The notes under the pieces: model-generated | Databases searched by the model: none | What the model was told of the DNA's origin: nothing | What the model saw: the letters and a program-made list of their open reading frames with translations, nothing else | Translations under genes and position numbers: made by a program | DNA from: Escherichia coli | GTDB lineage: Bacteria; Pseudomonadota; Gammaproteobacteria; Enterobacterales; Enterobacteriaceae | DNA: 64,000 nucleotides | Assembly: GCF_003790525.1 (NCBI RefSeq) | Contig: NZ_CP033635.1 | Reading direction: 5' to 3' (one strand) | Part shown: piece after piece, positions 1 to 64,000 of the stretch | How positions within the stretch are numbered: the first letter of the stretch is position 1 | Layout: each line of letters starts with the position of its first letter

Positions 1-1221
<1,221 letters not shown>

Positions 1222-1224
1222 GGG

Positions 1225-2121
1225 TTATTCCTTTTCCAGAGCCTTGCGAATAAAACCGCCGTGTTGATCCAGGCATTTTTTAGCTTCATCGGCATCGAGA
1301 TTTTTCAGTACCATCACAATGGCCGTTTTACAGTTGCGCTTGCAAGCAATTAACGCTGTTTCCGCTTGTTCGGCGCTACATCCGGTGGCGTTTTTAACGA
1401 TATTGACCTGGCGCACATGCAATTTTTCGTTGGTGGCGACCACATCGACCATCAGGTTGCCGAACACTTTGCCGGATTTAATCATCAGCCCGGTAGAGAG
1501 CATATTGAGCACCAGTTTCTGCGCTGTGCCTGCTTTCATTCGCGAAGAACCGGTAACCACTTCGGCACCAACCACCGGCGTAATAGCAAACTCAGCGGTG
1601 GTGGAAACCGCGCTCCCTGGATTACAGGAAATTCCCACTGTGCGGCAGCCGAGCTGGTGTGCGTATTCCAGTCCGGCAATTACATACGGCGTGCGACCAC
1701 TGGCCGCAATGCCAACCACCACATCCTGCGCGGTTAAGCCGATGTTTTTCAGATCGTTAACACCACCTTCCCGGCTATCTTCAGCGCCTTCCACCGCGTG
1801 CTGAATGGCATATTCGCCTCCAGCAATCAAACCAACCACCAAACCCGGTTTCACGCCGTAGGTCGGCGGACATTCGCTGGCATCAAGAATCCCCAGACGA
1901 CCGGATGTTCCCGCACCGAGATAAATCAGACGACCGCCGCCGCTTACCTGGGCGTGGATAACATCGATTGCCGCGGCGATATCCGGCAGTACGCGCTCAA
2001 CGGCAAGCGGCACGGTTTTATCTTCATCGTTGATAATCCGGCACATTTCCAGCGTTGATACGCGGTCAATTTCAGCCGAGGCGGCATTCGAGCCTTCAGT
2101 AATCATCTTTTCAAGTTGCAT
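1225..2121 (-). CDS. murQ: N-acetylmuramic acid 6-phosphate etherase
   Basis: 298-aa ORF with the SIS-domain etherase sequence ([21 protein letters not shown]...); divergent from murR. Confidence 0.95.
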
Positions 2122-2284
2122 CGGTGGTGACCTTACTATTTACGATCAAATAATTGCAGATGTATGGAATCATATATCCCGAATTGACAGACTTAAAGGA
2201 ATCATTGAGTCTACACTCGCAGAGTGTGAAGAGCGTCATAAGAACTTAAGCGGAATTTTTGCTGCCAGCCCAGGAGAGTGGAAG

Positions 2285-3142
2285 ATGTTGTACCTGACGA
2301 AAATACGCAATGCGGAAAGTGAATTTACCGGGAACGAGCAAAAAATTGCTGACTTTCTGCGGGCCAACGTGAGTGAGCTGAAATCCGTCTCTTCGCGCAA
2401 GATGGCGAAACAGCTCGGCATCAGCCAGTCGAGTATTGTGAAGTTTGCCCAGAAGCTCGGCGCGCAAGGATTTACTGAATTGCGTATGGCGTTAATTGGC
2501 GAATACAGTGCCAGCCGGGAGAAAACGAATGCCACGGCGCTGCACCTGCACAGTTCGATTACCAGTGATGATTCGCTGGAAGTGATTGCCCGTAAACTGA
2601 ATCGCGAAAAAGAGCAGGCGCTGGAGCAAACCTGCGCGTTGTTTGACTACGCGCGGCTGCAAAAAATCATTGAGGTCATCAGTAAAGCACCGTTTATCCA
2701 GATAACGGGCCTGGGCGGGTCGGCGCTGGTGGGGCGCGATCTGTCGTTCAAACTGATGAAAATTGGTTATCGCGTGGCCTGTGAGGCCGACACCCACGTA
2801 CAAGCCACCGTTTCTCAGGCGCTAAAAAAAGGCGATGTACAAATCGCTATCTCTTACAGTGGCAGTAAAAAAGAGATTGTCTTGTGCGCCGAGGCAGCGC
2901 GAAAGCAGGGGGCGACGGTGATTGCCATTACCTCATTAACCGATTCCCCGCTGCGGCGGCTGGCGCATTACACCCTCGATACCGTTTCTGGCGAAACCGA
3001 ATGGCGCAGCTCGTCGATGTCCACCCGCACGGCGCAAAATTCTGTTACCGATTTACTGTTTGTTGGCCTTGTGCAACTCAATGATGTGGAGTCATTGAAA
3101 ATGATTGAGCGCAGCAGTGAGCTAACGCAACGCCTGAAATGA
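2285..3142 (+). CDS. murR: RpiR/SIS-family transcriptional repressor of murQP
   Basis: In-frame ATG at 2285 gives 285 aa ([25 protein letters not shown]...); the track ORF from 2030 is a 5' over-extension overlapping murQ. Confidence 0.88.
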
Positions 3143-3270
3143 TGCATAAAGCAGCGACTGGATTGAGATTTTCCTGAATTAGTGAGCTGATCCGCAGCAA
3201 TATTTTGTTTATCCTGTATTTTCAGAGGGAATGGAGTGTAACGCTCTGTATTAACAAGGAGAGCATTAAA

Positions 3271-4062
3271 ATGGGTAAACTCACGGGCAAGACAGCACTG
3301 ATTACGGGCGCATTGCAGGGAATTGGCGAAGGAATTGCCAGAACTTTTGCGCGTCATGGCGCAAACCTAATCTTGCTGGATATCTCCCCTGAGATCGAAA
3401 AGCTGGCGGACGAACTGTGTGGTCGTGGTCATCGCTGTACGGCGGTTGTCGCCGATGTGCGTGACCCGGCGTCGGTCGCCGCAGCTATCAAGCGTGCGAA
3501 GGAAAAAGAAGGGCGCATTGATATCCTGGTGAATAACGCAGGCGTTTGTCGTCTGGGAAGTTTCCTCGATATGAGCGATGAAGATCGCGATTTCCATATT
3601 GATATCAATATAAAAGGCGTATGGAACGTCACGAAGGCGGTGTTGCCGGAGATGATTGCCCGCAAAGATGGTCGCATTGTGATGATGTCTTCAGTCACTG
3701 GCGATATGGTGGCCGATCCGGGTGAAACGGCGTATGCCTTAACGAAAGCGGCGATTGTTGGCCTGACTAAATCGCTGGCGGTGGAGTACGCGCAGTCTGG
3801 TATTCGCGTTAACGCCATCTGCCCCGGATACGTTCGCACGCCAATGGCGGAAAGCATTGCCCGCCAGTCGAACCCGGAAGATCCAGAATCGGTGCTGACT
3901 GAAATGGCGAAAGCAATCCCGATGCGTCGCCTCGCCGATCCGCTGGAAGTCGGCGAACTGGCGGCCTTCCTCGCATCGGATGAATCCAGCTATTTAACCG
4001 GTACACAGAATGTGATTGATGGCGGCAGCACACTGCCGGAGACGGTTAGCGTCGGCATCTGA
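3271..4062 (+). CDS. ucpA: Short-chain dehydrogenase/reductase (furfural resistance oxidoreductase)
   Basis: 263 aa from MGKLTGKTALITGALQGIGEGIA... with Rossmann TGxxxGIG motif; internal ATG of track ORF 3205..4062. Confidence 0.9.
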   Translation: MGKLTGKTALITGALQGIGEGIARTFARHGANLILLDISPEIEKLADELCGRGHRCTAVVADVRDPASVAAAIKRAKEKEGRIDILVNNAGVCRLGSFLDMSDEDRDFHIDINIKGVWNVTKAVLPEMIARKDGRIVMMSSVTGDMVADPGETAYALTKAAIVGLTKSLAVEYAQSGIRVNAICPGYVRTPMAESIARQSNPEDPESVLTEMAKAIPMRRLADPLEVGELAAFLASDESSYLTGTQNVIDGGSTLPETVSVGI

Positions 4063-4219
4063 TTCACCTCTGTTTCCTCCCTGCATTTGTGGGGAGGATT
4101 TCGTCTTATTCCCTTTTCAACTTCCAAATCACCAAACGGTATATAAAACCGTTACTCCTTTCACGTCCGTTATAAATATGATGGCTATTAGAAAGTCATT
4201 TAATTAATAAGGGTGCGCA

Positions 4220-5236
4220 ATGGCCGTTAACTTACTGAAAAAGAACTCACTCGCGCTGGTCGCTTCTCTGCTGCTGGCGGGCCATGTACAGGCAACGGAA
4301 CTGCTGAACAGTTCTTATGACGTCTCCCGCGAGCTGTTTGCCGCCCTGAATCCGCCGTTTGAGCAACAATGGGCAAAAGATAACGGCGGCGACAAACTGA
4401 CGATAAAACAATCTCATGCCGGATCATCAAAACAGGCGCTGGCGATTTTACAGGGCTTAAAAGCCGACGTTGTCACTTATAACCAGGTGACCGACGTACA
4501 AATCCTGCACGATAAAGGCAAGCTGATCCCGGCCGACTGGCAGTCGCGCCTGCCGAATAATAGCTCGCCGTTCTACTCCACCATGGGTTTCCTGGTACGT
4601 AAGGGCAACCCGAAGAATATCCACGACTGGAACGATCTGGTGCGCTCCGACGTGAAGCTGATTTTCCCGAACCCAAAAACCTCCGGTAACGCGCGTTATA
4701 CCTATCTGGCGGCATGGGGCGCAGCGGATAAAGCTGACGGTGGCGACAAAGCCAAAACCGAACAGTTTATGACCCAGTTCCTGAAAAACGTTGAAGTGTT
4801 CGATACTGGCGGTCGTGGCGCGACCACCACTTTTGCCGAGCGCGGCCTGGGCGATGTGCTGATCAGCTTCGAGTCGGAAGTGAACAACATCCGCAAACAG
4901 TATGAAGCGCAGGGCTTTGAAGTGGTGATTCCGAAAACCAATATTCTGGCGGAATTCCCGGTGGCGTGGGTCGATAAAAACGTGCAGGCCAACGGTACGG
5001 AAAAAGCAGCAAAAGCTTACCTGAACTGGCTCTACAGCCCGCAGGCGCAAACCATCATCACCGACTATTACTACCGCGTAAATAACCCGGAGGTGATGGA
5101 CAAACTGAAAGACAAATTCCCGCAGACCGAACTGTTCCGCGTGGAAGACAAATTTGGCTCCTGGCCGGAAGTGATGAAAACCCACTTCACCAGCGGCGGC
5201 GAGTTAGACAAGCTGTTAGCGGCGGGGCGTAACTGA
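4220..5236 (+). CDS. cysP: Thiosulfate/sulfate ABC transporter periplasmic binding protein
   Basis: 338-aa ORF with signal peptide; first gene of the cysPUWAM cluster. Confidence 0.95.
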
Positions 5237-6069
5237 TGTTTGCAGTTTCATCAAGACGCGTGCTGCCGGGCTTTACCTTAAGCCTCGGCACCAGTCTGCT
5301 GTTTGTTTGCCTGATTTTGCTGCTGCCGCTCTCCGCGCTGGTGATGCAGCTCTCTGAGATGAGCTGGGCGCAGTACTGGGAGGTGATCACCAACCCGCAG
5401 GTGGTCGCAGCCTATAAAGTGACGCTGCTGTCGGCGTTTGTCGCGTCGATTTTTAACGGCGTTTTCGGTCTGCTGATGGCGTGGATCTTAACCCGCTATC
5501 GCTTTCCGGGCCGCACGCTGCTTGATGCGCTGATGGATTTACCCTTTGCGCTGCCAACGGCAGTCGCCGGTTTAACGCTGGCCTCGCTCTTTTCCGTGAA
5601 CGGTTTTTACGGTGAATGGCTGGCGAAGTTTGATATCAAAGTCACCTATACCTGGCTGGGGATCGCGGTGGCGATGGCCTTTACCAGCATTCCGTTTGTG
5701 GTGCGTACCGTGCAGCCGGTGCTGGAAGAGTTAGGCCCGGAATATGAAGAAGCGGCGGAAACGCTTGGCGCAACGCGCTGGCAGAGTTTCTGCAAAGTGG
5801 TGCTGCCGGAACTTTCTCCGGCGCTGGTGGCGGGCGTGGCGCTGTCGTTTACCCGTAGTCTTGGTGAATTTGGCGCGGTGATTTTCATCGCCGGGAACAT
5901 TGCCTGGAAGACGGAAGTGACGTCGCTGATGATTTTTGTTCGCTTACAGGAGTTTGATTACCCGGCGGCGAGCGCGATTGCTTCGGTGATCCTCGCGGCA
6001 TCCCTGTTGCTGCTGTTCTCAATTAACACTCTGCAAAGTCGCTTTGGTCGGCGTGTGGTAGGTCATTAA
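5236..6069 (+). CDS. cysU: Sulfate/thiosulfate ABC transporter permease
   Basis: 277-aa polytopic membrane protein; start overlaps the cysP stop (ATGA-type coupling). Confidence 0.95.
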   Translation: MFAVSSRRVLPGFTLSLGTSLLFVCLILLLPLSALVMQLSEMSWAQYWEVITNPQVVAAYKVTLLSAFVASIFNGVFGLLMAWILTRYRFPGRTLLDALMDLPFALPTAVAGLTLASLFSVNGFYGEWLAKFDIKVTYTWLGIAVAMAFTSIPFVVRTVQPVLEELGPEYEEAAETLGATRWQSFCKVVLPELSPALVAGVALSFTRSLGEFGAVIFIAGNIAWKTEVTSLMIFVRLQEFDYPAASAIASVILAASLLLLFSINTLQSRFGRRVVGH

Positions 6070-6944
6070 TGGCGGAAGTGACACAATTGAAGCGTTATGA
6101 CGCGCGCCCGATTAACTGGGGCAAATGGTTTCTGATTGGCATCGGGATGCTGGTTTCGGCGTTCATCCTGCTGGTGCCGATGATTTACATCTTCGTGCAG
6201 GCGTTCAGCAAAGGGCTGATGCCGGTTTTACAGAATCTGGCCGATCCGGACATGCTGCACGCCATCTGGCTGACGGTGATGATTGCGCTGATTGCCGTGC
6301 CGGTGAACCTGGTGTTCGGCATTCTGCTGGCCTGGCTGGTGACGCGCTTTAACTTCCCCGGACGCCAGTTGCTGCTGACGCTGCTGGACATTCCGTTTGC
6401 CGTGTCGCCGGTGGTTGCCGGTCTGGTGTATCTGCTGTTTTACGGCTCTAACGGCCCGCTCGGTGGCTGGCTGGATGAACATAATCTGCAAATTATGTTC
6501 TCCTGGCCGGGAATGGTGCTGGTCACCATCTTCGTGACCTGTCCGTTTGTGGTGCGCGAGCTGGTGCCGGTAATGTTAAGCCAGGGCAGCCAGGAAGACG
6601 AAACAGCGATTTTGCTGGGCGCATCTGGCTGGCAGATGTTCCGTCGCGTCACGCTGCCGAACATCCGCTGGGCGCTGCTTTATGGCGTGGTGCTGACCAA
6701 CGCCCGCGCGATTGGCGAGTTTGGTGCGGTGTCGGTAGTTTCCGGCTCGATTCGCGGCGAAACACTTTCGCTGCCGTTACAGATTGAATTGCTGGAGCAG
6801 GACTACAACACCGTCGGCTCCTTTACCGCTGCCGCGTTGTTGACGCTGATGGCGATTATCACCCTGTTTTTAAAGAGTATGTTGCAGTGGCGTCTGGAGA
6901 ATCAGGAAAAACGCGCGCAGCAGGAGGAACATCATGAGCATTGA
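6069..6944 (+). CDS. cysW: Sulfate/thiosulfate ABC transporter permease
   Basis: 291-aa membrane protein; start overlaps the cysU stop. Confidence 0.95.
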
Positions 6945-8031
6945 GATTGCCAATATTAAGAAGTCTTTTGGTCGCACCCAGGTGCTGAACGATATCTCAC
7001 TGGATATTCCTTCTGGTCAGATGGTCGCGTTGCTGGGGCCGTCCGGTTCCGGGAAAACCACGCTGCTGCGGATTATCGCCGGGCTGGAGCATCAAACCAG
7101 CGGGCATATTCGCTTCCACGGCACCGACGTTAGCCGCCTGCATGCGCGCGACCGTAAAGTCGGTTTCGTGTTCCAGCATTACGCGTTGTTCCGCCATATG
7201 ACGGTATTCGACAATATCGCTTTTGGCCTGACGGTGCTACCGCGTCGCGAGCGCCCGAATGCGGCGGCGATCAAAGCGAAAGTGACAAAATTGCTGGAGA
7301 TGGTGCAGCTTGCCCATCTGGCAGACCGCTATCCTGCGCAGCTTTCCGGCGGCCAGAAACAGCGTGTGGCGCTGGCGCGCGCGCTGGCTGTAGAACCGCA
7401 AATTCTGCTGCTTGATGAACCGTTTGGCGCGCTGGATGCGCAGGTGCGTAAAGAGTTGCGTCGCTGGCTGCGTCAGTTACATGAAGAGCTGAAATTCACC
7501 AGCGTGTTTGTGACCCATGACCAGGAAGAAGCGACCGAAGTAGCCGATCGTGTAGTGGTGATGAGCCAGGGCAATATCGAGCAGGCTGATGCACCGGACC
7601 AGGTCTGGCGCGAACCAGCGACCCGTTTTGTACTCGAATTTATGGGCGAAGTTAACCGCCTGCAGGGAACCATTCGCGGCGGGCAGTTCCATGTTGGCGC
7701 ACATCGCTGGCCGCTGGGCTATACACCTGCGTATCAGGGGCCAGTGGATCTCTTCCTGCGTCCGTGGGAAGTGGATATCAGCCGCCGTACCAGCCTCGAT
7801 TCGCCGCTGCCGGTACAGGTACTGGAAGCCAGCCCGAAAGGCCACTACACCCAATTAGTCGTGCAGCCGCTGGGGTGGTACAACGAAGCGCTGACGGTCG
7901 TGATGCACGGCGACGACGCCCCGCAACGTGGCGAGCGTTTATTCGTTGGTCTGCAACATGCGCGGCTGTATAACGGCGACGAGCGTATTGAAACCCGCGA
8001 TGAGGAACTTGCTCTCGCACAAAGCGCCTGA
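6934..8031 (+). CDS. cysA: Sulfate/thiosulfate ABC transporter ATP-binding protein
   Basis: 365 aa with Walker [10 protein letters not shown] and ABC signature [15 protein letters not shown]. Confidence 0.95.
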
Positions 8032-8097
8032 TAGGTTGAGTGAATGTTAAACGCCCGGAGGCGCTTCCCGCGATCCGGGCTTTTTAATGGCAAGGTT

Positions 8098-8141
8098 TGT
8101 AACCTGTAGGTCTGATAAGACGCGCAAGCGTCGCATCAGGC
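8098..8141. repeat. REP (repetitive extragenic palindromic) element in the cysA-cysM intergenic region
   Basis: gtaacctgtaggtctgataagacgcgcaagcgtcgcatcaggca, whose reverse complement fits the GCCTGATGCG...CTTATCAG..CTAC REP pattern. Confidence 0.6.
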
Positions 8142-8164
8142 AACACCACGTATGGACAGAGATC

Positions 8165-9076
8165 GTGAGTACATTAGAACAAACAATTGGCAATACGCCT
8201 CTGGTGAAGTTGCAGCGAATGGGGCCGAATAACGGCAGTGAAGTCTGGTTGAAACTGGAAGGCAATAACCCGGCAGGTTCGGTAAAAGATCGTGCGGCAC
8301 TTTCGATGATCGTCGAGGCGGAAAAGCGCGGCGAGATTAAACCGGGTGATGTGTTGATCGAAGCCACCAGTGGTAACACCGGCATTGCGCTGGCAATGAT
8401 TGCCGCGCTTAAAGGCTATCGCATGAAATTGCTGATGCCCGACAACATGAGCCAGGAACGCCGTGCGGCAATGCGTGCCTACGGTGCGGAACTGATTCTG
8501 GTCACCAAAGAGCAGGGCATGGAAGGTGCGCGCGATCTGGCGCTGGAGATGGCCAATCGTGGTGAAGGAAAGCTGCTCGATCAGTTCAATAATCCTGATA
8601 ATCCCTTCGCCCATTACACCACCACCGGGCCGGAAATCTGGCAGCAGACTGGCGGGCGCATTACCCATTTTGTCTCCAGCATGGGAACAACCGGCACTAT
8701 CACCGGCGTTTCACGCTTTATGCGCGAACAATCCAAACCGGTGACCATTGTTGGCCTGCAGCCGGAAGAAGGCAGCAGTATTCCGGGCATTCGCCGCTGG
8801 CCTGCGGAATATCTGCCGGGGATTTTCAACGCTTCGCTGGTGGATGAGGTGCTGGATATTCATCAGCGCGATGCGGAAAACACCATGCGCGAACTGGCAG
8901 TGCGGGAAGGAATATTCTGTGGCGTCAGCTCCGGCGGCGCGGTTGCCGGAGCACTGCGGGTGGCAAAAGCTAACCCCGGCGCGGTGGTTGTGGCGATCAT
9001 CTGCGATCGCGGCGATCGTTACCTTTCTACCGGGGTGTTTGGGGAAGAGCATTTTAGCCAGGGGGCGGGGATTTAA
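8165..9076 (+). CDS. cysM: Cysteine synthase B (O-acetylserine sulfhydrylase B)
   Basis: GTG start at 8165 gives 303 aa (VSTLEQTIGNTPLVKLQRMGP...), PLP-enzyme fold; the track ORF from 8087 is a 5' extension through the REP. Confidence 0.9.
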   Translation: MSTLEQTIGNTPLVKLQRMGPNNGSEVWLKLEGNNPAGSVKDRAALSMIVEAEKRGEIKPGDVLIEATSGNTGIALAMIAALKGYRMKLLMPDNMSQERRAAMRAYGAELILVTKEQGMEGARDLALEMANRGEGKLLDQFNNPDNPFAHYTTTGPEIWQQTGGRITHFVSSMGTTGTITGVSRFMREQSKPVTIVGLQPEEGSSIPGIRRWPAEYLPGIFNASLVDEVLDIHQRDAENTMRELAVREGIFCGVSSGGAVAGALRVAKANPGAVVVAIICDRGDRYLSTGVFGEEHFSQGAGI

Positions 9077-9078
9077 GA

Positions 9079-9538
<460 letters not shown>

Positions 9539-9551
9539 GAGAAAAAATTAA

Positions 9552-10403
9552 ATGAGTAGTTTGTTGTTGTTTAACGATAAGAGCAGGGCACTGCAGGCGG
9601 ATATCGTTGCCGTGCAGTCGCAGGTAGTGTACGGCAGCGTAGGCAACAGCATTGCGGTGCCTGCTATCAAACAGAACGGCCTGAATGTCTTTGCCGTGCC
9701 GACGGTATTGCTGAGCAATACGCCGCATTATGACACTTTCTACGGTGGTGCGATTCCGGATGAATGGTTTAGCGGTTATTTGCGTGCGCTTCAGGAGCGT
9801 GATGCGCTGCGCCAACTTCGTGCTGTAACCACGGGCTATATGGGAACGGCATCGCAAATCAAAATCCTTGCCGAGTGGCTGACTGCGCTACGCAAAGACC
9901 ATTCTGACTTATTGATTATGGTCGATCCGGTGATCGGCGATATTGATAGCGGAATTTATGTCAAACCTGACCTTCCCGAAGCGTATCGACAATATTTACT
10001 GCCGCTGGCGCAGGGAATTACCCCCAATATCTTTGAGCTGGAAATCCTGACCGGTAAAAATTGCCGCGATCTCGACAGTGCCATTGCTGCCGCAAAAAGT
10101 CTGCTTTCAGACACATTAAAATGGGTGGTGATTACCAGCGCCTCCGGTAATGAAGAAAATCAGGAGATGCAGGTGGTGGTGGTCAGTGCCGACAGCGTGA
10201 ATGTCATTTCCCATTCACGGGTTAAAACTGACCTGAAAGGGACTGGCGACCTGTTTTGTGCTCAGCTTATCAGTGGTTTGCTGAAAGGGGAGGCGTTAAC
10301 CGATGCGGTGCACCGCGCGGGGTTGCGCGTACTGGAAGTGATGCGCTATACCCAGCAGCATGAGAGCGATGAATTGATTTTGCCGCCGCTGGCGGAAGCA
10401 TAA
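9552..10403 (+). CDS. pdxK: Pyridoxal/pyridoxine/pyridoxamine kinase
   Basis: 283-aa ORF matching PdxK ([32 protein letters not shown]...). Confidence 0.95.
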
Positions 10404-10411
10404 AAAAATGG

Positions 10412-10423
10412 CGCCGATGGGCG
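10412..10423. repeat. Left copy of the 12-bp target-site duplication (cgccgatgggcg) flanking IS4
   Basis: Identical 12-mer directly abuts both IS4 termini (10412-10423 and 11850-11861). Confidence 0.75.
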
Positions 10424-11849
10424 TAATGCCAGTCAGTTAAGCAACTGACTGGCTCTTTTTCGGGGCTGTGGGGTATTTCCAGGGCCTCTCCTTTACCACT
10501 CTCGGGAAGGCCCTTTCCCTTCTTGTCGGTAATTTCACAAGTTGTCCCATACTTGCAAGATCGCGCATCAGCTCCGGTATACGTCCCGGTGAAGCGCCCT
10601 GCAATGTCATCAGCATTCTCATCACCATTCCACATGATTCTGAGAAACTCAGTTGATTCGGCCAGTAACCTTTCAGATGTTCCGCCATTTTAATCATCTG
10701 ATATCTCACCAGATTATAAGCCAGTAAGACACCCCACAGCTCTTGCTCCACAAGCTCCGGTTTTTTACTTCTCAGCGTCAGCCTGCTCAGTTGCATCGTC
10801 TGTTTTATCTCCCTGTATCCCAGTTCGATTTCCCAGCGATGACTGTACAGATCCGCCATTTCTCCTCCGGGGAAGCGCATGGCGTCCGTCATCGACGTCA
10901 GCAGATGGCAGACTTTTCCTTTGCGCGTCACGGTCAGCAGGCGGGCTGTCACTTCATTTCCCAGTCCCGGCCACTTTTTTCGTGCCTGCGGGCTGGTTTT
11001 CAGCTTCACCAGATGATCGCCTTTACCCAGTTTTCTGATCTCTTCATATTGCGCTCCCTTTCTGAGAGGTATCATCCAGTGGCGGTGTTCTCCCGCCAGG
11101 CTCCAGGCATTTAACAGTCCCAGTGAGTAATAACCTTTATCCATTAACGTCAGAGTGTTATCGCCGGTTTGTTCTATAAGTTGCTCAGCAAGCTCATTTT
11201 CGCTGTTCTTCATCGTGCCGAAGGCTGCAGCCGTCAGCAGATGGCTGGTCAGTTCCATCTGGCAGACCATTTTGACCTGCGGGTAGAGCGCCGGGTTCCC
11301 GGCATGTGTCTGGCGGGGGAAGGCTGCATCGTTCTCTGGTGTATCCGGTGTGCGCCAGAACACACCATCGATGGCCAGCAGGGTCAGGCCGCACCAGTGC
11401 GGATGCGGCGTGGCGTTATGCCAGAGCTGCGCTGTTTTCGTGAACACGCGGCGGACAGCCTCACTTCCCAGGCGCTGGCGGGCCTGAATAACGGCACTGG
11501 GGGCAACGAAGGGGCGATTGCCCGGCAGCATGATGTCCAGGCGATTCACAATCTGGTGAAGAGGTTCTTTACGCTCAAGCGCCATGCCAACAATACACCA
11601 GACCATCATTTCGAGGGGAAGACGGCGCTTGCGTAGCGTTACAGTACCTGATTCGGCAAGGCAACGAGAGATGAGTTCGGGGTCGAGGTAATCCCCCAGA
11701 GAAGTCAGTGGGTTACGCAGAGAATCGTAACGGGATACCAGATCAAGAGCCTGTCCAATGTGCATAAAAAAATCCGGAAACAAGTGAGCGTTTCCGGATT
11801 CTTACACAGCCACTGGATCGGTCAACTGATCCTTAACTGATCGGCATTA
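10424..11849 (-). mobile_element. Insertion sequence IS4, 1426 bp, complete
   Basis: Terminal inverted repeats TAATGCCAGTCAGTTAAG (left) and TAATGCCGATCAGTTAAG (right, reverse complement), 16 of 18 matching; encodes the full-length transposase; flanked by a 12-bp direct repeat. Confidence 0.92.
10437..11765 (-). CDS. insG: IS4 transposase (DDE family)
   Basis: 442 aa from [26 protein letters not shown]..., the IS4 InsG sequence as I recall it; no frameshift or stop. Confidence 0.92.
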
Positions 11850-11861
11850 CGCCGATGGGCG
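11850..11861. repeat. Right copy of the 12-bp target-site duplication flanking IS4
   Basis: cgccgatgggcg, identical to 10412-10423. Confidence 0.75.
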
Positions 11862-11883
11862 CCATTTTTCACTGCGGCAAGAA

Positions 11884-12393
11884 TTACTTCTTGATGCGGA
11901 TAACCGGGGTTTCACCCACAGTCACGCTACCGGACAGTTTGATCAGTTCTTTGATTTCGTCCATGTTGGAGATAACAACCGGAGTCAGGGTAGACTTGGC
12001 TTTCTCTTCCAGCAGCGGCAGATCGAATTCAATCACGGTATCGCCAACTTTCACGCGCTGACCTTCTTCAGCAATACGCTTGAAGCCTTCGCCTTTCAGT
12101 TCAACGGTGTCGATACCGAAGTGGACGAACAGTTCAACGCCGCTATCAGATTCGATAGAGAACGCGTGGTTGGTTTCAAAGATTTTACCAATGGTGCCGT
12201 CTACAGGCGCGACCATTTTGTTACCCGTTGGTTTGATAGCAATGCCATCACCAACGATTTTTTCCGCAAAAACGACATCCGGCACGTCTTCGATATTGAC
12301 GATCTCGCCAGAGAGCGGAGCAATGATCTCAATAGTTCCGGTATCCTTCTTGTCGTCGGAAACCAGAGATTTCAGTTTATCGAACAAACCCAT
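11884..12393 (-). CDS. crr: PTS glucose-specific enzyme IIA
   Basis: 169-aa ORF ([39 protein letters not shown]...). Confidence 0.97.
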
Positions 12394-12433
12394 GATCTTC
12401 TCCTAAGCAGTAAATTGGGCCGCATCTCGTGGA

Positions 12434-14161
12434 TTAGCAGATTGTTTTTTCTTCAATGAACTTGTTAACCAGCGTCATTAACTCGTCCGTTGTCGGTTGA
12501 GCAAGAGCCTGCTCTGCTAACACCTTCGCATCTTCGAAGTTCGTGTTACGGATAATCTTCTTAATGCGCGGGATAGAAATGGCGCTCATAGAGAATTCGT
12601 CCAGACCCATCCCCAGCAACAGAAGTGTAGCACGTTCATCGCCAGCAAGCTCACCACACATGCCAGTCCATTTGCCTTCAGCATGAGAAGCATCAATAAC
12701 TTGCTTGATCAAGTTCAGCACGGACGGTGACATTGGCTGGTAAAGGTGTGAAATCATATCATTACCACGGTCAACTGCCAGAGTGTACTGCGTTAAATCA
12801 TTGGTGCCGATACTAAAGAAATCAACTTCTTTGGCTAAATGACGTGCAATTGTTGCGGCAGCCGGTGTTTCCACCATTACGCCGATTTCAATTGACTCGT
12901 CAAACGCTTTACCTTCGTCGCGCAGTTCCTGTTTGTAGATTTCGATCTCTTTGCGCAGTGCACGCACTTCTTCAACAGAGATGATCATCGGGAACATAAT
13001 GCGCAATTTACCGAAAGCCGAGGCACGCAGGATAGCGCGGAGCTGATCGCGCAGGATCTCTTTACGATCCATCGCGATACGGATAGCGCGCCAGCCGAGG
13101 AACGGGTTCTCTTCTTTCGGGAAGTTCATGTATGGCAGCTCTTTGTCGCCGCCGATGTCCATGGTACGAACGATAACCGCCTGCGAGCCACACGCTTCAG
13201 CCACTGCTTTGTAAGCAGCAAACTGTTCTTCTTCAGTGGGCAGCGCGTCGCGGTCCATGAACAGGAACTCAGTACGATACAGACCAACGCCTTCAGCGCC
13301 GTTACGCTCTGCACCTTCAACGTCACGAACCGTACCAATGTTAGCGCACACTTCTACCTGGTGACCGTCCAGCGTAATAGCTGGCAGATCTTTCAGTTTA
13401 GCAAGCTCTGCTTTTTCAGAAGCCACTTGCTCCTGAACAGCGCGCATTTTATCAATAACTTCGTTGGTTGGATTGACGTAAACCTGATTATTTACGGCAT
13501 CCAGAATCAGATAGTCGTCATTTTTCACCTGAGAGGTGACGCTACCGGTACCCACGATAGCAGGCAGTTCCAGAGAACGCGCCATGATAGAGGTGTGGGA
13601 AGTACGGCCACCCGCGTCGGTGATGAAACCCAGCACCTTCTTCAGGTTCAGCTGTGCGGTTTCGGACGGCGTCAGGTCAGCGGCAACCAGAATGACTTCA
13701 TCCTGAATGGCGCTCAGGTCGATAATCTTCAGGCCCAGGATGTTGCGCAGCAGGCGCTTACCGATATCACGTACGTCAGCCGCACGTTCTTTCAGGTATT
13801 CATCATCCAGCTCTTCCAGGGCAGAAGCCTGACCTTCGATAACTTCATGAGCAGCTGCGTCAGCTGTCATGTGCTTATCTTTAATCAGGGCTATGATTTC
13901 CTGCTCCAGCTCCTCATCTTCGAGCAGCATAATATGCCCTTCAAAGATGGCTTCTTTTTCTTCACCGAACGTTTCACCAGCTTTCGTTTTGATCGTTTCC
14001 AGCTGGGCTGATGCCTTGGCACGACCGCTCAGAAAACGTTCAACTTCCTGATCAACCTGGTCGGCAGAAATTTTTTTCCGGTCAATGACAATTTCGTCTT
14101 CTTTCAGAAGCAGAGCTTTACCGAAAGCGATACCCGGGGATGCTAAAATGCCTGAAATCAT
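12434..14161 (-). CDS. ptsI: PTS enzyme I (phosphoenolpyruvate-protein phosphotransferase)
   Basis: 575-aa ORF ([35 protein letters not shown]...). Confidence 0.97.
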
Positions 14162-14205
14162 AACCCTACCTTACTTGTGACTGATTTTTAAAAGAACCCG
14201 GGAAA

Positions 14206-14463
14206 TTACTCGAGTTCCGCCATCAGTTTAACCAGATGTTCAACCGCTTTCTGCTCGTCTTCGCCTTCTGCGGAGATAGTCACAACGGTACCTTGAGTCA
14301 GGCCCAGAGTCTGCAGTTTAAACAGGCTTTTCGCGCTGGCGCTTTTGCCGTTGGAAGTCACAGTAATTTCAGAAGTGAAGCCCTTAGCTTCTTTTACAAA
14401 CTGGGCAGCAGGGCGGGTGTGCAGACCGTTCGGAGCGGTAATGGTAACTTCTTGCTGGAACAT
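14206..14463 (-). CDS. ptsH: PTS phosphocarrier protein HPr
   Basis: 85-aa [32 protein letters not shown]... with active-site His15 context. Confidence 0.97.
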
Positions 14464-14702
14464 TGTATTTCCCCAACTTATAGGTTTAGTGTTGTGGAAC
14501 TAAAGTCTAGCCTGGCGGTTCGACTTTAGCCTGTATTGTTAGCGCCAGTTTTTAACAGACGCGACGCACGAAGAGCGCAATACAGTCCATTGCTGGCGGG
14601 TGTTGACCGCTGACGTTTCGTACGTCATTAAACATTATGCCGCTAAAGGAAGAATTGAACCAAATCATAAAATCGATTCAGCTTTGGCTTTTCCTGTAAC
14701 GA

Positions 14703-14724
14703 TTAATTTCGCGCATCAAAATAA
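14703..14724. promoter_or_regulatory. Candidate Mlc/NagC-type operator in the ptsH promoter region
   Basis: Near-palindromic ttaatttcgcgcatcaaaataa about 240 bp upstream of the ptsH start; resembles the TT-N-CGCG-N-AA architecture of Mlc sites. Confidence 0.35.
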
Positions 14725-14796
14725 TTAGTCTGGTTAAATACCAGTTCCGACAGGCTGAATCAATGCCAGGAGGGGCGAAAGTTTGAAGCAGGCCAC

Positions 14797-14824
14797 AAAA
14801 AAGCACCTGAAAAGGTGCTTTTTT
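14797..14824. terminator. Rho-independent terminator downstream of cysK (symmetric A-run/hairpin/T-run)
   Basis: aaaaaagcacctgaaaaggtgctttttt: 6-bp GC-containing stem flanked by A and T runs. Confidence 0.6.
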
Positions 14825-14846
14825 ACGCATTTTTAACAAGCTGGCA

Positions 14847-15818
14847 TTACTGTTGCAGTTCTTTCTCAGTGAAGAGATCGGCAAACAATGCGGTGCTTAA
14901 ATAACGCTCACCCGATGATGGTAGAATAACCACAATATTCTTGTTGGTAAAGCTTTCATCTTCTTGTAGTTTCAACGCCGCGGCAACAGCTGCTCCAGAA
15001 GAGATACCAGCAAGAATACCTTCTTCTTCCATCAGACGACGTGCGGTAGAAATGGCTTCTTCATTGGTGATGCCAATGACTTTGTCGACCAGCTTGAGAT
15101 CGAGGTTAGCCGGGATAAAACCAGCGCCAATACCCTGAATTTTATGCGGGCCAGGTTTAATCTCTTCACCTGCCAGCGCCTGGGCGATAACTGGAGAATC
15201 GGTTGGCTCAACGGCGACAGAGATAAGATCGGTCTTGCCTTTGGTGCCTTTAATGTAGCGGCTGACGCCAGTCAGCGTACCGCCAGTCCCAACGCCAGCA
15301 ATAAATACATCAACCTGACCGTCGGTATCTTCCCAGATCTCCGGACCGGTGGTTTTTTCGTGAATTTCAGGGTTTGCCGGATTGCTGAATTGTTGCAGCA
15401 GCAGGTATTTCTCTGGATTGCTGGCGACAATTTCTTCTGCTTTTTGGATTGCGCCTTTCATGCCTTTAGCACCTTCGGTCAGCACCAGGTTTGCACCTAA
15501 CGCTTTCAGCAGCTTGCGGCGTTCAATACTCATGGTTTCTGGCATGGTCAGGGTAAGTTTGTAACCGCGAGCGGCAGCGACATAGGCCAGTGCAATCCCG
15601 GTATTACCGCTGGTTGGTTCAACCAGTTCAACGCCTGGTTTCAGCACGCCGCGCTTTTCGGCATCCCAAATCATGTTGGCACCGATACGGCACTTAACGC
15701 TGAAGCTGGGGTTACGAGATTCCACCTTCGCCAGAATGCGTCCGTTACCGATGCGATTCAGGCGAACCAGCGGTGTGTGACCGATAGTCAGCGAGTTATC
15801 TTCAAAAATCTTACTCAT
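14847..15818 (-). CDS. cysK: Cysteine synthase A (O-acetylserine sulfhydrylase A)
   Basis: 323-aa ORF ([44 protein letters not shown]...). Confidence 0.97.
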
Positions 15819-16002
15819 GGCCTGTCCTTAACTGTATGAAATTGGGATACAACAGGTAGCATACCCGCTCAGAGAATATGCGGAAGTAAGGATTTAGCAT
15901 ATCTATATGCAGAAGGGAAATAATGACATGCAAGATGGAATAAGGGGCGGCATAAGCCACCCCTGTTTCATACAAACGGTTTACAAAATAACCGGTAGAT
16001 TG

Positions 16003-16764
16003 TTACCGCCACATGGCGTGTTTATCGCGATAGCAATCGACCCACATCGCCGTCGCGCCACAAACGGCAACGGGCATAATGAACAGATTAAGCAGCGGGA
16101 TCATCGTAAACAGGCTGGTTAAAGCACCAAACTGCATATTGGTGATTTTGCGTGTGCGCAGGGCGGTGCGCATCTCTTTAAACGGCACTTTGTGGTTATC
16201 GAAGGGGTAATCGCAATACTGGATGGCTAACATCCAGGCGCTAAACAGGAACCATAGTACCGGCGCGACGGTTTGCCCAATACCAGGGATGAAGTAAAGA
16301 ATTAGCAATACAATTGCGCGCGGCAGATACCAGGCAAATTTTTGCCATTCGCGTTTCATGATTCGCGGCACATCTTTCATGATACCGAAAATCCCGGTAT
16401 CTGGCGGTGTAGCGCCAGTCAATCTTGCTTCCAGTTGTTCAGCCAATAAACCGTTGAACGGAGCGGCAATCCAGTTAGCAATCGTTGAGAAGAAATAGCC
16501 AAACACTAACAGCACGGAGATGACTGCCAGAGGCCACAACAGATAGCTCAGCCATTGTAACCAGTCCGGAACATAACTCATGAGCGTCGGGATCCAGACA
16601 TCGAGCTGCGTAAATAGCCACCAGAATGCGCCCCCCATCAACAAAATATTGACCAGCAGCGGTAAAATAACGAAACGCCGAATCCCAGGTTGCGAGACGA
16701 GCTTCCAGCCTTGCGCAAAATAGTAAAAACCGCTGCGTGGGGCAGATGTGAATGATGAAACCAT
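16003..16764 (-). CDS. cysZ: Sulfate transporter CysZ
   Basis: 253-aa membrane protein matching CysZ. Confidence 0.95.
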
Positions 16765-16993
16765 AATCAGGATGAGCTCCTTTTGACCAATCCCAGGAAA
16801 ATTCTGCGTATTTTACCGGGTAATTGCGCAATGGACAGTTAGGATATGTTCGAAAAAACAGCAAAAAGCACGATTTCATCTATCTTTGTGCTGTGAAAGT
16901 TAATAGTGCACTTGCACTTGAGGTAATCGGCAAATACTCTTAGTGAGTAAATGTTTGCCGTGGTGGCAAGGTGTTAGAACAACAGAGAATATA

Positions 16994-17992
16994 ATGATGC
17001 AGGATTTGCGTCTGATATTAATCATTGTTGGCGCGATCGCCATAATCGCTTTACTGGTACATGGTTTCTGGACCAGCCGTAAAGAACGATCTTCTATGTT
17101 CCGCGATCGGCCATTAAAACGAATGAAGTCAAAACGTGACGACGATTCTTATGACGAGGATGTCGAAGATGATGAGGGCGTTGGTGAGGTTCGAGTTCAC
17201 CGCGTGAATCATGCCCCGGCTAACGCCCAGGAGCATGAGGCTGCTCGTCCGTCGCCGCAACACCAGTACCAACCGCCTTATGCGTCTGCGCAGCCGCGTC
17301 AACCGGTCCAGCAGCCGCCTGAAGCTCAGGTACCGCCGCAACATGCTCCGCGTCCAGCGCAGCCGGTGCAGCAACCCGTGCAGCAGCCTGCCTATCAGCC
17401 GCAGCCTGAACAGCCGTTGCAGCAGCCAGTTTCGCCACAGGTCGCATCAGCGCCGCAGCCAGTGCATTCAGCACCGCAACCGGCACAACAGGCTTTCCAG
17501 CCTGCAGAGCCTGTAGCGGCACCACAGCCTGAGCCTGTAGCGGAACCGGCTCCAGTTATGGATAAACCGAAGCGCAAAGAAGCGGTGATTATCATGAACG
17601 TCGCGGCGCATCACGGTAGCGAGTTAAACGGTGAACTGCTTCTTAACAGCATTCAACAAGCGGGCTTCATTTTTGGCGATATGAATATTTACCATCGTCA
17701 TCTTAGCCCGGATGGCAGCGGCCCGGCGTTATTTAGCCTGGCGAATATGGTGAAACCGGGAACCTTTGATCCTGAAATGAAGGATTTCACTACTCCGGGT
17801 GTCACTATCTTTATGCAGGTACCGTCTTACGGTGACGAGCTGCAGAACTTCAAGCTGATGCTGCAATCTGCGCAGCATATTGCCGATGAAGTGGGCGGTG
17901 TAGTGCTTGACGATCAGCGCCGTATGATGACTCCGCAGAAATTGCGCGAGTACCAGGACATCATCCGCGAAGTCAAAGACGCCAACGCCTGA
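16994..17992 (+). CDS. zipA: Cell division protein ZipA (FtsZ membrane anchor)
   Basis: Starts [26 protein letters not shown] (N-terminal TM), long P/Q-rich linker, conserved C-terminal FtsZ-binding domain; 332 aa here. Confidence 0.92.
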
Positions 17993-18053
17993 TACACTTA
18001 AGGCAAATTAACTCCTTTTCGAACCCCCGCTTGTCGGGGGTTTTTAGCATTGA

Positions 18054-20078
<2,025 letters not shown>

Positions 20079-20079
20079 G

Positions 20080-20298
20080 ATGGAAAAAGAGCAGCTGATT
20101 GAAATAGCCAATACGATAATGCCGTTTGGCAAGTACAAAGGGCGTCGCTTAATCGACCTGCCGGAGGAGTATCTGCTGTGGTTTGCCCGCAAAGATGAGT
20201 TCCCGGCAGGGAAGCTCGGTGAGCTAATGCAAATCACGCTGCTGATTAAAACCGAGGGGCTGACGCAACTGGTCCAGCCCCTGAAACGCACACTTTAA
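20080..20298 (+). CDS. ypeB: Small conserved protein, YpeB-like (DUF3820)
   Basis: ATG at 20080 two bases after the ligA stop gives 72 aa MEKEQLIEIANTIMPFGKYKGRRLIDLPEEY... Confidence 0.8.
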   Translation: MEKEQLIEIANTIMPFGKYKGRRLIDLPEEYLLWFARKDEFPAGKLGELMQITLLIKTEGLTQLVQPLKRTL

Positions 20299-21293
20299 GC
20301 TTTATCGGCGCTGCTTTCCTGCTGCGCCTGTAACTGTTCGGTCTGGCGTTTGTATCGACGCGCCAGCACCGCACAGACCATCAATTGGATCTGATGGAAA
20401 ATCATCAGAGGCAGCACCATCATACCGATCACCGATGTGGGGAACAGAATGTTTGCCATCGGGATGCCATTTGCCAGACTCTTTTTCGAACCACAAAAGA
20501 CGATAGTAATTTCATCTGCCTTATTGAAGCCCAGTCGGCGTGCCATAAAGACGTTAACTACAATCACGATAGCCAGAAGAACGCAACTGACCACCACGAT
20601 AAACAGCAATGATCCCCAGCCAACTTTGTGCCAGATACCGTTAACGACGGCTTCGCTGAATGCCGTATAAACCACCAACAGAATGGACGTCTGGTCAGTT
20701 TTCGCAATCCATTTTTTATTGCGCGACACCCAGTCACCAATCCACGGCCGGGAAAGATGCCCCAACACAAACGGCAGCAGCAGTTGCAGCATAATTTTAC
20801 CGACCTGCTCAAGGCTGCCCCCTGCACCGTGAACATTCATCACCAGACCAACCAGCAATGGTGAAAGGAAAATCCCCAGCAGGCTGGATGCTGACGCAGA
20901 ACAAACCGCCGCCGCGACGTTACCGCCCGCCATTGACGTGAAGGCGATTGCAGACTGCACGGTAGCAGGAAGAATGCACAAGTAGAGAAAACCGGAATAG
21001 AGCATCGGGGCGACATTTACCGGTTTCCACCAGGCAAACAGCACGCCCAAAATTGGGAACAGCACGAAGGTGCTACACATCACCCATAAATGCAGTCGCC
21101 AATGACCACCGCCTGCAATAATGGCTTCTCGCGATAACTTCGCGCCGTGCATAAAGAACAGCAGAGCAATGGCTGCGGTAGTCAGATTTTCAAAGAAGGG
21201 AACGGAATCGCCTCTGGCCGGAAAGAAAGAGGCCAGCAGCACCACCGTGATCAGGGTTAAGGTGAAAGGATCGAGGATACGAAAAAGTTTCAT
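20295..21293 (-). CDS. yfeH: Bile acid:sodium symporter family membrane transporter
   Basis: 332-aa polytopic membrane protein; conserved position divergent from yfeR. Confidence 0.9.
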   Translation of the reverse strand: MKLFRILDPFTLTLITVVLLASFFPARGDSVPFFENLTTAAIALLFFMHGAKLSREAIIAGGGHWRLHLWVMCSTFVLFPILGVLFAWWKPVNVAPMLYSGFLYLCILPATVQSAIAFTSMAGGNVAAAVCSASASSLLGIFLSPLLVGLVMNVHGAGGSLEQVGKIMLQLLLPFVLGHLSRPWIGDWVSRNKKWIAKTDQTSILLVVYTAFSEAVVNGIWHKVGWGSLLFIVVVSCVLLAIVIVVNVFMARRLGFNKADEITIVFCGSKKSLANGIPMANILFPTSVIGMMVLPLMIFHQIQLMVCAVLARRYKRQTEQLQAQQESSADKA

Positions 21294-21382
21294 AAAGACT
21301 CCAGATGATCGATGGTTCTATTGTGCTTCTTCCAGTTTGAGAAATAAAATTGATTTATTGCATCCATTCATGAAGAAAACAG

Positions 21383-22309
21383 ATGAATTATTCTTTAAAA
21401 CAATTAAAGGTTTTCGTCACAGTAGCGCAGGAGAAAAGTTTTAGTCGTGCAGGAGAGCGTATCGGCCTGAGCCAGTCGGCAGTGAGTCACAGTGTGAAGG
21501 AGCTGGAAAATCATACTGGTGTTCGCCTGCTGGACAGAACCACGCGTGAAGTGGTGCTTACAGATGCAGGGCAGCAGTTGGCTTTGCGTCTTGAGCGACT
21601 GCTGGATGAACTTAACAGCACGTTGCGCGATACCGGGCGTATGGGGCAACAACTGAGCGGAAAAGTTCGGGTCGCTGCCAGCCAGACCATTTCCGCGCAT
21701 CTTATTCCGCAATGCATTGCTGAAAGCCATCGCCGCTATCCAGATATTCAGTTTGTCCTGCACGATCGTCCGCAGCAGTGGGTGATGGAAAGTATTCGCC
21801 AGGGAGATGTCGATTTTGGCATCGTCATCGATCCAGGCCCAGTGAGCGATCTGCAATGTGAAGCGATTCTTTCCGAGCCTTTCTTCTTGCTTTGCCATCG
21901 CGATAGCGCTTTGGCCGCGGAAGATTATGTCCCCTGGCAGGCATTACAGGGAGCGAAATTGGTGTTGCAGGATTACGCGTCAGGCAGCCGACCGCTGATT
22001 GACGCAGCTCTGGCGCGCAATGGTATTCAGGCGAATATTGTGCAGGAGATTGGACATCCGGCGACGCTGTTCCCGATGGTAGCCGCAGGCATCGGCATCA
22101 GTATTCTTCCCGCACTGGCGCTACCATTGCCTGAAGGTAGCCCGCTGGTGGTAAAGCGCATTACGCCGGTGGTGGAACGCCAGTTGATGCTGGTGCGCAG
22201 GAAGAACCGTTCACTTTCCACCGCCGCACAAGCGTTATGGGACGTGGTACGAGGCCAGGGCCGTGCGCTAATGGCTGGGCGGGAAGGGGATCCGCTGTAT
22301 CAGATATAG
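21383..22309 (+). CDS. yfeR: LysR-family transcriptional regulator
   Basis: 308 aa with N-terminal HTH ([38 protein letters not shown]). Confidence 0.9.
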
Positions 22310-22346
22310 AGCTATTCATACTGCCGGGAGCCCCGGCAGTAATCAA

Positions 22347-23111
22347 TCAGAAATTAAATTTGATGGAGTAGATTATTGCATCCTGGTAAAAATCTTCGCC
22401 CAGTTTGTCATCCGCATAACGATACTGAATCCCTGTGGTGATGTGTGAAGTTGCATTCCACCAAAGTGCGACGGCACCGTTCAGACCTTCTTTGCCGCCA
22501 TTACTTGCCGCGTAGGTGGCATCACGATCAAACTCGTACTCGTTCCAGTTGGTGAGGGTGAATTTCTCACTGCCCAGCATAAAGCTGTAACCTGCAACCC
22601 AACCGGCGACATAACCGTTAACGCCGGTATAATAGGTTTGGTCTGTATAGCGTTTTGCAAAGAACGGTTTGAACCACCAACCGCTGCCGGTGAAATTGTA
22701 GCCGATCCCGTAAAGGAACATATCGTCATGGAAATTCACACGATTCGCAGAACCGTAGGTGCCATACGCATGCAAGTAGAGATTAAATCCGGTGTCACCC
22801 AGGTAAATACGGTTGGTATTTTTAAATGTGTAACGCTGCTCGCTACCCGGTTTATCATGACGATTATTATAAAAGTTTTCCCAGTCGAAGAACCCGTACA
22901 TTTCTCCCCAACTAAAGTTAGCGCCGCCTTCCAGTTCCAGATATCCAAAATCATCTTTGTGTGATTTGGTCGACGATTTCTCAGTGGTTCTGCTAGTCCA
23001 GTCAAGATAATGAATACCTATATCAGCAAAACCGCCTTTAAATTCTGCATGGGATACTGCTGGTATCGCCAATACAGAAGAGAGTGTCAGAGTAAAAAGA
23101 TGTTTTTTCAT
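22347..23111 (-). CDS. yfeN: Tsx-like outer membrane (nucleoside channel family) protein
   Basis: 254 aa with signal peptide and aromatic-rich beta-barrel-like sequence ending in F; adjacent to the xap nucleoside genes. Confidence 0.85.
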   Translation of the reverse strand: MKKHLFTLTLSSVLAIPAVSHAEFKGGFADIGIHYLDWTSRTTEKSSTKSHKDDFGYLELEGGANFSWGEMYGFFDWENFYNNRHDKPGSEQRYTFKNTNRIYLGDTGFNLYLHAYGTYGSANRVNFHDDMFLYGIGYNFTGSGWWFKPFFAKRYTDQTYYTGVNGYVAGWVAGYSFMLGSEKFTLTNWNEYEFDRDATYAASNGGKEGLNGAVALWWNATSHITTGIQYRYADDKLGEDFYQDAIIYSIKFNF

Positions 23112-23359
23112 AGCATAATTCCCTATGCTGATCGTTATTAGTTGATTGCTTAATAAAAAGGTTGATTAAAAGCGGCATATTGTTAATGCAAGGGAAAGGA
23201 GAGTACCAATACAGTTTTTTCAGTCTATTAATAGTGAAAAAATATAAATATATCGATATCGAATAACTATCGGATACATGAAAAAAGTGTATTGGTATGA
23301 GTTAGGGCAATCTCGTTATAAAAAGGCGTTAGATTCCACCCTACAAAAAAAGGATATAT

Positions 23360-24193
23360 ATGTATCAGGCTCAGTTTTCTCATAACCCACTGTATTGCGT
23401 AGATATTATCAAGACTTATAAACCTGATTTCACGCCACGAGTGGCCTTTATTTTAGGTTCCGGGCTGGGCGCGCTGGCCGATCAGATTGAGAACGCGGTC
23501 GCAATTTCCTACGAAAAGCTGCCTGGGTTCCCGGTAAGTACCGTACACGGTCATGCGGGTGAGCTGGTGCTGGGTTATCTCCAGGGGGTGCCAGTGGCGT
23601 GCATGAAAGGTCGCGGACATTTCTACGAAGGTCGTGGGATGACCATCATGACGGATGCAATCCGTACCTTTAAGTTGCTGGGCTGCGAGTTGCTGTTCTG
23701 CACCAATGCGGCTGGCTCACTGCGTCCTGAAGTGGGGGCCGGCAGTCTGGTCGCATTGAAAGATCACATCAACACCATGCCGGGAACGCCGATGGTGGGT
23801 CTTAATGATGAACGTTTTGGTGAGCGCTTCTTCTCGCTGGCAAATACCTACGATGCGGAATACCGCGCACTGTTACAAAAAGTGGCGAAAGAAGAGGGGT
23901 TCCCTCTGACGGAGGGCGTGTTCGTCTCGTATCCGGGTCCGAATTTCGAGACTGCGGCGGAAATTCGCATGATGCAAATTATTGGTGGGGATGTTGTTGG
24001 TATGTCTGTGGTGCCTGAGGTTATTTCTGCTCGCCATTGCGAACTTAAAGTCGTTGCGGTCTCTGCGATTACCAACATGGCGGAAGGTCTGAGTGACGTG
24101 AAGCTTTCTCATGCCCAAACGCTGGCAGCAGCGGAACTCTCAAAGCAAAACTTTATTAATCTTATTTGCGGCTTTCTGCGCAAAATTGCCTGA
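23360..24193 (+). CDS. xapA: Purine nucleoside phosphorylase II (xanthosine phosphorylase)
   Basis: 277-aa ORF matching XapA/PNP family. Confidence 0.95.
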   Translation: MYQAQFSHNPLYCVDIIKTYKPDFTPRVAFILGSGLGALADQIENAVAISYEKLPGFPVSTVHGHAGELVLGYLQGVPVACMKGRGHFYEGRGMTIMTDAIRTFKLLGCELLFCTNAAGSLRPEVGAGSLVALKDHINTMPGTPMVGLNDERFGERFFSLANTYDAEYRALLQKVAKEEGFPLTEGVFVSYPGPNFETAAEIRMMQIIGGDVVGMSVVPEVISARHCELKVVAVSAITNMAEGLSDVKLSHAQTLAAAELSKQNFINLICGFLRKIA

Positions 24194-24253
24194 GTAAAAC
24201 AACAATAAACGGCCTCACTGAGTGAGGCCATATGATGCGACAAGGAAACGATT

Positions 24254-25510
24254 ATGAGCATCGCTTTGCGCTTAAAGGTAATGTCCTTTTTGCAATATTT
24301 TATCTGGGGGAGCTGGCTGGTTACCCTCGGTTCTTACATGATTAATACCCTTCATTTCACCGGCGCTAATGTTGGCATGGTTTACAGTTCCAAAGGGATC
24401 GCCGCGATTATTATGCCTGGTATAATGGGGATCATCGCAGACAAATGGCTGCGTGCAGAACGTGCATACATGCTGTGTCACCTGGTGTGTGCAGGCGTAC
24501 TTTTTTATGCGGCATCCGTAACTGATCCGGATATGATGTTTTGGGTGATGTTAGTCAATGCGATGGCGTTTATGCCGACTATTGCGTTATCGAACAGCGT
24601 CTCTTATTCCTGTCTTGCCCAGGCAGGGCTTGACCCGGTGACCGCTTTCCCGCCCATTCGCGTTTTTGGTACTGTGGGGTTCATTGTCGCCATGTGGGCA
24701 GTAAGCCTGCTGCATCTGGAATTGAGTAGTCTGCAACTGTATATCGCGTCCGGTGCGTCATTGCTGCTGTCGGCTTATGCGCTGACTTTGCCGAAGATTC
24801 CGGTTGCGGAGAAAAAAGCGACTACATCGCTTGCCAGCAAGCTGGGCCTGGATGCCTTCGTGCTGTTTAAAAATCCACGCATGGCTATCTTTTTCCTCTT
24901 CGCCATGATGCTGGGTGCGGTGCTGCAAATTACCAACGTTTTTGGCAACCCGTTCCTGCATGATTTCGCCCGTAATCCTGAGTTTGCTGATAGCTTCGTG
25001 GTGAAATACCCGTCCATTTTACTGTCAGTTTCACAGATGGCTGAAGTCGGTTTCATTCTGACGATACCGTTCTTTTTGAAGCGTTTCGGTATTAAAACCG
25101 TCATGCTGATGAGTATGGTGGCGTGGACGCTGCGCTTTGGCTTCTTTGCCTATGGCGACCCATCACCAACCGGGTTTATTTTGCTGTTGCTGTCGATGAT
25201 TGTTTACGGTTGTGCATTCGATTTCTTCAATATTTCTGGTTCGGTCTTTGTCGAACAGGAAGTTGATTCCAGCATTCGTGCCAGCGCCCAGGGCCTTTTT
25301 ATGACGATGGTAAATGGCGTCGGCGCATGGGTTGGCTCGATTCTGAGCGGTATGGCAGTGGATTACTTCTCGGTGGATGGCGTAAAAGATTGGCATACCA
25401 TTTGGCTGATGTTTGCAGGGTATGCTCTTTTCCTCGCAGTGATATTTTTCTTTGGGTTTAAATATAACCATGACCCTGAAAAGATAACGCATCGTTCAGT
25501 TACACATTAA
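24254..25510 (+). CDS. xapB: Xanthosine:H+ symporter (MFS, NHS family)
   Basis: 418-aa 12-TM transporter matching XapB. Confidence 0.95.
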   Translation: MSIALRLKVMSFLQYFIWGSWLVTLGSYMINTLHFTGANVGMVYSSKGIAAIIMPGIMGIIADKWLRAERAYMLCHLVCAGVLFYAASVTDPDMMFWVMLVNAMAFMPTIALSNSVSYSCLAQAGLDPVTAFPPIRVFGTVGFIVAMWAVSLLHLELSSLQLYIASGASLLLSAYALTLPKIPVAEKKATTSLASKLGLDAFVLFKNPRMAIFFLFAMMLGAVLQITNVFGNPFLHDFARNPEFADSFVVKYPSILLSVSQMAEVGFILTIPFFLKRFGIKTVMLMSMVAWTLRFGFFAYGDPSPTGFILLLLSMIVYGCAFDFFNISGSVFVEQEVDSSIRASAQGLFMTMVNGVGAWVGSILSGMAVDYFSVDGVKDWHTIWLMFAGYALFLAVIFFFGFKYNHDPEKITHRSVTH

Positions 25511-25762
25511 AAGGATTCGCAGCTCTGTTCCTTGGGGCTGCTTTTATGATAAAGGTTAATTAGTGAAAGATATTTTATTTTCTTCTGGCGTTGGTTTTGG
25601 CATTGGTGCTTTGTTTACAATCGTGCGATTACCTATTCCTGTTCCAAATGTATTGCCGGGTATATTATCCATCGTGTTTATGTATGTCGGATATCTGGTG
25701 GTGAAATACTTTATGCCATGATAATTTAATACGATATATTTTTTTATATGGAGCACTTAATT

Positions 25763-26647
25763 ATGGAACGCGTATATAGAACAGATCTTAAGTTGCTCCG
25801 TTATTTTCTTGCCGTAGCGGAAGAGTTGCATTTTGGTCGCGCAGCAGCGCGTTTAAATATGTCTCAGCCTCCGCTCAGTATTCATATTAAAGAGCTGGAA
25901 AATCAACTCGGCACGCAGCTTTTTATTCGCCATTCGCGCAGCGTCGTACTGACACACGCGGGCAAAATCTTGATGGAAGAATCGCGTCGATTGCTGGTGA
26001 ATGCAAATAATGTATTGGCTCGGGTTGAACAAATAGGTCGGGGAGAAGCAGGGCGGATTGAACTCGGGGTTGTGGGAACGGCAATGTGGGGACGGATGCG
26101 CCCGGTTATGCGGCGATTCCTTAGAGAAAATCCTAACGTTGAAGTTCTGTTTCGCGAAAAGATGCCCGCGATGCAAATGGCCTTGCTGGAACGCCGCGAA
26201 CTTGATGCCGGGATCTGGCGAATGGCGACAGAACCACCGACTGGTTTTACCAGCTTACGGTTGCATGAATCGGCGTTTCTGGTGGCGATGCCTGAAGAGC
26301 ATCATCTCTCATCATTTTCCACCGTCCCGCTGGAAGCGCTACGTGACGAGTATTTCGTTACAATGCCGCCCGTGTACACTGACTGGGATTTTTTGCAGCG
26401 AGTTTGCCAGCAGGTGGGATTTTCACCGGTTGTTATTCGCGAAGTTAATGAACCGCAAACGGTACTCGCCATGGTCAGTATGGGTATTGGTATCACATTG
26501 ATAGCGGACAGCTACGCGCAGATGAACTGGCCCGGTGTCATATTCCGTCCGCTCAAAGAACGCATCCCGGCAGACTTATATATTGTTTATGAAACGCAGC
26601 AGGTGACGCCCGCGCTGGTTAAACTGCTGGCGGCGTTGGCGCAGTAG
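25763..26647 (+). CDS. xapR: LysR-family activator of xapAB
   Basis: 294 aa from MERVYRTDLKLLRYFLAVAEELHFGRAAARLNMSQPPLSIHIKELE; the ORF could start at 25748 instead. Confidence 0.9.
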   Translation: MERVYRTDLKLLRYFLAVAEELHFGRAAARLNMSQPPLSIHIKELENQLGTQLFIRHSRSVVLTHAGKILMEESRRLLVNANNVLARVEQIGRGEAGRIELGVVGTAMWGRMRPVMRRFLRENPNVEVLFREKMPAMQMALLERRELDAGIWRMATEPPTGFTSLRLHESAFLVAMPEEHHLSSFSTVPLEALRDEYFVTMPPVYTDWDFLQRVCQQVGFSPVVIREVNEPQTVLAMVSMGIGITLIADSYAQMNWPGVIFRPLKERIPADLYIVYETQQVTPALVKLLAALAQ

Positions 26648-26665
26648 ATGAGAGGCACGGGAACT

Positions 26666-26705
26666 GCCGGACATAGTTGGTCTGATAAGCGAAGCGCATC
26701 AGGCA
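26666..26705. repeat. REP-like palindromic element between xapR and lysV
   Basis: gccggacatagttggtctgataagcgaagcgcatcaggca (CTGATAAG...GCATCAGGC core). Confidence 0.5.
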
Positions 26706-26726
26706 ATTTCGCAAATTGCAGATAGC

Positions 26727-26753
26727 AAAAAAGCGCCTTTAGGGCGCTTTTTT
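26727..26753. terminator. Bidirectional Rho-independent terminator shared by xapR and the val/lys tRNA operon
   Basis: aaaaaagcgcctttagggcgctttttt: GC stem with A-run and T-run on opposite sides. Confidence 0.65.
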
Positions 26754-26757
26754 ACAT

Positions 26758-26833
26758 TGGTGGGTCGTGCAGGATTCGAACCTGCGACCAATTGATTAAA
26801 AGTCAACTGCTCTACCAACTGAGCTAACGACCC
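26758..26833 (-). tRNA. lysV: tRNA-Lys (anticodon UUU)
   Basis: Reverse complement reads GGGTCGTTAGCTCAGTTGGTAGAGCAGTTGACTTTTAATCAATTGGTCGCAGGTTCGAATCCTGCACGACCCACCA. Confidence 0.97.
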
Positions 26834-26837
26834 GAAG

Positions 26838-26913
26838 TGGTGGGTGATGACGGGATCGAACCGCCGACCCCCTCCTTGTAAGGGAGGTGCTCTCCCAGCT
26901 GAGCTAATCACCC
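26838..26913 (-). tRNA. valY: tRNA-Val (anticodon UAC)
   Basis: Reverse complement reads GGGTGATTAGCTCAGCTGGGAGAGCACCTCCCTTACAAGGAGGGGGTCGGCGGTTCGATCCCGTCATCACCCACCA. Confidence 0.97.
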
Positions 26914-26959
26914 ACTTCGGTACTTCACATTTTTACAAGAAATTTAGCTGGCGAGAAAG

Positions 26960-27035
26960 TGGTGGGTGATGACGGGATCGAACCGCCGACCCCCTCCTTG
27001 TAAGGGAGGTGCTCTCCCAGCTGAGCTAATCACCC
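26960..27035 (-). tRNA. valX: tRNA-Val (anticodon UAC)
   Basis: Second identical tRNA-Val copy. Confidence 0.97.
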
Positions 27036-27079
27036 ACTTCTCAATTTCTTGCTACACGGCGGAGACTACATAAAGTAGT

Positions 27080-27155
27080 TGGTGGGTGATGACGGGATCG
27101 AACCGCCGACCCCCTCCTTGTAAGGGAGGTGCTCTCCCAGCTGAGCTAATCACCC
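27080..27155 (-). tRNA. valU: tRNA-Val (anticodon UAC), first gene of the valU-valX-valY-lysV operon
   Basis: Third identical tRNA-Val copy, promoter-proximal on the minus strand. Confidence 0.97.
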
Positions 27156-27413
27156 CCGCTGTGTGGAGTCGCATTATAGGGAGAGTTCAAAATGAGTCAA
27201 CGCATTTTCTAAAGAAATTGTTCGTTCGTCGTAAATTTAAGCAAGATGATCGCAAAACAGGCCGTGCTGCGCAATTTCTCAACGAAAACAATAATGCATC
27301 ATGTAGCAACCCGAACTACATTGAGGAATCAGGCGGGAGTGATAGAATATCGCCCACTCAATTTTTCCAGGATTTGCCGGTTGTCGGCATCTTTCTAAAC
27401 GTAAGGCCATTTC

Positions 27414-28829
27414 ATGAAAATCAAAACTCGCTTCGCGCCAAGCCCAACAGGCTATCTGCACGTTGGCGGCGCGCGTACTGCTCTTTACTCTTGGCTTTTT
27501 GCACGTAACCACGGCGGTGAGTTCGTGCTGCGTATTGAAGACACCGATCTTGAGCGTTCCACGCCGGAAGCTATCGAAGCCATTATGGATGGCATGAACT
27601 GGCTGAGCCTGGAGTGGGATGAAGGTCCGTACTACCAGACCAAACGTTTTGATCGCTACAATGCGGTGATCGATCAGATGCTGGAAGAGGGCACTGCTTA
27701 TAAATGCTATTGCTCTAAAGAGCGCCTGGAAGCGCTGCGCGAAGAGCAAATGGCGAAAGGTGAGAAGCCGCGTTATGACGGTCGCTGCCGCCACAGCCAT
27801 GAGCATCACGCTGATGATGAACCGTGTGTCGTGCGTTTTGCTAACCCGCAGGAAGGTTCTGTTGTTTTTGACGATCAGATCCGTGGTCCGATCGAATTCA
27901 GCAACCAGGAGCTGGATGATCTGATTATCCGTCGTACCGATGGTTCTCCAACCTATAACTTCTGTGTAGTGGTTGACGACTGGGATATGGAAATCACGCA
28001 CGTCATCCGTGGTGAAGACCATATCAACAACACGCCGCGCCAGATCAACATCCTGAAAGCGCTGAACGCGCCCGTACCGGTTTACGCGCACGTTTCTATG
28101 ATCAACGGTGATGACGGTAAAAAACTGTCCAAACGTCACGGGGCGGTCAGCGTAATGCAGTATCGTGATGACGGTTATTTGCCAGAAGCACTGCTGAACT
28201 ATCTGGTGCGTCTGGGCTGGTCCCACGGCGATCAGGAAATCTTCACTCGTGAAGAGATGATCAAATACTTCACTCTGAATGCCGTCAGCAAATCTGCCAG
28301 TGCGTTCAACACCGACAAGCTGCTGTGGCTAAACCATCACTACATTAACGCACTGCCGCCGGAGTATGTGGCTACCCACTTACAGTGGCACATCGAGCAG
28401 GAAAATATCGATACCCGTAACGGCCCGCAACTGGCTGATCTGGTAAAACTGCTGGGTGAACGCTGCAAAACGCTGAAAGAGATGGCACAGACTTGCCGTT
28501 ATTTCTACGAAGATTTTGCTGAGTTCGATGCCGACGCCGCGAAAAAACATCTGCGTCCGGTAGCGCGTCAGCCGCTGGAAGTGGTTCGTGACAAACTGGC
28601 CGCGATTACTGACTGGACCGCTGAAAACGTTCATCACGCTATTCAGGCGACGGCGGATGAGCTGGAAGTGGGTATGGGTAAAGTTGGTATGCCGCTGCGT
28701 GTCGCCGTTACCGGTGCGGGGCAGTCTCCGGCACTGGACGTTACCGTTCACGCGATCGGTAAGACCCGCAGTATCGAGCGTATCAACAAAGCGCTGGCTT
28801 TTATTGCGGAACGCGAAAACCAGCAGTAA
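27414..28829 (+). CDS. gltX: Glutamyl-tRNA synthetase
   Basis: 471 aa, [30 protein letters not shown] with HIGH-type motif and KLSKR (KMSKS) motif. Confidence 0.97.
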
Positions 28830-28848
28830 TTAGCGCATAAAAGATAAA

Positions 28849-28877
28849 CGGCAGGAGAAATACCCCTGCCGTTTTTT
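28849..28877 (+). terminator. Rho-independent terminator of gltX
   Basis: cggcagg-agaaataccc-ctgccg followed by tttttt. Confidence 0.65.
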
Positions 28878-28939
28878 ATTTATCCGGTGCGCCGTAAAAC
28901 CCCGTCCTTCAGGGCGGGGATATAAGGCGCGGTTTTCCA

Positions 28940-29356
28940 CCTGACCAGGTGTTTGCTGTTGTTCAATGTATTGGCGGATGACGGATATTGGCGCACCTCC
29001 GCAGCTACTGGCAAAATAGCCAGGACTCCACAAAACGCCTTTGTAGTAATACCTGACTGCAATATCTGGTCGATCTCGTCGCAGTCACCTACCCGATACG
29101 CCTTTGAGGCTGTTTACCAGACTGGATATCGCCAGTTTGGGAGGATAGTTAATTAACAAATGGACGTGATCTGGTTCGCCATCCATTTCAACCAGTTCAG
29201 CTTCAAAATCAGCACATACATTTGAAAAGTAAGTGCGTAGTTTTTCTGTCGCGTCATGGTCAAAAATCTGGCGTCGGTATTTGGGACAAAGACCAGGTGA
29301 ACATGCATCAGGAAAACACAATGCCTTCCACGCCGGATATCGGTTTCTTTTTTCAC
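28940..29356 (-). pseudogene. tnpA: IS200/IS605-family HUH (Y1) transposase TnpA, inactivated by a frameshift and an in-frame TGA; extent approximate
   Basis: N-terminus ...RHCVFLMHVHLVFVP is in one frame and ...PKYRRQIF...EMDGEPDHVHLLINYPPKLAISSLVNSLKGVSGR in another (1-bp shift at about 29285); TGA at 29082-29084, after which the same frame continues LWSPGYFASSCGGAPISVIRQYIEQQQ (catalytic Tyr region). Confidence 0.7.
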
Positions 29357-29378
29357 AGACCAAAATATAATTTGACCT

Positions 29379-30589
29379 GTGAAACGACTACAGGCATTTA
29401 AATTCCAGTTAAGACCCGGTGGTCAACAGGAGCATGAAATGAGGCGCTTCGCAGGCGCATGTCGTTTCGTTTTCAATCGTGCTCTGGCGCTTCAGAATGA
29501 GAATCATGAGGCCGGTAATAAATACATCCCTTACGGGAAAATGGCTTCCTGGCTGGTTGAGTGGAAAAACGCCACTGGAACGCAATGGCTTAAAGATTCT
29601 CCCTCACAGCCATTGCAACAGTCACTGAAAGACCTTGAGCGGGCTTACAAAAACTTCTTCCAGAAGCGGGCTGCTTTTCCCCGATTCAAAAAGCGGGGAC
29701 AGAATGATGCATTCCGCTACCCGCAGGGCGTTAAGCTCGATCAGGAAAACAGCCGTATTTTTCTGCCGAAACTGGGCTGGATGCGCTACCGGAACAGCCG
29801 TCAGGTCACGGGTGTTGTGAAAAATGTCACGGTCAGCCAGTCCTGCGGTAAGTGGTACATCAGTATTCAGACAGAAAGTGAAGTATCAACTCCGGTTCAC
29901 CCTTCAGCATCAATGGTCGGGCTGGATGCCGGCATGGCTGAACTTGCCACGCTGTCAGATGGGGCACAGTCTTTGAGCCTGTAAACAGTTTTCAGAAAAA
30001 CCAGAAGACGCTGGCGAGACTTCAGCGACAGTTAAGCCGCAAGGTCAAATTCAGCAATAACTGGAAGAAGCAGAAACGCAAAATACAGCGACTGCATTCC
30101 CGTATCGCAAATATCCGCAGGGACTACCTTCACAAAGTCACAACGACCGTCAGCAAAAACCACGCAATGATAGTCATTGAGGATTTGAAGGTCAGCAACA
30201 TGTCAAAGTCAGCAGCGGGTACGGTCAGCCAGCCGGGGCGCAATGTCCGGGCAAAATCAGGTTTAAACCGTTCGATACTGAATCAGGGCTGGTATGAAAT
30301 GCGCCGCCAGCTTGAGTACAAGCAGCTCTGGCGTGGCGGTCAGGTGCTTGCTGTTCCGCCAGCGTACACAAGCCAGCGTTGCGCGTGCTGTGGTCATACA
30401 GCGAAAGAAAATCGCCTGTCACAAAGTAAATTCAGATTCCAGGTATGTGGATATACAGCGAACGCCGATGTAAACGGCGCTCGTAACATTTTAGCGGCGG
30501 GGCACGCCGTTCTTGCCTGTGGAGAGATGGTGCAGTCAGGCCGCCCGTTGAAGCAGGAACCCACCGAAATGATTCAGGCGACAGCCTGA
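29379..30589 (+). pseudogene. tnpB: IS200/IS605-family TnpB (RuvC-like, OrfB_IS605 plus zinc ribbon), split by a single frameshift near 29970
   Basis: ORF 29379..29984 ends ...GLDAGMAELATLSDGAQSLSL; the next frame continues FEPVNSFQKNQKTLARLQRQLSRK... into ORF 30167..30589 (...IVIEDLKVSNM...CACCGH...C..C...NGARNIL); joined length about 403 aa. Confidence 0.8.
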
Positions 30590-30628
30590 ACGTAGCAGGG
30601 ATCCTCGTCCTTCAGGGCGTGGAGGATG

Positions 30629-31021
30629 TCAAGCTGATTCATCTATGTCGAGACGAGCAAGGAAATTACGAATTCCTTCGCGTGACAAAAATTGCGCAAC
30701 TTTTTCCCGCTCACTGTGAGTCATGTTGTCTATTGCGCTGATGATTTGCCGATAAGCAGGAGTGCGAATCCCCGGTGCGTATTCGGCAAGGGGTTCTTCG
30801 GCTTCCAGAAGCATCGGCGTGTTATGGAAGGCTGGCGTGTTCTGAATAAACTCGCAAACTTGCGTATCGACCAGAATAAGTCTGGCACGACCGCCTTTCA
30901 CGCCGGGAAATTTTTCCGTTTTCCAGCCTTTTTCTCTGATCCAACGGTTAACAGTTTGTTTAGCCACACCGAGGCATTCAGCCAGTTCTTCGGTGGTCAT
31001 TTTATTGCGTAATCTTTTCAT
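30629..31021 (-). CDS. yfeD: Small HTH DNA-binding protein (DUF1323 family)
   Basis: 130 aa (MKRLRNKMTTEELAECLGVAKQTVNRWIREKGW...), paralogous to the adjacent yfeC. Confidence 0.85.
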   Translation of the reverse strand: MKRLRNKMTTEELAECLGVAKQTVNRWIREKGWKTEKFPGVKGGRARLILVDTQVCEFIQNTPAFHNTPMLLEAEEPLAEYAPGIRTPAYRQIISAIDNMTHSEREKVAQFLSREGIRNFLARLDIDESA

Positions 31022-31022
31022 A

Positions 31023-31382
31023 TTATTTGCTATCGCGAATCCCTAAGCGTTGTAATAATCCGATAATCCCTTCCCGCAGAAGCAAGGATGTAAACTGTTT
31101 TTGTTCAACTGGCGTCATCTCTTTCGCCAGTGTCACCAGCAACACTTCAAGCGGCGCATCACCAGACAGGGCAGGCGTTTCTCCCTGACTTTCCGGACGT
31201 TCAGCATTGCGAATATATTCACGAACCTGTTCATTGACGTGAACCAGTCGGGCTTTGCCACCCTGGACGCCTGGTTTTGGTGACGTTGTCCAGCCTTCCT
31301 TGCGTACCCATTTATTAATGGTCTGGCGGCTATAGCCGGTCAGTCTGGCAAGTTCATCTGGCGTCATCCTCTCCTTGAACAT
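31023..31382 (-). CDS. yfeC: Small HTH DNA-binding protein (DUF1323 family)
   Basis: 119-aa ORF (MFKERMTPDELARLTGYSRQTINKWVRKEGW...); true start may be slightly downstream. Confidence 0.85.
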   Translation of the reverse strand: MFKERMTPDELARLTGYSRQTINKWVRKEGWTTSPKPGVQGGKARLVHVNEQVREYIRNAERPESQGETPALSGDAPLEVLLVTLAKEMTPVEQKQFTSLLLREGIIGLLQRLGIRDSK

Positions 31383-31602
31383 AACAATTCCCTGAATGTA
31401 TGTGGGTCTATTAGTAGTTCATTTTATAACACCACTTTACAGGAAACCGTGACATGAATAACTACTGAATGCGAGCGGTTTTCCAAAATTGTTCATTTGC
31501 CTGATTTTTCAGCGATTGAAACTACACGTTGCAATTTGCCGTTGACACATTCGGGCGGAATTCATATGATGCCGCCCGTCAACTCGACAAGCTTTACGTG
31601 AC

Positions 31603-31678
<76 letters not shown>

Positions 31679-31717
31679 AATTTTGCACCCAGCAAAATTT
31701 GTACGTAAACGCATCGT

Positions 31718-31793
<76 letters not shown>

Positions 31794-31802
31794 AATTTCA
31801 AA

Positions 31803-31829
31803 CCCTCGCTGTAAAGCGGGGGTTTTTTG
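31803..31829 (+). terminator. Rho-independent terminator of the alaWX tRNA operon
   Basis: ccctcgctgtaaagcggggg followed by ttttttg. Confidence 0.65.
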
Positions 31830-32000
31830 TCTCTGCTTTTTGCCGCTTTTGTAATACAGTCTACGTCCGGGTTAGCGGCGCCTGGTGAAAGCATCATTGG
31901 ATGAAAAATCGGCAACAGGCTGACCCCTGTTTGCTTCGCGATGCGAATAAACTTATTATTTGTGTGCCTGAAAACCCCGATCAGTGAGAGTAGTGTACTC

Positions 32001-34190
32001 ATGTTTGTGGAGCATAACCTGATAAAAAATATCAAGATATTCACACTAGCGTTTACGCTCACCGTGGTACTTATTCAGCTATCCCGTTTTATTTCGCCAC
32101 TTGCCATTATCCATTCCAGTTATATCTTTCTGGCGTGGATGCCACTGTGCGTAATGCTGTCAATCTTGTTTATCTTTGGCTGGCGCGGTGTCGTTCCCGT
32201 TTTATGCGGGATGTTTTGCACCAATCTGTGGAACTTTCATCTCTCTTTTTTACAGACCGCGGTCATGCTCGGCAGCCAGACGTTTGTTGTGTTGTGTGCC
32301 TGCGCAATATTACGCTGGCAGCTGGGGACGCGTTGGCGTTATGGATTGACCAGCCGATATGTCTGGCAACGTCTGTTCTGGCTTGGTTTGGTGGCGCCGA
32401 TTGGCATCAAATGCAGCATGTATCTTGTGGGAAATTTCTTTGATTTTCCGCTAAAGATATCTACCTTTTTCGGCGATGCGGATGCCATTTTCACGGTCGT
32501 TGATTTGCTAAGCCTTTTCACCGCAGTGCTGATTTACAACATGCTTTTTTACTATCTCACCCGCATGATTGTAAGTCCCCACTTTGCACAGATATTGTGG
32601 CGTAGGGATATCGCTCCGTCGTTGAGCAAAGAGAAACGCGCATTTACCTTAAGCTGGCTGGCAGCTCTTAGCGTGCTGCTACTTCTGATGTGCACACCGT
32701 ATGAAAATGACTTTATTGCCGGTTACCTGGTACCTGTTTTCTTTATCATCTTTACCCTCGGTGTCGGTAAGCTTCGCTATCCGTTTTTAAATCTCACCTG
32801 GGCTGTTTCAACGCTTTGCCTTCTGAATTACAACCAGAACTTTTTGCAAGGGGTACTAACCGAATATTCGCTGGCATTTATTCTCGCAGTACTGATTTCC
32901 TTTAGTGTTTGCCTGCTCTATATGGTGCGTATTTATCATCGTAGTGAATGGCTTAACCGCCGCTGGCATTTGCAGGCGCTGACCGATCCGTTAACGCTTC
33001 TACCCAACTTTCGTGCGTTGGAGCAAGCGCCGGAGCAAGAGGCGGGCAAGAGTTTTTGCTGCCTGCGCATTGATAATCTTGAGTTTATGAGTCGTCATTA
33101 CGGCTTAATGATGCGCGTTCACTGTATCCGCTCAATTTACCGTACGCTGCTGCCGTTGATGCAGGAAAACGAAAAGTTGTATCAATTGCCGGGTAGTGAA
33201 CTGCTGATAGTGCTGAGCGGGCCGGAAACGGAAGGGCGACTCCAGCATATGGTTAACATCCTGAATAGTCGGCAAATTCACTGGAACAATACCGGGCTGG
33301 ATATGGGCTATGGTGCTGCCTGGGGGCGTTTTGATGGAAATCAGGAAACCCTGCAACCCTTGTTGGGGCAGTTAAGCTGGCTGGCGGAACAATCCTGCGC
33401 TCATCATCATGTGCTGGCGCTGGATAGCAGAGAGGAGATGGTTTCCGGGCAGACCACTAAACAGGTGCTATTGCTGAATACCATTCGTACTGCATTAGAT
33501 CAGGGCGATTTGCTGCTCTACGCCCAGCCAATTCGCAACAAAGAGGGTGAAGGTTATGATGAGATCCTCGCGCGACTGAAATATGACGGCGGCATTATGA
33601 CCCCGGATAAGTTTCTGCCCCTTATTGCTCAGTTTAACCTTAGCGCGCGTTTTGATTTGCAAGTGCTGGAATCCTTGTTGAAGTGGCTGGCAACACACCC
33701 TTGCGACAAAAAAGGTCCGCGCTTTTCAGTCAATTTAATGCCGCTCACGCTGCTGCAAAAAAATATCGCCGGGCGGATTATTCGTCTGTTTAAGCGTTAT
33801 CACATCTCCCCGCAGGCGGTCATTCTTGAGATCACCGAGGAGCAGGCGTTTTCTAACGCAGAAAGCAGCATGTACAACATCGAGCAACTGCATAAGTTTG
33901 GTTTCCGGATTGCGATTGATGACTTTGGCACCGGCTATGCCAACTACGAACGGTTAAAGCGTTTGCAGGCTGATATCATCAAAATTGATGGTGTCTTTGT
34001 GAAAGATATCGTCACGAATACGCTGGATGCGATGATTGTGAGATCAATTACCGATCTGGCGAAAGCGAAGTCATTGAGTGTGGTCGCGGAGTTTGTCGAG
34101 ACGCAACAGCAGCAGGCGCTATTGCATAAGCTCGGGGTGCAATATCTGCAAGGGTATTTGATTGGTCGCCCGCAGCCATTAGCTGATTAA
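32001..34190 (+). CDS. pdeA: c-di-GMP phosphodiesterase with N-terminal MASE1 membrane domain, degenerate GGDEF and EAL domains
   Basis: 729 aa from MFVEHNLIKNIKIFTLAF...; C-terminal EAL motifs (EITE, DDFGTGYANY); also known as yfeA. Confidence 0.9.
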   Translation: MFVEHNLIKNIKIFTLAFTLTVVLIQLSRFISPLAIIHSSYIFLAWMPLCVMLSILFIFGWRGVVPVLCGMFCTNLWNFHLSFLQTAVMLGSQTFVVLCACAILRWQLGTRWRYGLTSRYVWQRLFWLGLVAPIGIKCSMYLVGNFFDFPLKISTFFGDADAIFTVVDLLSLFTAVLIYNMLFYYLTRMIVSPHFAQILWRRDIAPSLSKEKRAFTLSWLAALSVLLLLMCTPYENDFIAGYLVPVFFIIFTLGVGKLRYPFLNLTWAVSTLCLLNYNQNFLQGVLTEYSLAFILAVLISFSVCLLYMVRIYHRSEWLNRRWHLQALTDPLTLLPNFRALEQAPEQEAGKSFCCLRIDNLEFMSRHYGLMMRVHCIRSIYRTLLPLMQENEKLYQLPGSELLIVLSGPETEGRLQHMVNILNSRQIHWNNTGLDMGYGAAWGRFDGNQETLQPLLGQLSWLAEQSCAHHHVLALDSREEMVSGQTTKQVLLLNTIRTALDQGDLLLYAQPIRNKEGEGYDEILARLKYDGGIMTPDKFLPLIAQFNLSARFDLQVLESLLKWLATHPCDKKGPRFSVNLMPLTLLQKNIAGRIIRLFKRYHISPQAVILEITEEQAFSNAESSMYNIEQLHKFGFRIAIDDFGTGYANYERLKRLQADIIKIDGVFVKDIVTNTLDAMIVRSITDLAKAKSLSVVAEFVETQQQQALLHKLGVQYLQGYLIGRPQPLAD

Positions 34191-34197
34191 CAGGCGT

Positions 34198-34228
34198 AAA
34201 AAACCGGGGAATTATCCCCGGCTTTTTT
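34198..34228. terminator. Bidirectional Rho-independent terminator between convergent pdeA and nupC
   Basis: aaaaaaccgggga-attat-ccccggctttttt. Confidence 0.7.
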
Positions 34229-34238
34229 ATGTATGGTC

Positions 34239-35441
34239 TTACAGCACCAGTGCTGCGATTGACGCAGACAGCACACTCACCAGGGTAGAGCCGTAAACCA
34301 GTTTCAGACCGAAGCGAGAAACCACGTTACCTTGCTCTTCATTCAGGCCTTTAACTGCACCTGCGATAATCCCGATTGATGAGAAGTTAGCGAAGGAAAC
34401 CAGGAACACAGAGATGATGCCTTCAGCACGCGGAGAGAGCGTGGAAGCAATTTTCTGCAGATCCATCATCGCAACGAACTCGTTGGAAACCAGTTTGGTC
34501 GCCATGATACTGCCCACTTGCAGTGCTTCACTGGAAGGAACACCCATCACCCATGCAATCGGATAGAAGATGTAGCCCAGGATGCCCTGGAAGGAGATGC
34601 TGTAGCCAAACCAGCCAGTCACGGTAGCAAACAGTGCGTTCAGCGCGGCGATCAGGGCGATAAAGCCGATCAGCATTGCGGCAACGATAATGGCAACTTT
34701 GAAACCTGCCAGAATGTATTCACCCAGCATTTCGAAGAAGCTCTGACCTTCGTGCAGGTTGGACATCTGAATGTTTTCTTCACTGGCATCAACACGGTAA
34801 GGGTTGATCAGCGACAGCACGATAAAGGTGCTGAACATGTTCAGTACCAGCGCCGCAACGACATATTTCGGCTCCAGCATGGTCATGTATGCACCAACGA
34901 TGGACATCGACACGGTGGACATCGCCGTTGCTGCCATGGTGTACATACGATTGCGGGAGATTTTGCCGAGGATATCTTTATAGGCAATAAAGTTTTCAGA
35001 CTGACCCAGAATCAGGGAGCTGACGGCGTTAAAGGATTCCAGTTTGCCCATACCGTTGACTTTGGAAAGCAGGAAACCAATTGCGCGGATAATCACTGGC
35101 AACACGCGAATGTGCTGGAGAATACCGATCAATGCAGAGATAAAGACGATTGGGCACAGCACTTTCAGAAAGAAGAATGCCAGGCCTTGATCATTCATGC
35201 TACCAAAGACGAAGTTAGTCCCTTCGTTGGCAAATCCGAGCAGTTTTTCGAACATTTCGGAGAAGCCTTTCACGAAGCCTAAACCAACGTCGGAGTTCAG
35301 GAAGAACCACGCCAGTAACACTTCGATAACAAGCAGTTGAATAACATAACGGATACGAATTTTTTTGCGGTCGCTGCTTACCAGCAGTGCGAGAATCGCA
35401 ACAACGGCAAGTGCCAGTACAAAATGAAGGACGCGGTCCAT
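34239..35441 (-). CDS. nupC: Nucleoside:H+ symporter (CNT family)
   Basis: 400 aa from [33 protein letters not shown]... Confidence 0.95.
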
Positions 35442-35713
35442 ATTTGCTCCAAATATGAGGCAGGTTAAATTTCCGTGCACATTCTATGTAACATGGTTAA
35501 GGAAAACGAGATCTGACACACACTATAATGACGTCCTGTGACAAGCTTCAAAAATAGTGAGCTGTCATACATTTCTGCTATGTTGTGTATGGAAGCTGAA
35601 AGTTATGTAAATGTGCTAACATTAAACATAATCACAACATTCAAGTCATCAATCTTTTCGTCGTCATAATTCTGGTCTATCAAAGAAATCATCACAATCC
35701 ACTTAAATGAATT

Positions 35714-35727
35714 TGATAATCATTCTC
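35714..35727. promoter_or_regulatory. Candidate Fur box in the mntH promoter
   Basis: tgataatcattctc resembles the GATAATGATAATCATTATC Fur consensus; mntH is a known Fur target. Confidence 0.4.
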
Positions 35728-35742
35728 GTTTGACATAGCATG

Positions 35743-35764
35743 AAACATAGCAAAGGCTATGTTT
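35743..35764. promoter_or_regulatory. MntR operator (palindrome) just upstream of mntH
   Basis: Inverted repeat AAACATAGC-aaag-GCTATGTTT ending 13 bp before the mntH ATG. Confidence 0.6.
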
Positions 35765-35767
35765 TAG

Positions 35768-37015
<1,248 letters not shown>

Positions 37016-37043
37016 TGGAACTGGTGTCGGAGCAGGCATCACT

Positions 37044-37078
37044 GGCGGATGCGGCGTAAAACGCCTTATCCGCCCTAC
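37044..37078. repeat. REP element between mntH and ypeC
   Basis: ggcggatgcggcgtaaaacgccttatccgccctac. Confidence 0.55.
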
Positions 37079-37082
37079 GTGT

Positions 37083-37409
37083 TTAATGGCGATGTCCATG
37101 TCCGCGGCCTTTTCCGCGATGATCATCACGATCGCGCCAGCCTTCACGATAGCCACGCTCATACGCTTTACGCTTATCCCAGCCACGGTGGTAGCCATTA
37201 TCATGACGCCACCAGCGGTTCTTACGCCATTCATAATTGCGATGCCAGTAGTCACGGTCGCGCCAGTGACCACCGTCCCAGTAATTACCGTAATGATCGC
37301 GATCGCCAATTTGTAATTTGATTGATGGCAGTAGGGTGATTTCACCTGCGTTTGCCGCAAGCGGGGTAAATGCCATCAGGGCGGCCGCCAGAAACAGTGA
37401 CCTGAACAT
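37083..37409 (-). CDS. ypeC: Secreted low-complexity protein (DUF2502), rich in H/R/D/W/Y
   Basis: 108 aa with signal peptide [21 protein letters not shown], then repetitive [31 protein letters not shown]... Confidence 0.8.
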
Positions 37410-37523
37410 TGTTATTCTCCTTCACGATCGAAGCCGTCAGCGGCCTGTTAACGCAATATTACGGGGAGGTAAAGCCCCGTATCATCGCCATAACTCTTAA
37501 ATCATAAAGGAGAGCATTTTTTG

Positions 37524-38780
37524 CTAAACGTTATCGTGGGGTGGCTGTTGCTTCGGACGATTGACCATCATCATCGGCTTACCTGCTAATAACAGCCATG
37601 CCGGAAGCATGACGATACAGAGCAGCGGTAGCAATGTGGTATTGGGTACAACGACTGCCGCCATAAAAAGACTTAACCAGCCATCGCGTGTTACCACCAG
37701 CACGATGCCGAGAATAGCGCAGGAAACGGTTATTGCCGCTGGAACGGCGGGAACGTGCTCATGCAGCATCAACCCTAATGCCACCCCGACAAACACTGCC
37801 GGGAATATTCGCCCACCGCGAAAGCCGCTGGCGGCAGCAACCACGAGAGCGGCAAGTTTAATCACGGCCAGCAAAAAGTAATCGCTGGTGCTGAAAGCCT
37901 GATTTGCCACCATCTGCTGCATCTCATCCAGCCCTTTAAATAGCGAAACTGGTCCAGCAATAACCCCCAGAATACCGAGAATAAATCCGCCCACTCCCAG
38001 CATTAGCACCGGATTTTTAATCTGATGCATCATCGCGTGCAACCGTGGCAGACACCATACGGCAACCATCCCTGCTGCGATGGCAATCGCCGCCACAATT
38101 GCACCGCTGAGAATATCGGTCATCTCCATCTGCCCATAATGCGCAATGGGCAGTGAAAAATGAGGATGGAAAAACAATCCGGTGGTTAGCGCACCAGCCG
38201 CCGCCGCCATTAACGGCGCAAAGAGACGATCCCATAGCGGGACTTCACTACTGCCATTTAAGGTTTGCGAAAATATCAACGCCGCCGCAACAGGTGTGCC
38301 AAACAGCGCGCCGATGGTTCCGGCAGAGGCTAAAATAGTCCACTCCATCCGATTGACGCGCGGTAACAGACGAGCACCTATCGCAACCGCAAGGGCGATA
38401 TTGACGGTCATGATCGGATGTTCCGGCCCCAGGCTGACGCCGCCAGCAAGACCGAGAATTAATGCTACGATAAGTCCTGGTAGCGCAGAGGGCGGAACCG
38501 GCGCGCCGATCAGCGGTTCACAGGCGGGGTCTGGTCCAGCATGCCCCTGGCTGAAACGGATAACCAACCCCACCGCAATACCTGTTAGCGTTAATATGGC
38601 GATGATCCAGAAAGGTGAATCCTGGGCTATCCCCAGAGTTCCCGGCAGTCGTAGCCAGAGCAAATTCTGTAATACCGAGGCGATTTTCATCACCACAATC
38701 AGAATAAGACTGGACGCAATCCCAATTGCCACGGCGGGGAGCGATAATAACAACATGGTTCTGGCTCGCGGATGGAGCAT
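37524..38780 (-). CDS. yfeO: Voltage-gated ClC-like ion channel/transporter family membrane protein
   Basis: 418-aa polytopic membrane protein with GxxxP/GGxxxGPE-type motifs. Confidence 0.9.
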
Positions 38781-38983
38781 GTTCTATTCCTTATGCGGGG
38801 TCAGATACTTAGTTTGCCCAGCTTGCAAAAAGGCATCGCTGCAATTGGTGCTGAAACGATAAAGTAATTGTGTGACCCAGATCGATATTTACAGGGAGCC
38901 TGCCTTTCCGGCGTTGTTGTTATGCCCCCAGGTATTTACAGTGTGAGAAAGAATTATTTTGACTTTAGCGGAGCAGTTGAAGA

Positions 38984-39949
38984 ATGACAAAGTATGCATT
39001 AGTCGGTGATGTGGGCGGCACCAACGCACGTCTTGCTCTGTGTGATATTGCCAGTGGTGAAATCTCGCAGGCTAAGACCTATTCAGGGCTTGATTACCCC
39101 AGCCTCGAAGCGGTCATTCGCGTTTATCTTGAAGAACATAAGGTCGAGGTGAAAGACGGCTGTATTGCCATCGCTTGCCCAATTACCGGTGACTGGGTGG
39201 CAATGACCAACCATACCTGGGCGTTCTCAATTGCCGAAATGAAAAAGAATCTCGGTTTTAGCTATCTGGAAATTATTAACGATTTTACTGCTGTATCGAT
39301 GGCGATCCCGATGCTGAAAAAAGAGCATCTGATTCAGTTTGGTGGCGCAGAACCGGTAGAAGGTAAGCCTATTGCGGTTTACGGTGCCGGAACGGGGCTA
39401 GGGGTTGCGCATCTGGTCCATGTCGATAAGCGTTGGGTAAGCTTGCCAGGCGAAGGCGGTCACGTTGATTTTGCGCCGAATAGTGAAGAAGAGGGCATTA
39501 TCCTCGAAATACTGCGTGCAGAAATTGGTCATGTTTCGGCAGAGCGCGTGCTTTCTGGCCCTGGGCTGGTGAATTTGTATCGCGCAATTGTTAAAGCCGA
39601 CAACCGCCTGCCAGAAAATCTCAAGCCAAAAGATATTACCGAACGCGCGCTGGCTGACAGCTGCACCGATTGCCGCCGCGCGTTGTCGCTGTTTTGCGTC
39701 ATTATGGGCCGTTTTGGCGGCAATCTGGCGCTCAATCTCGGGACATTTGGCGGCGTGTTTATTGCCGGTGGTATCGTGCCGCGCTTCCTTGAGTTCTTCA
39801 AAGCCTCTGGTTTCCGTGCCGCATTTGAAGATAAAGGGCGCTTTAAAGAATATGTCCATGATATTCCGGTGTATCTCATCGTCCATGACAATCCGGGCCT
39901 TCTCGGTTCCGGCGCACATTTACGCCAGACCTTAGGCCACATTCTGTAA
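38984..39949 (+). CDS. glk: Glucokinase
   Basis: 321-aa [36 protein letters not shown]... (ROK-like ATPase). Confidence 0.97.
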
Positions 39950-40167
39950 ATCCTTCCTGTCAAATCGGGAGATAACTCTCCCGATAATCTTTTAAATCAT
40001 ACAGTTAATTCAATTTTTCTTTGTGTCACCTCACAAGGCCGACCTGCGTCACACTTCCGTACAGCGGGATTAATTCTCCAGTAAATGCATTATTTGTCTG
40101 GTAACGGCGATTTGTTTTGCACGTTCATAATTTCACTCGTCAACTATCACTGAACGAGGAATTAACG

Positions 40168-40494
40168 ATGAGTAAGAAACTGATTGCTTTATGTGCCTGC
40201 CCGATGGGTCTGGCTCACACCTTTATGGCAGCCCAGGCGCTGGAAGAAGCGGCGGTGGAAGCAGGCTATGAAGTGAAAATTGAAACTCAGGGCGCGGACG
40301 GCATCCAGAATCGCCTGACCGCGCAGGATATCGCCGAAGCGACCATCATCATCCACTCCGTGGCGGTTACCCCGGAAGATAACGAACGTTTCGAATCACG
40401 CGACGTTTATGAAATCACTTTGCAGGACGCAATTAAAAACGCTGCGGGCATCATCAAAGAAATCGAAGAGATGATTGCCTCTGAACAACAGTAA
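40168..40494 (+). CDS. fryB: PTS fructose-like enzyme IIB component
   Basis: 108 aa from MSKKLIALCACPMGLAHTFMAAQALEEAA... (phosphorylatable Cys in CACPMG). Confidence 0.9.
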   Translation: MSKKLIALCACPMGLAHTFMAAQALEEAAVEAGYEVKIETQGADGIQNRLTAQDIAEATIIIHSVAVTPEDNERFESRDVYEITLQDAIKNAAGIIKEIEEMIASEQQ

Positions 40495-40515
40495 TATTCG
40501 ACAGGGATAATTGTT

Positions 40516-41763
40516 ATGGCCATTAAAAAACGCAGTGCAACCGTTGTGCCTGGCGCATCCGGTGCGGCAGCGGCAGTTAAGAATCCGCAGGCCTCTAAAA
40601 CCAGCTTCTGGGGTGAACTCCCGCAGCATGTGATGTCAGGGATTTCACGCATGGTGCCGACCTTAATTATGGGCGGTGTGATCCTCGCTTTCAGCCAGCT
40701 GATTGCTTATAGCTGGCTTAAAATTCCTGCTGATATCGGCATCATGGATGCTCTTAATAGCGGGAAATTCTCCGGTTTCGACCTCTCCTTACTGAAATTT
40801 GCCTGGTTGTCGCAGTCCTTCGGCGGCGTGTTGTTTGGTTTTGCCATTCCGATGTTTGCTGCATTTGTGGCGAACTCTATCGGTGGCAAACTGGCGTTCC
40901 CGGCTGGTTTTATCGGTGGGTTGATGTCTACCCAGCCGACGCAACTGCTGAACTTCGATCCCAGCACTATGCAATGGGCGACCTCTTCGCCGGTACCGTC
41001 CACCTTCATTGGTGCCCTGATTATTTCTATCGTTGCTGGTTACCTTGTGAAGTGGATGAACCAGAAAATCCAGTTACCGGATTTCCTGTTAGCGTTCAAA
41101 ACCACATTTTTGCTACCGATTCTTTCCGCCATTTTTGTCATGCTGGCGATGTACTACGTCATCACCCCCTTTGGTGGCTGGATCAACGGCGGTATCCGTA
41201 CCGTGCTGACTGCCGCAGGTGAGAAGGGCGCGCTGATGTACGCGATGGGGATCGCCGCGGCGACAGCAATCGACCTTGGTGGCCCGATCAACAAAGCAGC
41301 TGGTTTCGTTGCCTTCAGCTTTACCACTGACCACGTATTACCGGTTACCGCGCGTTCCATCGCTATTGTTATTCCGCCGATTGGTCTGGGTCTGGCGACC
41401 ATTATCGACCGCCGTTTAACCGGCAAACGTCTGTTCAGTGCTCAGCTTTATCCGCAGGGTAAAACCGCCATGTTCCTGGCGTTTATGGGGATCAGTGAAG
41501 GTGCGATTCCGTTTGCACTGGAAAGTCCCATCACCGCCATTCCGTCCTATATGGTTGGCGCGATTGTCGGCTCAACCGCTGCAGTCTGGCTGGGCGCAGT
41601 GCAATGGTTCCCGGAGTCCGCTATCTGGGCATGGCCGCTGGTCACTAACCTCGGCGTCTATATGGCGGGGATCGCGCTGGGAGCAGTCATTACTGCGCTG
41701 ATGGTGGTGTTCCTGCGTCTGATGATGTTCCGCAAAGGCAAATTGTTAATCGATAGCCTGTAA
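40516..41763 (+). CDS. fryC: PTS fructose-like enzyme IIC component
   Basis: 415-aa polytopic membrane protein. Confidence 0.9.
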
Positions 41764-41777
41764 GAAGGACAATCCTG

Positions 41778-42863
41778 ATGACATTACTCGCTTCGCTGCG
41801 CGACTGGCTTAAGGCGCAACAACTGGATGCGGTGCTTCTCTCCTCACGGCAGAACAAACAGCCGCATCTGGGGATCTCCACCGGATCAGGCTATGTGCTG
41901 ATTAGCCGTGAAAGTGCGCACATTCTGGTGGACTCGCGCTATTACGCGGATGTAGAAGCCCGCACGCAAGGCTACCAGCTGCATTTGCTTGACGCGACGC
42001 ACACGCTTGCAACCATCGCCAGGCAAATCATTGCCGATGAGCAGTTAAAAACGCTCGGTTTTGAAGGCCAGCAGGTGAGTTGGGAAACCGCGCACCGCTG
42101 GCAGTCTGAACTCAATGCGAAACTGGTAAGCGCCACGCCGGATGTGCTGCGGCAAATCAAAACGCCAGAGGAGGTGGAGAAAATCCGCCTCGCCTGTGGG
42201 ATTGCCGATCGCGGTGCAGAGCATATTCGCCGCTTTATTCAGGCGGGAATGAGCGAGCGCGAGATAGCCGCTGAACTGGAGTGGTTTATGCGCCAGCAGG
42301 GCGCAGAAAAAGCCTCTTTCGATACCATTGTCGCCAGCGGCTGGCGTGGGGCGCTGCCGCACGGCAAAGCCAGCGACAAGATTGTTGCAGCGGGCGAGTT
42401 TGTCACTCTTGATTTTGGTGCGCTGTATCAGGGCTACTGCTCTGATATGACGCGCACCTTGCTGGTGAATGGCGAAGGGGTGAGCGCCGAATCTCACCCG
42501 CTGTTTGACGTCTATCAGATTGTTTTGCAGGCACAGCTCGCGGCAATCTCCGCGATTCGCCCCGGCGTGCGCTGCCAGCAGGTTGACGACGCCGCGCGCC
42601 GGGTGATTACCGAGGCTGGATTTGGCGACTATTTCGGTCATAACACCGGTCATGCTATCGGCATTGAAGTCCATGAAGGTCCGCGTTTTTCACCGCGGGA
42701 CACCACGACGCTACAGCCAGGCATGTTACTGACCGTGGAGCCGGGGATTTATTTGCCAGGGCAAGGGGGCGTGCGCATCGAAGATGTTGTGCTGGTCACC
42801 CCGCAAGGCGCAGAAGTGCTCTACGCCATGCCGAAAACAGTGTTGCTCACGGGAGAGGCATAA
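41778..42863 (+). CDS. ypdF: Xaa-Pro aminopeptidase (M24 family)
   Basis: 361 aa with M24 metal-binding motifs ([13 protein letters not shown]). Confidence 0.9.
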
Positions 42864-43900
42864 TGGATTTATCGCTATTAAAAGCGTTGAGCGAGGCAGA
42901 TGCGATCGCCTCCTCGGAACAGGAAGTACGGCAGATCCTGCTGGAAGAAGCGGATCGCCTGCAAAAAGAAGTGCGATTTGACGGCCTGGGATCGGTGCTG
43001 ATCCGCCTCAATGAATCGACAGGTCCGAAGGTGATGATCTGTGCACATATGGATGAAGTGGGATTTATGGTGCGCAGCATCTCCCGCGAAGGGGCGATTG
43101 ATGTGCTGCCAGTTGGCAACGTGCGCATGGCTGCCCGACAGCTTCAGCCGGTGCGCATCACCACCCGTGAAGAGTGCAAAATACCTGGCCTGCTTGACGG
43201 CGACCGGCAGGGGAATGACGTCAGCACCATGCGCGTGGACATTGGCGCGCGCTCGTGTGACGAAGTGATGCAGGCGGGAATTCGTCCAGGCGATCGCGTC
43301 ACCTTCGATACCACTTTTCAGGTTCTCCCTCACCAGCGGGTGATGGGGAAAGCCTTTGATGACCGCCTCGGTTGCTACCTGCTGGTGACGTTACTACGTG
43401 AGCTGCACGACGCCGAACTGCCTGCGGAAGTATGGCTGGTGGCAAGTTCCAGCGAAGAGGTGGGATTACGCGGCGGGCAAACTGCCACCCGCGCGGTGTC
43501 GCCGGATGTCGCCATTGTGCTTGATACCGCCTGCTGGGCGAAAAACTTTGATTATGGCGCGGCTAACCATCGTCAGATTGGTAACGGGCCGATGCTGGTG
43601 TTAAGCGATAAATCGCTGATTGCGCCGCCAAAACTTACCGCGTGGATTGAAACCGTGGCGGCAGAAATTGGCGTGCCGTTACAGGCAGATATGTTCAGCA
43701 ACGGCGGCACGGACGGTGGAGCGGTGCATTTAACCGGCACTGGCGTACCCACAGTGGTGATGGGGCCAGCCACCCGCCACGGACATTGCGCGGCATCGAT
43801 TGCCGATTGTCGCGACATTTTGCAGATGCAGCAACTTTTATCTGCCCTTATTCAACGTCTTACGCGTGAGACGGTTGTTCAACTGACGGATTTCAGATGA
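42863..43900 (+). CDS. ypdE: M42-family aminopeptidase
   Basis: 345-aa ORF; start overlaps the ypdF stop. Confidence 0.9.
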
Positions 43901-43924
43901 TCTCCTGATTAACCCGGAGCGGTT

Positions 43925-46420
43925 ATGCTAACGATTCAATTTCTCTGTCCTCTGCCTAACGGTCTGCATGCTCGTCCGGCGTGGGAACTTAAAGAACAGT
44001 GCAGCCAGTGGCAAAGCGAAATCACCTTCATCAACCATCGCCAGAACGCAAAGGCAGATGCGAAAAGCTCGCTGGCGCTGATTGGCACCGGCACCCTATT
44101 TAATGACAGTTGCAGCCTGAACATTAGCGGCAGCGATGAAGAGCAGGCGCGGCGCGTGCTGGAAGAGTACATCCAGGTGCGCTTTATCGACAGCGACAGC
44201 GTCCAGCCAACGCAGGCAGAACTGACAGCGCATCCGCTGCCGCGTTCATTAAGCCGTCTGAACCCGGATTTACTGTACGGCAATGTGCTGGCAAGCGGCG
44301 TCGGCGTGGGTACGCTGACCCTGTTACAGAGCGACAGCCTCGACAGTTATCGGGCCATCCCGGCCAGTGCGCAAGACTCCACCCGGCTGGAGCACAGCCT
44401 GGCAACGCTTGCCGAGCAACTGAACCAGCAACTGCGCGAGCGTGACGGCGAAAGCAAAACTATCCTCAGCGCCCATTTGTCGCTGATCCAGGATGATGAA
44501 TTTGCAGGCAATATCCGTCGCCTGATGGCAGAACAGCATCAGGGGCTGGGGGCGGCGATCATCAGCAATATGGAGCAGGTTTGCGCCAAACTATCTGCTT
44601 CTGCCAGCGATTATCTGCGCGAGCGGGTCAGCGACATTCGCGATATCAGCGAACAGTTACTGCATATCACCTGGCCGGAACTGAAACCGCGCAACAATCT
44701 GGTGCTGGAAAAACCGACTATTCTGGTGGCTGAAGATTTAACCCCAAGCCAGTTTTTGAGCCTCGATTTAAAAAATCTTGCGGGCATGATTCTGGAGAAA
44801 ACCGGGCGCACCTCGCATACCCTGATCCTGGCCCGCGCTTCGGCGATCCCGGTACTGAGCGGCCTGCCGCTGGATGCGATTGCCCGTTATGCCGGGCAAC
44901 CTGCAGTGCTTGACGCCCAGTGCGGCGTGCTGGCGATTAACCCGAATGACGCGGTGAGCGGTTATTATCAGGTCGCGCAGACGCTGGCGGATAAACGCCA
45001 AAAACAACAGGCGCAGGCGGCCGCGCAGCTGGCCTATTCCCGTGATAACAAGCGTATTGATATTGCGGCGAATATCGGCACCGCTCTGGAAGCGCCAGGC
45101 GCGTTTGCCAACGGCGCGGAAGGTGTCGGGCTGTTTCGTACCGAAATGCTCTATATGGATCGCGACAGCGCGCCGGACGAGCAGGAGCAATTTGAAGCCT
45201 ACCAGCAGGTGCTACTGGCGGCGGGCGACAAGCCGATTATCTTCCGCACGATGGACATCGGCGGCGATAAAAGCATTCCTTACCTCAACATTCCCCAGGA
45301 AGAGAACCCGTTCCTCGGCTATCGCGCGGTACGTATTTACCCGGAATTTGCTGGCCTGTTCCGCACTCAACTGCGGGCGATTTTGCGTGCTGCCTGTTTC
45401 GGCAACGCCCAGTTGATGATCCCGATGGTTCACAGCCTCGATCAGATCTTATGGGTGAAGGGCGAGATCCAAAAAGCGATCGTTGAGCTTAAGCGCGATT
45501 GCCTGCGTCATGCAGAGACGATTACGCTGGGTATCATGGTGGAAGTGCCGTCGGTGTGCTACATCATCGATCACTTCTGCGATGAGGTCGATTTCTTCAG
45601 TATCGGCTCCAACGATATGACCCAGTATCTGTATGCGGTCGATCGTAATAACCCGCGCGTATCGCCGCTGTATAACCCGATTACGCCATCGTTCCTGCGC
45701 ATGTTGCAGCAGATTGTTACCACTGCGCATCAGCGGGGTAAATGGGTAGGTATTTGCGGTGAACTGGGCGGTGAAAGCCGTTATCTTCCGCTACTGCTTG
45801 GGCTGGGCCTGGACGAGCTGAGTATGAGTAGCCCGCGCATTCCGGCGGTGAAAAGCCAGCTTCGTCAACTGGATAGCGAGGCGTGTCGGGAACTGGCGCG
45901 TCAGGCATGTGAATGCCGCAGTGCGCAGGAAATTGAAGCGTTACTCACCGCCTTTACGCCGGAAGAAGACGTTCGCCCACTGCTGGCGCTGGAGAATATC
46001 TTTGTTGATCAGGCTTTTAGCAATAAAGAGCAGGCGATCCAGTTCCTGTGCGGTAACCTCGGCGTTAACGGGCGCACTGAACATCCGTTCGAGCTGGAAG
46101 AGGATGTCTGGCAGCGGGAAGAGATTGTTACCACCGGCGTTGGTTTTGGCGTAGCGATCCCGCACACCAAATCTCAGTGGATCCGTCATTCCAGTATCAG
46201 CATTGCCCGGCTGGTGAAACCGGTTGACTGGCAGTCAGAAATGGGCGAAGTCGAACTGGTGATCATGCTGACACTGGGCGCTAACGAAGGGATGAATCAT
46301 GTGAAAGTCTTCTCGCAGCTGGCGCGTAAACTGGTGAATAAAAACTTCCGCCAGTCGCTGTTCGCCGCGCAAGATGCGCAAAGCATCCTGACGCTGCTGG
46401 AAACGGAATTAACCTTCTGA
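43925..46420 (+). CDS. fryA: Multiphosphoryl transfer protein (HPr-like, enzyme I-like and EIIA-like domains fused)
   Basis: 831 aa; N-terminal HPr-like GLHARPA, central EI domain, C-terminal fructose-type EIIA. Confidence 0.92.
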   Translation: MLTIQFLCPLPNGLHARPAWELKEQCSQWQSEITFINHRQNAKADAKSSLALIGTGTLFNDSCSLNISGSDEEQARRVLEEYIQVRFIDSDSVQPTQAELTAHPLPRSLSRLNPDLLYGNVLASGVGVGTLTLLQSDSLDSYRAIPASAQDSTRLEHSLATLAEQLNQQLRERDGESKTILSAHLSLIQDDEFAGNIRRLMAEQHQGLGAAIISNMEQVCAKLSASASDYLRERVSDIRDISEQLLHITWPELKPRNNLVLEKPTILVAEDLTPSQFLSLDLKNLAGMILEKTGRTSHTLILARASAIPVLSGLPLDAIARYAGQPAVLDAQCGVLAINPNDAVSGYYQVAQTLADKRQKQQAQAAAQLAYSRDNKRIDIAANIGTALEAPGAFANGAEGVGLFRTEMLYMDRDSAPDEQEQFEAYQQVLLAAGDKPIIFRTMDIGGDKSIPYLNIPQEENPFLGYRAVRIYPEFAGLFRTQLRAILRAACFGNAQLMIPMVHSLDQILWVKGEIQKAIVELKRDCLRHAETITLGIMVEVPSVCYIIDHFCDEVDFFSIGSNDMTQYLYAVDRNNPRVSPLYNPITPSFLRMLQQIVTTAHQRGKWVGICGELGGESRYLPLLLGLGLDELSMSSPRIPAVKSQLRQLDSEACRELARQACECRSAQEIEALLTAFTPEEDVRPLLALENIFVDQAFSNKEQAIQFLCGNLGVNGRTEHPFELEEDVWQREEIVTTGVGFGVAIPHTKSQWIRHSSISIARLVKPVDWQSEMGEVELVIMLTLGANEGMNHVKVFSQLARKLVNKNFRQSLFAAQDAQSILTLLETELTF

Positions 46421-46422
46421 CG

Positions 46423-47280
46423 TTAGCCCTGAAAACGGGCGCTGTACTCTCCCGGCGTCAGGCCAAACTGACGCCGGAAAATGCGACAAAAATAGTCGCT
46501 GTCCGGAAAACCGCAACGCTGTGCCACTTCATGAATCGACAGATGATATTTCTGCAAAATCATCCTTGCCTTTGCCATTCGTACCCAGCGAACATACTCG
46601 ATAAAACGCATTGTTCCATGCTGAGCAAACAGTTTTGACAGATGATTGGGCGTGATATTAAAAAACTGAGCCACGCTCTCGCGGGTGAGCTGCTGGGCAT
46701 AATTATCCTGAACCCAGTTACAAATGCTGTGATAGAGAAAATCGCCGCGCGGCTGCGAATTGCCCGGTGGCATATTCACCACGTTGCGGCAAAGATGCAG
46801 CAAACTTAACACCAGTGGCTGAATGATATTCTGCTCCAGCGGCGAACGGCTAAGATGGGTGAGGGCGGTAAGCATCGCTTCACCTTCGCCGCGTTGCAGG
46901 CTGGGAAGCTGGATCTGGCGGGCAGGATGCAACAACGACGTGGTGCGGCTATCGTAAAACGATAACCCAAGCCAGGTCGGTGCGAACACCAGGCTTAACA
47001 GCATCACCGGTTTGTTGTTGACCGGTAAATTAGCCGCGCGTGCCGGAATAAACAGCATTTCTCCTTCCACCATACGTTGCTGCTTTGCTTCCAGCAGATT
47101 GCCGTATTCGCCGCGTAGCACGATATCCAGACGGGGAAAATCAATACATAAACTGCCCACTGGCAATGAGGCAGGCTGGCTGGCAAACCAGACGCGCCCC
47201 AGTAGTTGCGGGTTAAGCACCAGGCCGCTGAACAGATCGGCGAAAAATTGTTGATCGGCGGGCAAGCCTGGTGCTTTCAT
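46423..47280 (-). CDS. ypdC: AraC-family transcriptional regulator
   Basis: 285 aa with C-terminal AraC HTH. Confidence 0.9.
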   Translation of the reverse strand: MKAPGLPADQQFFADLFSGLVLNPQLLGRVWFASQPASLPVGSLCIDFPRLDIVLRGEYGNLLEAKQQRMVEGEMLFIPARAANLPVNNKPVMLLSLVFAPTWLGLSFYDSRTTSLLHPARQIQLPSLQRGEGEAMLTALTHLSRSPLEQNIIQPLVLSLLHLCRNVVNMPPGNSQPRGDFLYHSICNWVQDNYAQQLTRESVAQFFNITPNHLSKLFAQHGTMRFIEYVRWVRMAKARMILQKYHLSIHEVAQRCGFPDSDYFCRIFRRQFGLTPGEYSARFQG

Positions 47281-47292
47281 GAAAGTTCCCGA

Positions 47293-48026
47293 TTAAAGAT
47301 GCATTAACTGGCGGAATTCTTTAACTTTGCTGCGGCTGACCGGCACTTCAAAATCCAGATCTTTCAGCCGCAGAATGTAGGTGTTATTAAACCACGGTTC
47401 GATCTCGCGGATTTTGTTCAGATTGACACAAAATGAGCGATGGCAGCGGAAAAATGCGACGGCGGCAGCTTGCTGCAAAACTCGGTAATGTTCATCGGCA
47501 TTACGTAGGATTCACGCCGCGTATAGACAAAGGTCATTTTCTCATGCGCTTCGGCGTAATAGATATCGTTAATTGGCGTGACGATGATTCGCTCATCTTT
47601 CACCAGATTAATGGTGTCATTCTCACGCGTTACCGTCGTGGCAGGCGTACTGCTGGTCTGCTGTTGTTGCCAGGCTGCTTCCAGTTTTTGTAGCATCCCG
47701 GTAATGCGTGACTCCTGATACGGTTTGAGAATGTAGTCAAACGCCTCCAGTTCAAACGCTTCTACCGCATGTTCTTTCCATGCGGTGATAAACACAATAA
47801 ACGGTTTATGGGCGAACTGGCTGATGTTTTGCGCCAGCAACACGCCATCCAGCGACGGAATATTGATATCCAGAAAAATGGCGTCGACGCGGTTATGCTG
47901 CAAAAACTTCAACACGTCCAGACCGTCGTCAAAGGTGCCGACAATCTCCATCTGGCTGTGCTCTTTAATTAGCCAGCTCAGTTCCTGTTGTGCCAGGAAT
48001 TCGTCTTCAACAATGATGACTTTCAC
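47293..48026 (-). pseudogene. ypdB: LytTR-family response regulator YpdB, interrupted by a 1-bp frameshift in a homopolymer run
   Basis: REC domain plus most of LytTR in ORF 47418..48044 (ends ...KLPPSHFSAAIAHFVSI); the LytTR C-terminus FFRCHRSFCVNLNKIREIEPW... is in the overlapping ORF 47293..47478; frames meet at the T5 run 47450-47454 (minus strand); start may be the GTG at 48026 or the ATG at 48044. Confidence 0.8.
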
Positions 48027-48040
48027 AATATCACTCCGGC

Positions 48041-49738
48041 TCAAAGCAATAACGTAGCCTGTGAGGCGACTGGGGTGCGTTGGTTAGGAATGTAAAACGC
48101 AATTTCCGTTCCTGGTTCCAGGCGGCGGATATGCAGCCCCTCGCCATACAATAACTTCACGCGATGATGGACATTCAGCAGACCAATTTTATTGCCCGGC
48201 ATTTCGTTCGCTTCGACCCGCTCAATGACTTTTGGATCGATGCCGTGCCCGGTGTCTCGCACCGCAATGCGTACCCGATTACCGCACTCTGCAACGCTGA
48301 TGGTGACAACGCCTTTACCTTTGCAAGGCTGAATACCGTGGACAATGGCATTCTCCACCAACGGCTGGATCAGCAGGCTGGGAATGCAGCAATTCACCTC
48401 TTCATCAATATCATAGATAACCGTCAGCTTGTCGCCAAAGCGGGCCTGCTCAATGGCAATATAGTCTTTAATTTGATACAGCTCTTTTTTGATATCGATT
48501 TGCTCATCGTCTTTTAATTCAATGTTATAGCGCAGATAACGCGACAGATTAAAGATCAGCTGGCGAGCGGTATCCGGATTCAGACGGATTGACGATGAAA
48601 TAGCGTTCAGAGCGTTAAACAGAAAATGGGGATTAATTTTGCTTTGCAGCGCGCGAAGCTCTGCCTTATTTGCCATTTCACGTAACTGCTCGGCACGCGA
48701 AACCTCCAGTTGCGTGGAGATGATTTGCGACAGACCGACCGCCATTTCCTGTAATGATGACGTAATCTGATGCGCGTGGCAGTAGTAAATTTTCAGTGTT
48801 CCGGTCACAACGCCTTTCTCCCACAATGGGATCACCAGCATGGAATGAATCTCTGGTGTGCGGTGGGCTTCATCATTGTTTTTAATGATGATTTTTCCGT
48901 AATTCATCGCCTGTCGGGTAGTCGGGCTAATGAAGTCATCGCCATTCTGATAGTTGTGTTCACCCACGCCGACATAGGCCAGCACATGATCAGTATTAGT
49001 AATCGCCACCGCATCGGCGTGAATGTCATCGCGGATAATTTCGCAGACCTTGCGTAATGACTCGCTATTGACATGGCGAAACAGCGGCAGCGTTTTGTTG
49101 GCAATATCCAGCGCCAGCTTGGCCTGCCGCGCGGCGCTGGCCTCTTTTTCGCCCTCAACGCTTTGCACCAGCAGCACAATAAAGCCGATACAGACGCTAC
49201 CGAGGATCATTGGAATCCCGATTTTAGAGACGATATCGATCCCCAACGCGGTAGTTGGTGCCCAGACAATCACCAGAATCATGGTCAACGTTTCACATAA
49301 CATGCCGCCGAGAATACCGACGCGCCAGCGCTGTGCTTTAGGGATTTTCAGGTTGATCCAGCCCGATATACAACCCGCCAGAATGCTGGTGATAAAGCAG
49401 GGGATCGCCGTCACGCCGCCGATATCAATTAAATAACGGTGAATACCTGCGATCACGCCGGTAATAATGCCTACCCACGGGCCAAACAGAATTCCGCCTG
49501 ACATCACCGCGATAATACGTACGTTCACCAGCGAGCCTTCTACGGGAACGCCGGACCAGGTGCTGAACAGGGCGAACAGCGAGAAAATGGCGGTAACGGC
49601 GAGCAGCTCTTTCGGTGAGTGTGCCGACTTGTGCAACAGTTCGCGAAACAGGCGGATACGGATGAGAAAGAACAGGCAGATAAGCATTAACGCTGCCCGA
49701 TCGAAGACCGCCAGCAGCATGTTGAATATTTCGTGCAC
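48041..49738 (-). CDS. ypdA: Sensor histidine kinase of the YpdA/YpdB two-component system (5TM-LytS/GAF/HisKA)
   Basis: 565 aa with membrane N-terminus and C-terminal HATPase motifs. Confidence 0.92.
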
Positions 49739-50114
49739 GGGTGACTCTGAATAAGGATTAAACCTCTATGATAGGTAACCTGAAGGCTGATGACCAGCAG
49801 GCCGTTTTTGAGGAAAAACCACAATTTTAAAAGGGGATTGAAAGATAAATGGTGTATTAGCAATGCATCTCTTGATAATGCACATCTGGTTGGTAAATTT
49901 ATTGAAATTATAATGTTAATAAAATGAGTGGTAATTTTCTTGTTAGCGTAGATAAATTTCCTGTTTTTGAAGTGGAGTTCCTCATTTAAAACCATTGATA
50001 AAAATGTTCTAAAACGCTGGACAGACAGAAATTAATCAGGCTATTTTCAAAACAGCCACCATCGTGGCAGCGTCGCTCGGACGGTCCGGGCGCTAACGTT
50101 AATCTGAGGAAATT

Positions 50115-51353
50115 ATGGCTGACACTCGCCCTGAACGTCGCTTTACGCGTATTGATCGTCTCCCGCCCTACGTTTTTAATATTACCGCTGAACTGAAAAT
50201 GGCTGCGCGTCGGCGCGGCGAAGATATTATCGATTTCAGTATGGGTAACCCGGACGGTGCGACTCCGCCGCATATCGTCGAAAAATTATGTACGGTGGCC
50301 CAGCGCCCGGACACGCATGGTTACTCCACGTCGCGCGGCATTCCGCGGTTACGTCGCGCCATTTCCCGCTGGTATCAGGATCGCTACGGCGTTGAGATCG
50401 ACCCGGAATCAGAAGCTATCGTCACCATTGGTTCGAAAGAGGGACTGGCGCATCTGATGCTGGCGACGCTGGATCATGGTGACACTGTACTGGTGCCTAA
50501 TCCAAGCTACCCGATTCATATTTACGGCGCGGTGATTGCCGGGGCGCAGGTACGCTCAGTGCCGCTGGTGGAAGGTGTCGATTTCTTCAACGAACTGGAA
50601 CGCGCCATTCGCGAAAGTTATCCGAAACCGAAGATGATGATCCTCGGCTTCCCGTCGAACCCAACCGCGCAATGCGTGGAGCTGGAATTCTTTGAGAAGG
50701 TTGTGGCGCTGGCGAAACGCTACGATGTGCTGGTGGTCCATGACCTGGCCTATGCCGATATCGTCTACGATGGCTGGAAAGCGCCGTCAATCATGCAGGT
50801 GCCAGGTGCACGCGATGTGGCGGTCGAGTTCTTTACGCTGTCGAAAAGTTACAACATGGCGGGCTGGCGTATCGGCTTTATGGTCGGTAACAAAACGCTG
50901 GTCAGCGCGTTGGCACGTATTAAAAGCTATCACGATTACGGCACCTTTACGCCGTTGCAGGTGGCAGCGATTGCGGCGCTGGAGGGCGATCAACAGTGCG
51001 TGCGCGACATTGCTGAACAGTACAAACGCCGCCGTGATGTACTGGTAAAAGGGCTGCATGAAGCGGGCTGGATGGTCGAAATGCCGAAGGCTTCGATGTA
51101 TGTCTGGGCGAAAATCCCGGAACCATATGCGGCCATGGGTTCACTGGAATTTGCCAAGAAGCTGCTTAACGAAGCGAAGGTCTGTGTCTCTCCAGGGATT
51201 GGCTTTGGCGACTACGGCGACACCCATGTTCGCTTTGCACTGATTGAAAACCGCGATCGTATTCGCCAGGCGATTCGTGGAATTAAAGCGATGTTCCGTG
51301 CCGACGGTTTACTACCCGCCAGCAGCAAACATATTCACGAAAACGCGGAATAA
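50115..51353 (+). CDS. alaC: Glutamate-pyruvate aminotransferase (PLP-dependent)
   Basis: 412 aa from [23 protein letters not shown]..., class I aminotransferase with [10 protein letters not shown] lysine motif. Confidence 0.95.
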
Positions 51354-51373
51354 ACACCATCGCCAGAAATGCA

Positions 51374-51400
51374 AACAGGAGCCAGATGGCTCCTGTTTTT
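51374..51400 (+). terminator. Rho-independent terminator of alaC
   Basis: caggagcc-agat-ggctcctg followed by ttttt. Confidence 0.65.
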
Positions 51401-51417
51401 CATTGCACAGTTTGCTT

Positions 51418-51489
51418 TTAGATCATCAGGGCAAAAGTACCGGCCCAAACGATGACCATAAAAGAAATGCCCATAAAGAAATATTTCAC
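51418..51489 (-). CDS. ypdK: Small membrane protein YpdK (23 aa), GTG start
   Basis: Reverse-strand gtgaaatatttctttatgggcatttcttttatggtcatcgtttgggccggtacttttgccctgatgatctaa = MKYFFMGISFMVIVWAGTFALMI, preceded by ggagag; below the ORF-track size cutoff. Confidence 0.55.
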   Translation of the reverse strand: MKYFFMGISFMVIVWAGTFALMI

Positions 51490-51844
51490 TTTACATCTCT
51501 CCGCGTAATTACTGTTACGCCTGAATGACTTCATTACACCTGATACAGTGAGTTGACACCGGGCAAAACGACCTTAAAAGTCCTGTATTTTACCGTGGGC
51601 ATCACCCCAGAATTCTGAGCTAAACTGCTCCAGACGGCGCTAATGTACGCCTAAAACTGAAACGAGACAAGAGGCATTTTCTTATTTACTTTTAGTAACT
51701 TACAGGTGTCTCATATCGGCGACAGTTTAATTTCTGACGGTAATAATTAGAGATTCAGCGAAGGAAAAAACCTTAAGAAAAAAGCCATAAAAACCATGAG
51801 GTTATTATGGCTGATTTGAGGAGGGAAAGAGTAAGAGCAGTTTG

Positions 51845-52765
51845 TTAAATGTATAGCGACGATTCTCCCACCGGGCGCGTTTTAAAGCGACGGTGGATCC
51901 ATAGGTACTGCTCCGGTGCGCGCATGATCTCTTTTTCGATAATCTTGTTCATATAGGCAGCGGCTTGATTTTCATCTGCCGGGTAGCCTTCCATCTCTGG
52001 GGTGATGTACAAACGATATCCGCTGTAATCCGCTTTTCTTACCATCGTTACGGTTAACATGGCTGCGCCAGAGAGACGTGAAAGGACATACGTACCATTG
52101 GTTGTGGCAACATTTTCCACCGCAAAGAACGGCGCGAAGGAGCTGCCTTTACGACCATAATCCTGATCGGGAGCAAACCATACCGCTTCACCTTTCTTCA
52201 GTGCACCGACAATGCCGCGCAGATTATTTCTGCCGATCATCGCTTTGTTAGAGCGCATGCGACCACGGGTCTGCACCCATTCCATCAGCTGATTATTATG
52301 TGGACGATAGGTGGCCATCATTGGCTGACAAAGTCCCATCACGCGGCCGCCCAGTTCCAGCGACATAAAATGGACGCCGACAACCATTACGCCGCGATTT
52401 TGCATTTGTGCGCGTTTAAGATTATCCAACCCTTCAACATCAAACCATTTACGTACGCGACTGTCGGGCCAGAACCACGCCATGCCGGTTTCTACCAGCG
52501 CCATGCCGAGTGAACGAAAGTTTTCGGCAATCATCTTCTCGCGTTCTTCCGCAGAATGCTGCGGGAAACAAAGTTCCAGGTTTTTACGGGCGATAGATTC
52601 ACGCCGTTTCAGGAATGGTCGCGCCATTGCGCCAATACGCGTGCCGAGAAAGCAGAGAACAGGATAAGGAAGTTGTACCCAAAGCCAGAGTACACCAAGC
52701 CCAAACCATGTGAGCCAGTAGCGAGGATGCAGAAACTCGCGGGAAAATTTGCATTGTGGAAACAT
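51845..52765 (-). CDS. lpxP: Lipid A palmitoleoyltransferase (cold-induced lauroyl/palmitoleoyl acyltransferase)
   Basis: 306 aa from MFPQCKFSREFLHPRYWLTWFGLGVLWL... Confidence 0.92.
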   Translation of the reverse strand: MFPQCKFSREFLHPRYWLTWFGLGVLWLWVQLPYPVLCFLGTRIGAMARPFLKRRESIARKNLELCFPQHSAEEREKMIAENFRSLGMALVETGMAWFWPDSRVRKWFDVEGLDNLKRAQMQNRGVMVVGVHFMSLELGGRVMGLCQPMMATYRPHNNQLMEWVQTRGRMRSNKAMIGRNNLRGIVGALKKGEAVWFAPDQDYGRKGSSFAPFFAVENVATTNGTYVLSRLSGAAMLTVTMVRKADYSGYRLYITPEMEGYPADENQAAAYMNKIIEKEIMRAPEQYLWIHRRFKTRPVGESSLYI

Positions 52766-53117
52766 AGTTACCTTCTGTAGATACGAATTGTTGTATCGCA
52801 GAAGATTCCATGTCGACAGCGGTACACTCAATTGATTAGGCCATCATGTACGACAATGGTTCCTGTAAAGAGTGTAAAGACTAGTCAGGACATAACCACG
52901 AGGAGCATGAATGCGGTGGCTCTACTTTATCACTGGCTGACTGCTTTCAGCTACTGATTATTAATCGTGCAAAGTAAAAAGTTTTCCGCACGCAATAGCG
53001 TTGCATTTAACGTGCTGTTTTCATTGATGCTTAGCAAAAATTGCCAGAGGTTAAGGATTGTCTTACTATTAAAGTGACTGAAGTTACAGGTTTTTTAGCG
53101 CGGCAGGAGGTTGAGCT

Positions 53118-53360
53118 ATGATTTATTTATGGATGTTTCTCGCCCTGTGTATTGTCTGCGTAAGCGGATACATCGGTCAGGTCCTGAACGTGGTCTCGGC
53201 GGTCTCTTCTTTCTTCGGCATGGTGATCCTCGCTGCACTCATTTACTACTTCACCATGTGGTTAACTGGCGGTAATGAACTAGTGACGGGGATATTTATG
53301 TTTCTTGCCCCGGCTTGTGGCTTGATGATTCGCTTTATGGTGGGGTATGGCAGGCGCTAG
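53118..53360 (+). CDS. yfdY: Small inner-membrane protein (DUF2545)
   Basis: 80-aa hydrophobic ORF at the conserved position next to lpxP. Confidence 0.8.
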   Translation: MIYLWMFLALCIVCVSGYIGQVLNVVSAVSSFFGMVILAALIYYFTMWLTGGNELVTGIFMFLAPACGLMIRFMVGYGRR

Positions 53361-53436
53361 TGGGTCAGGATGGTTCATTTGGGCAGGTGTTCACATCAGC
53401 ATCAGGCATGATTGTTCACCTGCCATGTGACAGACG

Positions 53437-53712
53437 CTATCGCACAGGATGGATAAGATAATTCGCCTTTGTCGGAAAAGGGGGCGGAATTTCATCTGTG
53501 AGGTTTAATGGTGGCGCATCTTCTCTCATTTTTAACAAAATCGCCTGTGATGGCTGAAATTTTGTAGAATGAGTTGTCGTCATCATTGACGTTTTTTCTG
53601 TCTCTTTATAGCTCGCCTCACTACCACCACCAGAAATAGAAAATGCAAAAACATTGCATGCCATAATAGAGACCAATAAAAATAAGCTAAAAAGCATTAA
53701 GTTTACTTTCAT
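53437..53712 (-). CDS. ypdI: Putative lipoprotein YpdI
   Basis: 91 aa with lipoprotein-type signal peptide (LLVSIMAC lipobox). Confidence 0.8.
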   Translation of the reverse strand: MKVNLMLFSLFLLVSIMACNVFAFSISGGGSEASYKETEKTSMMTTTHSTKFQPSQAILLKMREDAPPLNLTDEIPPPFPTKANYLIHPVR

Positions 53713-53854
53713 AGAAAGTTATCCTGAAAATGGTTCACTGAAAACCTACGACGTTATTGCTGTATTTACATATAATTAATCAGTATTTACATCGATATAA
53801 TAAATGACATCTCTTTTTGGTATATAAGAATAGTTCTCTGTGACAGGAAGCATA

Positions 53855-53872
53855 TTCCTACAACTGTAAGAC
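53855..53872. promoter_or_regulatory. EvgA box upstream of yfdX
   Basis: TTCCTACAACTGTAAGAC fits the TTCYTACA-NN-TGTARGAA EvgA-box pattern. Confidence 0.5.
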
Positions 53873-53892
53873 TAAATGCCGCTTTGCGATAA

Positions 53893-53910
53893 TAACTACA
53901 GTTGTAAGAT
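53893..53910. promoter_or_regulatory. Second EvgA-box-like site upstream of yfdX
   Basis: TAACTACAGTTGTAAGAT, about 100 bp upstream of the yfdX start. Confidence 0.45.
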
Positions 53911-54007
53911 AACCCTTTCAAAATGTCCGTTGCTCTCTGATTTCTCATTTCATGCTCACCCAATATGATGGCGGCGTTTTCTAAAACTGTTAAAGAATGA
54001 GGTAAGT

Positions 54008-54631
54008 ATGAAACGTTTAATTATGGCTACGATGGTCACAGCAGTTCTGGCATCTTCAACTGTATGGGCTGCTGATAATGCACCGGTAGCGGCACAACAG
54101 CAAACTCAGCAAGTTCAGCAAACGGCAGCAGCAGAGCGTATCTCTGAACAAGGTTTATATGCGATGCGTGACGTGCAGGTAGCGCGCCTGGCTCTGTTTC
54201 ATGGCGATCCGGAAAAGGCAAAAGAACTGACCAATGAAGCTTCCGCTTTGTTGTCAGATGACAGTACCGAATGGGCAAAGTTCGCAAAGCCAGGTAAAAA
54301 GACCAATGTCAATGATGACCAATATATTGTCATTAATGCATCTGTCGGAATTTCTGAGAGTTATGTAGCGACACCTGAAAAAGAAGCCGCGATAAAAATT
54401 GCCAACGAAAAAATGGCGAAAGGGGATAAAAAGGGCGCAATGGAAGAGCTTCGCCTGGCCGGTGTTGGTGTAATGGAAAACCAATATCTGATGCCGCTTA
54501 AACAGACTCGTAATGCACTTGCTGATGCGCAGAAACTGCTTGATAAAAAGCAATACTACGAGGCAAACCTGGCGCTTAAAGGTGCGGAAGATGGAATCAT
54601 CGTCGATAGCGAAGCACTGTTTGTGAACTAA
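54008..54631 (+). CDS. yfdX: Periplasmic protein YfdX (EvgA-induced)
   Basis: 207-aa ORF with signal peptide [21 protein letters not shown]. Confidence 0.9.
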
Positions 54632-54685
54632 AGCTGACAGGCAATATATTGAGGTAAAGGATTTTACTCCCTCCAGCCGACAATT

Positions 54686-54722
54686 TTTTATGGCCACAAT
54701 ACGACAGGTTGTGGCCATAAAA
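54686..54722 (+). terminator. Strong hairpin terminator downstream of yfdX
   Basis: 13-bp perfect inverted repeat TTTTATGGCCACA...TGTGGCCATAAAA with an 11-nt loop, followed by ttattt. Confidence 0.6.
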
Positions 54723-54874
54723 TTATTTGGCGCTCGCGGTTCTATAAACTCGAATTTTATCTTCCTCAAAGTAAACCGCAATAATCCCGTGTTATCACAA
54801 ATCATTTATTATGTTATGTTTTATGGTACGCTTTAAAAAGCGTAATCATACCCTTACTTGTAAATCACTGGCGC

Positions 54875-54892
54875 TTCTTACAGTTGTAAGAA
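54875..54892. promoter_or_regulatory. Perfect-palindrome EvgA box upstream of frc
   Basis: TTCTTACA-GT-TGTAAGAA, 250 bp upstream of the frc start. Confidence 0.5.
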
Positions 54893-55142
54893 TAACATCA
54901 CAAATGTCGCGGCTCTCTCTGATTACCGCGAGCCAATATTTATCATATTCTTCTTTTCGTCCTCACTACTTACCATGCAGAAAGGAATTGGAAGTAGCGA
55001 TGAAATGATTTTCAGTACTTGATACAGGAATTTAAAAATATCGAGTGCAGCTACGACGATATTTTGCGGATTATTTATAGAGGCGTTATGTCTTAAATAA
55101 ACGCTAAATTAACACATATTTAATTAACTAATAGGTATTGCT

Positions 55143-56393
55143 ATGTCAACTCCACTTCAAGGAATTAAAGTTCTCGATTTCACCGGTGTGCAATCTGGCC
55201 CATCTTGTACTCAAATGCTGGCCTGGTTTGGCGCTGACGTCATTAAAATTGAACGTCCCGGCGTTGGTGACGTAACGCGTCACCAGCTGCGAGATATTCC
55301 TGATATCGATGCGCTTTACTTCACCATGCTTAACAGTAACAAACGTTCTATTGAATTAAATACCAAAACAGCGGAAGGCAAAGAGGTAATGGAAAAGCTG
55401 ATCCGCGAAGCTGATATCTTAGTCGAGAACTTTCATCCTGGGGCCATTGATCACATGGGCTTCACCTGGGAGCATATTCAAGAAATCAATCCACGTCTGA
55501 TTTTTGGTTCGATCAAAGGGTTTGATGAGTGTTCGCCTTATGTGAATGTAAAAGCCTATGAAAACGTTGCTCAGGCAGCGGGTGGCGCGGCATCCACTAC
55601 GGGTTTTTGGGACGGTCCGCCGCTGGTAAGCGCTGCAGCGTTGGGTGACAGCAACACCGGAATGCATTTACTGATCGGTTTACTTGCTGCTTTGCTGCAT
55701 CGCGAAAAAACGGGGCGTGGGCAACGAGTCACCATGTCAATGCAGGATGCCGTATTGAACCTTTGCCGCGTGAAATTACGCGACCAGCAGCGTCTCGATA
55801 AATTGGGTTATCTGGAAGAATACCCGCAGTATCCGAATGGCACATTTGGTGATGCAGTTCCCCGCGGAGGTAATGCGGGTGGTGGCGGTCAGCCTGGCTG
55901 GATCCTGAAATGTAAAGGCTGGGAAACCGATCCTAATGCCTATATTTATTTCACTATTCAGGAGCAAAACTGGGAAAACACCTGTAAAGCTATCGGCAAA
56001 CCAGAATGGATTACCGATCCGGCATACAGTACAGCCCATGCCCGACAGCCACATATTTTCGATATTTTTGCTGAAATCGAAAAATACACTGTCACTATTG
56101 ATAAACATGAAGCTGTGGCCTATTTGACTCAGTTTGATATTCCTTGTGCACCGGTTTTAAGTATGAAAGAAATTTCACTTGATCCCTCTTTGCGCCAAAG
56201 TGGCAGTGTTGTCGAAGTGGAACAACCGTTGCGTGGAAAATATCTGACAGTTGGTTGTCCAATGAAATTCTCTGCCTTTACGCCGGATATTAAAGCTGCG
56301 CCGCTATTAGGTGAACATACCGCTGCTGTATTGCAGGAGCTGGGTTATAGCGACGATGAAATTGCTGCAATGAAGCAAAACCACGCCATCTGA
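55143..56393 (+). CDS. frc: Formyl-CoA:oxalate CoA-transferase
   Basis: 416-aa family III CoA-transferase. Confidence 0.95.
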
Positions 56394-56446
56394 TATTAAC
56401 GGGGGCTTCTGGCTCCCAATTTATAAAAATTTCGAGGTTATTAATC

Positions 56447-58141
56447 ATGTCAGATCAACTTCAAATGACAGATGGTATGCATATCATCGTTGAAGCATTA
56501 AAACAGAATAATATTGACACTATTTATGGTGTTGTAGGTATTCCTGTGACGGATATGGCACGCCATGCCCAGGCGGAAGGCATTCGTTATATTGGTTTTC
56601 GTCATGAGCAGTCGGCAGGCTATGCCGCTGCGGCAAGCGGTTTTCTTACCCAAAAACCAGGGATCTGCCTGACAGTGTCTGCGCCAGGATTCCTCAATGG
56701 TTTGACCGCATTGGCCAACGCAACGGTAAATGGTTTTCCGATGATCATGATTAGCGGCTCCAGCGACCGCGCGATCGTCGACCTACAGCAAGGTGATTAT
56801 GAAGAGCTGGACCAAATGAATGCGGCAAAACCGTATGCCAAAGCAGCATTCCGCGTTAATCAGCCGCAGGATCTTGGCATTGCATTGGCACGCGCTATCC
56901 GGGTCTCAGTATCGGGTCGCCCTGGCGGAGTTTATCTTGATTTGCCAGCAAATGTCCTGGCCGCGACGATGGAAAAAGACGAAGCGTTAACCACGATTGT
57001 AAAAGTTGAAAATCCGTCGCCAGCATTATTGCCATGCCCGAAGTCAGTCGCTAGCGCAATTTCGCTTTTAGCAAAAGCTGAACGACCATTAGTTATCCTT
57101 GGCAAAGGCGCGGCGTATTCACAAGCTGATGAACAGCTTCGTGAATTTATTGAAAGTGCCCAGATTCCATTCCTGCCAATGTCTATGGCGAAAGGGATCC
57201 TGGAAGATACACATCCACTTTCTGCGGCAACTGCGCGTTCGTTTGCCCTGGCAAATGCTGACGTTGTCATGCTTGTTGGTGCACGACTGAATTGGTTACT
57301 GGCACACGGTAAAAAAGGATGGGCGGCAGATACACAGTTTATTCAACTGGATATTGAACCGCAGGAAATTGACAGCAACCGCCCCATTGCTGTGCCAGTC
57401 GTTGGCGATATTGCATCCAGTATGCAAGGTATGCTGGCAGAACTGAAACAAAACACATTTACGACTCCACTGGTATGGCGCGATATTTTAAATATCCACA
57501 AGCAGCAAAATGCACAAAAAATGCATGAAAAGTTAAGTACAGATACCCAACCATTAAATTACTTTAATGCATTGAGTGCCGTGCGCGATGTTTTGCGCGA
57601 GAACCAGGATATTTATTTAGTTAATGAAGGGGCAAATACCCTGGATAATGCACGAAATATTATTGATATGTATAAACCACGTCGTCGTCTGGATTGTGGC
57701 ACCTGGGGTGTCATGGGCATCGGTATGGGCTATGCCATCGGTGCTAGCGTGACCTCTGGTTCTCCGGTTGTCGCCATTGAAGGTGATAGTGCTTTTGGTT
57801 TCAGTGGGATGGAGATTGAAACGATTTGTCGATATAACCTGCCGGTGACGATCGTTATTTTTAATAATGGCGGCATCTACAGAGGAGACGGTGTTGATCT
57901 CAGTGGCGCTGGTGCACCATCACCAACAGATCTGTTGCACCATGCAAGGTATGACAAATTAATGGATGCGTTTCGTGGCGTTGGCTATAACGTCACCACG
58001 ACAGATGAACTTCGTCATGCTTTAACCACCGGTATTCAGTCGCGCAAACCGACCATTATTAATGTGGTCATCGACCCTGCAGCAGGAACTGAAAGTGGCC
58101 ATATTACCAAACTTAACCCAAAACAAGTCGCTGGTAATTAA
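56447..58141 (+). CDS. oxc: Oxalyl-CoA decarboxylase (ThDP-dependent)
   Basis: 564 aa with ThDP-binding GDSAFGFS...NNGG motif. Confidence 0.95.
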
Positions 58142-58209
58142 ATACTGACATCGTCTCCTCTTGCCAACTCATTATCGATGGTGAGGGGACCCTTATCGGA
58201 AATACTATT

Positions 58210-59154
58210 ATGCTAACATTTTTTATTGGCGATTTATTGCCTATTATCGTAATCATGCTGTTGGGTTATTTTAGCGGCAGACGAGAAACTTTTTCAGAAG
58301 ATCAAGCCCGGGCATTTAATAAACTGGTATTAAACTACGCTCTTCCTGCGGCCCTATTTGTTTCTATTACCCGGGCAAACAGGGAAATGATTTTTGCGGA
58401 CACTCGCCTGACCCTTGTATCACTTGTGGTTATTGTCGGATGTTTCTTTTTCTCCTGGTTTGGTTGCTACAAATTTTTTAAACGTACCCATGCAGAAGCA
58501 GCAGTATGTGCATTAATTGCAGGTTCACCTACCATCGGATTCCTGGGGTTTGCAGTTCTCGACCCTATTTATGGTGATTCCGTATCAACAGGTTTAGTGG
58601 TAGCAATTATTTCTATTATTGTTAACGCAATTACTATTCCTATTGGTCTGTATTTGTTGAATCCTTCCTCAGGAGCGGATGGTAAGAAGAATAGCAATCT
58701 GAGCGCATTAATTTCTGCGGCAAAGGAGCCAGTAGTATGGGCACCTGTTCTGGCAACGATCCTGGTGTTGGTTGGGGTAAAAATTCCGGCAGCATGGGAC
58801 CCAACCTTTAATCTGATTGCGAAGGCTAACTCAGGGGTAGCGGTATTCGCTGCGGGGTTGACTCTGGCTGCACATAAATTCGAGTTCAGTGCCGAAATTG
58901 CTTATAACACCTTCCTGAAGCTGATTCTGATGCCACTGGCGCTGCTTCTCGTGGGTATGGCATGTCATTTGAACAGCGAACATTTGCAGATGATGGTACT
59001 GGCAGGCGCCTTACCGCCGGCATTCTCCGGAATCATTATTGCCAGCCGGTTTAATGTCTATACCCGCACTGGTACAGCATCATTGGCTGTGAGCGTACTG
59101 GGCTTTGTCGTCACGGCTCCCTTGTGGATTTATGTCAGTCGACTGGTTTCATAA
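58210..59154 (+). CDS. yfdV: AEC-family membrane transporter
   Basis: 314-aa polytopic membrane protein in the yfdX-frc-oxc-yfdV-yfdE cluster. Confidence 0.9.
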
Positions 59155-59227
59155 TTAATCATGTTATTGATTTTACATAAATGCCGAAGTGTCTTTTCAC
59201 CTTCGGCTTTTTTCAAGGCATAAGCAA

Positions 59228-60373
59228 ATGACAAATAATGAAAGCAAAGGGCCGTTTGAAGGCTTATTAGTTATCGATATGACGCATGTCCTTAATGGGC
59301 CTTTCGGAACTCAACTTCTTTGTAATATGGGCGCAAGGGTAATTAAAGTTGAGCCGCCAGGTCATGGTGATGATACCCGCACATTTGGTCCCTATGTGGA
59401 TGGACAGTCACTCTATTACAGTTTTATTAATCATGGCAAAGAGAGTGTGGTTCTTGATTTAAAGAATGATCACGATAAAAGTATATTTATAAATATGCTT
59501 AAACAAGCTGATGTATTAGCTGAGAATTTTCGCCCAGGTACAATGGAAAAACTGGGGTTTTCATGGGAAAGGTTACAAGAAATCAACCCGCGCCTTATAT
59601 ATGCTTCATCGTCAGGTTTCGGACATACCGGTCCGCTAAAAGATGCTCCTGCCTACGATACCATCATTCAGGCAATGAGCGGGATAATGATGGAAACAGG
59701 ATACCCTGATGCTCCGCCAGTGCGCGTTGGTACCTCTCTTGCGGATCTATGTGGTGGTGTTTATTTATTCAGCGGAATAGTGAGTGCACTTTATGGCCGC
59801 GAAAAGAGCCAGAGAGGTGCGCATGTCGATATAGCGATGTTTGATGCCACGCTGAGTTTTCTGGAGCATGGACTGATGGCATATATCGCGACTGGGAAGT
59901 CACCACAACGCCTGGGAAATCGCCATCCCTACATGGCACCTTTTGATGTTTTTGATACTCAGGATAAGCCGATTACAATTTGTTGTGGTAATGACAAGCT
60001 TTTTTCTGCGTTATGCCAGGCACTGGAGCTTACAGAACTGGTTAATGATCCCCGATTTAGCAGCAATATTTTACGCGTACAAAACCAGGCTATTCTTAAA
60101 CAATATATTGAGCGAACGTTAAAAACGCAGGCAGCTGAAGTTTGGTTAGCCAGAATACATGAAGTTGGTGTACCCGTCGCGCCGTTATTAAGTGTGGCTG
60201 AGGCCATTAATTTGCCACAAACTCAGGCGAGAAATATGTTGATTGAAGCCGGAGGAATAATGATGCCAGGTAATCCGATAAAAATCAGCGGCTGCGCGGA
60301 CCCGCATGTTATGCCGGGAGCGGCAACGCTCGACCAGCATGGGGAACAAATTCGCCAGGAGTTCTCATCATAA
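59228..60373 (+). CDS. yfdE: Acetyl-CoA:oxalate CoA-transferase (family III)
   Basis: 381 aa from MTNNESKGPFEGLLVIDMTHVLNGPFG...; internal ATG of track ORF 59189..60373. Confidence 0.9.
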   Translation: MTNNESKGPFEGLLVIDMTHVLNGPFGTQLLCNMGARVIKVEPPGHGDDTRTFGPYVDGQSLYYSFINHGKESVVLDLKNDHDKSIFINMLKQADVLAENFRPGTMEKLGFSWERLQEINPRLIYASSSGFGHTGPLKDAPAYDTIIQAMSGIMMETGYPDAPPVRVGTSLADLCGGVYLFSGIVSALYGREKSQRGAHVDIAMFDATLSFLEHGLMAYIATGKSPQRLGNRHPYMAPFDVFDTQDKPITICCGNDKLFSALCQALELTELVNDPRFSSNILRVQNQAILKQYIERTLKTQAAEVWLARIHEVGVPVAPLLSVAEAINLPQTQARNMLIEAGGIMMPGNPIKISGCADPHVMPGAATLDQHGEQIRQEFSS

Positions 60374-60428
60374 ATGTAAGATGTGCTGGTAAATAGCTCC
60401 CACATTAGAACATTGTGGGAGCCGCAAT

Positions 60429-63400
60429 TTAGTCATTTTTCTGACAGAAAACAGCAATCTCCTGGTCCAGCTCTGCAATGTGTTCTTTTACAGAGTTCAG
60501 CAACTGAAGAATTTCAGGCTTACTGTCATCTGAAACAGGTGTTATTTCTAACTGATGGCTAATATTAATCAACTTTTGCAAATTCAGGATGTTAGCCGCA
60601 CCGTGGATGCGATGAATACACTGATGGAAAGTTCTGTTATCGCCAGCTTCTAGTGCATGAAACGCAGCGGGTAGATCTTTATGCGTTTCATGCTGGAAAG
60701 TCATGAGAATCTCCTGCATCAGTTGTAGATCATTCGCCGTATTATTCTTCAGGGCCTCGATATCAAGGTGGCGATACTGAGGTGCAATATGCGCAACCTG
60801 GTGTAACTGACTTAAATGTGTTTTCAGTACATCCAGAGTCAACGGTTTGAACAAACATAAGTTCATGCCGCAATTTAACCCTTTTTCACGTTCGTTAGCC
60901 TGTGCGTTGGCTGTAAGCCCCCAGATGGGTAAGGAAGAATTTTGCTCACGGAGTTTGCGAGTCAACTCAAAACCATCCATATTCGGCATATTTACGTCAG
61001 TAATAAGCAGATCATAATGTTGCATACTGATTTTGTGTAGCGCTTGCACACCATCAGTGGCTTCATCAACATCATATCCTAATAGATTTAGCTGGCGTTT
61101 GAGTAATAGCCTGTTGGTCGGATGATCATCCGCGATTAATATGCTCAACTTTTCAGGTAGTGTGATAGGTTGTTCTGCTTTTGTCTCTATAGCCGCCACT
61201 TGTTGGGTAATTTCTACCGGGATTGTGATCGTAAATATCGTTCCTATGCCTGGATGACTTTCTAATGACAAATCGCCCTGCATGTTTTTTATTAATTCTT
61301 TGCAGATCATTAAGCCTAAACCAGAACCTGTTTGCTGACGACCTGCACTTGTTTGGCTATAGCGTTTAAACAGTTGTTGTTGTTCTTCCTGCGATAATCC
61401 ACTTCCAGAATCCATAATCGTCATTTTGATAACAGCGTGGTTGTCATCAATGTGACCCAGGGAGGTCGTAATTTTTACTGCTCCCTCGGTAGTAAATTTG
61501 AGAGCATTACTCAGTAAATTAGATAAGACCTGCTTAAACGCCTGAGGGTCGATCTTAACCAGGTAGCGTTCAGGAAACGTACTGCTGCAACTTAATGCGA
61601 TGGATTTGCTTGCAGCAATCGCACCGAAAGAGTGACAAGTGTTCTGGACTAAAGTAGGGATATCGACCCATTGTGGTTGAAGTTGATAGTTACCCGATTC
61701 AATTTTGTCGACATCAAGGATTTCACCAATTAAGCCGAGGAGTGATTGTCCGGTGGCGTAGGCAAGTGAAATCGCCTCCACCCGTTGCTCCTTGCTAAGA
61801 CCAGAACCCGACAGTAGTTCCAGGAAGCCCATAATGGAGCTTATTGGTGTTCTTATTTCGTGACTCATTGTTGCCAGAAACTGGCTTTTTGCGACAGTTG
61901 CATTGATCGCTTTATTTCTCTCTACTTCGAGTGCATGAATTAAATCACGCGTCTCGGTAATATCTTGCCAACCACAAATATAAACAGCATGTTCGCTTGC
62001 TGGCAGATTACATAAGGTATGCCAGTGATTAATGCATCTTTTCTCGATGCCATTATCAATTTCAAATACCTGTGTGTATATTGTTCGGTTTTCTTTCGTT
62101 TCTGCTGTGACTTCATGCGTATTAGAAAAAACATCTTTAAAGGGGGATTCACTGTTTTCTAATGGTAACATTGCACTTTTATAGTAATCAGCAGTGAAAT
62201 AATGTTCAAATGCACTATTGTGACTAATGACATTACCTTGCCAGTTTACAACATAAGTTGGATTCGGTAAGGAGTCCGAGAGTGCTTTCCGGAATGATAT
62301 TTGGTTTTCTAAATCACCCTGAATAACTTTACGACGACGAACTGAGCGTAACAGGTAGAATCCCCATAAAAGGCTACTGCCAACTAATAAAACGGATAAT
62401 GTCGTAACAATATAAAATTGCTCGCTATAGAGGTCCCATGTATCAATGGTCACATTGGGCATTTTAATCCATTTTTCGGTCAGGCGCAGAACTTCGCTTG
62501 GGGGAATTGCATTCAGTGCTTTATTAATAATATCCTTAAGTTCCGGTTCTCCGCGAGGAAAAGCGAACGAAAGTGATGCATTCTGAACGCCGGGAATAAG
62601 AAAATGATAAAGTTCATTAGGATAGTAATGGTCGATCATGTAACGCGAATTTAACTGTGTCGCGACCAGAGCATCAAGTTCACCTTCCTTGACCTTGTGA
62701 AATGCAGCGCTGGCGTTATCGACTTTTATCCACTCTACCTCCGGATACATCTCTTTTAATTGCGAATGAAGCTCATAATAATATGGAATGGCAACTTTCA
62801 TTCCTTTTTTTAATGTTTGTTCACTGTCAGGCGCTTTTTGCATGACAAAAACGTAAGGCGTTGTTATGAAGGCTTCAGCAAATGAAACATTATTTTCTCG
62901 ATCTTCACTATAAATAGCGGCGGGCAATATATCCCATCCACCGGGGTTAAGCTGTGTCCCCGCATGAATATTGTGTGAAACGGTGATCGGAGAAAAATTT
63001 AAACCTGTTTGCAAGGTAATAATATTAAGAATATCACCCATCACGCCCCGAACTGAGCCAGTTTCATCTGTCATAGAATAGGGTGGCGAGTAAGGATTTT
63101 CCAGCACCTTTAAATCGGGATGCTGCTTAATCCACTGTTTTTCATGTTCAGTGAGTTCTAATGGTTTGTTCAGAAAGGCCAGGTTTCCTGTATCAAGCCA
63201 ATTTTGTGATACTTCATAGCGAACTTCATTTGTTAAAGCATCAACAAATCGATTGAGTACTTCATTAAGAACGATTGAATCTTTTCTGGTTAATAAAAAG
63301 TTATATTGACGCGGTGAGTTATAATACTTCACTACATTTAAGGAGTGAGTAAAATAACGGGAAATCATACTGCTGGTAATGATGTTACTACCAATAAAGT

Positions 63401-64000
63401 AATCATTCTGTCCGGCTGAGACGGATGCTAATGCCTGATATAAATTTGTAAAAGAGATAATTGTTGCTTTTGGAAATGATTGATGAATTACCTCGTCTGG
63501 GGGATAATTTGCTACTCGAGCAATATTTACTGGTTTTGATGAGGTAAGCGGTCGCATTGAATCGTGAAGGGTAGTGACCAGCGCCGGAAAGGTAATTATC
63601 AGAGGATTAGTTGCAGCAATGTCATCATTAAGAGGCGGCGAAGCAACTAAATGTGATAACACTATATCAACTTCACCGTCTTCCAGCGCGTCCATTGCTT
63701 TTTGATGATCTGCGTATTCCCGGAGTGTTAATTTGATATTTAACGCTCTTTTTAAAAGATTTAAATAATCAGCATTAATACCACGAATCCGTTGCTGCGA
63801 ATCGGTATGCAACAACGTAGCTGTTTGGGACTTGTGTACTGCAATCACAAGATTTTTTTTGCTCGCTAGCCAACGTAATTCCTTGTTGCTCAGACGTAGT
63901 GGATCAAGTGTGACACGGTTGTTACTACTGATGCCACGATATTCGATGTAATCTCCGTCTGCGAAACTTATGGTCGACCAAAGACCACAACAGAGAAGAA
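60429..64000 (-). CDS. evgS: Hybrid sensor histidine kinase EvgS; N-terminus lies beyond the window end (partial)
   Basis: Open frame to position 64000; translation from the window edge reads ...FLLCCGLWSTISFADGDYIEYRGISSNNRVTLDPLRLSNKELRWLASKKNLVIAVHKSQ..., continuing through HisKA/HATPase, receiver and HPt domains. Confidence 0.95.
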   Translation of the reverse strand, partial: LLCCGLWSTISFADGDYIEYRGISSNNRVTLDPLRLSNKELRWLASKKNLVIAVHKSQTATLLHTDSQQRIRGINADYLNLLKRALNIKLTLREYADHQKAMDALEDGEVDIVLSHLVASPPLNDDIAATNPLIITFPALVTTLHDSMRPLTSSKPVNIARVANYPPDEVIHQSFPKATIISFTNLYQALASVSAGQNDYFIGSNIITSSMISRYFTHSLNVVKYYNSPRQYNFLLTRKDSIVLNEVLNRFVDALTNEVRYEVSQNWLDTGNLAFLNKPLELTEHEKQWIKQHPDLKVLENPYSPPYSMTDETGSVRGVMGDILNIITLQTGLNFSPITVSHNIHAGTQLNPGGWDILPAAIYSEDRENNVSFAEAFITTPYVFVMQKAPDSEQTLKKGMKVAIPYYYELHSQLKEMYPEVEWIKVDNASAAFHKVKEGELDALVATQLNSRYMIDHYYPNELYHFLIPGVQNASLSFAFPRGEPELKDIINKALNAIPPSEVLRLTEKWIKMPNVTIDTWDLYSEQFYIVTTLSVLLVGSSLLWGFYLLRSVRRRKVIQGDLENQISFRKALSDSLPNPTYVVNWQGNVISHNSAFEHYFTADYYKSAMLPLENSESPFKDVFSNTHEVTAETKENRTIYTQVFEIDNGIEKRCINHWHTLCNLPASEHAVYICGWQDITETRDLIHALEVERNKAINATVAKSQFLATMSHEIRTPISSIMGFLELLSGSGLSKEQRVEAISLAYATGQSLLGLIGEILDVDKIESGNYQLQPQWVDIPTLVQNTCHSFGAIAASKSIALSCSSTFPERYLVKIDPQAFKQVLSNLLSNALKFTTEGAVKITTSLGHIDDNHAVIKMTIMDSGSGLSQEEQQQLFKRYSQTSAGRQQTGSGLGLMICKELIKNMQGDLSLESHPGIGTIFTITIPVEITQQVAAIETKAEQPITLPEKLSILIADDHPTNRLLLKRQLNLLGYDVDEATDGVQALHKISMQHYDLLITDVNMPNMDGFELTRKLREQNSSLPIWGLTANAQANEREKGLNCGMNLCLFKPLTLDVLKTHLSQLHQVAHIAPQYRHLDIEALKNNTANDLQLMQEILMTFQHETHKDLPAAFHALEAGDNRTFHQCIHRIHGAANILNLQKLINISHQLEITPVSDDSKPEILQLLNSVKEHIAELDQEIAVFCQKND

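Follow-up and report, generated by a model that had tools for sequence, protein, structure and literature searches.

Position of the IS4 copy

The DNA analysed (the window, a stretch of 64,000 nucleotides of the Escherichia coli contig NZ_CP033635.1) contains pdxK, the gene of pyridoxal kinase, and in convergent orientation crr, which encodes EIIA of the glucose PTS and is the last gene of ptsHI-crr. Between the stop codons of the two genes resides a complete insertion sequence (Table 1). Over a stretch of 24 kb, the window shows 100% identity to E. coli SMS-3-5 (NC_010498.1) as well as to a set of close relatives.

Table 1. Features of the crr/pdxK locus. Positions refer to the window; a point marks features without strand.
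Feature	Position	Strand	Basis or remark
pdxK (pyridoxal kinase), CDS	9552..10403	+	ORF list; RefSeq annotation of the identical SMS-3-5 locus
pdxK stop codon TAA	10401-10403	+	overlaps the A-run of the terminator
Split hairpin, left half: A7 (10402-10408), arm TGGCGCC (10409-10415), loop GATG (10416-10419), first 4 nt of the other arm	10402..10423	.	reading; fold of the reconstructed site
Target-site duplication, left copy, 12 bp, CGCCGATGGGCG	10412..10423	.	script; same duplication in 12 other genomes
IS4, complete, 1426 bp	10424..11849	- (transposase strand)	direct reading and script
Terminal inverted repeats of IS4	10424-10441 and 11832-11849		16/18 positions matching
Left-end inward-facing terminator-like hairpin, 11-bp stem, 4-nt loop, tail UCUUUUU	10428..10460	+	terminator scan; fold
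IS4 transposase (InsG-type), intact, 442 aa from ATG	10437..11765	-	ORF list; NF033592; PF13006, PF01609
Right-end inward-facing terminator-like hairpin, 13-15-bp stem, 6-nt loop, U7 running into the transposase ATG (11765)	11766..11803	-	fold
Candidate transposase promoter TTGACC-16-AAGAAT with upstream TG	11798..11825	-	consensus scan only
Target-site duplication, right copy, 12 bp, CGCCGATGGGCG	11850..11861	.	script
Split hairpin, right half: duplicated stem top and loop, rest of the arm, T5 (11865-11869)	11850..11869	.	direct reading and script
crr stop codon	11884-11886	-	direct reading and script
crr (PTS glucose EIIA), last gene of ptsHI-crr, CDS	11884..12393	-	ORF list; RefSeq annotation

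The element is IS4. All of its testable defining features were found, i.e., the length, the terminal repeats, the transposase, the target duplication and the arms of the target. The two imperfect 18-bp terminal inverted repeats both open with TAATGCC, the left end of the element reading TAATGCCAGTCAGTTAAG... and the right end ...CTTAACTGATCGGCATTA. Its transposase scored 304.5 bits against the NCBIfam model NF033592 ('IS4 family transposase'; cutoff 115), contained the Pfam domains PF13006 (Nterm_IS4, 7.6e-33) and PF01609 (DDE_Tnp_1, 1.1e-31) and is identical to the RefSeq protein WP_000483766.1, 'IS4-like element IS4 family transposase'. PGAP places the start of the gene at an upstream TTG (11783), which would extend the product to 448 aa. 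The open reading frame and both ends are intact, as claimed by a sequence-only reading of this DNA which preceded our analysis. In comparison to the IS4 of E. coli K-12 (insG, the type element of the IS4 family and a member of the IS4 subgroup), which likewise has 1426 bp, TAATGCC repeats and a DDE transposase of 442 aa, the element differs in location only; the nucleotide comparison was made with copies in 12 other E. coli genomes and disclosed 0-14 differences. We also searched the window for a second IS4. This candidate was rejected, as no further IS4 end with up to 4 mismatches was detected.

The 12-mer CGCCGATGGGCG is present in only two copies on both strands of the 64-kb window, both of which abut IS4, and the adjoining bases do not continue the repeat on either side. 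The probability of a 12-bp chance match at fixed positions is approximately 6e-8. The two flanking 12-mers agree with each other in this assembly and likewise in 12 further complete genomes that are independent of it, and the direct repeat that had been proposed was thus corroborated. Its length falls inside the range of 10-13 bp tabulated for target duplications of the IS4 subgroup (PMC2266710, Table 1).

The interrupted hairpin

The sequence between the pdxK stop codon and the left end of IS4 is AAAAATGGCGCCGATGGGCG. Deletion of IS4 and one copy of the repeat restored a crr/pdxK spacer of 42 bp, AAAAATGGCGCCGATGGGCGCCATTTTTCACTGCGGCAAGAA, which is identical at every base to that of K-12 MG1655 (locus L014), where the site is empty. 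Both the empty site that had been anticipated and the absence of this copy from MG1655, which had been stated, are therefore correct. The spacer is composed of A7, TGGCGCC, GATG, GGCGCCA and T5 and thus forms a perfect palindromic hairpin with a GC-rich stem of 7 bp and a loop of 4 nt. Using shuffled sequences as controls, the RNA of the restored hairpin folded with -19.6 kcal/mol (z -4.7) on the plus strand, the direction of pdxK, and with -20.4 kcal/mol (z -5.8) on the minus strand, the direction of crr. Each strand has a U-tract and each side a stop codon; by sequence, the restored site thus lacks no hallmark of a bidirectional intrinsic terminator shared by the two genes, and it is predicted to act as such. 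A literature search for transcript mapping or other experimental evidence on a crr/pdxK terminator yielded none.

A consensus terminator scan gave no call for the empty-site hairpin in MG1655 (L014, 2300-2350). We attribute this to greedy stem extension, by which the U-run was absorbed. The scan probably misses hairpins with pairable flanking A- and T-runs, as they occur in bidirectional terminators; the MG1655 crr/pdxK hairpin and a hairpin at the right end of IS4 were both overlooked though strongly folding. We relied on folding with shuffled controls instead of the scan. Rfam disclosed no RNA family between positions 9000 and 13000 of the window, even with E values up to 1.

As had been recognized from the sequence, IS4 splits the palindromic hairpin located between the stop codons of the convergent genes crr and pdxK. 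On each side of the element, folding left only a mini-hairpin of 4 bp, from which we infer that the shared terminator has been destroyed for both genes.

Occupancy of the site among E. coli genomes

The distribution of the insertion was determined in 5,426 complete E. coli genomes, a match being defined by at least 80% query coverage. The reconstructed empty site was found in 5,369 of the genomes, confirming the reconstruction. The pdxK/IS4 junction occurred in window orientation in 38 genomes and with inverted IS4 in 16, so that the site is occupied in 54 genomes, approximately 1% of the collection. SMS-3-5 and its close relatives contain IS4 at this position, and so do unrelated lineages. 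In 25 of the 38 genomes with window orientation, the junction matched that of the window with 100% identity, and the genomes among them that were compared over 24 kb proved to be SMS-3-5-like. An assembly artefact was rejected because the identical junction is shared by 25 independent complete genomes.

Thirteen occupied loci were fetched, which had been chosen to span the range of flank identities. In all of them (13/13) the same 12-bp target had been used, in either orientation (6 versus 7), while their flanks exhibited up to 75 differences over 1,740 nt. The strains FDAARGOS_1249, VR50, SCPM-O-B-12142 and HH35 have flanks that deviate by only 0-2 nt from MG1655, and yet among them each of two IS4 variants, which are 11 nt apart, is found in both orientations, giving four combinations. 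Thus, at least four independent insertions must have taken place in this background alone. The other occupied lineages showed 15-75 differences over the 1,740 nt. Polymorphisms residing only 10-25 nt from the junction (A6 versus A7, gcGgaagc versus gcTgaagc and an inverted loop in RMDEC465) also argue for independent insertions. The insertion had previously been treated as a one-off. This view has to be abandoned: IS4 has repeatedly entered the crr/pdxK hairpin, which is a hot spot for either orientation, and the orientations are about equally frequent, as predicted for a symmetric target.

In the divergent strain RMDEC465 (L006, 2339-2350 and 3777-3788, corresponding to 10412-10423 of the window), the loop of the hairpin is CATC instead of GATG. 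Since the loop is inverted, the duplication of this strain, CGCCCATCGGCG, is the reverse complement of the usual one. The inversion looks like a flip polymorphism of a perfect palindrome.

IS4 insertions at other terminators

Partial matches of the junction queries led to further IS4 copies in E. coli, four of which were fetched. They reside, symmetrically placed, in the hairpin terminators of lpp/ldtE (two genomes), eno and bamD. At lpp/ldtE the duplication comprises 13 bp in one genome and 12 bp in the other, while eno (L034, 2516-2529/3956-3969) and bamD (L035, 2516-2529/3956-3969) each gave a perfect duplication of 14 bp. The latter exceeds by one base the 10-13 bp tabulated for the IS4 subgroup (PMC2266710). 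All of these sites, when reconstructed, show an A-run, 3 nt, a palindrome beginning with C and ending with G, another 3 nt and a T-run, and fold with approximately -25 kcal/mol. The cut always lies 3 nt past the A-run and ahead of the C. With the cut 3 nt inside the A-run, the length of the duplication seems to track the spacing between A-run and T-run. The crr/pdxK target corresponds to this scheme (A7-TGG-[12 bp]-CCA-T5). The crr/pdxK (10402-10423 and 11862-11873) and lpp/ldtE (L033, 2493-2532/3972-3985) terminators, both targets of IS4, have near-identical arms, AAAAAAATGGCGC...GCGCCATTTTTCACT; it is chiefly the stem top and the loop that set them apart. The resemblance may be due to constraints common to both or to a sequence preference of IS4.

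An exact-match scan for the right end of IS4 (30 nt) in one genome per species revealed 18 further junctions, 16 in Kosakonia oryziphila, one in Photorhabdus khanii and one on a contig of 265 nt labelled Methylobacterium; it returned no E. coli representative. Considering one flank each of 22 independent sites from E. coli, Kosakonia, Photorhabdus and the short contig labelled Methylobacterium, TTT began 14-19 nt outside IS4 in 17 (background 9%, binomial P 4e-14). The first flanking base was C in 23 of 26 flanks. Since the T-run is absent in five of the 22 sites, the preference is strong, not absolute. In the K. oryziphila strain REICA_142 (L015-L030), at least 16 contigs contained the 30-nt right end, mostly approximately 90 or 340 nt from the contig ends; these matches of a draft genome imply an expansion of IS4 outside Escherichia. 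The exact match of Photorhabdus came from P. khanii NC19 (L031). The 265-nt contig, labelled Methylobacterium mesophilicum (L032), may be a contamination.

A relaxed form of the target pattern combined with a palindromic stem was found three times in the reconstructed window of 62.6 kb. Only the crr/pdxK site shows the A-run-to-T-run spacing of occupied sites (18-20 nt). The two other perfect A-run/hairpin/T-run palindromes are the terminator of cysK (14797-14824, spacing 16) and a hairpin at 26727-26753 (spacing 15). The cysK terminator, which served as control, gave a match in 5,425 genomes and was not interrupted in any of them. The second control hairpin is located beside xapR within a variable tRNA-Val/Lys array.

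Insertion of IS4 into terminator-like palindromes is already known from the older literature. Mayaux et al. (Gene, 1984) reportedly found IS4 in the attenuator terminator of pheST and gave the target consensus AAA-N20-TTT, to which the crr/pdxK site conforms (AAA, then A, 18 nt and T, then TTT). There, too, the element reportedly lies in the hairpin of a terminator that has A- and T-runs on its sides, the duplication being centred on the hairpin. This mutation is reported to have arisen in the laboratory, to affect the terminator of a leader and to have a regulatory phenotype, whereas the crr/pdxK insertion is natural, fixed in a lineage and located where two convergent genes share a bidirectional terminator at their 3′ ends. 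Our findings on target preference agree with De Palmenaer et al.

Origin of the recurrent insertions

The data are very probably explained by standard cut-and-paste insertion of IS4 into a preferred target. This target would consist of an A-run, 3 nt, a palindromic C...G stretch of 11-14 bp, 3 nt and a T-run, and would thus correspond, at the DNA level, to a bidirectional intrinsic terminator. Two staggered cuts, each placed 3 nt inside its run, would cause duplication of the stem top and the loop (12 bp in our case), and because the target is symmetric, the element could enter either way round. The SMS-3-5 lineage, in which the transposase reads in the same direction as crr, would represent one of many separate events.

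Two alternatives have been weighed against target preference. E. coli core genes recombine, and a single ancestral insertion might have spread between lineages by homologous recombination of the crr-pdxK segment. The identical junctions in the SMS-3-5-like genomes (25 of 38) could be taken in favor of this idea, and on their account vertical inheritance does explain most copies of the window-orientation group. A common origin of all insertions is, however, extremely improbable in view of both orientations at one identical 12-bp target, of the four combinations of orientation and variant on essentially identical K-12-like flanks, of the polymorphisms next to the junction and of the like behavior of IS4 at three other terminators, at lpp even with two stagger lengths. 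The recurrence might also reflect positive selection for an altered expression of crr or pdxK, e.g., via the dosage of EIIA-Glc, rather than a preference for the target. The dosage of crr affects catabolite repression, and 54 insertions in one 12-bp site are a high count. We nevertheless consider selection an improbable cause of the recurrence. Under this hypothesis the nearly equal orientations in the sampled lineages are not accounted for, nor is the geometry, which recurs at terminators of unrelated function as well as in Kosakonia and Photorhabdus. Furthermore, each of the sampled occupied genomes contains 3-31 IS4 copies, as against about none in the median genome; this is what would be expected of hits that become more numerous with IS4 activity. 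According to the place counts, the crr/pdxK site accounts for approximately 1% of the IS4 left ends present in the collection. As a contribution to the recurrence, for instance through changed expression of crr or pdxK, selection could still play a part besides the target preference of IS4.

Hairpins at the ends of IS4

Inside each end of the element we identified an inward-facing, terminator-like hairpin. The one at the left end, GCCAGUCAGUU-AAGC-AACUGACUGGC followed by UCUUUUU, begins 5 nt inside the end that is entered from pdxK, covering nucleotides 5-37 of IS4 and starting 25 nt past the pdxK stop codon. It was called by the consensus scan, folded with -18.7 kcal/mol (z -6.1) and was invariant in 13 copies. 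Part of its sequence also encodes, on the opposite strand, the final codons and the stop codon of the transposase. The hairpin on the path from crr, GAAUCCGGAAACG-CUCACU-UGUUUCCGGAUUU followed by U7, lies approximately 47-84 nt from the right end of IS4 and 85-120 nt past the crr stop codon. It folded with -18.8 kcal/mol (z -5.3), and among the 13 copies its sole variant (position 11782) changes a G-U pair to G-C; the consensus scan gave no call for this hairpin (11766-11803). According to folding, both end hairpins are approximately as stable as the lost crr/pdxK terminator.

A candidate promoter of the transposase gene matches the consensus at 9 of 12 positions, two such matches being present in the region as against a mean of 2.4 in shuffled sequences. 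Its predicted start point is located within the 5′ arm of the right-end hairpin, and for this reason only transcripts arriving from outside would be able to form the hairpin. An escape of the native transposase transcript from the right-end hairpin, as it would ensue if the predicted promoter is real, is speculative.

By sequence, read-through from crr and pdxK is predicted to stop probably within approximately 40-120 nt, the expected transcript ends being 55-60 nt past the stop codon of pdxK and 115-120 nt past that of crr. Of the previous suggestion that transcripts from either side may enter IS4, the part concerning a short distance thus probably holds, while passage further into the element is at variance with the predicted activity of the hairpins at both ends. 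Extensive read-through would mean that crr transcripts run into the transposase gene and activate it and that pdxK transcripts cross IS4 in antisense direction and proceed into crr. This would be conceivable inasmuch as the original hairpin and its U-tract are gone for both genes, leaving the 4-bp mini-hairpins, and crr and the transposase gene are co-directional. It is nonetheless unlikely, since transcripts from pdxK meet an 11-bp hairpin with UCUUUUU only 5 nt inside the element, those from crr a 13-15-bp hairpin with U7 directly ahead of the transposase ATG, and neither structure is appreciably less stable than the terminator that was lost. In at least two genomes IS4 is inserted co-directionally behind lpp, which is among the most highly expressed genes of E. 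coli, a situation hard to tolerate without insulation. Behind eno and bamD it is inserted convergently. The lpp, eno and bamD insertions fit a tolerance of IS4 behind highly expressed genes in either orientation.

Termination at the end hairpins is the outcome that we favor. The two structures would probably stop the incoming pdxK and crr transcripts, each 3′ UTR would be longer by tens of nucleotides, and the transposase gene would be shielded from the strong ptsHI-crr transcription. IS4 might accordingly be tentatively regarded as a 'terminator-swapping' element, which homes to bidirectional intrinsic terminators and, in place of the one destroyed, supplies two inward-facing terminators from its own sequence, an idea for which the odds are somewhat short of even. 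The variable duplications of 11-14 bp would be explained by it, as the A and T arms would set the positions of the cuts. If it is true, insertion should be nearly neutral even behind lpp, eno and crr, the transposase would be shielded from read-through, and the crr/pdxK site would be a natural hot spot with at least four and probably ten or more insertions, which may serve as an assay target.

Relation to other elements and significance

The transposases of IS10 and IS50, the elements of Tn10 and Tn5, are protected from outside read-through by sequestration of the ribosome-binding site. IS4 may share their logic, in that a structure would be formed only in transcripts started outside, while its own shorter transcript would escape. 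It differs by the putative mode of protection, a terminator-like hairpin with U7 instead of the sequestration of a ribosome-binding site. With regard to the target, IS1397 and ISKpn1 insert into REP/BIME elements and ISRm22, a member of the IS4 family, into REPs (PMC1525189). Like IS4, they select a palindromic intergenic structure and thereby avoid coding sequences (PMC1525189). The targets of IS1397, ISKpn1 and ISRm22 are repeated REP elements, whereas the IS4 insertions described here lie in intrinsic terminators which occur in single copy and possess A and T arms.

By itself, the insertion matters little. The insertion sequence is a classic one, this copy is annotated in RefSeq, the SMS-3-5 genome has been published, and the element disrupts no gene. 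In a literature search we did not find the crr/pdxK hairpin documented as a repeatedly occupied hot spot, nor the ends of IS4 as replacement terminators. The hot spot and the replacement-terminator-like ends are modest additions to a well-understood element. The locus is a clean natural example of a mobile element choosing a safe site, which is intergenic, symmetric and structurally defined, and if the end hairpins terminate transcription, IS4 restores the function that it breaks. A single 12-bp target occupied in approximately 1% of the complete E. coli genomes represents a ready system to study target recognition by IS4. The insertion may also mark the SMS-3-5-like lineage.

Another difference to K-12 was noticed upstream of pdxK. 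The WGR-domain gene yfeS, which in MG1655 is located between cysM and yfeK (L014, 207-941), is absent from the window at positions 9076-9079. In SMS-3-5, yfeK directly follows cysM, while yfeS is present in K-12 and several other strains. The gene thus shows a presence/absence polymorphism across the fetched loci.

Follow-up and report, generated by a model that had tools for sequence, protein, structure and literature searches.

What makes ZipA differ in length between strains of one species, and does the difference matter to the protein? The question is raised by the zipA gene in the stretch of E. coli DNA analysed here, 64,000 nt long and referred to below as the window. The ORF that holds the gene opens with a GTG at 16943 and closes with the TGA at 17990-17992. 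Counted from the ATG-ATG (MMQDL) at 16994, which is the ZipA start, the product has 332 aa. The first-pass annotation had set this length against the 328 aa of K-12 ZipA, and the alignments bear it out: zipA of K-12 MG1655 (b2412, NP_416907.1) has 987 bp and encodes 328 aa, against 999 bp in the window. The gene, its neighbours and the domains of its product lie as follows.

16003-16764, minus strand: cysZ, neighbour of zipA
16994-17992, plus strand: zipA coding sequence, 999 bp, 332 codons plus stop (ORF list and sequence)
17012-17077, plus strand: N-terminal transmembrane anchor, codons 7-28 (K-12 limits, PMC6904479)
17078-17248, plus strand: charged domain, codons 29-85 (K-12 limits, PMC6904479), identical to K-12
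17249-17560, plus strand: P/Q-rich linker, codons 86-189 (K-12 limits 86-185, PMC6904479)
17585-17956, plus strand: FtsZ-binding domain (ZipA_C), codons 198-321 (Pfam), protein identical to K-12
18063-20078, plus strand: ligA, neighbour of zipA

The gene order cysZ-zipA-ligA is that of K-12. K-12 ZipA is divided into an anchor (residues 7-28), a charged domain (29-85), a P/Q domain (86-185) and an FtsZ-binding domain (186-328) (PMC6904479). Using these limits, the anchor and the charged domain of the window protein lie within residues 1-119, which are 100% identical to K-12 ZipA. A low-complexity P/Q-rich linker separates the charged domain from the FtsZ-binding domain, as expected of ZipA; it has 104 residues in the window, 55% of them P or Q, versus 100 in K-12. 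The Pfam model PF04354 (ZipA_C) matches residues 198-321 with an E-value of 3.2e-46 and 156.8 bits (cutoff 23). Overall, the two proteins are 99% identical, sharing residues 1-119, the entire FtsZ-binding domain and the same neighbouring genes. In RefSeq, NZ_CP029747.1 has a zipA annotation for the identical gene of 999 bp. Because the zipA DNA of E. coli 2016C-3878 is identical to that of the window, and its RefSeq product is WP_001317975.1 (332 aa), the window protein matches this entry; WP_001317975.1 is annotated in 2016C-3878 and SCU-109, and no zipA difference from the window was seen. Judged from its sequence, the window protein has each testable defining feature of ZipA, and its binding to the FtsZ C-terminal peptide and its role in division would follow from the K-12-identical binding domain.

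The surroundings of the gene are core-genome DNA, running from murP/cysPUWAM via ptsHI-crr, zipA-ligA, xapABR, gltX, mntH and glk to evgS. Over positions 1-25000, zipA included, E. coli SMS-3-5 and eleven other strains match the window at 100%. Wherever compared, the window equals the SMS-3-5 chromosome (NC_010498.1, approximately 2639216 down to 2575217, reverse strand) bar one base. This missing base is the only difference from SMS-3-5 over window positions 23217-63999: a run of six A in SMS-3-5 is reduced to five at 47450-47454, in ypdB on the minus strand, and the response-regulator gene is frameshifted at about codon 190 of 244, giving ORFs at 47418-48044 and 47293-47478. Of 5,420 complete E. 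coli records that matched, not one has the five-A form (best match 99.3%, with one gap); this form may reflect a mutation private to the strain, faulty sequencing or editing in the source. Two mobile elements are also present. An IS4 of 1,426 bp lies at 10424-11849 between pdxK and crr. It ends in inverted repeats of 18 bp, and the 12 bp of target sequence duplicated on either side of it, CGCCGATGGGCG, are found at 10412-10423 and 11850-11861. The transposase ORF, to which Pfam assigns Nterm_IS4 and DDE_Tnp_1, runs on the minus strand (10437-11783). This copy is missing in 2016C-3878 and is present, annotated as IS4, in SMS-3-5 and related strains. A decayed IS200/IS605 element occupies approximately 28947-30589, between gltX and yfeD; in SMS-3-5 the remnant is annotated as a frameshifted tnpB (InsQ/TnpB) and a partial tnpA pseudogene, and it also occurs in 2016C-3878.

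Protein and DNA alignments place the whole length difference between the window and K-12 in one 12-bp (4-aa) indel in the P/Q linker. The first-pass annotation had located it within 17290-17420 and quoted a 17-residue peptide, which corresponds to residues 121-137 (17354-17404) and thus lies inside that interval. The linkers of the two strains are not identical, K-12 being without one QPVQ/PVQQ unit. The sequence elements involved are listed here, together with the two codons at which the proteins differ by substitution.

17351-17353, plus strand: codon 120, CGT (Arg) in the window, CAT (His) in K-12 (alignments)
17363-17374, plus strand: repeat unit 1, CCG GTG CAG CAA, encoding P124 V125 Q126 Q127 (sequence, K-12 alignment, outgroup codons)
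17375-17386, plus strand: repeat unit 2, CCC GTG CAG CAG, encoding P128 V129 Q130 Q131 (sequence, K-12 alignment, outgroup codons)
17366-17373 and 17378-17385, plus strand: exact 8-bp direct repeats GTGCAGCA at 12-bp spacing (sequence, K-12 alignment)
17447-17449, plus strand: codon 152, TCA (Ser) in the window, CCA (Pro) in K-12 (alignments)

The window reads GCG CAG CCG GTG CAG CAA CCC GTG CAG CAG CCT, where K-12 reads GCG CAG CCG GTG CAG CAG CCT. Units 1 and 2 of the window share 10 of 12 bases and encode PVQQ-PVQQ; the sole K-12 unit, CCG GTG CAG CAG, is a chimera of the two, with the CCG of unit 1 and the CAG of unit 2. Removal of any 12-bp frame within 17366-17385 yields the K-12 sequence. 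As there are just two imperfect 12-bp copies and no array, Tandem Repeats Finder reported no repeat when run on 16900-18100. Apart from having one PVQQ unit fewer, K-12 ZipA carries H120 and P152 where the window has R120 and S152; neither R120H nor S152P had appeared in the first-pass annotation. Codon 120 is polymorphic in both length classes and among the outgroups. The two zipA genes differ at 11 synonymous sites as well.

To measure how frequent the two forms are, 200 bp of the window with the indel at their centre were compared with 5,426 complete genomes of E. coli, and the corresponding 188-bp K-12 segment served as the reciprocal query. The window query matched 2,378 records at 95% identity or above (long form) and 3,048 at 90-95% with a 12-bp gap (short form), with 66 records covering less than 80% of the query. 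The K-12 query gave 3,088 records at 95% or above (short) and 2,313 at 90-95% (long). The 332-aa form is thus carried by approximately 43%, and the 328-aa form by approximately 56-57%, of roughly 5,400 complete genomes. Long alleles are found in O157:H7 strains, ZH193, SMS-3-5 and ST131-like strains; short alleles are found in K-12 derivatives, BL21 and HS. We take K-12, BL21 and HS to be phylogroup A, O157:H7 to be E, SMS-3-5 to be F and ST131 to be B2. The short alleles are uniform, with 2,963 records at least 99% identical to K-12 over the 188 bp, and the long ones vary more (621 records at 99% or above and 1,757 at 95-99%, window query). The four-residue length difference is therefore ordinary, widespread and already known from annotated genomes.

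Which of the two forms is older was judged from outgroups and from the haplotypes on which the alleles sit. Outgroup sequences came from species-representative genomes scanned with a degenerate DNA pattern (54 loci from Escherichia, Salmonella, Citrobacter and related genera); none of its records is titled E. fergusonii or E. marmotae, and the outgroup sampling is partial. The sole record titled E. coli (L017, SCPM-O-B-8794) differs from E. coli zipA at 63-67 positions and was therefore counted as a divergent Escherichia. The repeat region reads QPVQQP-QPVP, i.e. two units, in E. albertii (L007), comprises two QPVQQP-type units in L017 and three QPVQQP units in Escherichia sp. E1V33 (L046), and reads QPVQQP-QPVQ in several Citrobacter. 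L017 and E1V33 agree with the window in closing their first unit with CAG CAA and their last with CAG CAG. E. albertii likewise has CAA at the end of its first unit, but its second has diverged (CCT CAG). Within E. coli, the comparison was based on four short and six long alleles read base by base, plus the identity bands. The four sampled short alleles share T234 and T468, versus C234 and A468 in all long ones; C234 is also the outgroup state, and A468 is that of E. albertii, the one outgroup that aligns there. The short alleles show 0-6 differences among themselves and lie nearer to the long O157:H7 allele (6 differences) than the window allele does to K-12 (13 differences). The unit order in the outgroups, the derived SNPs and tightness of the short alleles, and the GTGCAGCA copies bracketing the missing 12 bp together suggest that the two-unit form is probably the ancestral state in E. 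coli. The short allele would have a single origin, and, judged by the strain names and the phylogeny of E. coli, its deletion may have occurred on the branch that gave rise to phylogroups A, B1 and C.

The converse history is that the lineage of the window gained the unit, through a 12-bp tandem duplication in a non-K-12 ancestor followed by CCG to CCC and CAG to CAA changes, the K-12 unit being ancestral. It would agree with Escherichia sp. MOD1-EC7003 (approximately 2.5% divergent), the nearest of the outgroups found and the only one with a single unit, and no SNP in the sample cleanly separates the position of the root. However, the unit of MOD1-EC7003 has CAA where K-12 has CAG, which points to an independent deletion whose break points were different. 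A duplication would also need three events where a deletion needs one, making it less parsimonious, and it fits poorly with the CAA-then-CAG order common to more distant Escherichia and with short alleles that bear two derived SNPs and are much less diverse than the long ones. We consider such a gain unlikely. The first-pass annotation had described the window linker as containing an extra QPVQ unit, which is true relative to K-12; the outgroups and haplotypes indicate instead that K-12 has undergone a deletion. In short, the longer ZipA is real, ordinary and already present in databases, and on the sequence evidence the direction appears reversed, with K-12 short rather than the window strain long.

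Taken together, the best explanation is ordinary allelic length variation in a disordered P/Q tether, in which the two-unit form is the older one and the K-12 group has lost 12 bp; we hold this to be very probably correct. Because GTGCAGCA repeats flank the missing 12 bp, slippage is the suggested mechanism: the two GTGCAGCA copies would have slipped against each other during replication, or recombined out of register, with a loss of 12 bp that left the chimeric unit behind. The linker itself serves as a flexible tether between the transmembrane anchor and the FtsZ-binding domain of ZipA, the protein that anchors the FtsZ ring to the membrane in gammaproteobacteria. The P/Q domain has been described as a flexible tether, although the same study argues that it may be more compact than a free one (PMC6904479). 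A second FtsZ-binding face has been placed on the globular domain, not the linker (PMC8669495). By calculation, four residues correspond to approximately 1.5 nm, or about 4% of the contour length, and would shift the expected end-to-end distance from about 7.1 to 7.2 nm, or about 2%, with an assumed persistence length. With changes of this size, no functional effect is expected, and the length polymorphism is probably functionally silent and neutral.

Length change in this region is also seen on a larger scale. The remaining 1% or so of the genomes include larger in-frame linker deletions, of which three zipA genes are listed.

GF43 (L069:925-1869): 314 aa, 18 residues fewer than the 332-aa allele
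LCP30S3_I5 (L003:1208-2125): 305 aa, 27 residues fewer than the 332-aa allele
EM10-18-28 (L004:1501-2388): 295 aa, 37 residues fewer than the 332-aa allele

All end points of these three deletions fall at QPVQQP-like motifs. Since approximately 66 of 5,427 records did not align across the linker, more such variants may exist. Outside E. coli, ZipA has 320-331 aa in E1V33, L017 and E. albertii through further linker indels, with no indels in the N-terminal or FtsZ-binding domains, and in eight ZipA sequences from Escherichia every indel lies within residues 100-166 of the window protein. That repeat-length variation in the tether is plausible, as the first-pass annotation had proposed, is thus supported by two major alleles and by rare forms of 314, 305 and 295 aa, all of them confined to the linker.

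Could the tether length instead be under selection, with lineages tuning the spacing between the membrane and the Z ring so that four residues are adaptive? Each allele is fixed in large, old lineages, and linker length differs stepwise across Escherichia, both in keeping with such tuning. However, the change is small on either measure given above, i.e. contour or expected end-to-end distance, the distribution of the alleles resembles inheritance by descent, and wild strains carry linkers that are 18, 27 or 37 residues shorter, which argues that the tether tolerates length change. We therefore regard selection on the four residues as very unlikely. A related proposal, that the Escherichia tether was shortened in steps, from three QPVQQP to two, to PVQQ-PVQQ and to one PVQQ in the K-12 clade, by lineage-specific selection and not by slippage and drift, is likewise given little credence. 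Finally, an error of sequencing or assembly is virtually dismissed, as is a hypermutable contingency repeat flipping between one and two units. A short direct repeat is indeed the type of sequence prone to slippage and base-calling errors, yet more than 2,300 complete genomes, independent of one another, have the same 999-bp allele, the sampled alleles of either length come with SNPs of their own, and Tandem Repeats Finder reported no array for the two imperfect copies. As a candidate in its own right, a hypervariable contingency locus does not describe this site, which has two copies identical at 10 of 12 bases and haplotype-tied length classes that dominate thousands of genomes.

Allelic variation in the tether, with a 12-bp loss in the K-12 group as its probable origin, has a parallel in the disordered linkers of other division proteins. 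Low-complexity flexible spacers that connect a folded domain to a binding or anchoring element, the FtsZ C-terminal linker among them, vary in length and sequence across species while the domains at their flanks are conserved. The FtsZ C-terminal linker belongs to a different protein and sits at another position in the chain that attaches the Z ring; in contrast to it, ZipA is shown to vary among strains of a single species, and the variation could be traced to short direct repeats.

The length difference itself carries little biological weight. It does mean that the K-12 reference would not represent the ancestral ZipA: the laboratory strain appears to carry a deletion, and approximately 43% of sequenced E. 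coli have the longer protein. In practical terms, ZipA residue numbering beyond position 122 differs by four between strains. The P/Q domains found in nature, with 67, 77, 86, 100 and 104 residues, also offer a graded choice of existing variants for experiments on tether length and the attachment of the Z ring.

Follow-up and report, generated by a model that had tools for sequence, protein, structure and literature searches.

Does the short spacer that separates xapB from xapR in Escherichia coli encode a protein and, if it does, what might that protein do? The question arose from a first-pass annotation of a 64,000-nt stretch of an E. coli genome (RefSeq assembly GCF_003790525.1, contig NZ_CP033635.1; hereafter the window), which had picked out a GTG-started 52-codon ORF in this spacer and had considered that it might just as well be a chance ORF in AT-rich DNA. 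We conclude that the ORF is almost certainly a genuine protein-coding gene, xapX, and propose, with less assurance, that its product serves the xanthosine module to which the neighboring genes belong.

The xap locus of the window

The features of the locus are collected in Table 1. The frame opens with the GTG at 25563, runs for 52 codons and closes with a TGA at 25719–25721. Both its coordinates and the translation originally quoted for it, MKDILFSSGVGFGIGALFTIVRLPIPVPNVLPGILSIVFMYVGYLVVKYFMP, were reproduced, and the gene coordinates agree with its placement between xapB and xapR, on the same strand as both. The weak Shine-Dalgarno sequence noted at first pass is present as well, as an AGG at 25553–25555, 7 nt from the GTG. 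The top database match of the upstream neighbor carries the name xanthosine/proton symporter XapB.

Table 1. Features of the xap locus, in window coordinates
Feature	Position	Strand	Basis
xapA (xanthosine phosphorylase), first gene of the cluster	23360..24193	+	ORF, K-12 comparison, PGAP annotation of the homologous region
xapB (NHS-family xanthosine/H+ symporter), directly 5' of xapX	24254..25510	+	ORF, homology, PGAP
Hairpin 25519–25541 followed by TTTTAT, 3' of xapB	25519..25547	+	Consensus scan, folding
Shine-Dalgarno-like AAGG, 7 nt before the GTG	25552..25555	+	Sequence, orthologue comparison
xapX, 52-codon gene for a predicted two-helix membrane protein (XapX domain, TIGR03510)	25563..25721	+	Conservation, HMM, AlphaFold2
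Candidate xapR promoter: -35 ATGCCA, 16-nt spacer, -10 TATATT	25713..25740	+	Consensus match only
xapR (LysR-type activator of xapAB), starting 41 nt past the xapX stop	25763..26647	+	ORF, homology

On the far side of xapR, the gap to tRNA-Lys (26648–26757) shows no RtT match at E ≤ 1 in the window. The tRNA gene starts 110 nt past the xapR stop here, compared to 265 nt in K-12, where PGAP annotates an RtT sRNA element in the corresponding gap.

Conservation of the frame between xapB and xapR

The mere existence of the ORF carries little weight. When spacers were simulated with a first-order Markov model and matched to the real spacer in length and composition, a complete ORF of 52 codons or more turned up in 15% of them if one strand was read and in 18% if both were, and a 66-codon antisense ORF overlaps xapX; ORF presence alone is thus within what chance would produce, and the caution voiced at first pass, that length proves nothing, was justified. 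The low GC content of the frame (38%), the lack of an entry in the curated K-12 annotation and the occurrence of xap clusters without xapX would also sit comfortably with a chance ORF in an AT-rich spacer. The evidence that goes beyond chance is the conservation of the frame and the membership of its product in a protein family, and on these grounds we reject the chance reading, which we regard as scarcely tenable.

TBLASTN conservation and the pattern of synonymous and nonsynonymous substitutions, both of which the first-pass annotation had proposed as checks, speak for a gene. A scan for relatives, limited to one genome per species, returned 13 loci, and in ten of these, as in K-12, tblastn finds the arrangement xapA-xapB-xapX-xapR in the same order and orientation; the genera concerned are Escherichia, Pseudocitrobacter, Entomohabitans, Phytobacter, Chimaeribacter, Citrobacter, Limnobaculum and Pragia. 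We compared 12 xapX orthologues, window included, from eight enterobacterial genera. Every one of them has exactly 52 codons, opens at the homologous position with either GTG or ATG, and carries an aagg/ggag/aggag-type motif 6–10 nt before the start, a constancy of length and start that is hard to reconcile with chance. The spacers on either side diverge faster and have an indel, whereas the ORF has none.

Substitutions within the frame show that xapX is under strong purifying selection. The dN/dS between genera is 0.05–0.11, and of the columns that vary in the alignment, 20 fall at first, 10 at second and 46 at third codon positions. Between the window and K-12, which are separated by a dS of 0.21, 7 of 156 sites differ and all seven changes are synonymous (P ~6e-5, assuming that changes fall in proportion to site numbers), so that the two XapX proteins are identical. 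A frame broken in related E. coli, which had been named as grounds for dismissing the ORF, is not what the genomes contain: xapX is matched in 4075 of 5426 complete E. coli genomes, with coverage of at least 80% and a full-length, ungapped frame in 4063 of these carriers, and 59 of 60 evenly spaced matches are full-length, ungapped and annotated as CDS. The count for xapB is nearly the same (4088/5426).

The least credible alternative, to which we give next to no weight, is that the 66-codon antisense ORF (25556..25756, minus strand) is the real gene, being the longer of the two frames (66 versus 52 codons), or that the region encodes a small RNA: the antisense frame contains stop codons in every genus outside Escherichia, variable columns are most numerous at third positions of the plus-strand codons, and a comparison of the spacer with Rfam returned nothing at E ≤ 1.

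Family membership and annotation status

The ORF had been described as unannotated. This holds for the curated K-12 record NC_000913.3, which has no feature between xapR (b2405) and xapB (b2406), but not for PGAP-annotated RefSeq genomes, nor with regard to the NCBIfam model TIGR03510 ("XapX domain"). PGAP places the name "DUF1427 family protein" on xapX in 29 of 29 and in 59 of 60 evenly sampled E. coli RefSeq genomes, a resequenced MG1655 carries the annotation as WP_000651752.1, and 1000 or more contigs carry the identical protein, named DUF1427 or XapX. The gene is therefore already catalogued, as a typical member of the uncharacterised, predicted XapX/DUF1427 family.

Against TIGR03510 the window protein scores 64.2 bits (E = 5.8e-18), far above the cut-off of 27.8, a curated-HMM result at odds with a chance ORF; residues 4–50 align to positions 2–48 of the 49 in the profile. 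It shares with that family a hydrophobic product of ~50 aa and a position between xapB and xapR, and we saw no difference from it. XapX is the eponymous and, by name, founding member of the family, whose model we take to have been defined on the E. coli xapX ORF itself. The family is broad. A full HMMER search of 1.84 billion representative proteins returned 33 matches at E ≤ 1e-3, and a profile search retrieved 1331 or more sequence clusters, whose named sources range over Enterobacterales, Afipia, Pandoraea, Flavobacteriaceae, Chitinophagia and Thermoanaerobacteraceae; the extension of homologues to other phyla again counts against a chance ORF. Members consist of a single domain and span 47–108 residues, with 52 the commonest length. 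The family is large, and E. coli, a tractable organism, is the easiest place in which to assign it a function.

The XapX-domain family overlaps Pfam DUF1427 (PF07235), and the correspondence is partial. The window protein falls below the PF07235 gathering threshold of 27.1 bits and gives no match to any Pfam model even at E ≤ 10, so the name DUF1427 fits it more loosely than the name XapX does. Among 31 XapX relatives, 23 reach PF07235 weakly (best E 2.6e-6), and one relative scored 23.9 bits, below 27.1. The Pfam model is 84 positions long, of which the XapX hairpin would fill only positions 4–52, and it was built on alpha- and beta-proteobacterial proteins of 77–85 residues with a C-terminal tail, compared to the 52 residues of XapX. 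The only literature on DUF1427 that we found is one 2005 domain survey, which describes the domain as plant-associated and of unknown function (PMC554113), a description that does not suit the enteric XapX.

Predicted structure of XapX

AlphaFold2 models XapX as a helix at residues 2–20, a loop at 21–30 and a second helix at 31–50 (mean pLDDT 86), in agreement with the two hydrophobic segments first read from the translation. The model points to a helical-hairpin membrane protein, with two hydrophobic helices of ~19–20 residues that would insert into the membrane. The predicted helices carry small residues (G9/G11/G13/G15 in the first; G33, S36 and G43 in the second) and are joined by the Leu-Pro-Ile-Pro-x-Pro (LPIPxP) turn of the family. 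Across 31 aligned family sequences, P24 and P28 are invariant, and conservation reaches 90% or more at G11, G15, L23, P26, G33, I37 and G43; the window protein carries every one of these residues. Lysine and arginine together average 2.0 and 1.7 per protein at the two termini and 0.8 in the loop, from which, by the positive-inside rule, both termini probably face the cytoplasm. Searches by sequence and by fold found no solved structure of any XapX relative.

Class II phage holins resemble XapX in being small and having two hydrophobic helices, three distant XapX relatives match Phage_holin_3_3 weakly (best E 2.6e-4), and some relatives lie on phage-like contigs. Class II holins, however, sit in lysis cassettes beside an endolysin, whereas the phage-like XapX copies sit among replication and recombination genes. 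We rejected a holin assignment for XapX, whose neighbors are xapB and xapR, which has no Pfam holin match and for which a search of PHROGs with the 31 relatives gave one spurious match.

On the phage-like contigs, the genes next to those with XapX domains encode RecA, MazG, PD-(D/E)XK, RuvC and DNA polymerase. The haloarchaeal tailed viruses HCTV-1 and HCTV-16 contain a weak tblastn match (42% identity, E 2e-3) beside a clamp-loader gene. The phage records behind these observations are KC292029.1, NC_021330.1 and MZ334524.1.

Linkage of xapX to xapB

In all 12 Enterobacterales loci examined, xapX lies directly 3' of xapB. The Budviciaceae, in which the order is xapA-xapB-xapX-deoC-xapR, have a deoC-like gene between xapX and xapR, which indicates that xapX is tied to xapB rather than to xapR. 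This deoC-like gene (deoxyribose-phosphate aldolase), named by eye from its translation, measures ~880 bp in Limnobaculum and Pragia. At one Budviciaceae locus (6144–6949) it falls into two ORFs that overlap, one of 145 aa and the other of 150 aa, and may be frameshifted or mis-sequenced there.

The hairpin reported at first pass to follow xapB was found, with a stem region at 25519–25541 followed by TTTTAT, and its fold is unremarkable (-13.1 kcal/mol, z = -1.1 relative to shuffled sequences). The stem is kept through compensatory changes in K-12, Citrobacter and Phytobacter. The terminator consensus, a stem followed by a U-tract, is matched by the E. coli hairpin, and the U-tract is missing in four genera, namely in Chimaeribacter, Citrobacter On2M and the Budviciaceae. 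In Entomohabitans, where the gap between xapB and xapX is 34 nt, the hairpin itself is absent. From its sequence the element looks like a weak intrinsic terminator, an attenuator or an RNA-stabilising hairpin.

From the linkage of xapX to xapB, the short Entomohabitans gap and the patchy U-tract we infer read-through from xapAB, and consider it fairly likely that xapX is part of the xanthosine-induced transcript. The xapA-xapB transcript would pass a leaky hairpin and carry xapX along; the terminator-like hairpin between xapB and xapX in E. coli is the point that speaks against this reading.

Events that remove the cluster can take xapX with them. E. coli RM14721 lacks part of yfeN, xapA, xapB, xapX and the 5' end of xapR, and has an IS1 in their place. 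Elsewhere, FDAARGOS_944 retains just the last 49 nt of xapX, E. coli TUM9975 has an IS903B inserted in xapB, and ~25% of complete E. coli genomes are without both xapB and xapX.

The xap cluster (window 23360–26647) also exists in E. coli as two deeply divergent alleles, with a bimodal distribution of identity to the window: 1202–1529 genomes at 99% or more, and ~2400–2560 at ~94–96%. XapA of Pseudocitrobacter is 97.1% identical to that of the window, and XapA of K-12 is 96.8% identical. The two alleles, the patchy presence and the closeness of Pseudocitrobacter fit both the repeated horizontal transfer described for xapR/xapA (PMC2395238) and the accessory-gene status reported elsewhere (PMC9602453).

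Lineages without xapX and distant relatives

Klebsiella huaxiensis, Enterobacter and C. freundii have an intact xapA-xapB-xapR with a xapB-xapR spacer of 67–100 nt, and tblastn finds no XapX-like sequence in them at E ≤ 10. These lineages share the neighborhood yfeH-yfeR-...-xapA-xapB-xapR-tRNAs-gltX. In a neighbor-joining tree of XapB they are nested inside clades that carry xapX, a pattern that calls for two or more independent losses of the gene. Because XapB is kept without XapX in three lineages, XapX is not an obligate XapB subunit; a search for XapB residues that track the loss returned none but one hypervariable loop column, and hence no co-adaptation signal.

The xapX-less spacer (contig positions ~4258–4357) consists of a GC-rich hairpin followed by sequence like that 3' of xapX in Citrobacter On2M ("gcaatgtggta..."), and it looks, from this resemblance, as if xapX had been excised near its start and stop codons.

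Outside the enteric xap clusters, the family occurs in varied surroundings, and we found no neighbor common to the distant members, which argues against a transporter-specific role for the family as a whole. In Afipia and Pandoraea, XapX-domain paralogues come as tandem pairs next to genes for formamidase/acetamidase, and no transporter lies nearby. Other distant relatives overlap an FMN-reductase gene or a phosphoribosyltransferase gene, and further contexts are CsoR/RlmH, redox genes in Thermoanaerobacter and phage-like replication modules.

The Afipia-like and Pandoraea paralogues (contig positions ~4001–4460) are 77–85 aa and 63–64 aa long, both with the motif PIPAPNVLGG. The pairs adjoin FmdA_AmdA genes and an AraC-FmdA fusion, a module common to alpha- and beta-proteobacteria.

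An uncultured Enterobacterales MAG has a distant XapX-like ORF among nupC-like and deoB-like genes (3702–8541), a second, looser association of XapX with nucleoside genes. The ORF is 47% identical to XapX and probably ~57 aa long, counted from MYDIIL. On one side of it lie yjdM and a gene for a CNT-family nucleoside transporter; on the other lies a 416-aa gene of the Metalloenzyme superfamily, whose size and family suggest phosphopentomutase (DeoB).

A possible role in the xanthosine module

We favor, as a probable account and not an assured one, that xapX is a real gene read through from xapAB and that its product is a non-essential inner-membrane accessory of the xanthosine module. XapX would sit in the inner membrane as a two-helix hairpin, and the faces of its helices that carry small residues would pack helix to helix, either with another XapX or with XapB, so as to assist the uptake and catabolism of xanthosine in a dispensable way. 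The tandem paralogue pairs, taken together with the conserved small-residue faces, suggest hairpin–hairpin packing as the basic activity. That XapX acts on XapB specifically is a tentative proposal, and one that we would sooner doubt than assume. Indirect evidence on it is mixed, with strict adjacency to xapB on one side and, on the other, three lineages that have XapB alone and no XapB residues that follow the loss.

E. coli has several small inner-membrane modulators of transporters, for which the pairs AcrZ-AcrB, KdpF-KdpABC, MgtS-MgtA/PitA, SgrT-PtsG and MntS-MntP are known. XapX likewise has ~50 residues, is hydrophobic, has a transporter gene as its same-strand neighbor and is dispensable in some lineages. 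The known modulators, however, are either soluble or span the membrane with a single helix, whereas two helices are predicted for XapX (2–20 and 31–50), and they have no sequence similarity to it, so the likeness is one of functional analogy and not of membership. Were the proposal true, XapX would be the first small protein with two helices to modulate an MFS nucleoside transporter, and if it modulates XapB or xanthosine catabolism, quantitative models of the three-gene xapABR switch would need a fourth component.

The main rival to an XapB-linked accessory is an autonomous protein, a self-associating, glycine-zipper-like hairpin that would, for example, form a small oligomeric pore or serve as a membrane-stress protein with no specific XapB partnership. 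On this view it would simply have been acquired by catabolic gene clusters. The breadth of the family (at least 1331 clusters), found beside unrelated genes, lends itself to this reading, as do the small residues conserved on both helices, the weak matches of some members to glycine-zipper or holin-type Pfam families and the retention of XapB without XapX in three lineages; the Afipia and Pandoraea tandem paralogues, with no transporter nearby, suggest oligomers built of hairpins. In the Enterobacterales, however, xapX is found only directly after xapB (12/12 loci) and disappears along with the cluster when this is lost or deleted, and a distant homologue turns up once more among nucleoside genes (nupC-like and deoB-like). 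An autonomous hairpin is accordingly possible, if on balance unlikely.

The 3' end of xapX and the control of xapR

The distance from the xapX stop to the xapR start is 40–51 nt in Escherichia, Pseudocitrobacter, Citrobacter and Phytobacter. The only promoter-like match of the spacer (-35 at 25713–25718, -10 at 25735–25740; 9 of 12 consensus matches) overlaps the last xapX codons, such that the ATGCCA at 25713 supplies both the "MP" codons of xapX and the -35 element. RNA polymerase (RpoN holoenzyme) has been reported to bind in vitro with a peak at U00096.2 position 2520564 (PMC8743547), and this maps 65 nt 5' of the xapR ATG, within xapX. Base composition varies with the same distance. In the genera where xapX abuts xapR (40–51 nt), the GC3 of xapX is 0.29–0.35 versus 0.55–0.60 for xapB, and it is near that of xapB when xapX and xapR lie 111 nt or more apart or have deoC between them; in the window, xapX has a GC of 38% and a GC3 of 34–35%, and xapA, xapB and xapR have a GC3 of 55–56%. 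Published work describes xapR as constitutive and not autoregulated (PMC7205307). A candidate xapR promoter that overlaps the 3' end of xapX can be inferred from these positions.

One could take the same observations further and suppose that xapX acts mainly in cis on xapR, as a uORF or as promoter-bearing DNA, with the peptide incidental. The close approach of its stop to xapR in Escherichia, Citrobacter and Phytobacter (40–51 nt), the promoter-like match and in vitro polymerase peak in its 3' end, and a GC3 that is low only where the two genes abut would all be expected then. Selection, however, acts on the amino acids (dN/dS 0.05–0.11, with all within-species differences synonymous), the family spans bacterial phyla, and xapX is equally conserved in the Budviciaceae, where the deoC-like gene splits it from xapR. 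An overlapping promoter is moreover compatible with coding, as an added role, and we consider an action mainly in cis very improbable.

The accessory reading of XapX can be extended to a dual use of its gene. Here the protein would tune XapB or handle a product of xanthosine breakdown, the AT-rich 3' end would be the constitutive xapR promoter, and XapX hairpins, single or in tandem, would form a recurring membrane module of nucleoside and amide catabolic clusters. We offer this combination as speculation, and as a whole it is quite unlikely to be right.

Hints of expression

Among the papers searched, none mentions xapX together with xapB, and none was found with direct data on expression or function. 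The ribosome-profiling supplement of Stringer 2021 has no coordinate in the spacer, and the names of the neighboring genes are absent from it as well, which makes it uninformative on xapX. Most small-protein screens stop at 50 residues; xapX, with its 52 codons, GTG start and need for xanthosine induction, may have been overlooked on this account, and the same features, in an operon silent without xanthosine, are probably the reasons why such screens missed it. A conserved gene present in ~75% of complete E. coli genomes is missing from the curated K-12 reference record.

Tetracycline ribosome profiling of K-12, which considered ATG codons only, yielded 360 selected intergenic start sites, one of which, M_ECK2399_2400_2520548, reads ATG CCA stop ("MP") with a TetRP of 4.28 and a control of 0 (PMC4909307). 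The site lies 49 nt 5' of xapR and, by our mapping, which agrees with the 40-nt gap between the two genes, is the in-frame Met51-Pro52-stop of xapX (2520548–2520540 of U00096.2, equivalent to window 25713–25721). The signal is weak and may reflect spurious initiation at an internal ATG preceded by the SD-like GGTGGTG. What it tells us is that ribosomes reach xapX RNA in uninduced cells, and just that.

Follow-up and report, generated by a model that had tools for sequence, protein, structure and literature searches.

A decayed, non-autonomous IS609 copy with an IS-derived yfeD stop codon in the gltX-yfeD interval of Escherichia coli

The genes gltX and yfeD are separated by a spacer of 51 bp in E. 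coli K-12 (NC_000913.3), while about 1.75 kb of further DNA stands between them in the genome considered here (contig NZ_CP033635.1, assembly GCF_003790525.1). The question raised by this locus is what the additional DNA is, and which of its parts, if any, could still act. The stretch analysed, called the window below, is 64,000 nucleotides long, and all positions are counted from its first letter. A first-pass annotation of the window had described the insert as a decayed IS200/IS605 element with divergent tnpA and tnpB genes, absent from K-12 at this place. This description was borne out: the K-12 site is empty, and the similarity of the two genes to TnpB and to Y1 transposases is very strong. 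Moreover, the element can be named more exactly as IS609.

By comparison with Eco-15, in which the site is empty, with K-12 and with seven other copies, the IS609 copy in the gltX-yfeD interval was delimited at 28884-30632, that is, 1,749 bp. The limits first proposed, 28897-30628, marked the right region and were off by 13 and 4 bases. In 1,749 bp there are 39 differences (97.8% identity) from the K-12 element located between ydcL and ydcO, which is recorded in NC_000913.3 as "insertion sequence:IS609" of 1,748 bp with insQ and the tnpA pseudogene yncK, and which was delineated here at the same length of 1,748 bp; the name IS609 is taken from this RefSeq annotation. On these comparisons, the insert is almost certainly a copy of IS609, a member of the IS605 group of the IS200/IS605 family, with divergent tnpA and tnpB, both of them broken. 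A query of 1,811 bp including the element is matched at 100% over its full length in at least 24 complete-genome records, among them SMS-3-5. Because the identical stretch of SMS-3-5 carries pseudogene calls from PGAP in RefSeq, two in number (tnpA "frameshifted; internal stop; missing C-terminus" and tnpB "frameshifted"), the feature is already known and annotated. It is an insertion sequence already in the catalogues, here in a decayed copy that is not autonomous, and a new mechanism is not called for by the evidence.

The insertion site and the two ends are described by the following features:

28846-28883, no strand assigned: gltX terminator hairpin and T-tract (terminator-like hairpin at 28846-28874; the tract ends in TTAT at 28880-28883)
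28884-28943, plus strand: IS609 left end (homology to other copies begins at 28884; a 16-nt spacer, then the hairpin)
30603-30632, plus strand: IS609 right end (hairpin at 30603-30622, then the 10 nt AGGATGTCAA)

The terminator hairpin and T-tract come after the end of gltX at 28829, and yfeD lies on the minus strand; in empty-site strains, this hairpin sits between the two convergent genes. In the alignment to Eco-15, the empty site reads CGTTTTTTATTTAT followed directly by GCTGATTC, and the point of entry of IS609 lies between the two; in a second reading of the same site, CGTTTTTTATTTAT is followed by GCTGATTCATC. At each of the five chromosomal sites that were examined, the left end is directly preceded by TTAT. 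When occupied and empty alleles are compared, both at gltX-yfeD and at ydcL-ydcO, there is no target duplication, and the insertion after TTAT is clean.

Both ends carry hairpins with a common sequence, as had been noticed from the letters alone. The 14-mer CGTCCTTCAGGGCG occurs in exactly two places, 28903-28916 and 30606-30619, both on the plus strand (search with up to two mismatches permitted; chance expectation 0.34 matches). The left-end hairpin, CCCCGTCC-TTCA-GGGCGGGG at 28900-28919, starts 16 nt past the insertion point and as single-stranded DNA folds at -13.8 kcal/mol (z = -2.9). The right-end hairpin, CCTCGTCC-TTCA-GGGCGTGG at 30603-30622, is weak alone (T.T mismatch, z = -0.96) and near-perfect in the K-12 IS609 copy and in Klebsiella relatives; the cleavage motif TCAA at 30629-30632 closes the right end. 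Homology runs as far as ..GTCAA both for the other E. coli copies and for the plasmid relatives (Klebsiella, and pD223 of E. coli); at the same point the Salmonella and E. albertii plasmid copies have ..GTCAC. In summary, imperfect subterminal hairpins lie in the same orientation at both ends without terminal inverted repeats, as is characteristic of IS200/IS605 elements, and, judged by this anatomy, the ends are those of a "peel and paste" element such as IS608.

IS608 of Helicobacter pylori is the mechanistic model of the IS200/IS605 family, and the comparison with it is close. Like IS609, it combines a Y1 HUH transposase with tnpB and has imperfect subterminal hairpins without inverted repeats; it reportedly also enters 3′ of a fixed tetranucleotide with no duplication, and its TCAA end is likewise said to lie 10 nt past the foot of the right hairpin. 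The two differ in the target (TTAT in IS609, reportedly TTAC in IS608), in the left spacer (16 nt against a reported 19 nt) and in the arrangement of tnpA and tnpB, which is divergent in IS609 and co-directional in IS608. In the literature searched, biochemistry on the ends of IS609 was not found.

Between these ends lie two pseudogenes:

28944-29356, minus strand: tnpA pseudogene, Y1 HUH transposase (transpos_IS200 profile, homologue alignment and allele comparison)
29379-30589, plus strand: tnpB pseudogene, insQ-type RNA-guided nuclease (alignment to K-12 insQ; RefSeq "frameshifted")

The gap between them is 15 bp by the list of open reading frames, or 22 bp when counted from the GTG start at 29356. 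The repaired translation of tnpA scores 146.5 bits against NCBIfam NF033573 transpos_IS200 (cut-off 55), over profile positions 2-126 of 126, and its motifs are present, the HUH motif as HVH in "DHVHLL" and the catalytic Tyr in "RQYIEQQ". The three lesions proposed for it (1-bp frameshift, TGA and lost stop) are all real. The first is a 1-bp deletion after 29284. The second is an in-frame TGA at 29085-29087, where CV261 has TTA (Leu), at a position that is an invariant Leu among homologues. In the third, the native stop has become CAG (28941-28943), and the frame continues through the left end, which it overlaps, into the flank; the homologues of Salmonella, Proteus, Photorhabdus and Klebsiella are 138 aa long with the C-terminus ..QQQTPG/S/D. 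The window copy is accordingly not an autonomous element with an intact transposase.

Of the three tnpA lesions, two are found in IS609 copies at other loci as well as in the window copy. The stop loss, with read-on through CAG, occurs in every E. coli IS609 copy examined. The TGA was seen at four different loci, and a 56-mer containing it is exact in 2,597 records. The 1-bp deletion is present at two loci, and is carried by E7-1N7, XJ6.1 and the copy in yajI of SMS-3-5. An intact IS609 tnpA was found in none of the IS609 copies examined.

For tnpB, the repaired translation reaches 383.8 bits against NCBIfam NF040570 guided_TnpB (cut-off 100), with Pfam matches to PF01385, PF07282 and PF12323 (OrfB_IS605, Cas12f1-like_TNB and HTH_OrfB_IS605), and residues 3-376 of the product match the ISDra2 TnpB structures 8BF8/8EXA with E = 3.6e-52. 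The gene had been taken to carry a 1-bp frameshift near 29970. It is indeed frameshifted, with the same effect on the frame, but the lesion is a 2-bp insertion of GG slightly to the left, giving GGGG at 29961-29964 where intact copies have GG (GAT GGG GCA in the window against GAT GGC ACA in intact copies). The insertion causes a premature stop at 29982-29984, and the resulting +2 frameshift after codon 195 parts RuvC-I (GLDAG) from RuvC-II/III (VIEDL, NADVN). In addition, a G>T change at 30438 (C353F) removes a zinc-finger Cys, and among the copies compared it is present in the window copy alone. A continuous TnpB open reading frame with the RuvC D/E/D residues and the CxxC..CxxC zinc finger is therefore not found in the window copy.

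Since the tnpB lesion falls in a G-run (GGGG against GG), of the kind in which long-read assemblies are error-prone, the frameshifts could be put down to sequencing or assembly errors in homopolymer runs, with both genes really intact. The records speak against this. The identical GG allele is found in 30 independent complete-genome records, the full 1,811-bp query is identical in the 24 or more records given above, the 1-bp deletion of tnpA recurs in E7-1N7, XJ6.1 and the yajI copy of SMS-3-5, and the 56-mer with TGA is exact in thousands of records. Sequencing error is scarcely conceivable here and is effectively refuted already.

Programmed frameshifting occurs in other insertion sequence families, for example IS1 and IS3. 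By analogy, the tnpB lesion might be a site of programmed frameshifting and the tnpA TGA a site of read-through, with functional proteins made from both genes. However, the allele without the GG insertion is the norm for tnpB, with 96% matches in ~4,700 records, while exact matches to the GG allele are limited to 30 of ~20,000 records; GAT GGG GCA is without a slippery heptamer; the TGA takes the place of TTA, the codon of a Leu which does not vary among homologues; and the C353F change comes on top of the frameshift. Recoding is accordingly regarded as extremely improbable. With true lesions as the preferred reading, it is shown by the comparison of alleles that the window copy, as its genes are now read, encodes neither transposase nor nuclease, so that by itself it cannot be expected to move or to cut DNA.

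The population data add a history to this state. The gltX-yfeD site is occupied in ~10% of 5,426 complete genomes (533 counted by the left junction, 535 by the right junction); over all sites, IS609 is found at ~12,000 places in these genomes. Among the copies at gltX-yfeD, those of CV261 and 57_142493 lack the TGA in tnpA, and their tnpB is intact. In E7-1N7 the tnpA deletion is that of the window, but tnpB is frameshifted by another change, the loss of 1 bp near 29612. As the two tnpB frameshifts are different, tnpB was lost at least twice at gltX-yfeD, and recently. The window and CV261 differ at 45 positions in 1,750 bp of the element and at 100 in 2,234 bp of the left flank. Two independent insertions at one TTAT were considered for this pair and are unneeded, the left flank having diverged at least as much as the element; the divergence fits one old insertion, which would be enough for both copies.

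Outside this site, SMS-3-5 is the most informative genome. Its ydcL-ydcO site is empty, with the ydcL region inverted, and it has a second IS609 in yajI, which differs from the window copy at 23 positions (1.3%) and has the same tnpA lesions together with an intact tnpB (WP_000826423.1). The same dead tnpA at different loci means that dead-tnpA copies spread between sites, which may have happened either through a helper transposase or through gene conversion. The order of events is affected accordingly, in that a lesion common to several loci may stem either from mobilisation in trans or from gene conversion.

The sequence of events proposed here would begin with the entry of IS609 by single-strand "peel and paste", directly 3′ of the TTAT at the end of the terminator T-tract. 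The tnpA gene would already have been dead in the lineage, as suggested by the stop loss in all E. coli copies examined and by the TGA and 1-bp deletion held in common with the yajI sister copy. Afterwards, tnpB would have been lost recently in a small clade, by the GG insertion and the zinc-finger change C353F. The ends might still be usable in trans by a helper TnpA, and intact InsQ from a second IS609 copy might load the guide RNA.

At its right end the element meets the neighbouring gene:

30629-31021, minus strand: yfeD (the IS609 right end supplies its TGA stop, 30629-30631 on the plus strand, and base 3 of the final Ala codon)

The landing point is within the last codon and the stop of the convergent yfeD, and the stop was rebuilt by the terminal TCAA. 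The gene ends in ..TCA GCA TAA at the empty site and in ..TCA GCT TGA when occupied, the T and the TGA deriving from the TCAA of the right end. The right-end hairpin had been said to abut the yfeD stop codon; the right end does reach the stop, but its bases TCA (30629-30631) are the stop itself. YfeD has 130 aa with or without the insertion, and one accession, WP_000826499.1, is common to the empty Eco-15 and the occupied CV261. The effect of the insertion on the host is probably near-neutral.

The K-12 IS609 (insQ b1432, yncK b4578) resembles the window copy in the divergent layout, the end hairpins, the TTAT target and the TCAA end, in the stop loss and in-frame TGA of tnpA, and also in that its right end gives the stop of a convergent gene, ydcO in K-12 and yfeD in the window. 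It differs in its locus, ydcL-ydcO, and in its intact tnpB (402 aa), whereas the window copy has the tnpB frameshift with C353F and the extra 1-bp deletion in tnpA. A universal "stop-codon-donating" design of IS609 was considered and rejected, the trait being found at only two of five chromosomal sites and at one plasmid site.

The overlap of the yfeD stop with the right end invites the thought that the insertion was co-opted to regulate yfeD/yfeC, by antisense transcription from tnpB or the right end, or by replacement of the yfeD terminator. Any read-through transcript would be antisense to the yfeD 3′ end, and 1.75 kb now lie between yfeD and the terminator hairpin which it has in common with gltX where the site is empty. 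On the other side, the insertion is confined to about a tenth of genomes, the YfeD protein is unchanged, and the element is decaying rather than conserved, with independent tnpB frameshifts in two lineages. Furthermore, the promoter scan found no promoter-like plus-strand site near the right end, that is, no sigma-70-like site able to drive a right-end transcript; it gave only two minus-strand matches, below the shuffled expectation, and is uninformative either way. Co-option of the insertion for yfeD/yfeC is very improbable, and the reading preferred remains a decayed IS609 copy with little effect on its neighbour.

The part of the element which deserves separate attention is the region from which a guide RNA would be made:

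30462-30632, plus strand: putative omega-RNA (guide RNA) scaffold (tnpB 3′ end and right end; sub-threshold Rfam matches, fold and covariation)
30633-30648, plus strand: would-be 16-nt guide of a read-through omega RNA, GCTGATTCATCTATGT (from TnpB-system architecture)

In the ISDra2 system, whose TnpB (8BF8, 8EXA, 8H1J) is of the same fold family as the tnpB product of the window, the tnpB 3′ end and the right end together provide the scaffold, the flank provides the guide, and the target-adjacent motif equals the transposon target motif; the same design is expected here. In TnpB systems the guide directly follows the right end on its 3′ side, and 30633-30648 is therefore taken as the putative guide; this sequence, GCTGATTCATCTATGT, is antisense to the last yfeD codons. 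Compared with ISDra2, the window copy has a broken nuclease gene and lacks one zinc ligand, its presumed motif is TTAT instead of TTGAT, and the guide RNA is putative.

A family-level guide-RNA match was found in Rfam neither at the gathering thresholds nor at E <= 1. A search of 401 nt (30300-30700) returned three matches, all sub-threshold (E = 0.013-0.043) and all on the plus strand: RAGATH-18 at 30516-30559 (25.4 bits, gathering threshold 44.9), HgcC at 30526-30643 (20.1 bits, threshold 50) and sot0042 at 30462-30623 (16.3 bits, threshold 88). All of them belong to RNA families tied to tnpB 3′ ends (PMC4615843, PMC11061315). The features which the window has in common with sotRNA, HgcC and RAGATH-18 (RF02656, RF00062 and RF03064) are the UUCA tetraloop, the GGAGGAxGUCA tail and the CCUGUGGAG...GAAGCAGGAA stem; being below their gathering thresholds, the region is not a member of these families by Rfam criteria. 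The stem and the terminal UUCA-loop hairpin with GGAGGAUGUCA are highlighted by the Rfam alignments, and the putative scaffold accordingly contains a RAGATH-18-like stem at 30516-30559 followed by this hairpin, which corresponds to the structure that Gomes-Filho et al. 2015 (PMC4615843) call the "RE-like tetraloop". The region folds somewhat more stably than its shuffles (z = -2.2), and double-sided (compensatory) changes affect 4 of 70 pairs in eight homologous right ends, which represent only about three independent lineages; this variation is too small for a consensus structure to be proven from it. Gomes-Filho et al. 2015 also report, from RNA-seq of E. coli K-12, a transcript covering the tnpB 3′ end. 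The literature found on IS609 consists of surveys, a mutation-accumulation study and one enzymology paper that lists IS609 TnpB among purified proteins; searched for IS609 with TnpB or omega RNA, it yielded no dedicated account of an IS609 guide RNA or target-adjacent motif.

Over the end hairpins and the final ~190 nt, only three substitutions separate the window copy from intact-tnpB copies, and the putative guide-RNA scaffold is accordingly regarded as intact in sequence. It is shown in this way that the cis-acting parts, namely both end hairpins and the putative guide-RNA scaffold, survive at the level of sequence. It might be supposed that the protein-dead copy still works in cis, its guide RNA being loaded by the InsQ/TnpB of a second copy and aimed at TTAT + GCTGATTCATCTATGT, that is, at the empty gltX-yfeD allele, and its ends being mobilised by a helper TnpA. 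The near-identity of these parts would agree with such a role. So would the intact yajI tnpB (WP_000826423.1) of SMS-3-5, whose gltX-yfeD element is 100% identical to that of the window, the same dead tnpA at different loci, which fits mobilisation in trans, and the K-12 transcript over the tnpB 3′ end (PMC4615843).

Other observations weigh against it. With no intact IS609 tnpA in the copies examined, the excision that creates the target of the guide should not occur, and IS609 transposition was not seen in K-12 mutation-accumulation lines (PMC5009759). Gene conversion also accounts for the lesions common to several loci, and the second IS609 copy is known from SMS-3-5 and not certain for the genome of the window. 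Function in cis is considered unlikely. A more specific form of it, in which the orphan guide RNA and the yajI InsQ would cut incoming empty-site DNA (TTAT + GCTGATTCATCTATGT) during recombination or horizontal transfer and so favour retention of the element, is decidedly improbable. If it were true, an element without either of its own genes would be retained through a nuclease supplied by a second copy.

The correct label for the region is a non-autonomous IS609 copy with an IS-derived stop codon in yfeD, which is of little importance beyond annotation. Taken across genomes, E. coli offers at this one site an allele series consisting of the empty site, the element with intact tnpB and the element with two independent tnpB frameshifts. 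Such a series could provide an inexpensive natural test of the importance of TnpB and its guide RNA after loss of the transposase.

In three separate insertions, the right end of IS609, which finishes in TCAA, provides a convergent gene with its TGA stop codon, because the target TTAT reads as ATAA on the opposite strand. The stop codons taken from TCAA are as follows:

Window 30629-30632: stop of yfeD
L008 (the fetched K-12 locus, NC_000913.3) 3906-3909: stop of ydcO
L009 (a fetched locus on a P1-like IncY plasmid) 1980-1983: stop of a hypothetical gene

For example, in K-12 ydcO, CGA TAA is converted into CGA TAT TGA at the insertion, that is, one Tyr is added. The pattern is not universal, and stop donation is absent at the yajI, TetR-pseudogene and yeaQ sites.

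As for the flanking genes, two deeply diverged yfeD alleles exist in E. coli: over window 30633-30900, about 1,900 records show an identity of only 80-90%, far below the usual core-genome identity, and BL21(DE3), which is among them, shows 85.6%. To the left of the element, across the tRNA cluster and gltX, strains sharing the insertion differ by 3-4.5%.

In the 3′ region of the element (tnpB 3′ end and right end, window 30462-30643), no threshold-level match was found in Rfam 15, and three archaeal or IS607-type guide-RNA families match weakly, below threshold, at the same place. It appears that a dedicated enterobacterial guide-RNA family is missing from Rfam. When window 30150-30561 was compared with the plasmid matches H157, H158 and H160, some tnpB genes on E. 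coli and E. fergusonii plasmids were found to be 95-97% identical to the window only up to 30561 and divergent beyond it. Both the last ~9 codons and the right end are different in these relatives, so the 3′ part of their guide RNA would presumably be different as well.

SMS-3-5 carries an element identical to the window copy between gltX and yfeD, and its yajI is interrupted by a second IS609 (NC_010498.1 457131-458877, i.e., L020 17132-18878) whose tnpB (WP_000826423.1) is intact. Between ydcL and ydcO this strain has no IS609 (L015 25767-25800), and its ydcO is split by an IS4.

The window was also compared with loci L003, L016, L017, L019 and L020 for the mutations that kill tnpA. The in-frame TGA (window 29085-29087) is present in IS609 copies at four chromosomal loci, and the 1-bp deletion (window 29284/29285) at two. 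Since the same mutations recur at different loci, IS609 copies seem to have spread after the death of tnpA, and a helper transposase or gene conversion would have mediated this spread. The tnpA homologues outside E. coli IS609 are 138 aa in length, and the native stop (window 28941-28943) is lost in every E. coli IS609 copy examined (all fetched loci). In most of these copies tnpB is still intact, which suggests that tnpB is retained in E. coli IS609 without a standard transposase.

Follow-up and report, generated by a model that had tools for sequence, protein, structure and literature searches.

An empty IS186 target within the predicted pdeA/nupC terminator of an Escherichia coli strain outside the K-12 lineage

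In the chromosome of Escherichia coli K-12 MG1655 (NC_000913.3), nupC (b2393) and pdeA (b2395) are separated by a copy of IS186, annotated as 'insertion sequence:IS186C' (2514273-2515617) and containing the gene insL3 (b2394), whereas in the window (the whole 64-kb stretch of E. coli DNA analysed here) the two genes converge with no insertion sequence between them. Why is the site empty in this strain: did IS186 never arrive, was it present and then lost, or is this copy of the target unable to receive it? We consider it about 90% probable that the locus is an intact ancestral terminator, containing a perfect IS186 target, that is empty for want of a donor. This reading is built on what was observed of the anatomy of the spacer, the stability of its hairpin, the target motif, the junctions of filled and empty sites, the counts across complete genomes and the lack of any IS186 copy on the chromosome of strain SMS-3-5.

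Both halves of the contrast had been stated in an earlier, sequence-only reading of this DNA, which placed an IS186 copy at the nupC/pdeA junction of MG1655 and saw none in the window; the annotation of NC_000913.3 agrees with the first statement and a BLASTN search with the second. In this search, the IS186C sequence of MG1655 gave just a 23-nt chance match (E = 3) against the whole 64-kb window, and thus neither the 23-bp terminal inverted repeats nor the insL transposase gene of IS186 was recognized there. The filled site has the structure GCCGG[GGATAATTCC]-IS186 (1339 bp)-[GGATAATTCC]CCGG, in which the length of IS186 is measured from the outer end of one 23-bp inverted repeat to that of the other; the window, where the site is empty, has GCCGGGGATAATTCCCCGG. 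Alignment of the filled and empty junctions therefore places the insertion at the centre of the terminator-hairpin loop. If the ends of the element are drawn 2 bp further out, the 10-bp duplication around IS186 is equivalent to a duplication of the 6-bp core. The positions of these and the other features are collected in Table 1.

Table 1. Features of the window discussed in the text, and the aligned filled and empty sites
Feature	Position	Strand	Basis or sequence
pdeA (yfeA) CDS	32001..34190	+	stop TAA 34188-34190; ORF list
pdeA/nupC spacer, 48 bp between convergent stop codons	34191..34238		read from sequence
Predicted bidirectional intrinsic terminator	34198..34228		A6 34198-34203, stem-loop CCGGGG-AATTAT-CCCCGG 34204-34221, T6 34223-34228
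Empty IS186 target GGGG(AATTAT)CCCC, GGGGAATTATCCCC	34206..34219		pattern searches; motif after Lee et al. 2016, PMC5009759
10 bp duplicated around IS186 in filled genomes, GGAATTATCC	34208..34217		junctions of MG1655, EC291, CM2, ST648, E. coli C, MDR_56
nupC CDS	34239..35441	-	stop TAA 34239-34241; ORF list; annotated nupC, 1203 nt
IS4, 1426 bp, absent from MG1655	10424..11849	-	12-bp duplication CGCCGATGGGCG; synteny gap with 12-bp overlap; Nterm_IS4 and DDE_Tnp_1 domains; junctions
Decayed IS200/IS605-family element, gltX-yfeD, absent from MG1655	~28884..30632		synteny gap; Y1_Tnp fragment, HTH_OrfB_IS605 and Cas12f1-like TNB domain on split ORFs
MG1655 filled site, nupC-to-pdeA direction			...AAAAAAGCCGG[GGATAATTCC]-IS186-[GGATAATTCC]CCGGTTTTTTT...
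Window empty site, nupC-to-pdeA direction			...AAAAAAGCCGGGGATAATTCCCCGGTTTTTT...

The gene ends that define the spacer are the same in related annotations. In the RefSeq comparison, which used strain 165 (identical over a 1,041-bp query) and SMS-3-5 (identical over a 25-kb query), pdeA is a 2190-nt CDS with the same end in both strains. The spacer can be written as cag gcg t-AAAAAA-CCGGGG-AATTAT-CCCCGG-C-TTTTTT-atgtatggtc, that is, a hairpin with a G/C stem of 6-7 bp and a U-tract 3' of it on both strands (T6 on the plus strand; A6, equal to T6, on the minus strand), and the two stop codons (pdeA 34190 and nupC 34239) lie 13-17 nt from the hairpin. In a consensus scan the hairpin was called as a terminator on both strands. 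The plus-strand RNA is predicted to fold at -24.0 kcal/mol (z = -5.1) and the minus-strand RNA at -21.6 kcal/mol (z = -4.6), and none of 200 shuffles was as stable on either strand. The spacer thus reads as a predicted two-way Rho-independent terminator that would be able to end transcripts from either gene, and the hairpin probably acts as such in vivo. The sequence-only reading, in which pdeA and nupC were said to converge on one 48-bp bidirectional terminator, agrees with the ORF ends and the hairpin; what it passed over is that the hairpin itself is the IS186 target.

It is very unlikely that the palindrome is instead an element of another kind, for example a REP-like repeat or a site bound by a protein, or that it serves as host of a promoter rather than as a terminator. 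A sigma-70-like match (9 of 12 positions) at 34187-34215 does overlap the hairpin, but promoter-like matches occur here at the background level (three found against 1.5 +/- 1.2 expected from shuffles), and this one was dismissed as a chance match. The full architecture of a terminator is present on both strands, straight after two convergent stop codons; the hairpin element is single-copy within the window, and a search of 33000-36000 against Rfam (E <= 1) matched no family.

The top of the hairpin, GGGGAATTATCCCC, is a perfect instance of GGGG(N6)CCCC and the sole N6 or N7 motif of this form in the 64-kb window. Lee et al. 2016 (PMC5009759) defined the target of IS186 as 5'-GGGG(N6/N7)CCCC-3' from 59 new insertions; they counted only 19 N6 and 35 N7 sites per genome and found that a single site may receive the element in both orientations. 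At the lon promoter, too, one and the same position has taken up IS186 both ways round (PMC3045373). One such motif in 64 kb is not unusual (the shuffle mean is 0.55, and 40 of 100 shuffles contained at least one), and statistical surprise, which was considered as an argument, was set aside as not significant. The motif has meaning here because the homologous sites are filled in other genomes, not because it is rare in the window.

By this model, the transposase of IS186 would recognise GGGG(N6/N7)CCCC and make a staggered cut, with duplication of the core; an element that landed in the hairpin, in either orientation, would split it, and the terminator would be lost to both pdeA and nupC. In MG1655, no terminator was called at either junction, and the folds there (z = -0.6 and -0.9) are unlike that of a terminator. 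K-12 nupC and pdeA are thus presumably without their native terminator, nupC transcription would point into insL3, and read-through into IS186 is probable in filled strains.

The state of the site was surveyed in 5,426 complete E. coli genomes. No large insertion was found in about 4,460 of them (about 82%), in which a 1,041-bp probe aligned as one place. Judging by joins of the nupC or pdeA flank to IS186, the element lies in the K-12 orientation in 472-473 genomes and in the opposite orientation in 465-466, and the site is filled by IS186 in about 938 genomes altogether. The few dozen remaining genomes show other states, for example IS2 inside IS186 (Stbl4) or truncation (ST2747). IS186 was found anywhere in 2,203 genomes, with 7,670 chromosomal copies in total; the pdeA/nupC site holds about 12% of these copies and is filled in about 43% of the IS186-bearing genomes, all of these population figures being too high because laboratory derivatives of K-12 number in the hundreds among the genomes. 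IS186 has landed at this site in K-12 and, of the other complete E. coli genomes, in about 17%. The set with the opposite orientation consists mostly of wild or non-K-12 strains, including E. coli C, ATCC 8739, ML35, ETEC H10407, an ST131 strain, ST648, O157:H16 and O80:H26. Strain ETEC6333 (NZ_CP122600.1; locus 1020-1745) carries a different element, IS200C (about 712 bp, with tnpA), in the T-run just after the pdeA/nupC hairpin, and the hairpin itself is intact.

Both junctions were read in eight filled genomes. Six of the eight have the 10-bp duplication GGAATTATCC in common. In KK19-02 (locus 2479-2500) the duplicated core is a variant, GGAATGATCC, and the loop SNP is therefore older than the insertion; in H8 (locus 2480-2501) the duplication is 11 bp long, GGGAATTATCC. 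The variant core and the longer duplication are, to judge from the junctions, marks of separate insertion events. Flanks of 2.27 kb differ by 23-55 nt between backgrounds, except for E. coli C and MG1655, which are identical, whereas the IS186 copies at the site differ from one another by 0-1 nt (0-4 nt when CM2 is included). Because the copies are nearly identical and the flanks have diverged, the insertions must be much younger than the backgrounds carrying them. From these data we infer at least about six independent events, namely those of MG1655, E. coli C/EC291, ST648, MDR_56, KK19-02 and H8, plus that of CM2.

Between E. coli C and MG1655 there is no difference in the 2.27-kb flanks or in the 10-bp duplication, and their IS186 copies lie in opposite orientations. 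The simplest reading of this pair is independent insertion, and the lon hot spot behaves alike (PMC3045373); an inversion in place, or an excision followed by re-insertion, would leave the same sequence and cannot be told apart from it. The CM2 copy (locus 2500-3841) measures 1342 bp where the others measure 1339 bp, and the annotation gives its transposase as frameshifted; either a genuine defect or an error in sequencing a homopolymer could explain this.

Why, then, is the site empty in the window? Over 64 kb the window matches E. coli SMS-3-5 (NC_010498.1, 2575216-2639216, reverse complement), which we take to be an environmental isolate of phylogroup F, with 0 mismatches and one 1-bp gap. 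Chromosomal IS186 was scored with a probe that joined a single-copy window segment to an internal IS186 fragment, a match at one place meaning that the chromosome has no IS186. By this probe, IS186 is absent from the SMS-3-5 chromosome and from 20 of its 24 clone-mates among the matches listed; the other four carry 1, 2, 2 and 6 copies. Among the six copies of CM2 is one at this exact site, with the same duplication and with 2.27 kb of flanks that are identical to those of the window. The site can therefore receive IS186, and most probably it is empty in the window because the chromosome belongs to the SMS-3-5 clone and has no IS186 donor, not because the site is protected.

The CM2 insertion makes it hardly credible that the copy of the target in this lineage is defective or refractory to IS186. 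We found nothing in favour of such a defect; K-12 has one more base in the A-run (A7, here A6), but ST648 and MDR_56 share the A6 flank and yet are filled, and the motif is perfect. It is also highly improbable that the empty state is secondary, an ancestral IS186 having been lost by precise excision with restoration of the terminator. The identical 10-bp direct repeats that flank IS186 in filled genomes could in principle mediate such an event. However, the empty state of the great majority of genomes is found in all flank backgrounds, the filled sites are young (nearly identical copies within flanks that differ by 1-2.4%), chromosomal IS186 is absent from SMS-3-5 and most of its clone-mates, and excision of IS186 was seen once against 758 insertions (Lee et al., PMC5009759). 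An ancestral terminator that has remained empty for want of a donor accounts for the window better than either.

As to the strain, the synteny map gives an identity of 95.4-97.0% between the window and MG1655, and this divergence, together with the near-identity to SMS-3-5, bears out the placement outside the MG1655 lineage that had been proposed from the sequence. Other differences from K-12 are the absence of IS186C, the additional IS4 and IS605-family remnant, and the missing yfeS. The proposal had rested on the pattern of insertion sequences; its conclusion was right, but part of its argument was weak. Repeated insertion at the site, and the fact that most genomes have it empty, make a missing IS186 a poor guide to lineage, and it is the divergence that carries the placement. 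The extra IS4 and IS605-family element that it named are real, as domains, synteny gaps and RefSeq notes confirm. The window has an IS load of two elements in 64 kb, where a high load of the IS1/IS600 type would be expected of Shigella, and its reading as an E. coli record, not Shigella, would fit the near-identity to SMS-3-5 in a comparison that covered E. coli genomes only.

The IS4 copy lies inside the terminator hairpin of another pair of convergent genes, crr and pdxK, AAAAAAATGGCGCC-GATG-GGCGCCATTTTT, which is intact in MG1655. In the IS200/IS605-family element, tnpA is partial with an internal stop, and tnpB is frameshifted into ORFs of 201 and 140 amino acids, in agreement with RefSeq.

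Several smaller differences were recognized along the window. The gene yfeS (b2420), within about 960 bp of MG1655, is missing at 9081-9085, and the SMS-3-5 annotation passes directly from cysM to yfeK. MG1655 has about 143 bp extra at 4104-4107 and about 65 bp extra at 37077-37086, and the region from xapR to the lysV/valY tRNA cluster (26718-26775) aligns differently from MG1655. The sole difference between the window and SMS-3-5 is at 47450-47455, where the window has an A5 run and SMS-3-5 and every nearest genome have A6. The A5 run splits the response-regulator gene ypdB (ypdB/pyrR region) into ORFs of 208 and 61 amino acids (47418-48044 and 47293-47478, minus strand), and may reflect either a genuine frameshift or a difference that arose in sequencing or assembly; we could not find the A5 version among the complete E. 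coli genomes in the collection, where the best match was 99.7%.

The empty IS186 site is an ordinary, essentially known polymorphism. IS186C is annotated here in the K-12 reference and the target motif has been published, and the matter is thus already known in substance; an empty site is the expected ancestral state of a non-K-12 strain. A literature search for IS186 together with nupC found no paper in the collection searched, and the one paper joining IS186 with terminators treats terminator-like sequences borne by IS186, not the pdeA/nupC site. What is added here is modest: the hairpin of the terminator and the target of IS186 are one and the same, and in E. coli at large this site has received the element several times over, either way round. 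Because of these repeated hits, the presence, absence or orientation of IS186 at nupC/pdeA is unsuited as a clonal marker. Expression and 3'-end data obtained for nupC and pdeA in K-12 may not transfer to wild strains, and the 3'-end data are uninformative on the terminator, because IS186C splits the hairpin there. The site also offers a handy case, found in nature, of a hairpin that is at once a predicted terminator and the target of a transposon.

A wider view can be offered only tentatively, as something possible that we would not favour over its contrary. The site may be among the most heavily and repeatedly used natural landing sites of IS186, and may persist as one because a mutation in the stem would weaken a terminator shared by two genes; terminators between convergent genes would then be preferred 'safe-harbour' targets. 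The extension to palindrome-seeking insertion sequences in general comes from the IS4 copy in the crr/pdxK terminator and the IS200C copy in the T-run of ETEC6333, which join the case of IS186.

Bidirectional intrinsic terminators between convergent genes are an established general class. Members of this class (bioRxiv 10.1101/2024.07.17.603904) have the same G+C-rich hairpin between an A-tract and a T-tract, and the site in the window differs from them in being known from its sequence only. With the known hot spots of IS186 (the lon promoter, fimA and menC; PMC5009759) the pdeA/nupC site shares the perfect N6 motif, the duplication of the core and the occurrence of both orientations at one position. 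It is different from those hot spots in being intergenic, between the ends of two genes, so that an insertion breaks no gene or promoter, and in being occupied in natural isolates, whereas the hot spots were found in selected laboratory mutants. Compared with the IS186C locus of MG1655, the chromosomal position is the same to the base, whereas the window has no IS186, an unduplicated 10 bp and flanks that are about 2% different. The IS4 insertion at crr/pdxK resembles that of IS186 at pdeA/nupC in lying within a convergent-gene terminator hairpin, with a duplication centred on the loop. However, element and target are different, the duplication is 12 bp, and the situation is the reverse: the crr/pdxK site is occupied in the window, whereas in MG1655 it is empty.

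Follow-up and report, generated by a model that had tools for sequence, protein, structure and literature searches.

The region spanning positions 40168-49738 of the window (the entire 64,000-base stretch of Escherichia coli DNA analyzed here) holds, with near certainty, fryBC-ypdFE-fryA plus ypdC, a conserved and ordinary module of E. coli in which the components of a PTS are interleaved with two aminopeptidases. Taking all lines of evidence together, we on balance favor a scenario in which this conserved module is controlled by YpdC and CRP and may act on a conjugate substrate, with the adjoining ypdAB genes being unrelated to it. The genes themselves are already known, and the analysis adds nothing new on the window's own sequence. 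Judging from the gene neighborhoods described below, the PTS-peptidase coupling is real and recurrent.

Gene content of the fry-ypd locus

The locus has a convergent layout, with fryB-fryC-ypdF-ypdE-fryA on the plus strand facing ypdC-ypdB-ypdA on the minus strand:

fryB, 40168-40494, plus strand: PTS IIB of the fructose type (ORF and Pfam PF02302)
fryC, 40516-41763, plus strand: PTS IIC membrane permease, probably of the fructose type (ORF and Pfam PF02378)
ypdF, 41778-42863, plus strand: M24B Xaa-Pro/Met aminopeptidase (Creatinase_N and Peptidase_M24)
ypdE, 42863-43900, plus strand: M42 (TET-type) aminopeptidase (Peptidase_M42)
fryA, 43925-46420, plus strand: fused HPr-EI-IIA(Fru) multiphosphoryl transfer protein (five Pfam domains)
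ypdC, 46423-47280, minus strand: AraC-family regulator (AraC HTH, HTH_18)
ypdB, 47293-48026, minus strand: LytTR response regulator (receiver and LytTR), disrupted in the window
ypdA, 48041-49738, minus strand: LytS-type histidine kinase, pyruvate sensor, intact (5TM-5TMR_LYT, GAF, His_kinase and HATPase_c)

Little space separates the five fry genes, the intergenic gaps being 21, 14, -1 and 24 nt (the stop of ypdF overlaps the start of ypdE), and the convergent fryA and ypdC have their stop codons separated by 2 nt. The RefSeq annotation of the matching region of E. coli SMS-3-5 (NC_010498.1) shows an identical gene set. Likewise, the K-12 locus (fryBC-ypdFE-fryA, b2387-b2383; ypdABC, b2380-b2382) has the same genes, order, strands and lengths, the sole difference of the window being a 1-nt deletion in ypdB. 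The ORFs, the RefSeq annotation and the Pfam matches thus bear out a preliminary description of this DNA in its gene order and ORF positions, in its account of a complete fructose-like PTS (IIB, IIC and a fused HPr/EI/IIA protein) with two interleaved aminopeptidases, and in its placement of an AraC regulator and a LytS/LytTR pair convergent with the fry genes.

The same description ascribed a ypdB frameshift to this strain. We find that an A6 tract (a T-run on the coding strand) is reduced to A5 at 47450-47454, whereupon the reading frame ends at 47418 and yields a truncated YpdB of 202 aa, in which residues 1-192 are identical to the reference and only positions 2-48 of the 98-position LytTR profile are matched. 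In NC_010498.1 YpdB is annotated as intact (244 aa, with a complete LytTR domain), and over 64,000 bases the window differs from this record by 0 mismatches and 1 gap, which is the ypdB deletion. It occurs in 0 of 5,419 complete E. coli genomes and in 0 metagenome contigs, as against 23 for the wild-type control. The deletion is either a private mutation or a sequencing/assembly error, not a lineage trait; hence, the frameshift is present in the window but cannot be called as a property of the strain, because the public SMS-3-5 record is intact at the site and there is no other carrier. We give limited credence to the possibility that the sequenced isolate truly lost ypdB function by mutation, which would abolish the YpdA/YpdB response to pyruvate (no yhjX induction) and make translation of ypdC dependent on read-through transcription. 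The deletion truncates the LytTR DNA-binding domain and sits in a slippage-prone T6 run, and single-base slippage is a frequent type of real mutation; however, a homopolymer indel is also a classic residual assembly error, and this one is both absent from the genomes and metagenome contigs surveyed and the single point at which the 64 kb depart from the public SMS-3-5 chromosome. The frameshift is accordingly unsuited as a strain marker until verified.

A dedicated phosphorelay and two aminopeptidases

Profile searches recovered the IIB domain in FryB (PF02302, 71 bits; TIGR00829, 92 bits, above the cutoff of 76.85), with the active-site Cys11 present within the motif CPMGLAHT, and identified FryC as an EIIC protein (PF02378, 53 bits, above the cutoff of 30.7), which with the fructose-specific model TIGR01427 scored 157.3 bits, marginally below the cutoff of 157.55. 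FryA displays the Pfam layout HPr (6-84), EI (119-650) and EIIA_2 (687-826), matches TIGR01417 (501 bits) and TIGR00848 (142 bits), and contains all the expected phospho-site motifs, namely GLHAR (His15), GRTSH (His298), CGE (Cys611) and AIPH (His747). PtsI and PtsH are also encoded in the window, 26 kb away, and the FryA chain is separate from both. By this complement of domains and motifs, the fry genes encode a self-sufficient phosphorelay, in which the phosphate would pass from PEP to His298 of the FryA EI domain, His15 of its HPr domain, His747 of its IIA domain, Cys11 of FryB and thence to the FryC permease. The PGAP label on fryA is 'ptsP'.

YpdF combines PF01321 with PF00557 and matches the equivalog model NF007310 (811 bits, above the cutoff of 393), whereas YpdE matches PF05343 (286 bits) and the equivalog model NF007421 (680 bits, above the cutoff of 412). 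Structures have been solved for both (YpdF, PDB 5CNX, 'Aminopeptidase YpdF'; YpdE, PDB 1YLO). The metal ligands of YpdF (D212, D223, H292, E321 and E335) and the di-metal ligands of YpdE (H62, D166, E198, E199, D221 and H308) are invariant; the two proteins are cytoplasmic di-metal aminopeptidases with complete active sites. In work of 2005, Zheng et al. reportedly saw both enzymes cleave ordinary peptides in vitro. The activity of YpdE is stated in a further study only through citation of that work (PMC3511314). In the mouse bladder a ypdE deletion was outcompeted (CI 0.30; PMC8767336), and this validated fitness effect in cystitis suggests that the substrate may be host-derived.

Conservation of the fry genes

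The fry genes belong to the E. coli core: of 5,426 genomes, 5,413 have at least 80% of the region, and the nucleotide identity of the region is 95-100% across 5,400 or more genomes of the species. Comparisons with Citrobacter, Salmonella arizonae and Enterobacter gave dN/dS values of 0.01-0.15 (approximate, with dS near saturation), and the genes are under purifying selection. It is therefore extremely improbable that 'cryptic' here means dead, with the operon decaying as a non-functional relic. Such a reading could draw on the lack of a known growth phenotype or substrate, and on tblastn matches that split fryA in Citrobacter amalonaticus (L014), and ypdE in Escherichia sp. (L035), into two pieces. 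It is contradicted by the intact catalytic residues, the low dN/dS, the wide presence of the operon and the fitness effects, which comprise that of ypdE in mouse cystitis and the altered fitness of a fryA in-frame deletion in long LB culture (PMC5364489).

The predicted fry promoter and its probable regulators

An alignment of 13 species revealed three conserved elements upstream of fryB:

CRP-like site, AAGGCCGACCTGCGTCACACTT, 40035..40056, no strand assigned: putative site upstream of fryB
Conserved block, ..ATTAATTCTCCAGTAAATGCATTATTTGTCTGGTAAC, 40067..40105, no strand assigned: between the CRP-like site and the -10; candidate YpdC binding region
Probable -10, CATAAT, 40126..40131, plus strand: invariant ATA.T across the 13 species

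In this alignment the right half of the CRP-like site (TCACA, 40049-40053) is invariant and the left-half GA (40041-40042) is at least 90% conserved, with the correct N6 spacing (GA-N6-TCACA); the fryB site matches the consensus at only 13 of 22 positions. fryB is also listed as a cAMP-CRP target by genomic SELEX (PMC3105977), and CRP input at this promoter is likely. The block at 40067..40105 consists of two similar units of about 13 nt, 20 nt apart and identical at 9 of 13 positions, and its columns are invariant or near-invariant across genera with differing upstream neighbors. The promoter has no good -35, which gives it an activator-dependent look, and a generic promoter scan returned no full sigma-70 match. 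Its layout resembles that of araBAD-type promoters, where AraC half-sites abut the -35 and CRP binds further upstream: the fry block lies by a weak or absent -35, the CRP-like site is centered some 92 nt ahead of the predicted start, and the operon is linked to ypdC, a gene of the AraC family. Unlike in araBAD, the fry features are predicted from sequence only, and the repeat units are only 9/13 identical.

YpdC contains an HTH_18 domain (74 bits), and its AF2 model (pLDDT 85.5) has a β-rich N-domain and a double HTH; Foldseek matched this model to full-length Rns/CsvR/ToxT (E about 1e-8) and to the regulatory domain of RhaR (E 3e-3). Using a locus search with peptide patterns, of which the best 80 of 219 matches were kept, we found that among 31 Enterobacterales species fryA is linked to ypdC in 29, as against only 12 for ypdAB. 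The six-gene module is sited next to glk/alaC in some genera and next to dcuC-rna/rnk-uspG-ahpCF in others, and in one MAG ypdC is relocated upstream of the fry operon, still adjacent to it. Because of this synteny and the conserved promoter block, we consider YpdC a probable specific regulator of the operon, and the block its candidate binding site as an AraC-type activator. A published ChIP-exo analysis found no YpdC sites under the conditions tested (PMC8464067). In the favored model, YpdC bound to the block beside the -35 position would drive fry transcription with the help of cAMP-CRP at about -92.5, and the transcripts of this activator-dependent promoter would begin about 30 nt before fryB. 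The block and the CRP-like site are defined targets for mutagenesis.

YpdA/YpdB is a LytS/LytTR-type pyruvate-responsive system controlling yhjX. In the window YpdA is complete, with its 5TM-Lyt sensor, GAF, His_kinase and HATPase domains all present, and the LytTR domain of YpdB is truncated. A search for the YpdB direct-repeat box found none anywhere in the window, including at the fry promoter. Since ypdC rather than ypdAB co-travels with the fry genes, and there is no YpdB box at their promoter, the adjacency to the pyruvate sensor is lineage-specific and probably devoid of a functional link; YpdA/YpdB would then be an unrelated neighbor relaying pyruvate to yhjX. It is thus YpdC, not YpdAB, that is the regulator to test for the fry operon.

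PTS-peptidase couplings and the candidate substrate

All 13 closest non-enterobacterial relatives of YpdE among the best 80 of 219 matches (41-45% identity) lie in a PTS cluster, in the genera Clostridioides, Romboutsia, Terrisporobacter, Lactococcus, Latilactobacillus, Clostridium and Massilimicrobiota. The order in this Firmicute cluster is PRD regulator-M42-IIA/IIB/IIC (Lac/Cel family)-M24-PatB C-S lyase, as exemplified by:

Latilactobacillus sakei LT-13, LACBS_00568-00576
Clostridioides difficile, locus L038

As in fry, the nearest YpdE (43%) and YpdF (34%) relatives among these matches are interleaved with a PTS permease; in contrast to fry, the PTS is of the lactose/cellobiose rather than the fructose family and comes without a private EI/HPr, the regulator is of the PRD rather than the AraC type, and there is an extra PLP-dependent C-S lyase (PatB/MalY), which in L. 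sakei has been characterized as a racemase/β-lyase (PMC5845896). The Peptostreptococcaceae clusters additionally have a hexose kinase, an AgaS-like isomerase and a class II aldolase upstream. YpdE shares more identity with its Firmicute relatives (43%) than with its paralogs in E. coli, FrvX (35%) and SgcX (31.5%). The latter belong to the cryptic PTS operons frvABXR and sgcXBCQAER, which, like fry, combine PTS IIA/IIB/IIC with an M42 gene, but have no M24 partner or private EI/HPr and have other regulators (FrvR, SgcR). E. coli thus has three separate M42-in-PTS operons; fry, frv and sgc are among its last PTS without a substrate, and the recurring M42 genes in them have never been explained.

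The preliminary description took the substrate of the fry PTS, and the rationale for coupling PTS and peptidases, to be undefined. In the literature searched, no defined substrate was found, and FryABC was still called putative or of unknown substrate in papers of 2017 and 2023 (PMC5364489, PMC10305011); on the side of regulation, cAMP-CRP input was already published, with fryB as the SELEX target cited above. We tentatively suggest that the substrate may be a conjugate in which a sugar (or polyol) carries an amino acid or peptide. This would be the likeliest reason for the coupling, because in Firmicutes, too, the orthologous M42/M24 pair occurs inside a PTS operon, there of another PTS family. 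FryC and FryB would take up the conjugate with phosphorylation of its sugar moiety, whereupon YpdE, with its broad specificity, and YpdF, acting on X-Pro bonds, would trim the peptide part from the N-terminus. Counting against this, the E. coli module has no glycosidase, deglycase or lyase for sugar release, and the PTS families differ between the two phyla, such that the coupling could reflect repeated co-regulation rather than a shared substrate; nor did the flanking genes of the fry module provide any substrate hints.

Somewhat doubtful, but deserving serious weight, is the alternative that co-regulation is all there is: FryBC would import a simple ketose or polyol, YpdE and YpdF would be general peptide scavengers, and a shared starvation- or CRP-controlled promoter would unite PTS and peptidase substrates that are chemically unlinked. 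This would agree with the cleavage of ordinary peptides that is said to occur in vitro, with a CRP-type promoter fitting a general carbon-starvation response, with the differing PTS families of Enterobacterales and Firmicutes, and with M42 genes away from any PTS, both adjacent to an M24 gene (archaeal contig L056) and, in many cases, as tandems (Ruminococcus loci). It accounts less well for the orthologous peptidase pair lying inside a PTS operon in two phyla, and in all 13 nearest relatives among the best 80 of 219 matches, for the retention by E. coli of three M42-in-PTS operons, and for the packing of the fry genes for translational coupling. Considerably less probable is a regulatory phosphorelay, modeled on PTS components acting on PRD regulators, in which the main task of FryA/B/C would be less to feed carbon into metabolism than to detect a ligand and, through phosphorylation, control the peptidases or YpdC. 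FryA being a private EI-HPr-IIA chain apart from PtsI/PtsH would suit such a role, as would the PRD and EIIA_2 regulator heading the Firmicute version, a type that is normally PTS-phosphorylated; yet FryC is a IIC permease of full length and strongly constrained (dN/dS 0.03-0.11, approximate), and Pfam, the AF2 model and Foldseek found no PRD or other known PTS-phosphorylated domain in YpdC.

Extending the conjugate reading, it is conceivable, if rather unlikely, that the fry and Firmicute modules together represent a PTS route for sugar-amino-acid or sugar-peptide conjugates, which could derive from glycoproteins of the host or of food, for instance as glycopeptides or glycated peptides. In Firmicutes, the PatB-type β-lyase would remove the last residue after trimming by the M42 and the X-Pro-specific M24B enzymes. 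If this holds, PTS would have a class of substrates so far established for none of them, and the M42 genes of the frv and sgc operons would be accounted for as well. With the Firmicute counterpart there is a second system, genetically tractable, in which to look for the shared substrate.

Organization and conservation of the fry operon

The preliminary description had placed a complete fructose-like PTS interleaved with two aminopeptidase genes at 40168–49738, together with an AraC-type regulator and a LytS/LytTR-type pair on the opposite strand. These positions agree exactly with the ORF table, the gene names are borne out by the annotation of E. coli SMS-3-5 and the domains by Pfam; the feature is real, was rightly described and is already known.

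Genes of the fry operon and the convergent regulators (positions from the ORF table, domains from Pfam)
40168–40494, plus strand: fryB, PTS_IIB
40516–41763, plus strand: fryC, PTS_EIIC
41778–42863, plus strand: ypdF, Creatinase_N and Peptidase_M24
42863–43900, plus strand: ypdE, Peptidase_M42
43925–46420, plus strand: fryA, HPr (6–84), three EI domains (119–650) and EIIA_2 (687–826)
46423–47280, minus strand: ypdC, AraC-type HTH
47293–48026, minus strand: ypdB, receiver and LytTR
48041–49738, minus strand: ypdA, 5TM-Lyt, GAF, His_kinase and HATPase

The five plus-strand genes, fryB to fryA, are tightly packed in the ORF table, and the RefSeq record of SMS-3-5 has fryB, fryC, ypdF, ypdE, 'ptsP' (= fryA), ypdC, ypdB and ypdA between glk and alaC. 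NCBIfam models group FryB and the IIA domain of FryA with the fructose-type PTS, as they probably do FryC (157.3 bits, just under the 157.55-bit cutoff of TIGR01427), and YpdF and YpdE are each matched by their own equivalog model. Megablast searches with 40168–49738 matched 5,423 of 5,426 complete E. coli genomes (query coverage of at least 80% in 5,413), the top matches bearing the expected gene names. The symbol 'ptsP' given to fryA (43925–46420) by RefSeq/PGAP is misleading: ptsP normally denotes the nitrogen-PTS enzyme EI-Ntr, and the product here is, by Pfam, an HPr-EI-IIA(Fru) fusion.

Linkage of ypdC and ypdAB to the operon

A scan with YpdE of one genome per species (GTDB) yielded 78 loci, taken from the best 80 of 219 matches, whose synteny we mapped by tblastn. 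Among the loci listed, ypdC adjoins the fry operon in 29 of the 31 Enterobacterales species having fryA, whereas ypdAB is limited to 12 of them, all in Escherichia, Citrobacter and Pseudocitrobacter; ypdC thus co-travels with the operon, and ypdAB is a later neighbor. Salmonella arizonae and diarizonae retain fry-ypdC-alaC without ypdAB; the module with ypdC also occurs in Enterobacter, Pluralibacter, Superficieibacter, Buttiauxella and Hafnia. A relocated ypdC, upstream of fryB and still adjacent, is found in one MAG. Most Enterobacter-type genomes carry the module at another chromosomal site, with dcuC-rna on one side and an alpha/beta-hydrolase-rnk-uspG-ahpFC group on the other.

The YpdA/YpdB pair responds to pyruvate by activating yhjX (PMC4847170, PMC5552118), and the recognition repeat of YpdB is GGCATTTCAT-N11-GGCATTTCAT (PMC4847170). 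Searches of the 64-kb window permitting up to three mismatches recovered no such direct repeat, and single boxes occur in it only at chance frequency, with none at 40000–40167; we accordingly rejected control of the fry operon by YpdB. The AlphaFold model of YpdC (pLDDT 85.5) combines a beta-rich N-terminal domain with a double HTH, and as predicted resembles the full-length ligand-responsive AraC regulators Rns, CsvR and ToxT, as well as the regulatory domain of RhaR. YpdC gave no ChIP-exo sites under standard conditions, which the authors of that study blame on an inactive regulator (PMC8464067).

The fryB promoter region and the fryA/ypdC junction

We aligned about 220 nt 5′ of fryB from 13 sequences (12 species) with differing upstream neighbors, and a single conserved region emerged, with the following elements.

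Elements of the conserved region upstream of fryB
40041–40053: CRP-like site GA-N6-TCACA; TCACA invariant and spacing fitting CRP, with only 13 of 22 consensus positions matching
40067–40105: conserved block of about 40 nt, TCCAGTAAATGCATTATTTGTCTGGTAAC and flanks, with two similar units 20 nt apart
40126–40131: putative −10 element CATAAT, invariant, called from conservation only, with no recognizable −35

A standard sigma-70 promoter was rejected, as a consensus scan of the fryB intergenic region found none. With a start near 40138, the CRP-like site would be centered at about −92.5 and the conserved block would span −35 to −70, the same layout as in the araBAD promoter. We infer this arrangement from the alignment; independently of it, genomic SELEX placed fryB among new cAMP-CRP targets (PMC3105977).

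At the other end of the operon, the convergent stops of fryA and ypdC lie just 2 nt apart (46387–46462), and tight spacing of 6–43 nt is kept at most other Enterobacterales loci, the gap being 111–1141 nt in Salmonella and Citrobacter and 6.9 kb in one Citrobacter. A pattern scan between the two genes detected no intrinsic terminator, and their convergent transcripts would overlap. The RNA fold over the junction beats shuffled sequences (z = −2.8), but we did not count it as a terminator or other feature because it has no U-tract. The only Rfam matches in the window at the gathering threshold are six tRNAs, all outside 40–50 kb.

PTS-peptidase coupling across phyla

Two more cryptic PTS operons of E. 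coli K-12, frvABXR and sgcX-R, include M42 genes. The next-best YpdE relatives outside Enterobacterales (41–45% identity) lie, in 13 of 13 cases among the matches listed, in one conserved seven-gene cluster with the order PRD + EIIA_2 regulator, M42, PTS IIA, IIB, IIC, M24 and a PatB-family C-S lyase. The hosts are Clostridioides difficile, Romboutsia, Terrisporobacter, Lactococcus, Latilactobacillus, Clostridium thermobutyricum, Massilimicrobiota and a Clostridiaceae MAG. YpdE is 43% identical to the Firmicute M42 as against 35% to FrvX and 31.5% to SgcX, and the cluster's M24 is 34% identical to YpdF, whereas its PTS is of the lactose/cellobiose family. That the peptidase pair is kept while the permease family is swapped argues that the enzymes act on PTS-imported material. 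Four further loci have the order PRD, IIA/IIB/IIC, M42, M42. The seven-gene cluster has been drawn, without explanation, in a study of Latilactobacillus sakei MalY, where the PLP enzyme is a racemase/beta-lyase (PMC5845896).

Neither the enterobacterial nor the Firmicute version has a conserved glycosidase or deglycase. The genes at 3239–7759 of the C. difficile locus L038 (also in L039, L042, L045 and L053), directly 5′ of the PRD regulator, encode a kinase of hexose/tagatose-6-P type, a sugar-phosphate isomerase/deaminase of the AgaS family and a class II aldolase; this trio is confined to Peptostreptococcaceae, for which it points to a possible amino-sugar or ketose-phosphate product. The Enterobacterales neighbors are housekeeping genes that vary by genus (glk and alaC, or dcuC-rna and rnk-uspG-ahpCF). 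Since these vary and the trio is family-limited, we rejected the flanking enzymes as general substrate clues.

The gene alaC (50115–51353), coding for a class I/II PLP aminotransferase, lies just past ypdA in Escherichia, Citrobacter and Salmonella. PatB, which ends the Firmicute cluster (14238–15425 in L038), shares the alaC fold superfamily at 21.5% identity; with this identity, and adjacency in some genera only, alaC was rejected as the PatB counterpart. The resemblance is probably a coincidence, because alaC is unlinked in Enterobacter-type genomes. In Lactococcus raffinolactis (L041, 11851–13340) only some 60% of the cluster IIC is matched, and extra small ORFs follow it; the permease may be disrupted.

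Substrate, mechanism and alternative explanations

YpdE was reportedly found by Zheng et al. in 2005 to be a broad aminopeptidase and YpdF an X-Pro/Met aminopeptidase. The earlier view that the function of the operon is unresolved still holds, as full-text literature searches found no defined FryABC substrate. One study calls FryABC putative and its substrate unknown, and reports that cells survive long LB culture better when fryA is deleted in frame (PMC5364489); a 2023 review still calls FryB and FryC 'fructose-like' (PMC10305011). Cpx activation raised ypdF 1.9-fold and fryA 1.5-fold (PMC2731931), UPEC UTI89 competed poorly without ypdE in the mouse bladder (CI 0.30; PMC8767336), and ypdF deletion altered C. 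elegans aggregation behavior in a screen (PMC12005443). The work of Zheng et al. is cited in PMC3511314.

The best-supported reading is that the operon would provide self-contained PEP-driven uptake, with the imported product handled by two complementary aminopeptidases, and that it would be switched on by YpdC with CRP assisting. The most economical chemical rationale, which we advance tentatively, is a sugar-peptide or sugar-amino-acid conjugate as the substrate. Its main rival, that a sugar permease is simply co-regulated with general scavenging of peptides, is rather doubtful yet has points in its favor: the PTS families differ between the two phyla, and M42 and M24 genes also neighbor each other without a PTS, as on a Candidatus Nanohaloarchaea contig (L056, 10001–12053) where they converge and overlap and no PTS genes were detected. 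This PTS-free pair suggests that M42-M24 pairing may have a PTS-independent rationale. A purely regulatory phosphorelay fits the data poorly and is improbable. With the ypdC linkage, the conserved promoter block and the PTS-M42-M24 cluster shared by two phyla, the function of the operon becomes easier to test.

That the operon is a dead, non-functional relic is very improbable and likewise a poor fit. The phosphoryl-transfer motifs are all present (FryA His15 in GLHAR, His298 in GRTSH, Cys611 in CGE and His747 in AIPH; FryB Cys11 in CPMGLAHT), and the di-metal ligands of M42 (H62, D166, E198, E199, D221, H308) and M24 (D212, D223, H292, E321, E335) are invariant across Enterobacterales, Firmicutes and the E. 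coli paralogs. Structures are solved for YpdF (5CNX) and the Shigella YpdE orthologue (1YLO). Pairwise comparisons with Citrobacter youngae, Salmonella arizonae and Enterobacter soli gave dN/dS of 0.01–0.15 for the five fry genes and ypdC, resembling glk and alaC, with dS near saturation. We use 'cryptic' of an operon that is silent under laboratory conditions, not of one in decay. Elsewhere, fryA of Citrobacter amalonaticus (L014, 11064–13546) appears as two overlapping tblastn pieces with ypdC missing, and ypdE of Escherichia sp. MOD1-EC7003 (L035, 10001–10953) is split and shortened by tblastn; both breaks are possible lineage-specific decay or assembly errors.

The ypdB frameshift

The entire 64,000-base window aligns to SMS-3-5 (NC_010498.1) with 0 mismatches and one gap, a 1-base deletion in an A6 run of ypdB (A5 at 47450–47454; a T-run on the coding strand). 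The window's YpdB is native through residue 192, continues with SAAIAHFVSI and a stop (202 aa) and is without the C-terminal half of its LytTR domain. The frameshift previously ascribed to this strain is thus present in the window sequence, but YpdB is intact (244 aa) in the RefSeq SMS-3-5 record and we found no other carrier: a 121-nt probe over the site matched 5,419 genomes, all the best matches listed having the extra base, at 99.2%, and a 24-mer of the deletion allele had no match in the metagenome collection, where the wild-type 25-mer control hit 23 contigs. Since it was seen nowhere else we looked, the deletion either arose privately by slippage in the sequenced clone or is a homopolymer error left in the sequence, the error being somewhat favored; it is not a lineage feature and is unverified as biology. 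Programmed frameshifting was rejected because T6 is in frame in every other sequence.

Other features of the window

The general PTS genes ptsH-ptsI-crr (11884–14463, minus strand) are 26 kb away from fryA with its private EI/HPr, and an IS4 transposase gene (10437–11783) directly follows crr, between crr and pdxK. Between yfeD and gltX, the RefSeq annotation has a frameshifted IS200/IS605 tnpB (InsQ/TnpB) pseudogene and a partial tnpA (28947–30589, as converted from the record).

Follow-up and report, generated by a model that had tools for sequence, protein, structure and literature searches.

YpdB of Escherichia coli (WP_001298580.1) is the LytTR-type response regulator of the pyruvate-responsive two-component system YpdA/YpdB. 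This system switches on yhjX once external pyruvate reaches about 600 uM, and it cross-talks with BtsS/BtsR (PMC5552118). The yhjX promoter has two sites to which YpdB binds by means of its LytTR domain, and Asp53 is the phospho-acceptor of the protein (PMC4847170). YpdB is also used by BtsS (PMC5552118, PMC4847170, PMC9765748). When both btsS and ypdB are mutated in a uropathogenic strain, acid or organic acids do not induce yhjX (PMC9765748). In Pfam comparisons of intact YpdB, residues 3-112 match a receiver domain and residues 146-242 match a LytTR DNA-binding domain (PF04397, about 98 positions), the latter over model positions 2-97 of 98 (E = 5e-34).

A natural null allele of ypdB, E159* (GAA to TAA), is present in GCA_001285725.1 on the 188-kb contig CYCH01000008.1 (L044, 1501-1977). 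This allele is almost certainly real, being a substitution on a short-read contig of that size. The 158-aa product of E159* is found on 73 contigs, some of which are contig-end truncations rather than copies of the mutation.

In the window, the 64,000-base stretch of E. coli DNA analysed here, the ypdB region (47293-48044, minus strand) consists of two overlapping open reading frames, as read from the list of open reading frames and the sequence itself. The first (47418-48044, minus strand) encodes 208 aa when counted from an upstream TTG. The second (47293-47478, minus strand) encodes 61 aa and ends at the native TAA (47293-47295). The start annotated in relatives is a GTG at 48026. From that start, the 5' part of the gene as it now reads (47418-48026, minus strand; delimited by translation and Pfam) encodes 202 aa, compared with 244 aa in the intact protein. 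The frame breaks after Phe192, so that 192 native residues are followed by 10 out-of-frame residues (SAAIAHFVSI) and a TGA at 47418-47420. The 3' part (47293-47451, minus strand) is out of frame and holds native residues 193-244 (FRCHRSFCVNLNKI...QLMHL) and the native TAA.

The break is caused by one missing base. The minus strand reads TTTTT at window positions 47450-47454 (A5 on the plus strand), compared with TTTTTT in every comparable E. coli genome. A three-way alignment of the window, SMS-3-5 and strain 165 contains one differing column in 852, a single gap at which the window reads CATTTTTCC and both references read CATTTTTTCC. When one T is put back, the translation is the 244-aa protein WP_001298580.1. 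The locus thus agrees with described YpdB in 851 of 852 aligned bases, in gene order and in a receiver domain that carries Asp53, and differs from it in a frame that is unbroken in the described gene. The entire window matches E. coli SMS-3-5 (NC_010498.1, 2575216-2639216, reverse strand) with no mismatch and one gap, the ypdB T, which excludes a chance resemblance to ypdB. A first-pass annotation of the same DNA had described a LytTR regulator gene, ypdB, split into two overlapping frames, with T5 in place of T6 and the reading ...KLPPSHF-FRCHRSF... restored by an added T. Both frames are found, and the alignment and the translation agree with the proposed repair. As written, ypdB is a pseudogene.

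The flanking genes are intact, as that annotation had also stated, and both are identical to the annotated genes of SMS-3-5. Upstream, ypdA (48041-49738, minus strand) encodes a LytS-type sensor histidine kinase of 565 aa that is identical to WP_000544359.1. Downstream, ypdC (46423-47280, minus strand) encodes an AraC-family regulator of 285 aa that is identical to WP_000646860.1. The order ypdA-ypdB-ypdC is the same as in annotated relatives, and the broken gene occupies the position of the YpdB orthologue. From the premature ypdB stop to the start of ypdC there are 138 nt, compared with 12 nt from the native stop. This longer distance could slightly lower ypdC expression.

The 202-aa product retains the receiver domain (Response_reg at residues 3-112, E = 2e-24), and Asp53 is present in the translation. 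The LytTR match is confined to residues 146-192, or model positions 2-48 of 98. The C-terminal LytTR domain is therefore incomplete, with model positions 49-98 replaced by 10 unrelated residues. The conserved segment FRCHRS and everything downstream of it are out of frame. Because LytTR is a single 10-stranded beta fold (PMC5552118), half of the domain is not expected to bind DNA. The window allele and E159* are alike in that both encode a truncated protein that keeps the receiver and loses LytTR function, next to intact ypdA and ypdC. They differ in that E159* is a base substitution, whereas the window lesion is an ambiguous homopolymer indel.

Within its own clone, the window is exceptional only at this base. 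Many complete genomes match it as well as SMS-3-5 does over window positions 36000-60000, apart from the same gap, and over positions 1-25000. At least eight clone-mates match as well as SMS-3-5 over 49 kb. Genomes of the clone come from humans, chickens (poultry), dogs, water and a pangolin, and all of them carry T6. The clone is tight and widely spread, and apart from the ypdB T nothing in the window separates its source from SMS-3-5.

Comparison of the run length with other E. coli ypdB alleles, a check proposed in the first-pass annotation, identifies T6 as the expected state. Among 5,422 complete E. coli genomes, none carries T5 (exact 44-mer across the run, placed to avoid nearby SNPs) and none carries T7 (46-mer); the best matches to both queries are T6. 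The same annotation had allowed that related strains might share T5 with a different downstream frame, and this set of genomes offers no such case. In JGI metagenome contigs there are 24 copies of T6 and none of T5, and no T5 is found in GTDB representative genomes. The deletion is private to this record and is placed at the very tip of the tree.

The first-pass annotation had posed the choice between a real mutation and a homopolymer assembly error, and this is the right question for the locus. The cause that we infer, with somewhat better than even confidence, is a homopolymer undercall kept in a long-read-based consensus, or some other non-biological loss of the base. The deletion, its restriction to this record and the domain loss are themselves shown. 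A non-biological cause is slightly more likely than a property of the living strain. The lesion removes one base from a homopolymer and is found in this one record and in none of its clone-mates. Changes of this class are the characteristic error of long-read consensus sequences. Real divergence in E. coli yields about ten substitutions per indel, and the window contains no other private change in 64 kb, not even one substitution. The window runs straight through an IS4 insertion (10437-11783), which lies between crr and pdxK, is common to the clone and belongs to an element with 5-8 copies per genome. The assembly must therefore be long-read or finished. The class of the change, the fact that no substitution accompanies it, the need for long reads across IS4 and the noisy origin of most public T5 calls together favour an artefact.

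Other deposited records of the clone contain errors of a related kind. In a comparison of five complete genomes of the clone over window positions 1-25000, the private differences are nearly all homopolymer indels of one base, gained or lost, and CCAGG to CCGAG changes, within the multi-copy IS4. Homopolymer indels are present in the IS4 copies of LS45, 23CRST013, CM2 and CS5L, and PGAP calls the transposase frameshifted in all four. The IS4 copies of CM2 and CS5L also contain CCAGG to CCGAG changes, as is typical of uncorrected nanopore errors. These IS4 frameshifts are probably artefacts in RefSeq records. In unique sequence, M172-1 (NZ_CP058714.1) has a murP A4 to A3 deletion (window position 838), and its murP is annotated as a frameshifted pseudogene; whether this private one-base indel of the same clone is real is uncertain. 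The one true substitution among the compared clone-mates is in cysA of 23CRST013. Residual homopolymer errors clearly do reach finished records. The ypdB lesion resembles the residual long-read errors of the clone-mates in being a private one-base change in a short homopolymer that makes a conserved gene an annotated pseudogene. It differs in location, as the errors of the clone-mates cluster in IS4 together with Dcm-motif errors, whereas the IS4 of the window is clean and its sole change is in unique sequence. As a rough estimate from the clone-mates, about 0.05-0.1 private events per 64 kb are expected for each cause, real or artefactual.

The cleanness of the window counts against an artefact. 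At all 276 other homopolymers of at least 5 bases, among them nine 7-mers and one 8-mer, the window agrees with the Sanger reference SMS-3-5. There are no further errors of the same kind within the 64-kb window, and the IS4 copy is intact. So clean an assembly leaves little room for errors, and polishing with short reads would normally correct a T6 in a unique region.

The tnpA and tnpB frameshifts in the window cannot be used to judge the assembly. The first-pass annotation had treated them as parallels to the ypdB slip, but the identical frameshifted pseudogene is already present in the Sanger-finished SMS-3-5. The element is a decayed member of the IS200/IS605 family (28947-30589, between gltX and yfeD) that comprises a tnpA remnant and a frameshifted tnpB/insQ. 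In SMS-3-5 it is annotated as frameshifted and incomplete, and the window copy is the same base for base. Matches of 99% or higher are present in at least 32 complete genomes. The remnant is an old decayed insertion sequence with inherited lesions, it is uninformative on assembly quality, and its use as a gauge is rejected. Related copies of the remnant are located near ydcO in K-12-like strains.

The main alternative is a genuine, very recent loss of function, in which replication slippage dropped one T in the strain itself. The probability of this account falls a little short of even. The surrounding 64 kb is free of errors, including its repeats and longer homopolymers, which argues for an accurate assembly. 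Null alleles of ypdB are natural and tolerated, as E159* on its 188-kb contig illustrates. The YpdA/YpdB system is supplementary to BtsS/BtsR (PMC5552118), so its loss is plausible. Together with the otherwise clean window and E159*, three public contigs that carry T5 favour a real mutation. In two of them (L006, 1-6160, and L007, 1-6071), T5 is the sole difference from complete genomes of two other lineages over about 6 kb. It may therefore be that the site genuinely slips from T6 to T5 in nature. The third (L008, from ERR15602660) carries T5 as well and belongs to the clone of the window itself, with 1 mismatch over 5.1 kb. Set against a real mutation are the lack of T5 in all 5,422 complete genomes and the character of the public T5 calls, most of which come from demonstrably noisy runs and whose number is within the range of simulated controls.

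The exact 202-aa product is encoded on about 15 (13-15) public contigs, all of which are Logan read-set assemblies shorter than 10 kb. The ten T5 contigs that were examined represent at least four lineages. Six of these ten contain additional one-base homopolymer deletions within 2-9 kb, which break ptsP, ypdA or ypdC. Five runs from one accession block, together with ERR10498692, come from a single B2 strain and differ by 0 SNPs. Homopolymer lengths in this strain vary from run to run: a ypdA T6 is read as T5 in two of four contigs, and an upstream T5 is read as T4 in one of four. The run data behind the T5 calls of this strain are noisy. ERR10498116 and ERR10498692 are neighbouring accessions from two different lineages, and both have the ypdB T5 with no other indel (L006 and L013, 1-2166). 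SRR15988974, from a third lineage, likewise has T5 without another indel. The pattern in these three runs could reflect either a platform-specific systematic undercall or independent genuine slippage.

As a control, a one-base deletion was simulated in ten other 6-base homopolymers in genes of the window, and the truncated proteins were looked up. Eight of the ten are present in public data, and the numbers of contigs are 1, 3, 59, 1, 2, 0, 253, 0, 83 and 1. Some of the matches are in 454-era and NCTC assemblies and affect essential-pathway genes such as cysK. Because the count for ypdB T5 is within this range, the public matches are background and are no evidence of selection on ypdB. The recurrence of T5 as a selected or hot-spot mutation is rejected on these controls and on the undercalls in most of the source runs. 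Two of the simulated products are of separate note. For xapR (window about 25763-26647), the T6 to T5 product has matches on 253 public contigs, 5.4-Mb chromosomes among them, and may represent a true pseudogene allele that is widespread. For cysK (window about 14847-15818), the A6 to A5 product occurs on 83 contigs, some of them from 454-era and NCTC assemblies, and looks like a recurrent sequencing error.

A more elaborate version of the real deletion is very improbable. In this version, a stable receiver-only YpdB would serve YpdA and BtsS as a phosphate sink or decoy. The BtsS/BtsR-YpdA/YpdB pyruvate network would thereby be re-wired in a phylogroup F clone that is widespread and multidrug-resistant. 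Trace full-length YpdB could be added by -1 slippage on the T run.

The least probable reading makes the T run a programmed -1 frameshift, a site of transcriptional slippage or a contingency tract for on-off switching of YpdB. It is rejected, as T6 is found in each of the 5,422 complete genomes and T5 and T7 in none. In its favour, if tRNA-Phe slipped by -1 on CAT TTT T, it would pair perfectly again and restore the wild-type HFFRCHRS, so that trace full-length YpdB is conceivable. An X XXY YYZ heptamer is absent from the zero frame, CAT TTT TCC. At 5 bases, the run falls far short of the length known for transcriptional slippage or phase variation, about 8-9 or more A/T. No relative shares the frameshift, and the metagenome contigs agree (0 T5, 24 T6). 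In E. coli prfB (+1) and dnaX (-1), the full-length product needs a change of frame, as it would in ypdB here. The shift sites of prfB and dnaX are conserved in all relatives and have a defined slippery motif and stimulators, whereas the ypdB shift is unique to one record and has no such signals. Accordingly, at most a trace of full-length YpdB is expected from the T5 allele.

The locus offers nothing new in kind. Either a well-characterised accessory regulator has become a pseudogene through a homopolymer frameshift, or the record has a one-base error, and both outcomes are ordinary. Its importance beyond one isolate is small. A lone homopolymer frameshift in sequence that is otherwise identical to clone-mates is not interpretable without reads. 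If the missing T is an artefact, the result is a one-base correction to the genome record. If it is real, the T5 product would keep the phospho-receiver and lose residues 193-244, the second half of LytTR, and could not activate yhjX. A receiver-only YpdB would be unable to bind the yhjX promoter, and induction of yhjX by pyruvate or acid through YpdA or BtsS would be lost. In that case, ypdA and ypdC would stay intact, with ypdC perhaps weakly affected by polarity. As yhjX is a transporter gene, its failed induction would be a modest phenotype in a well-studied accessory signalling system.
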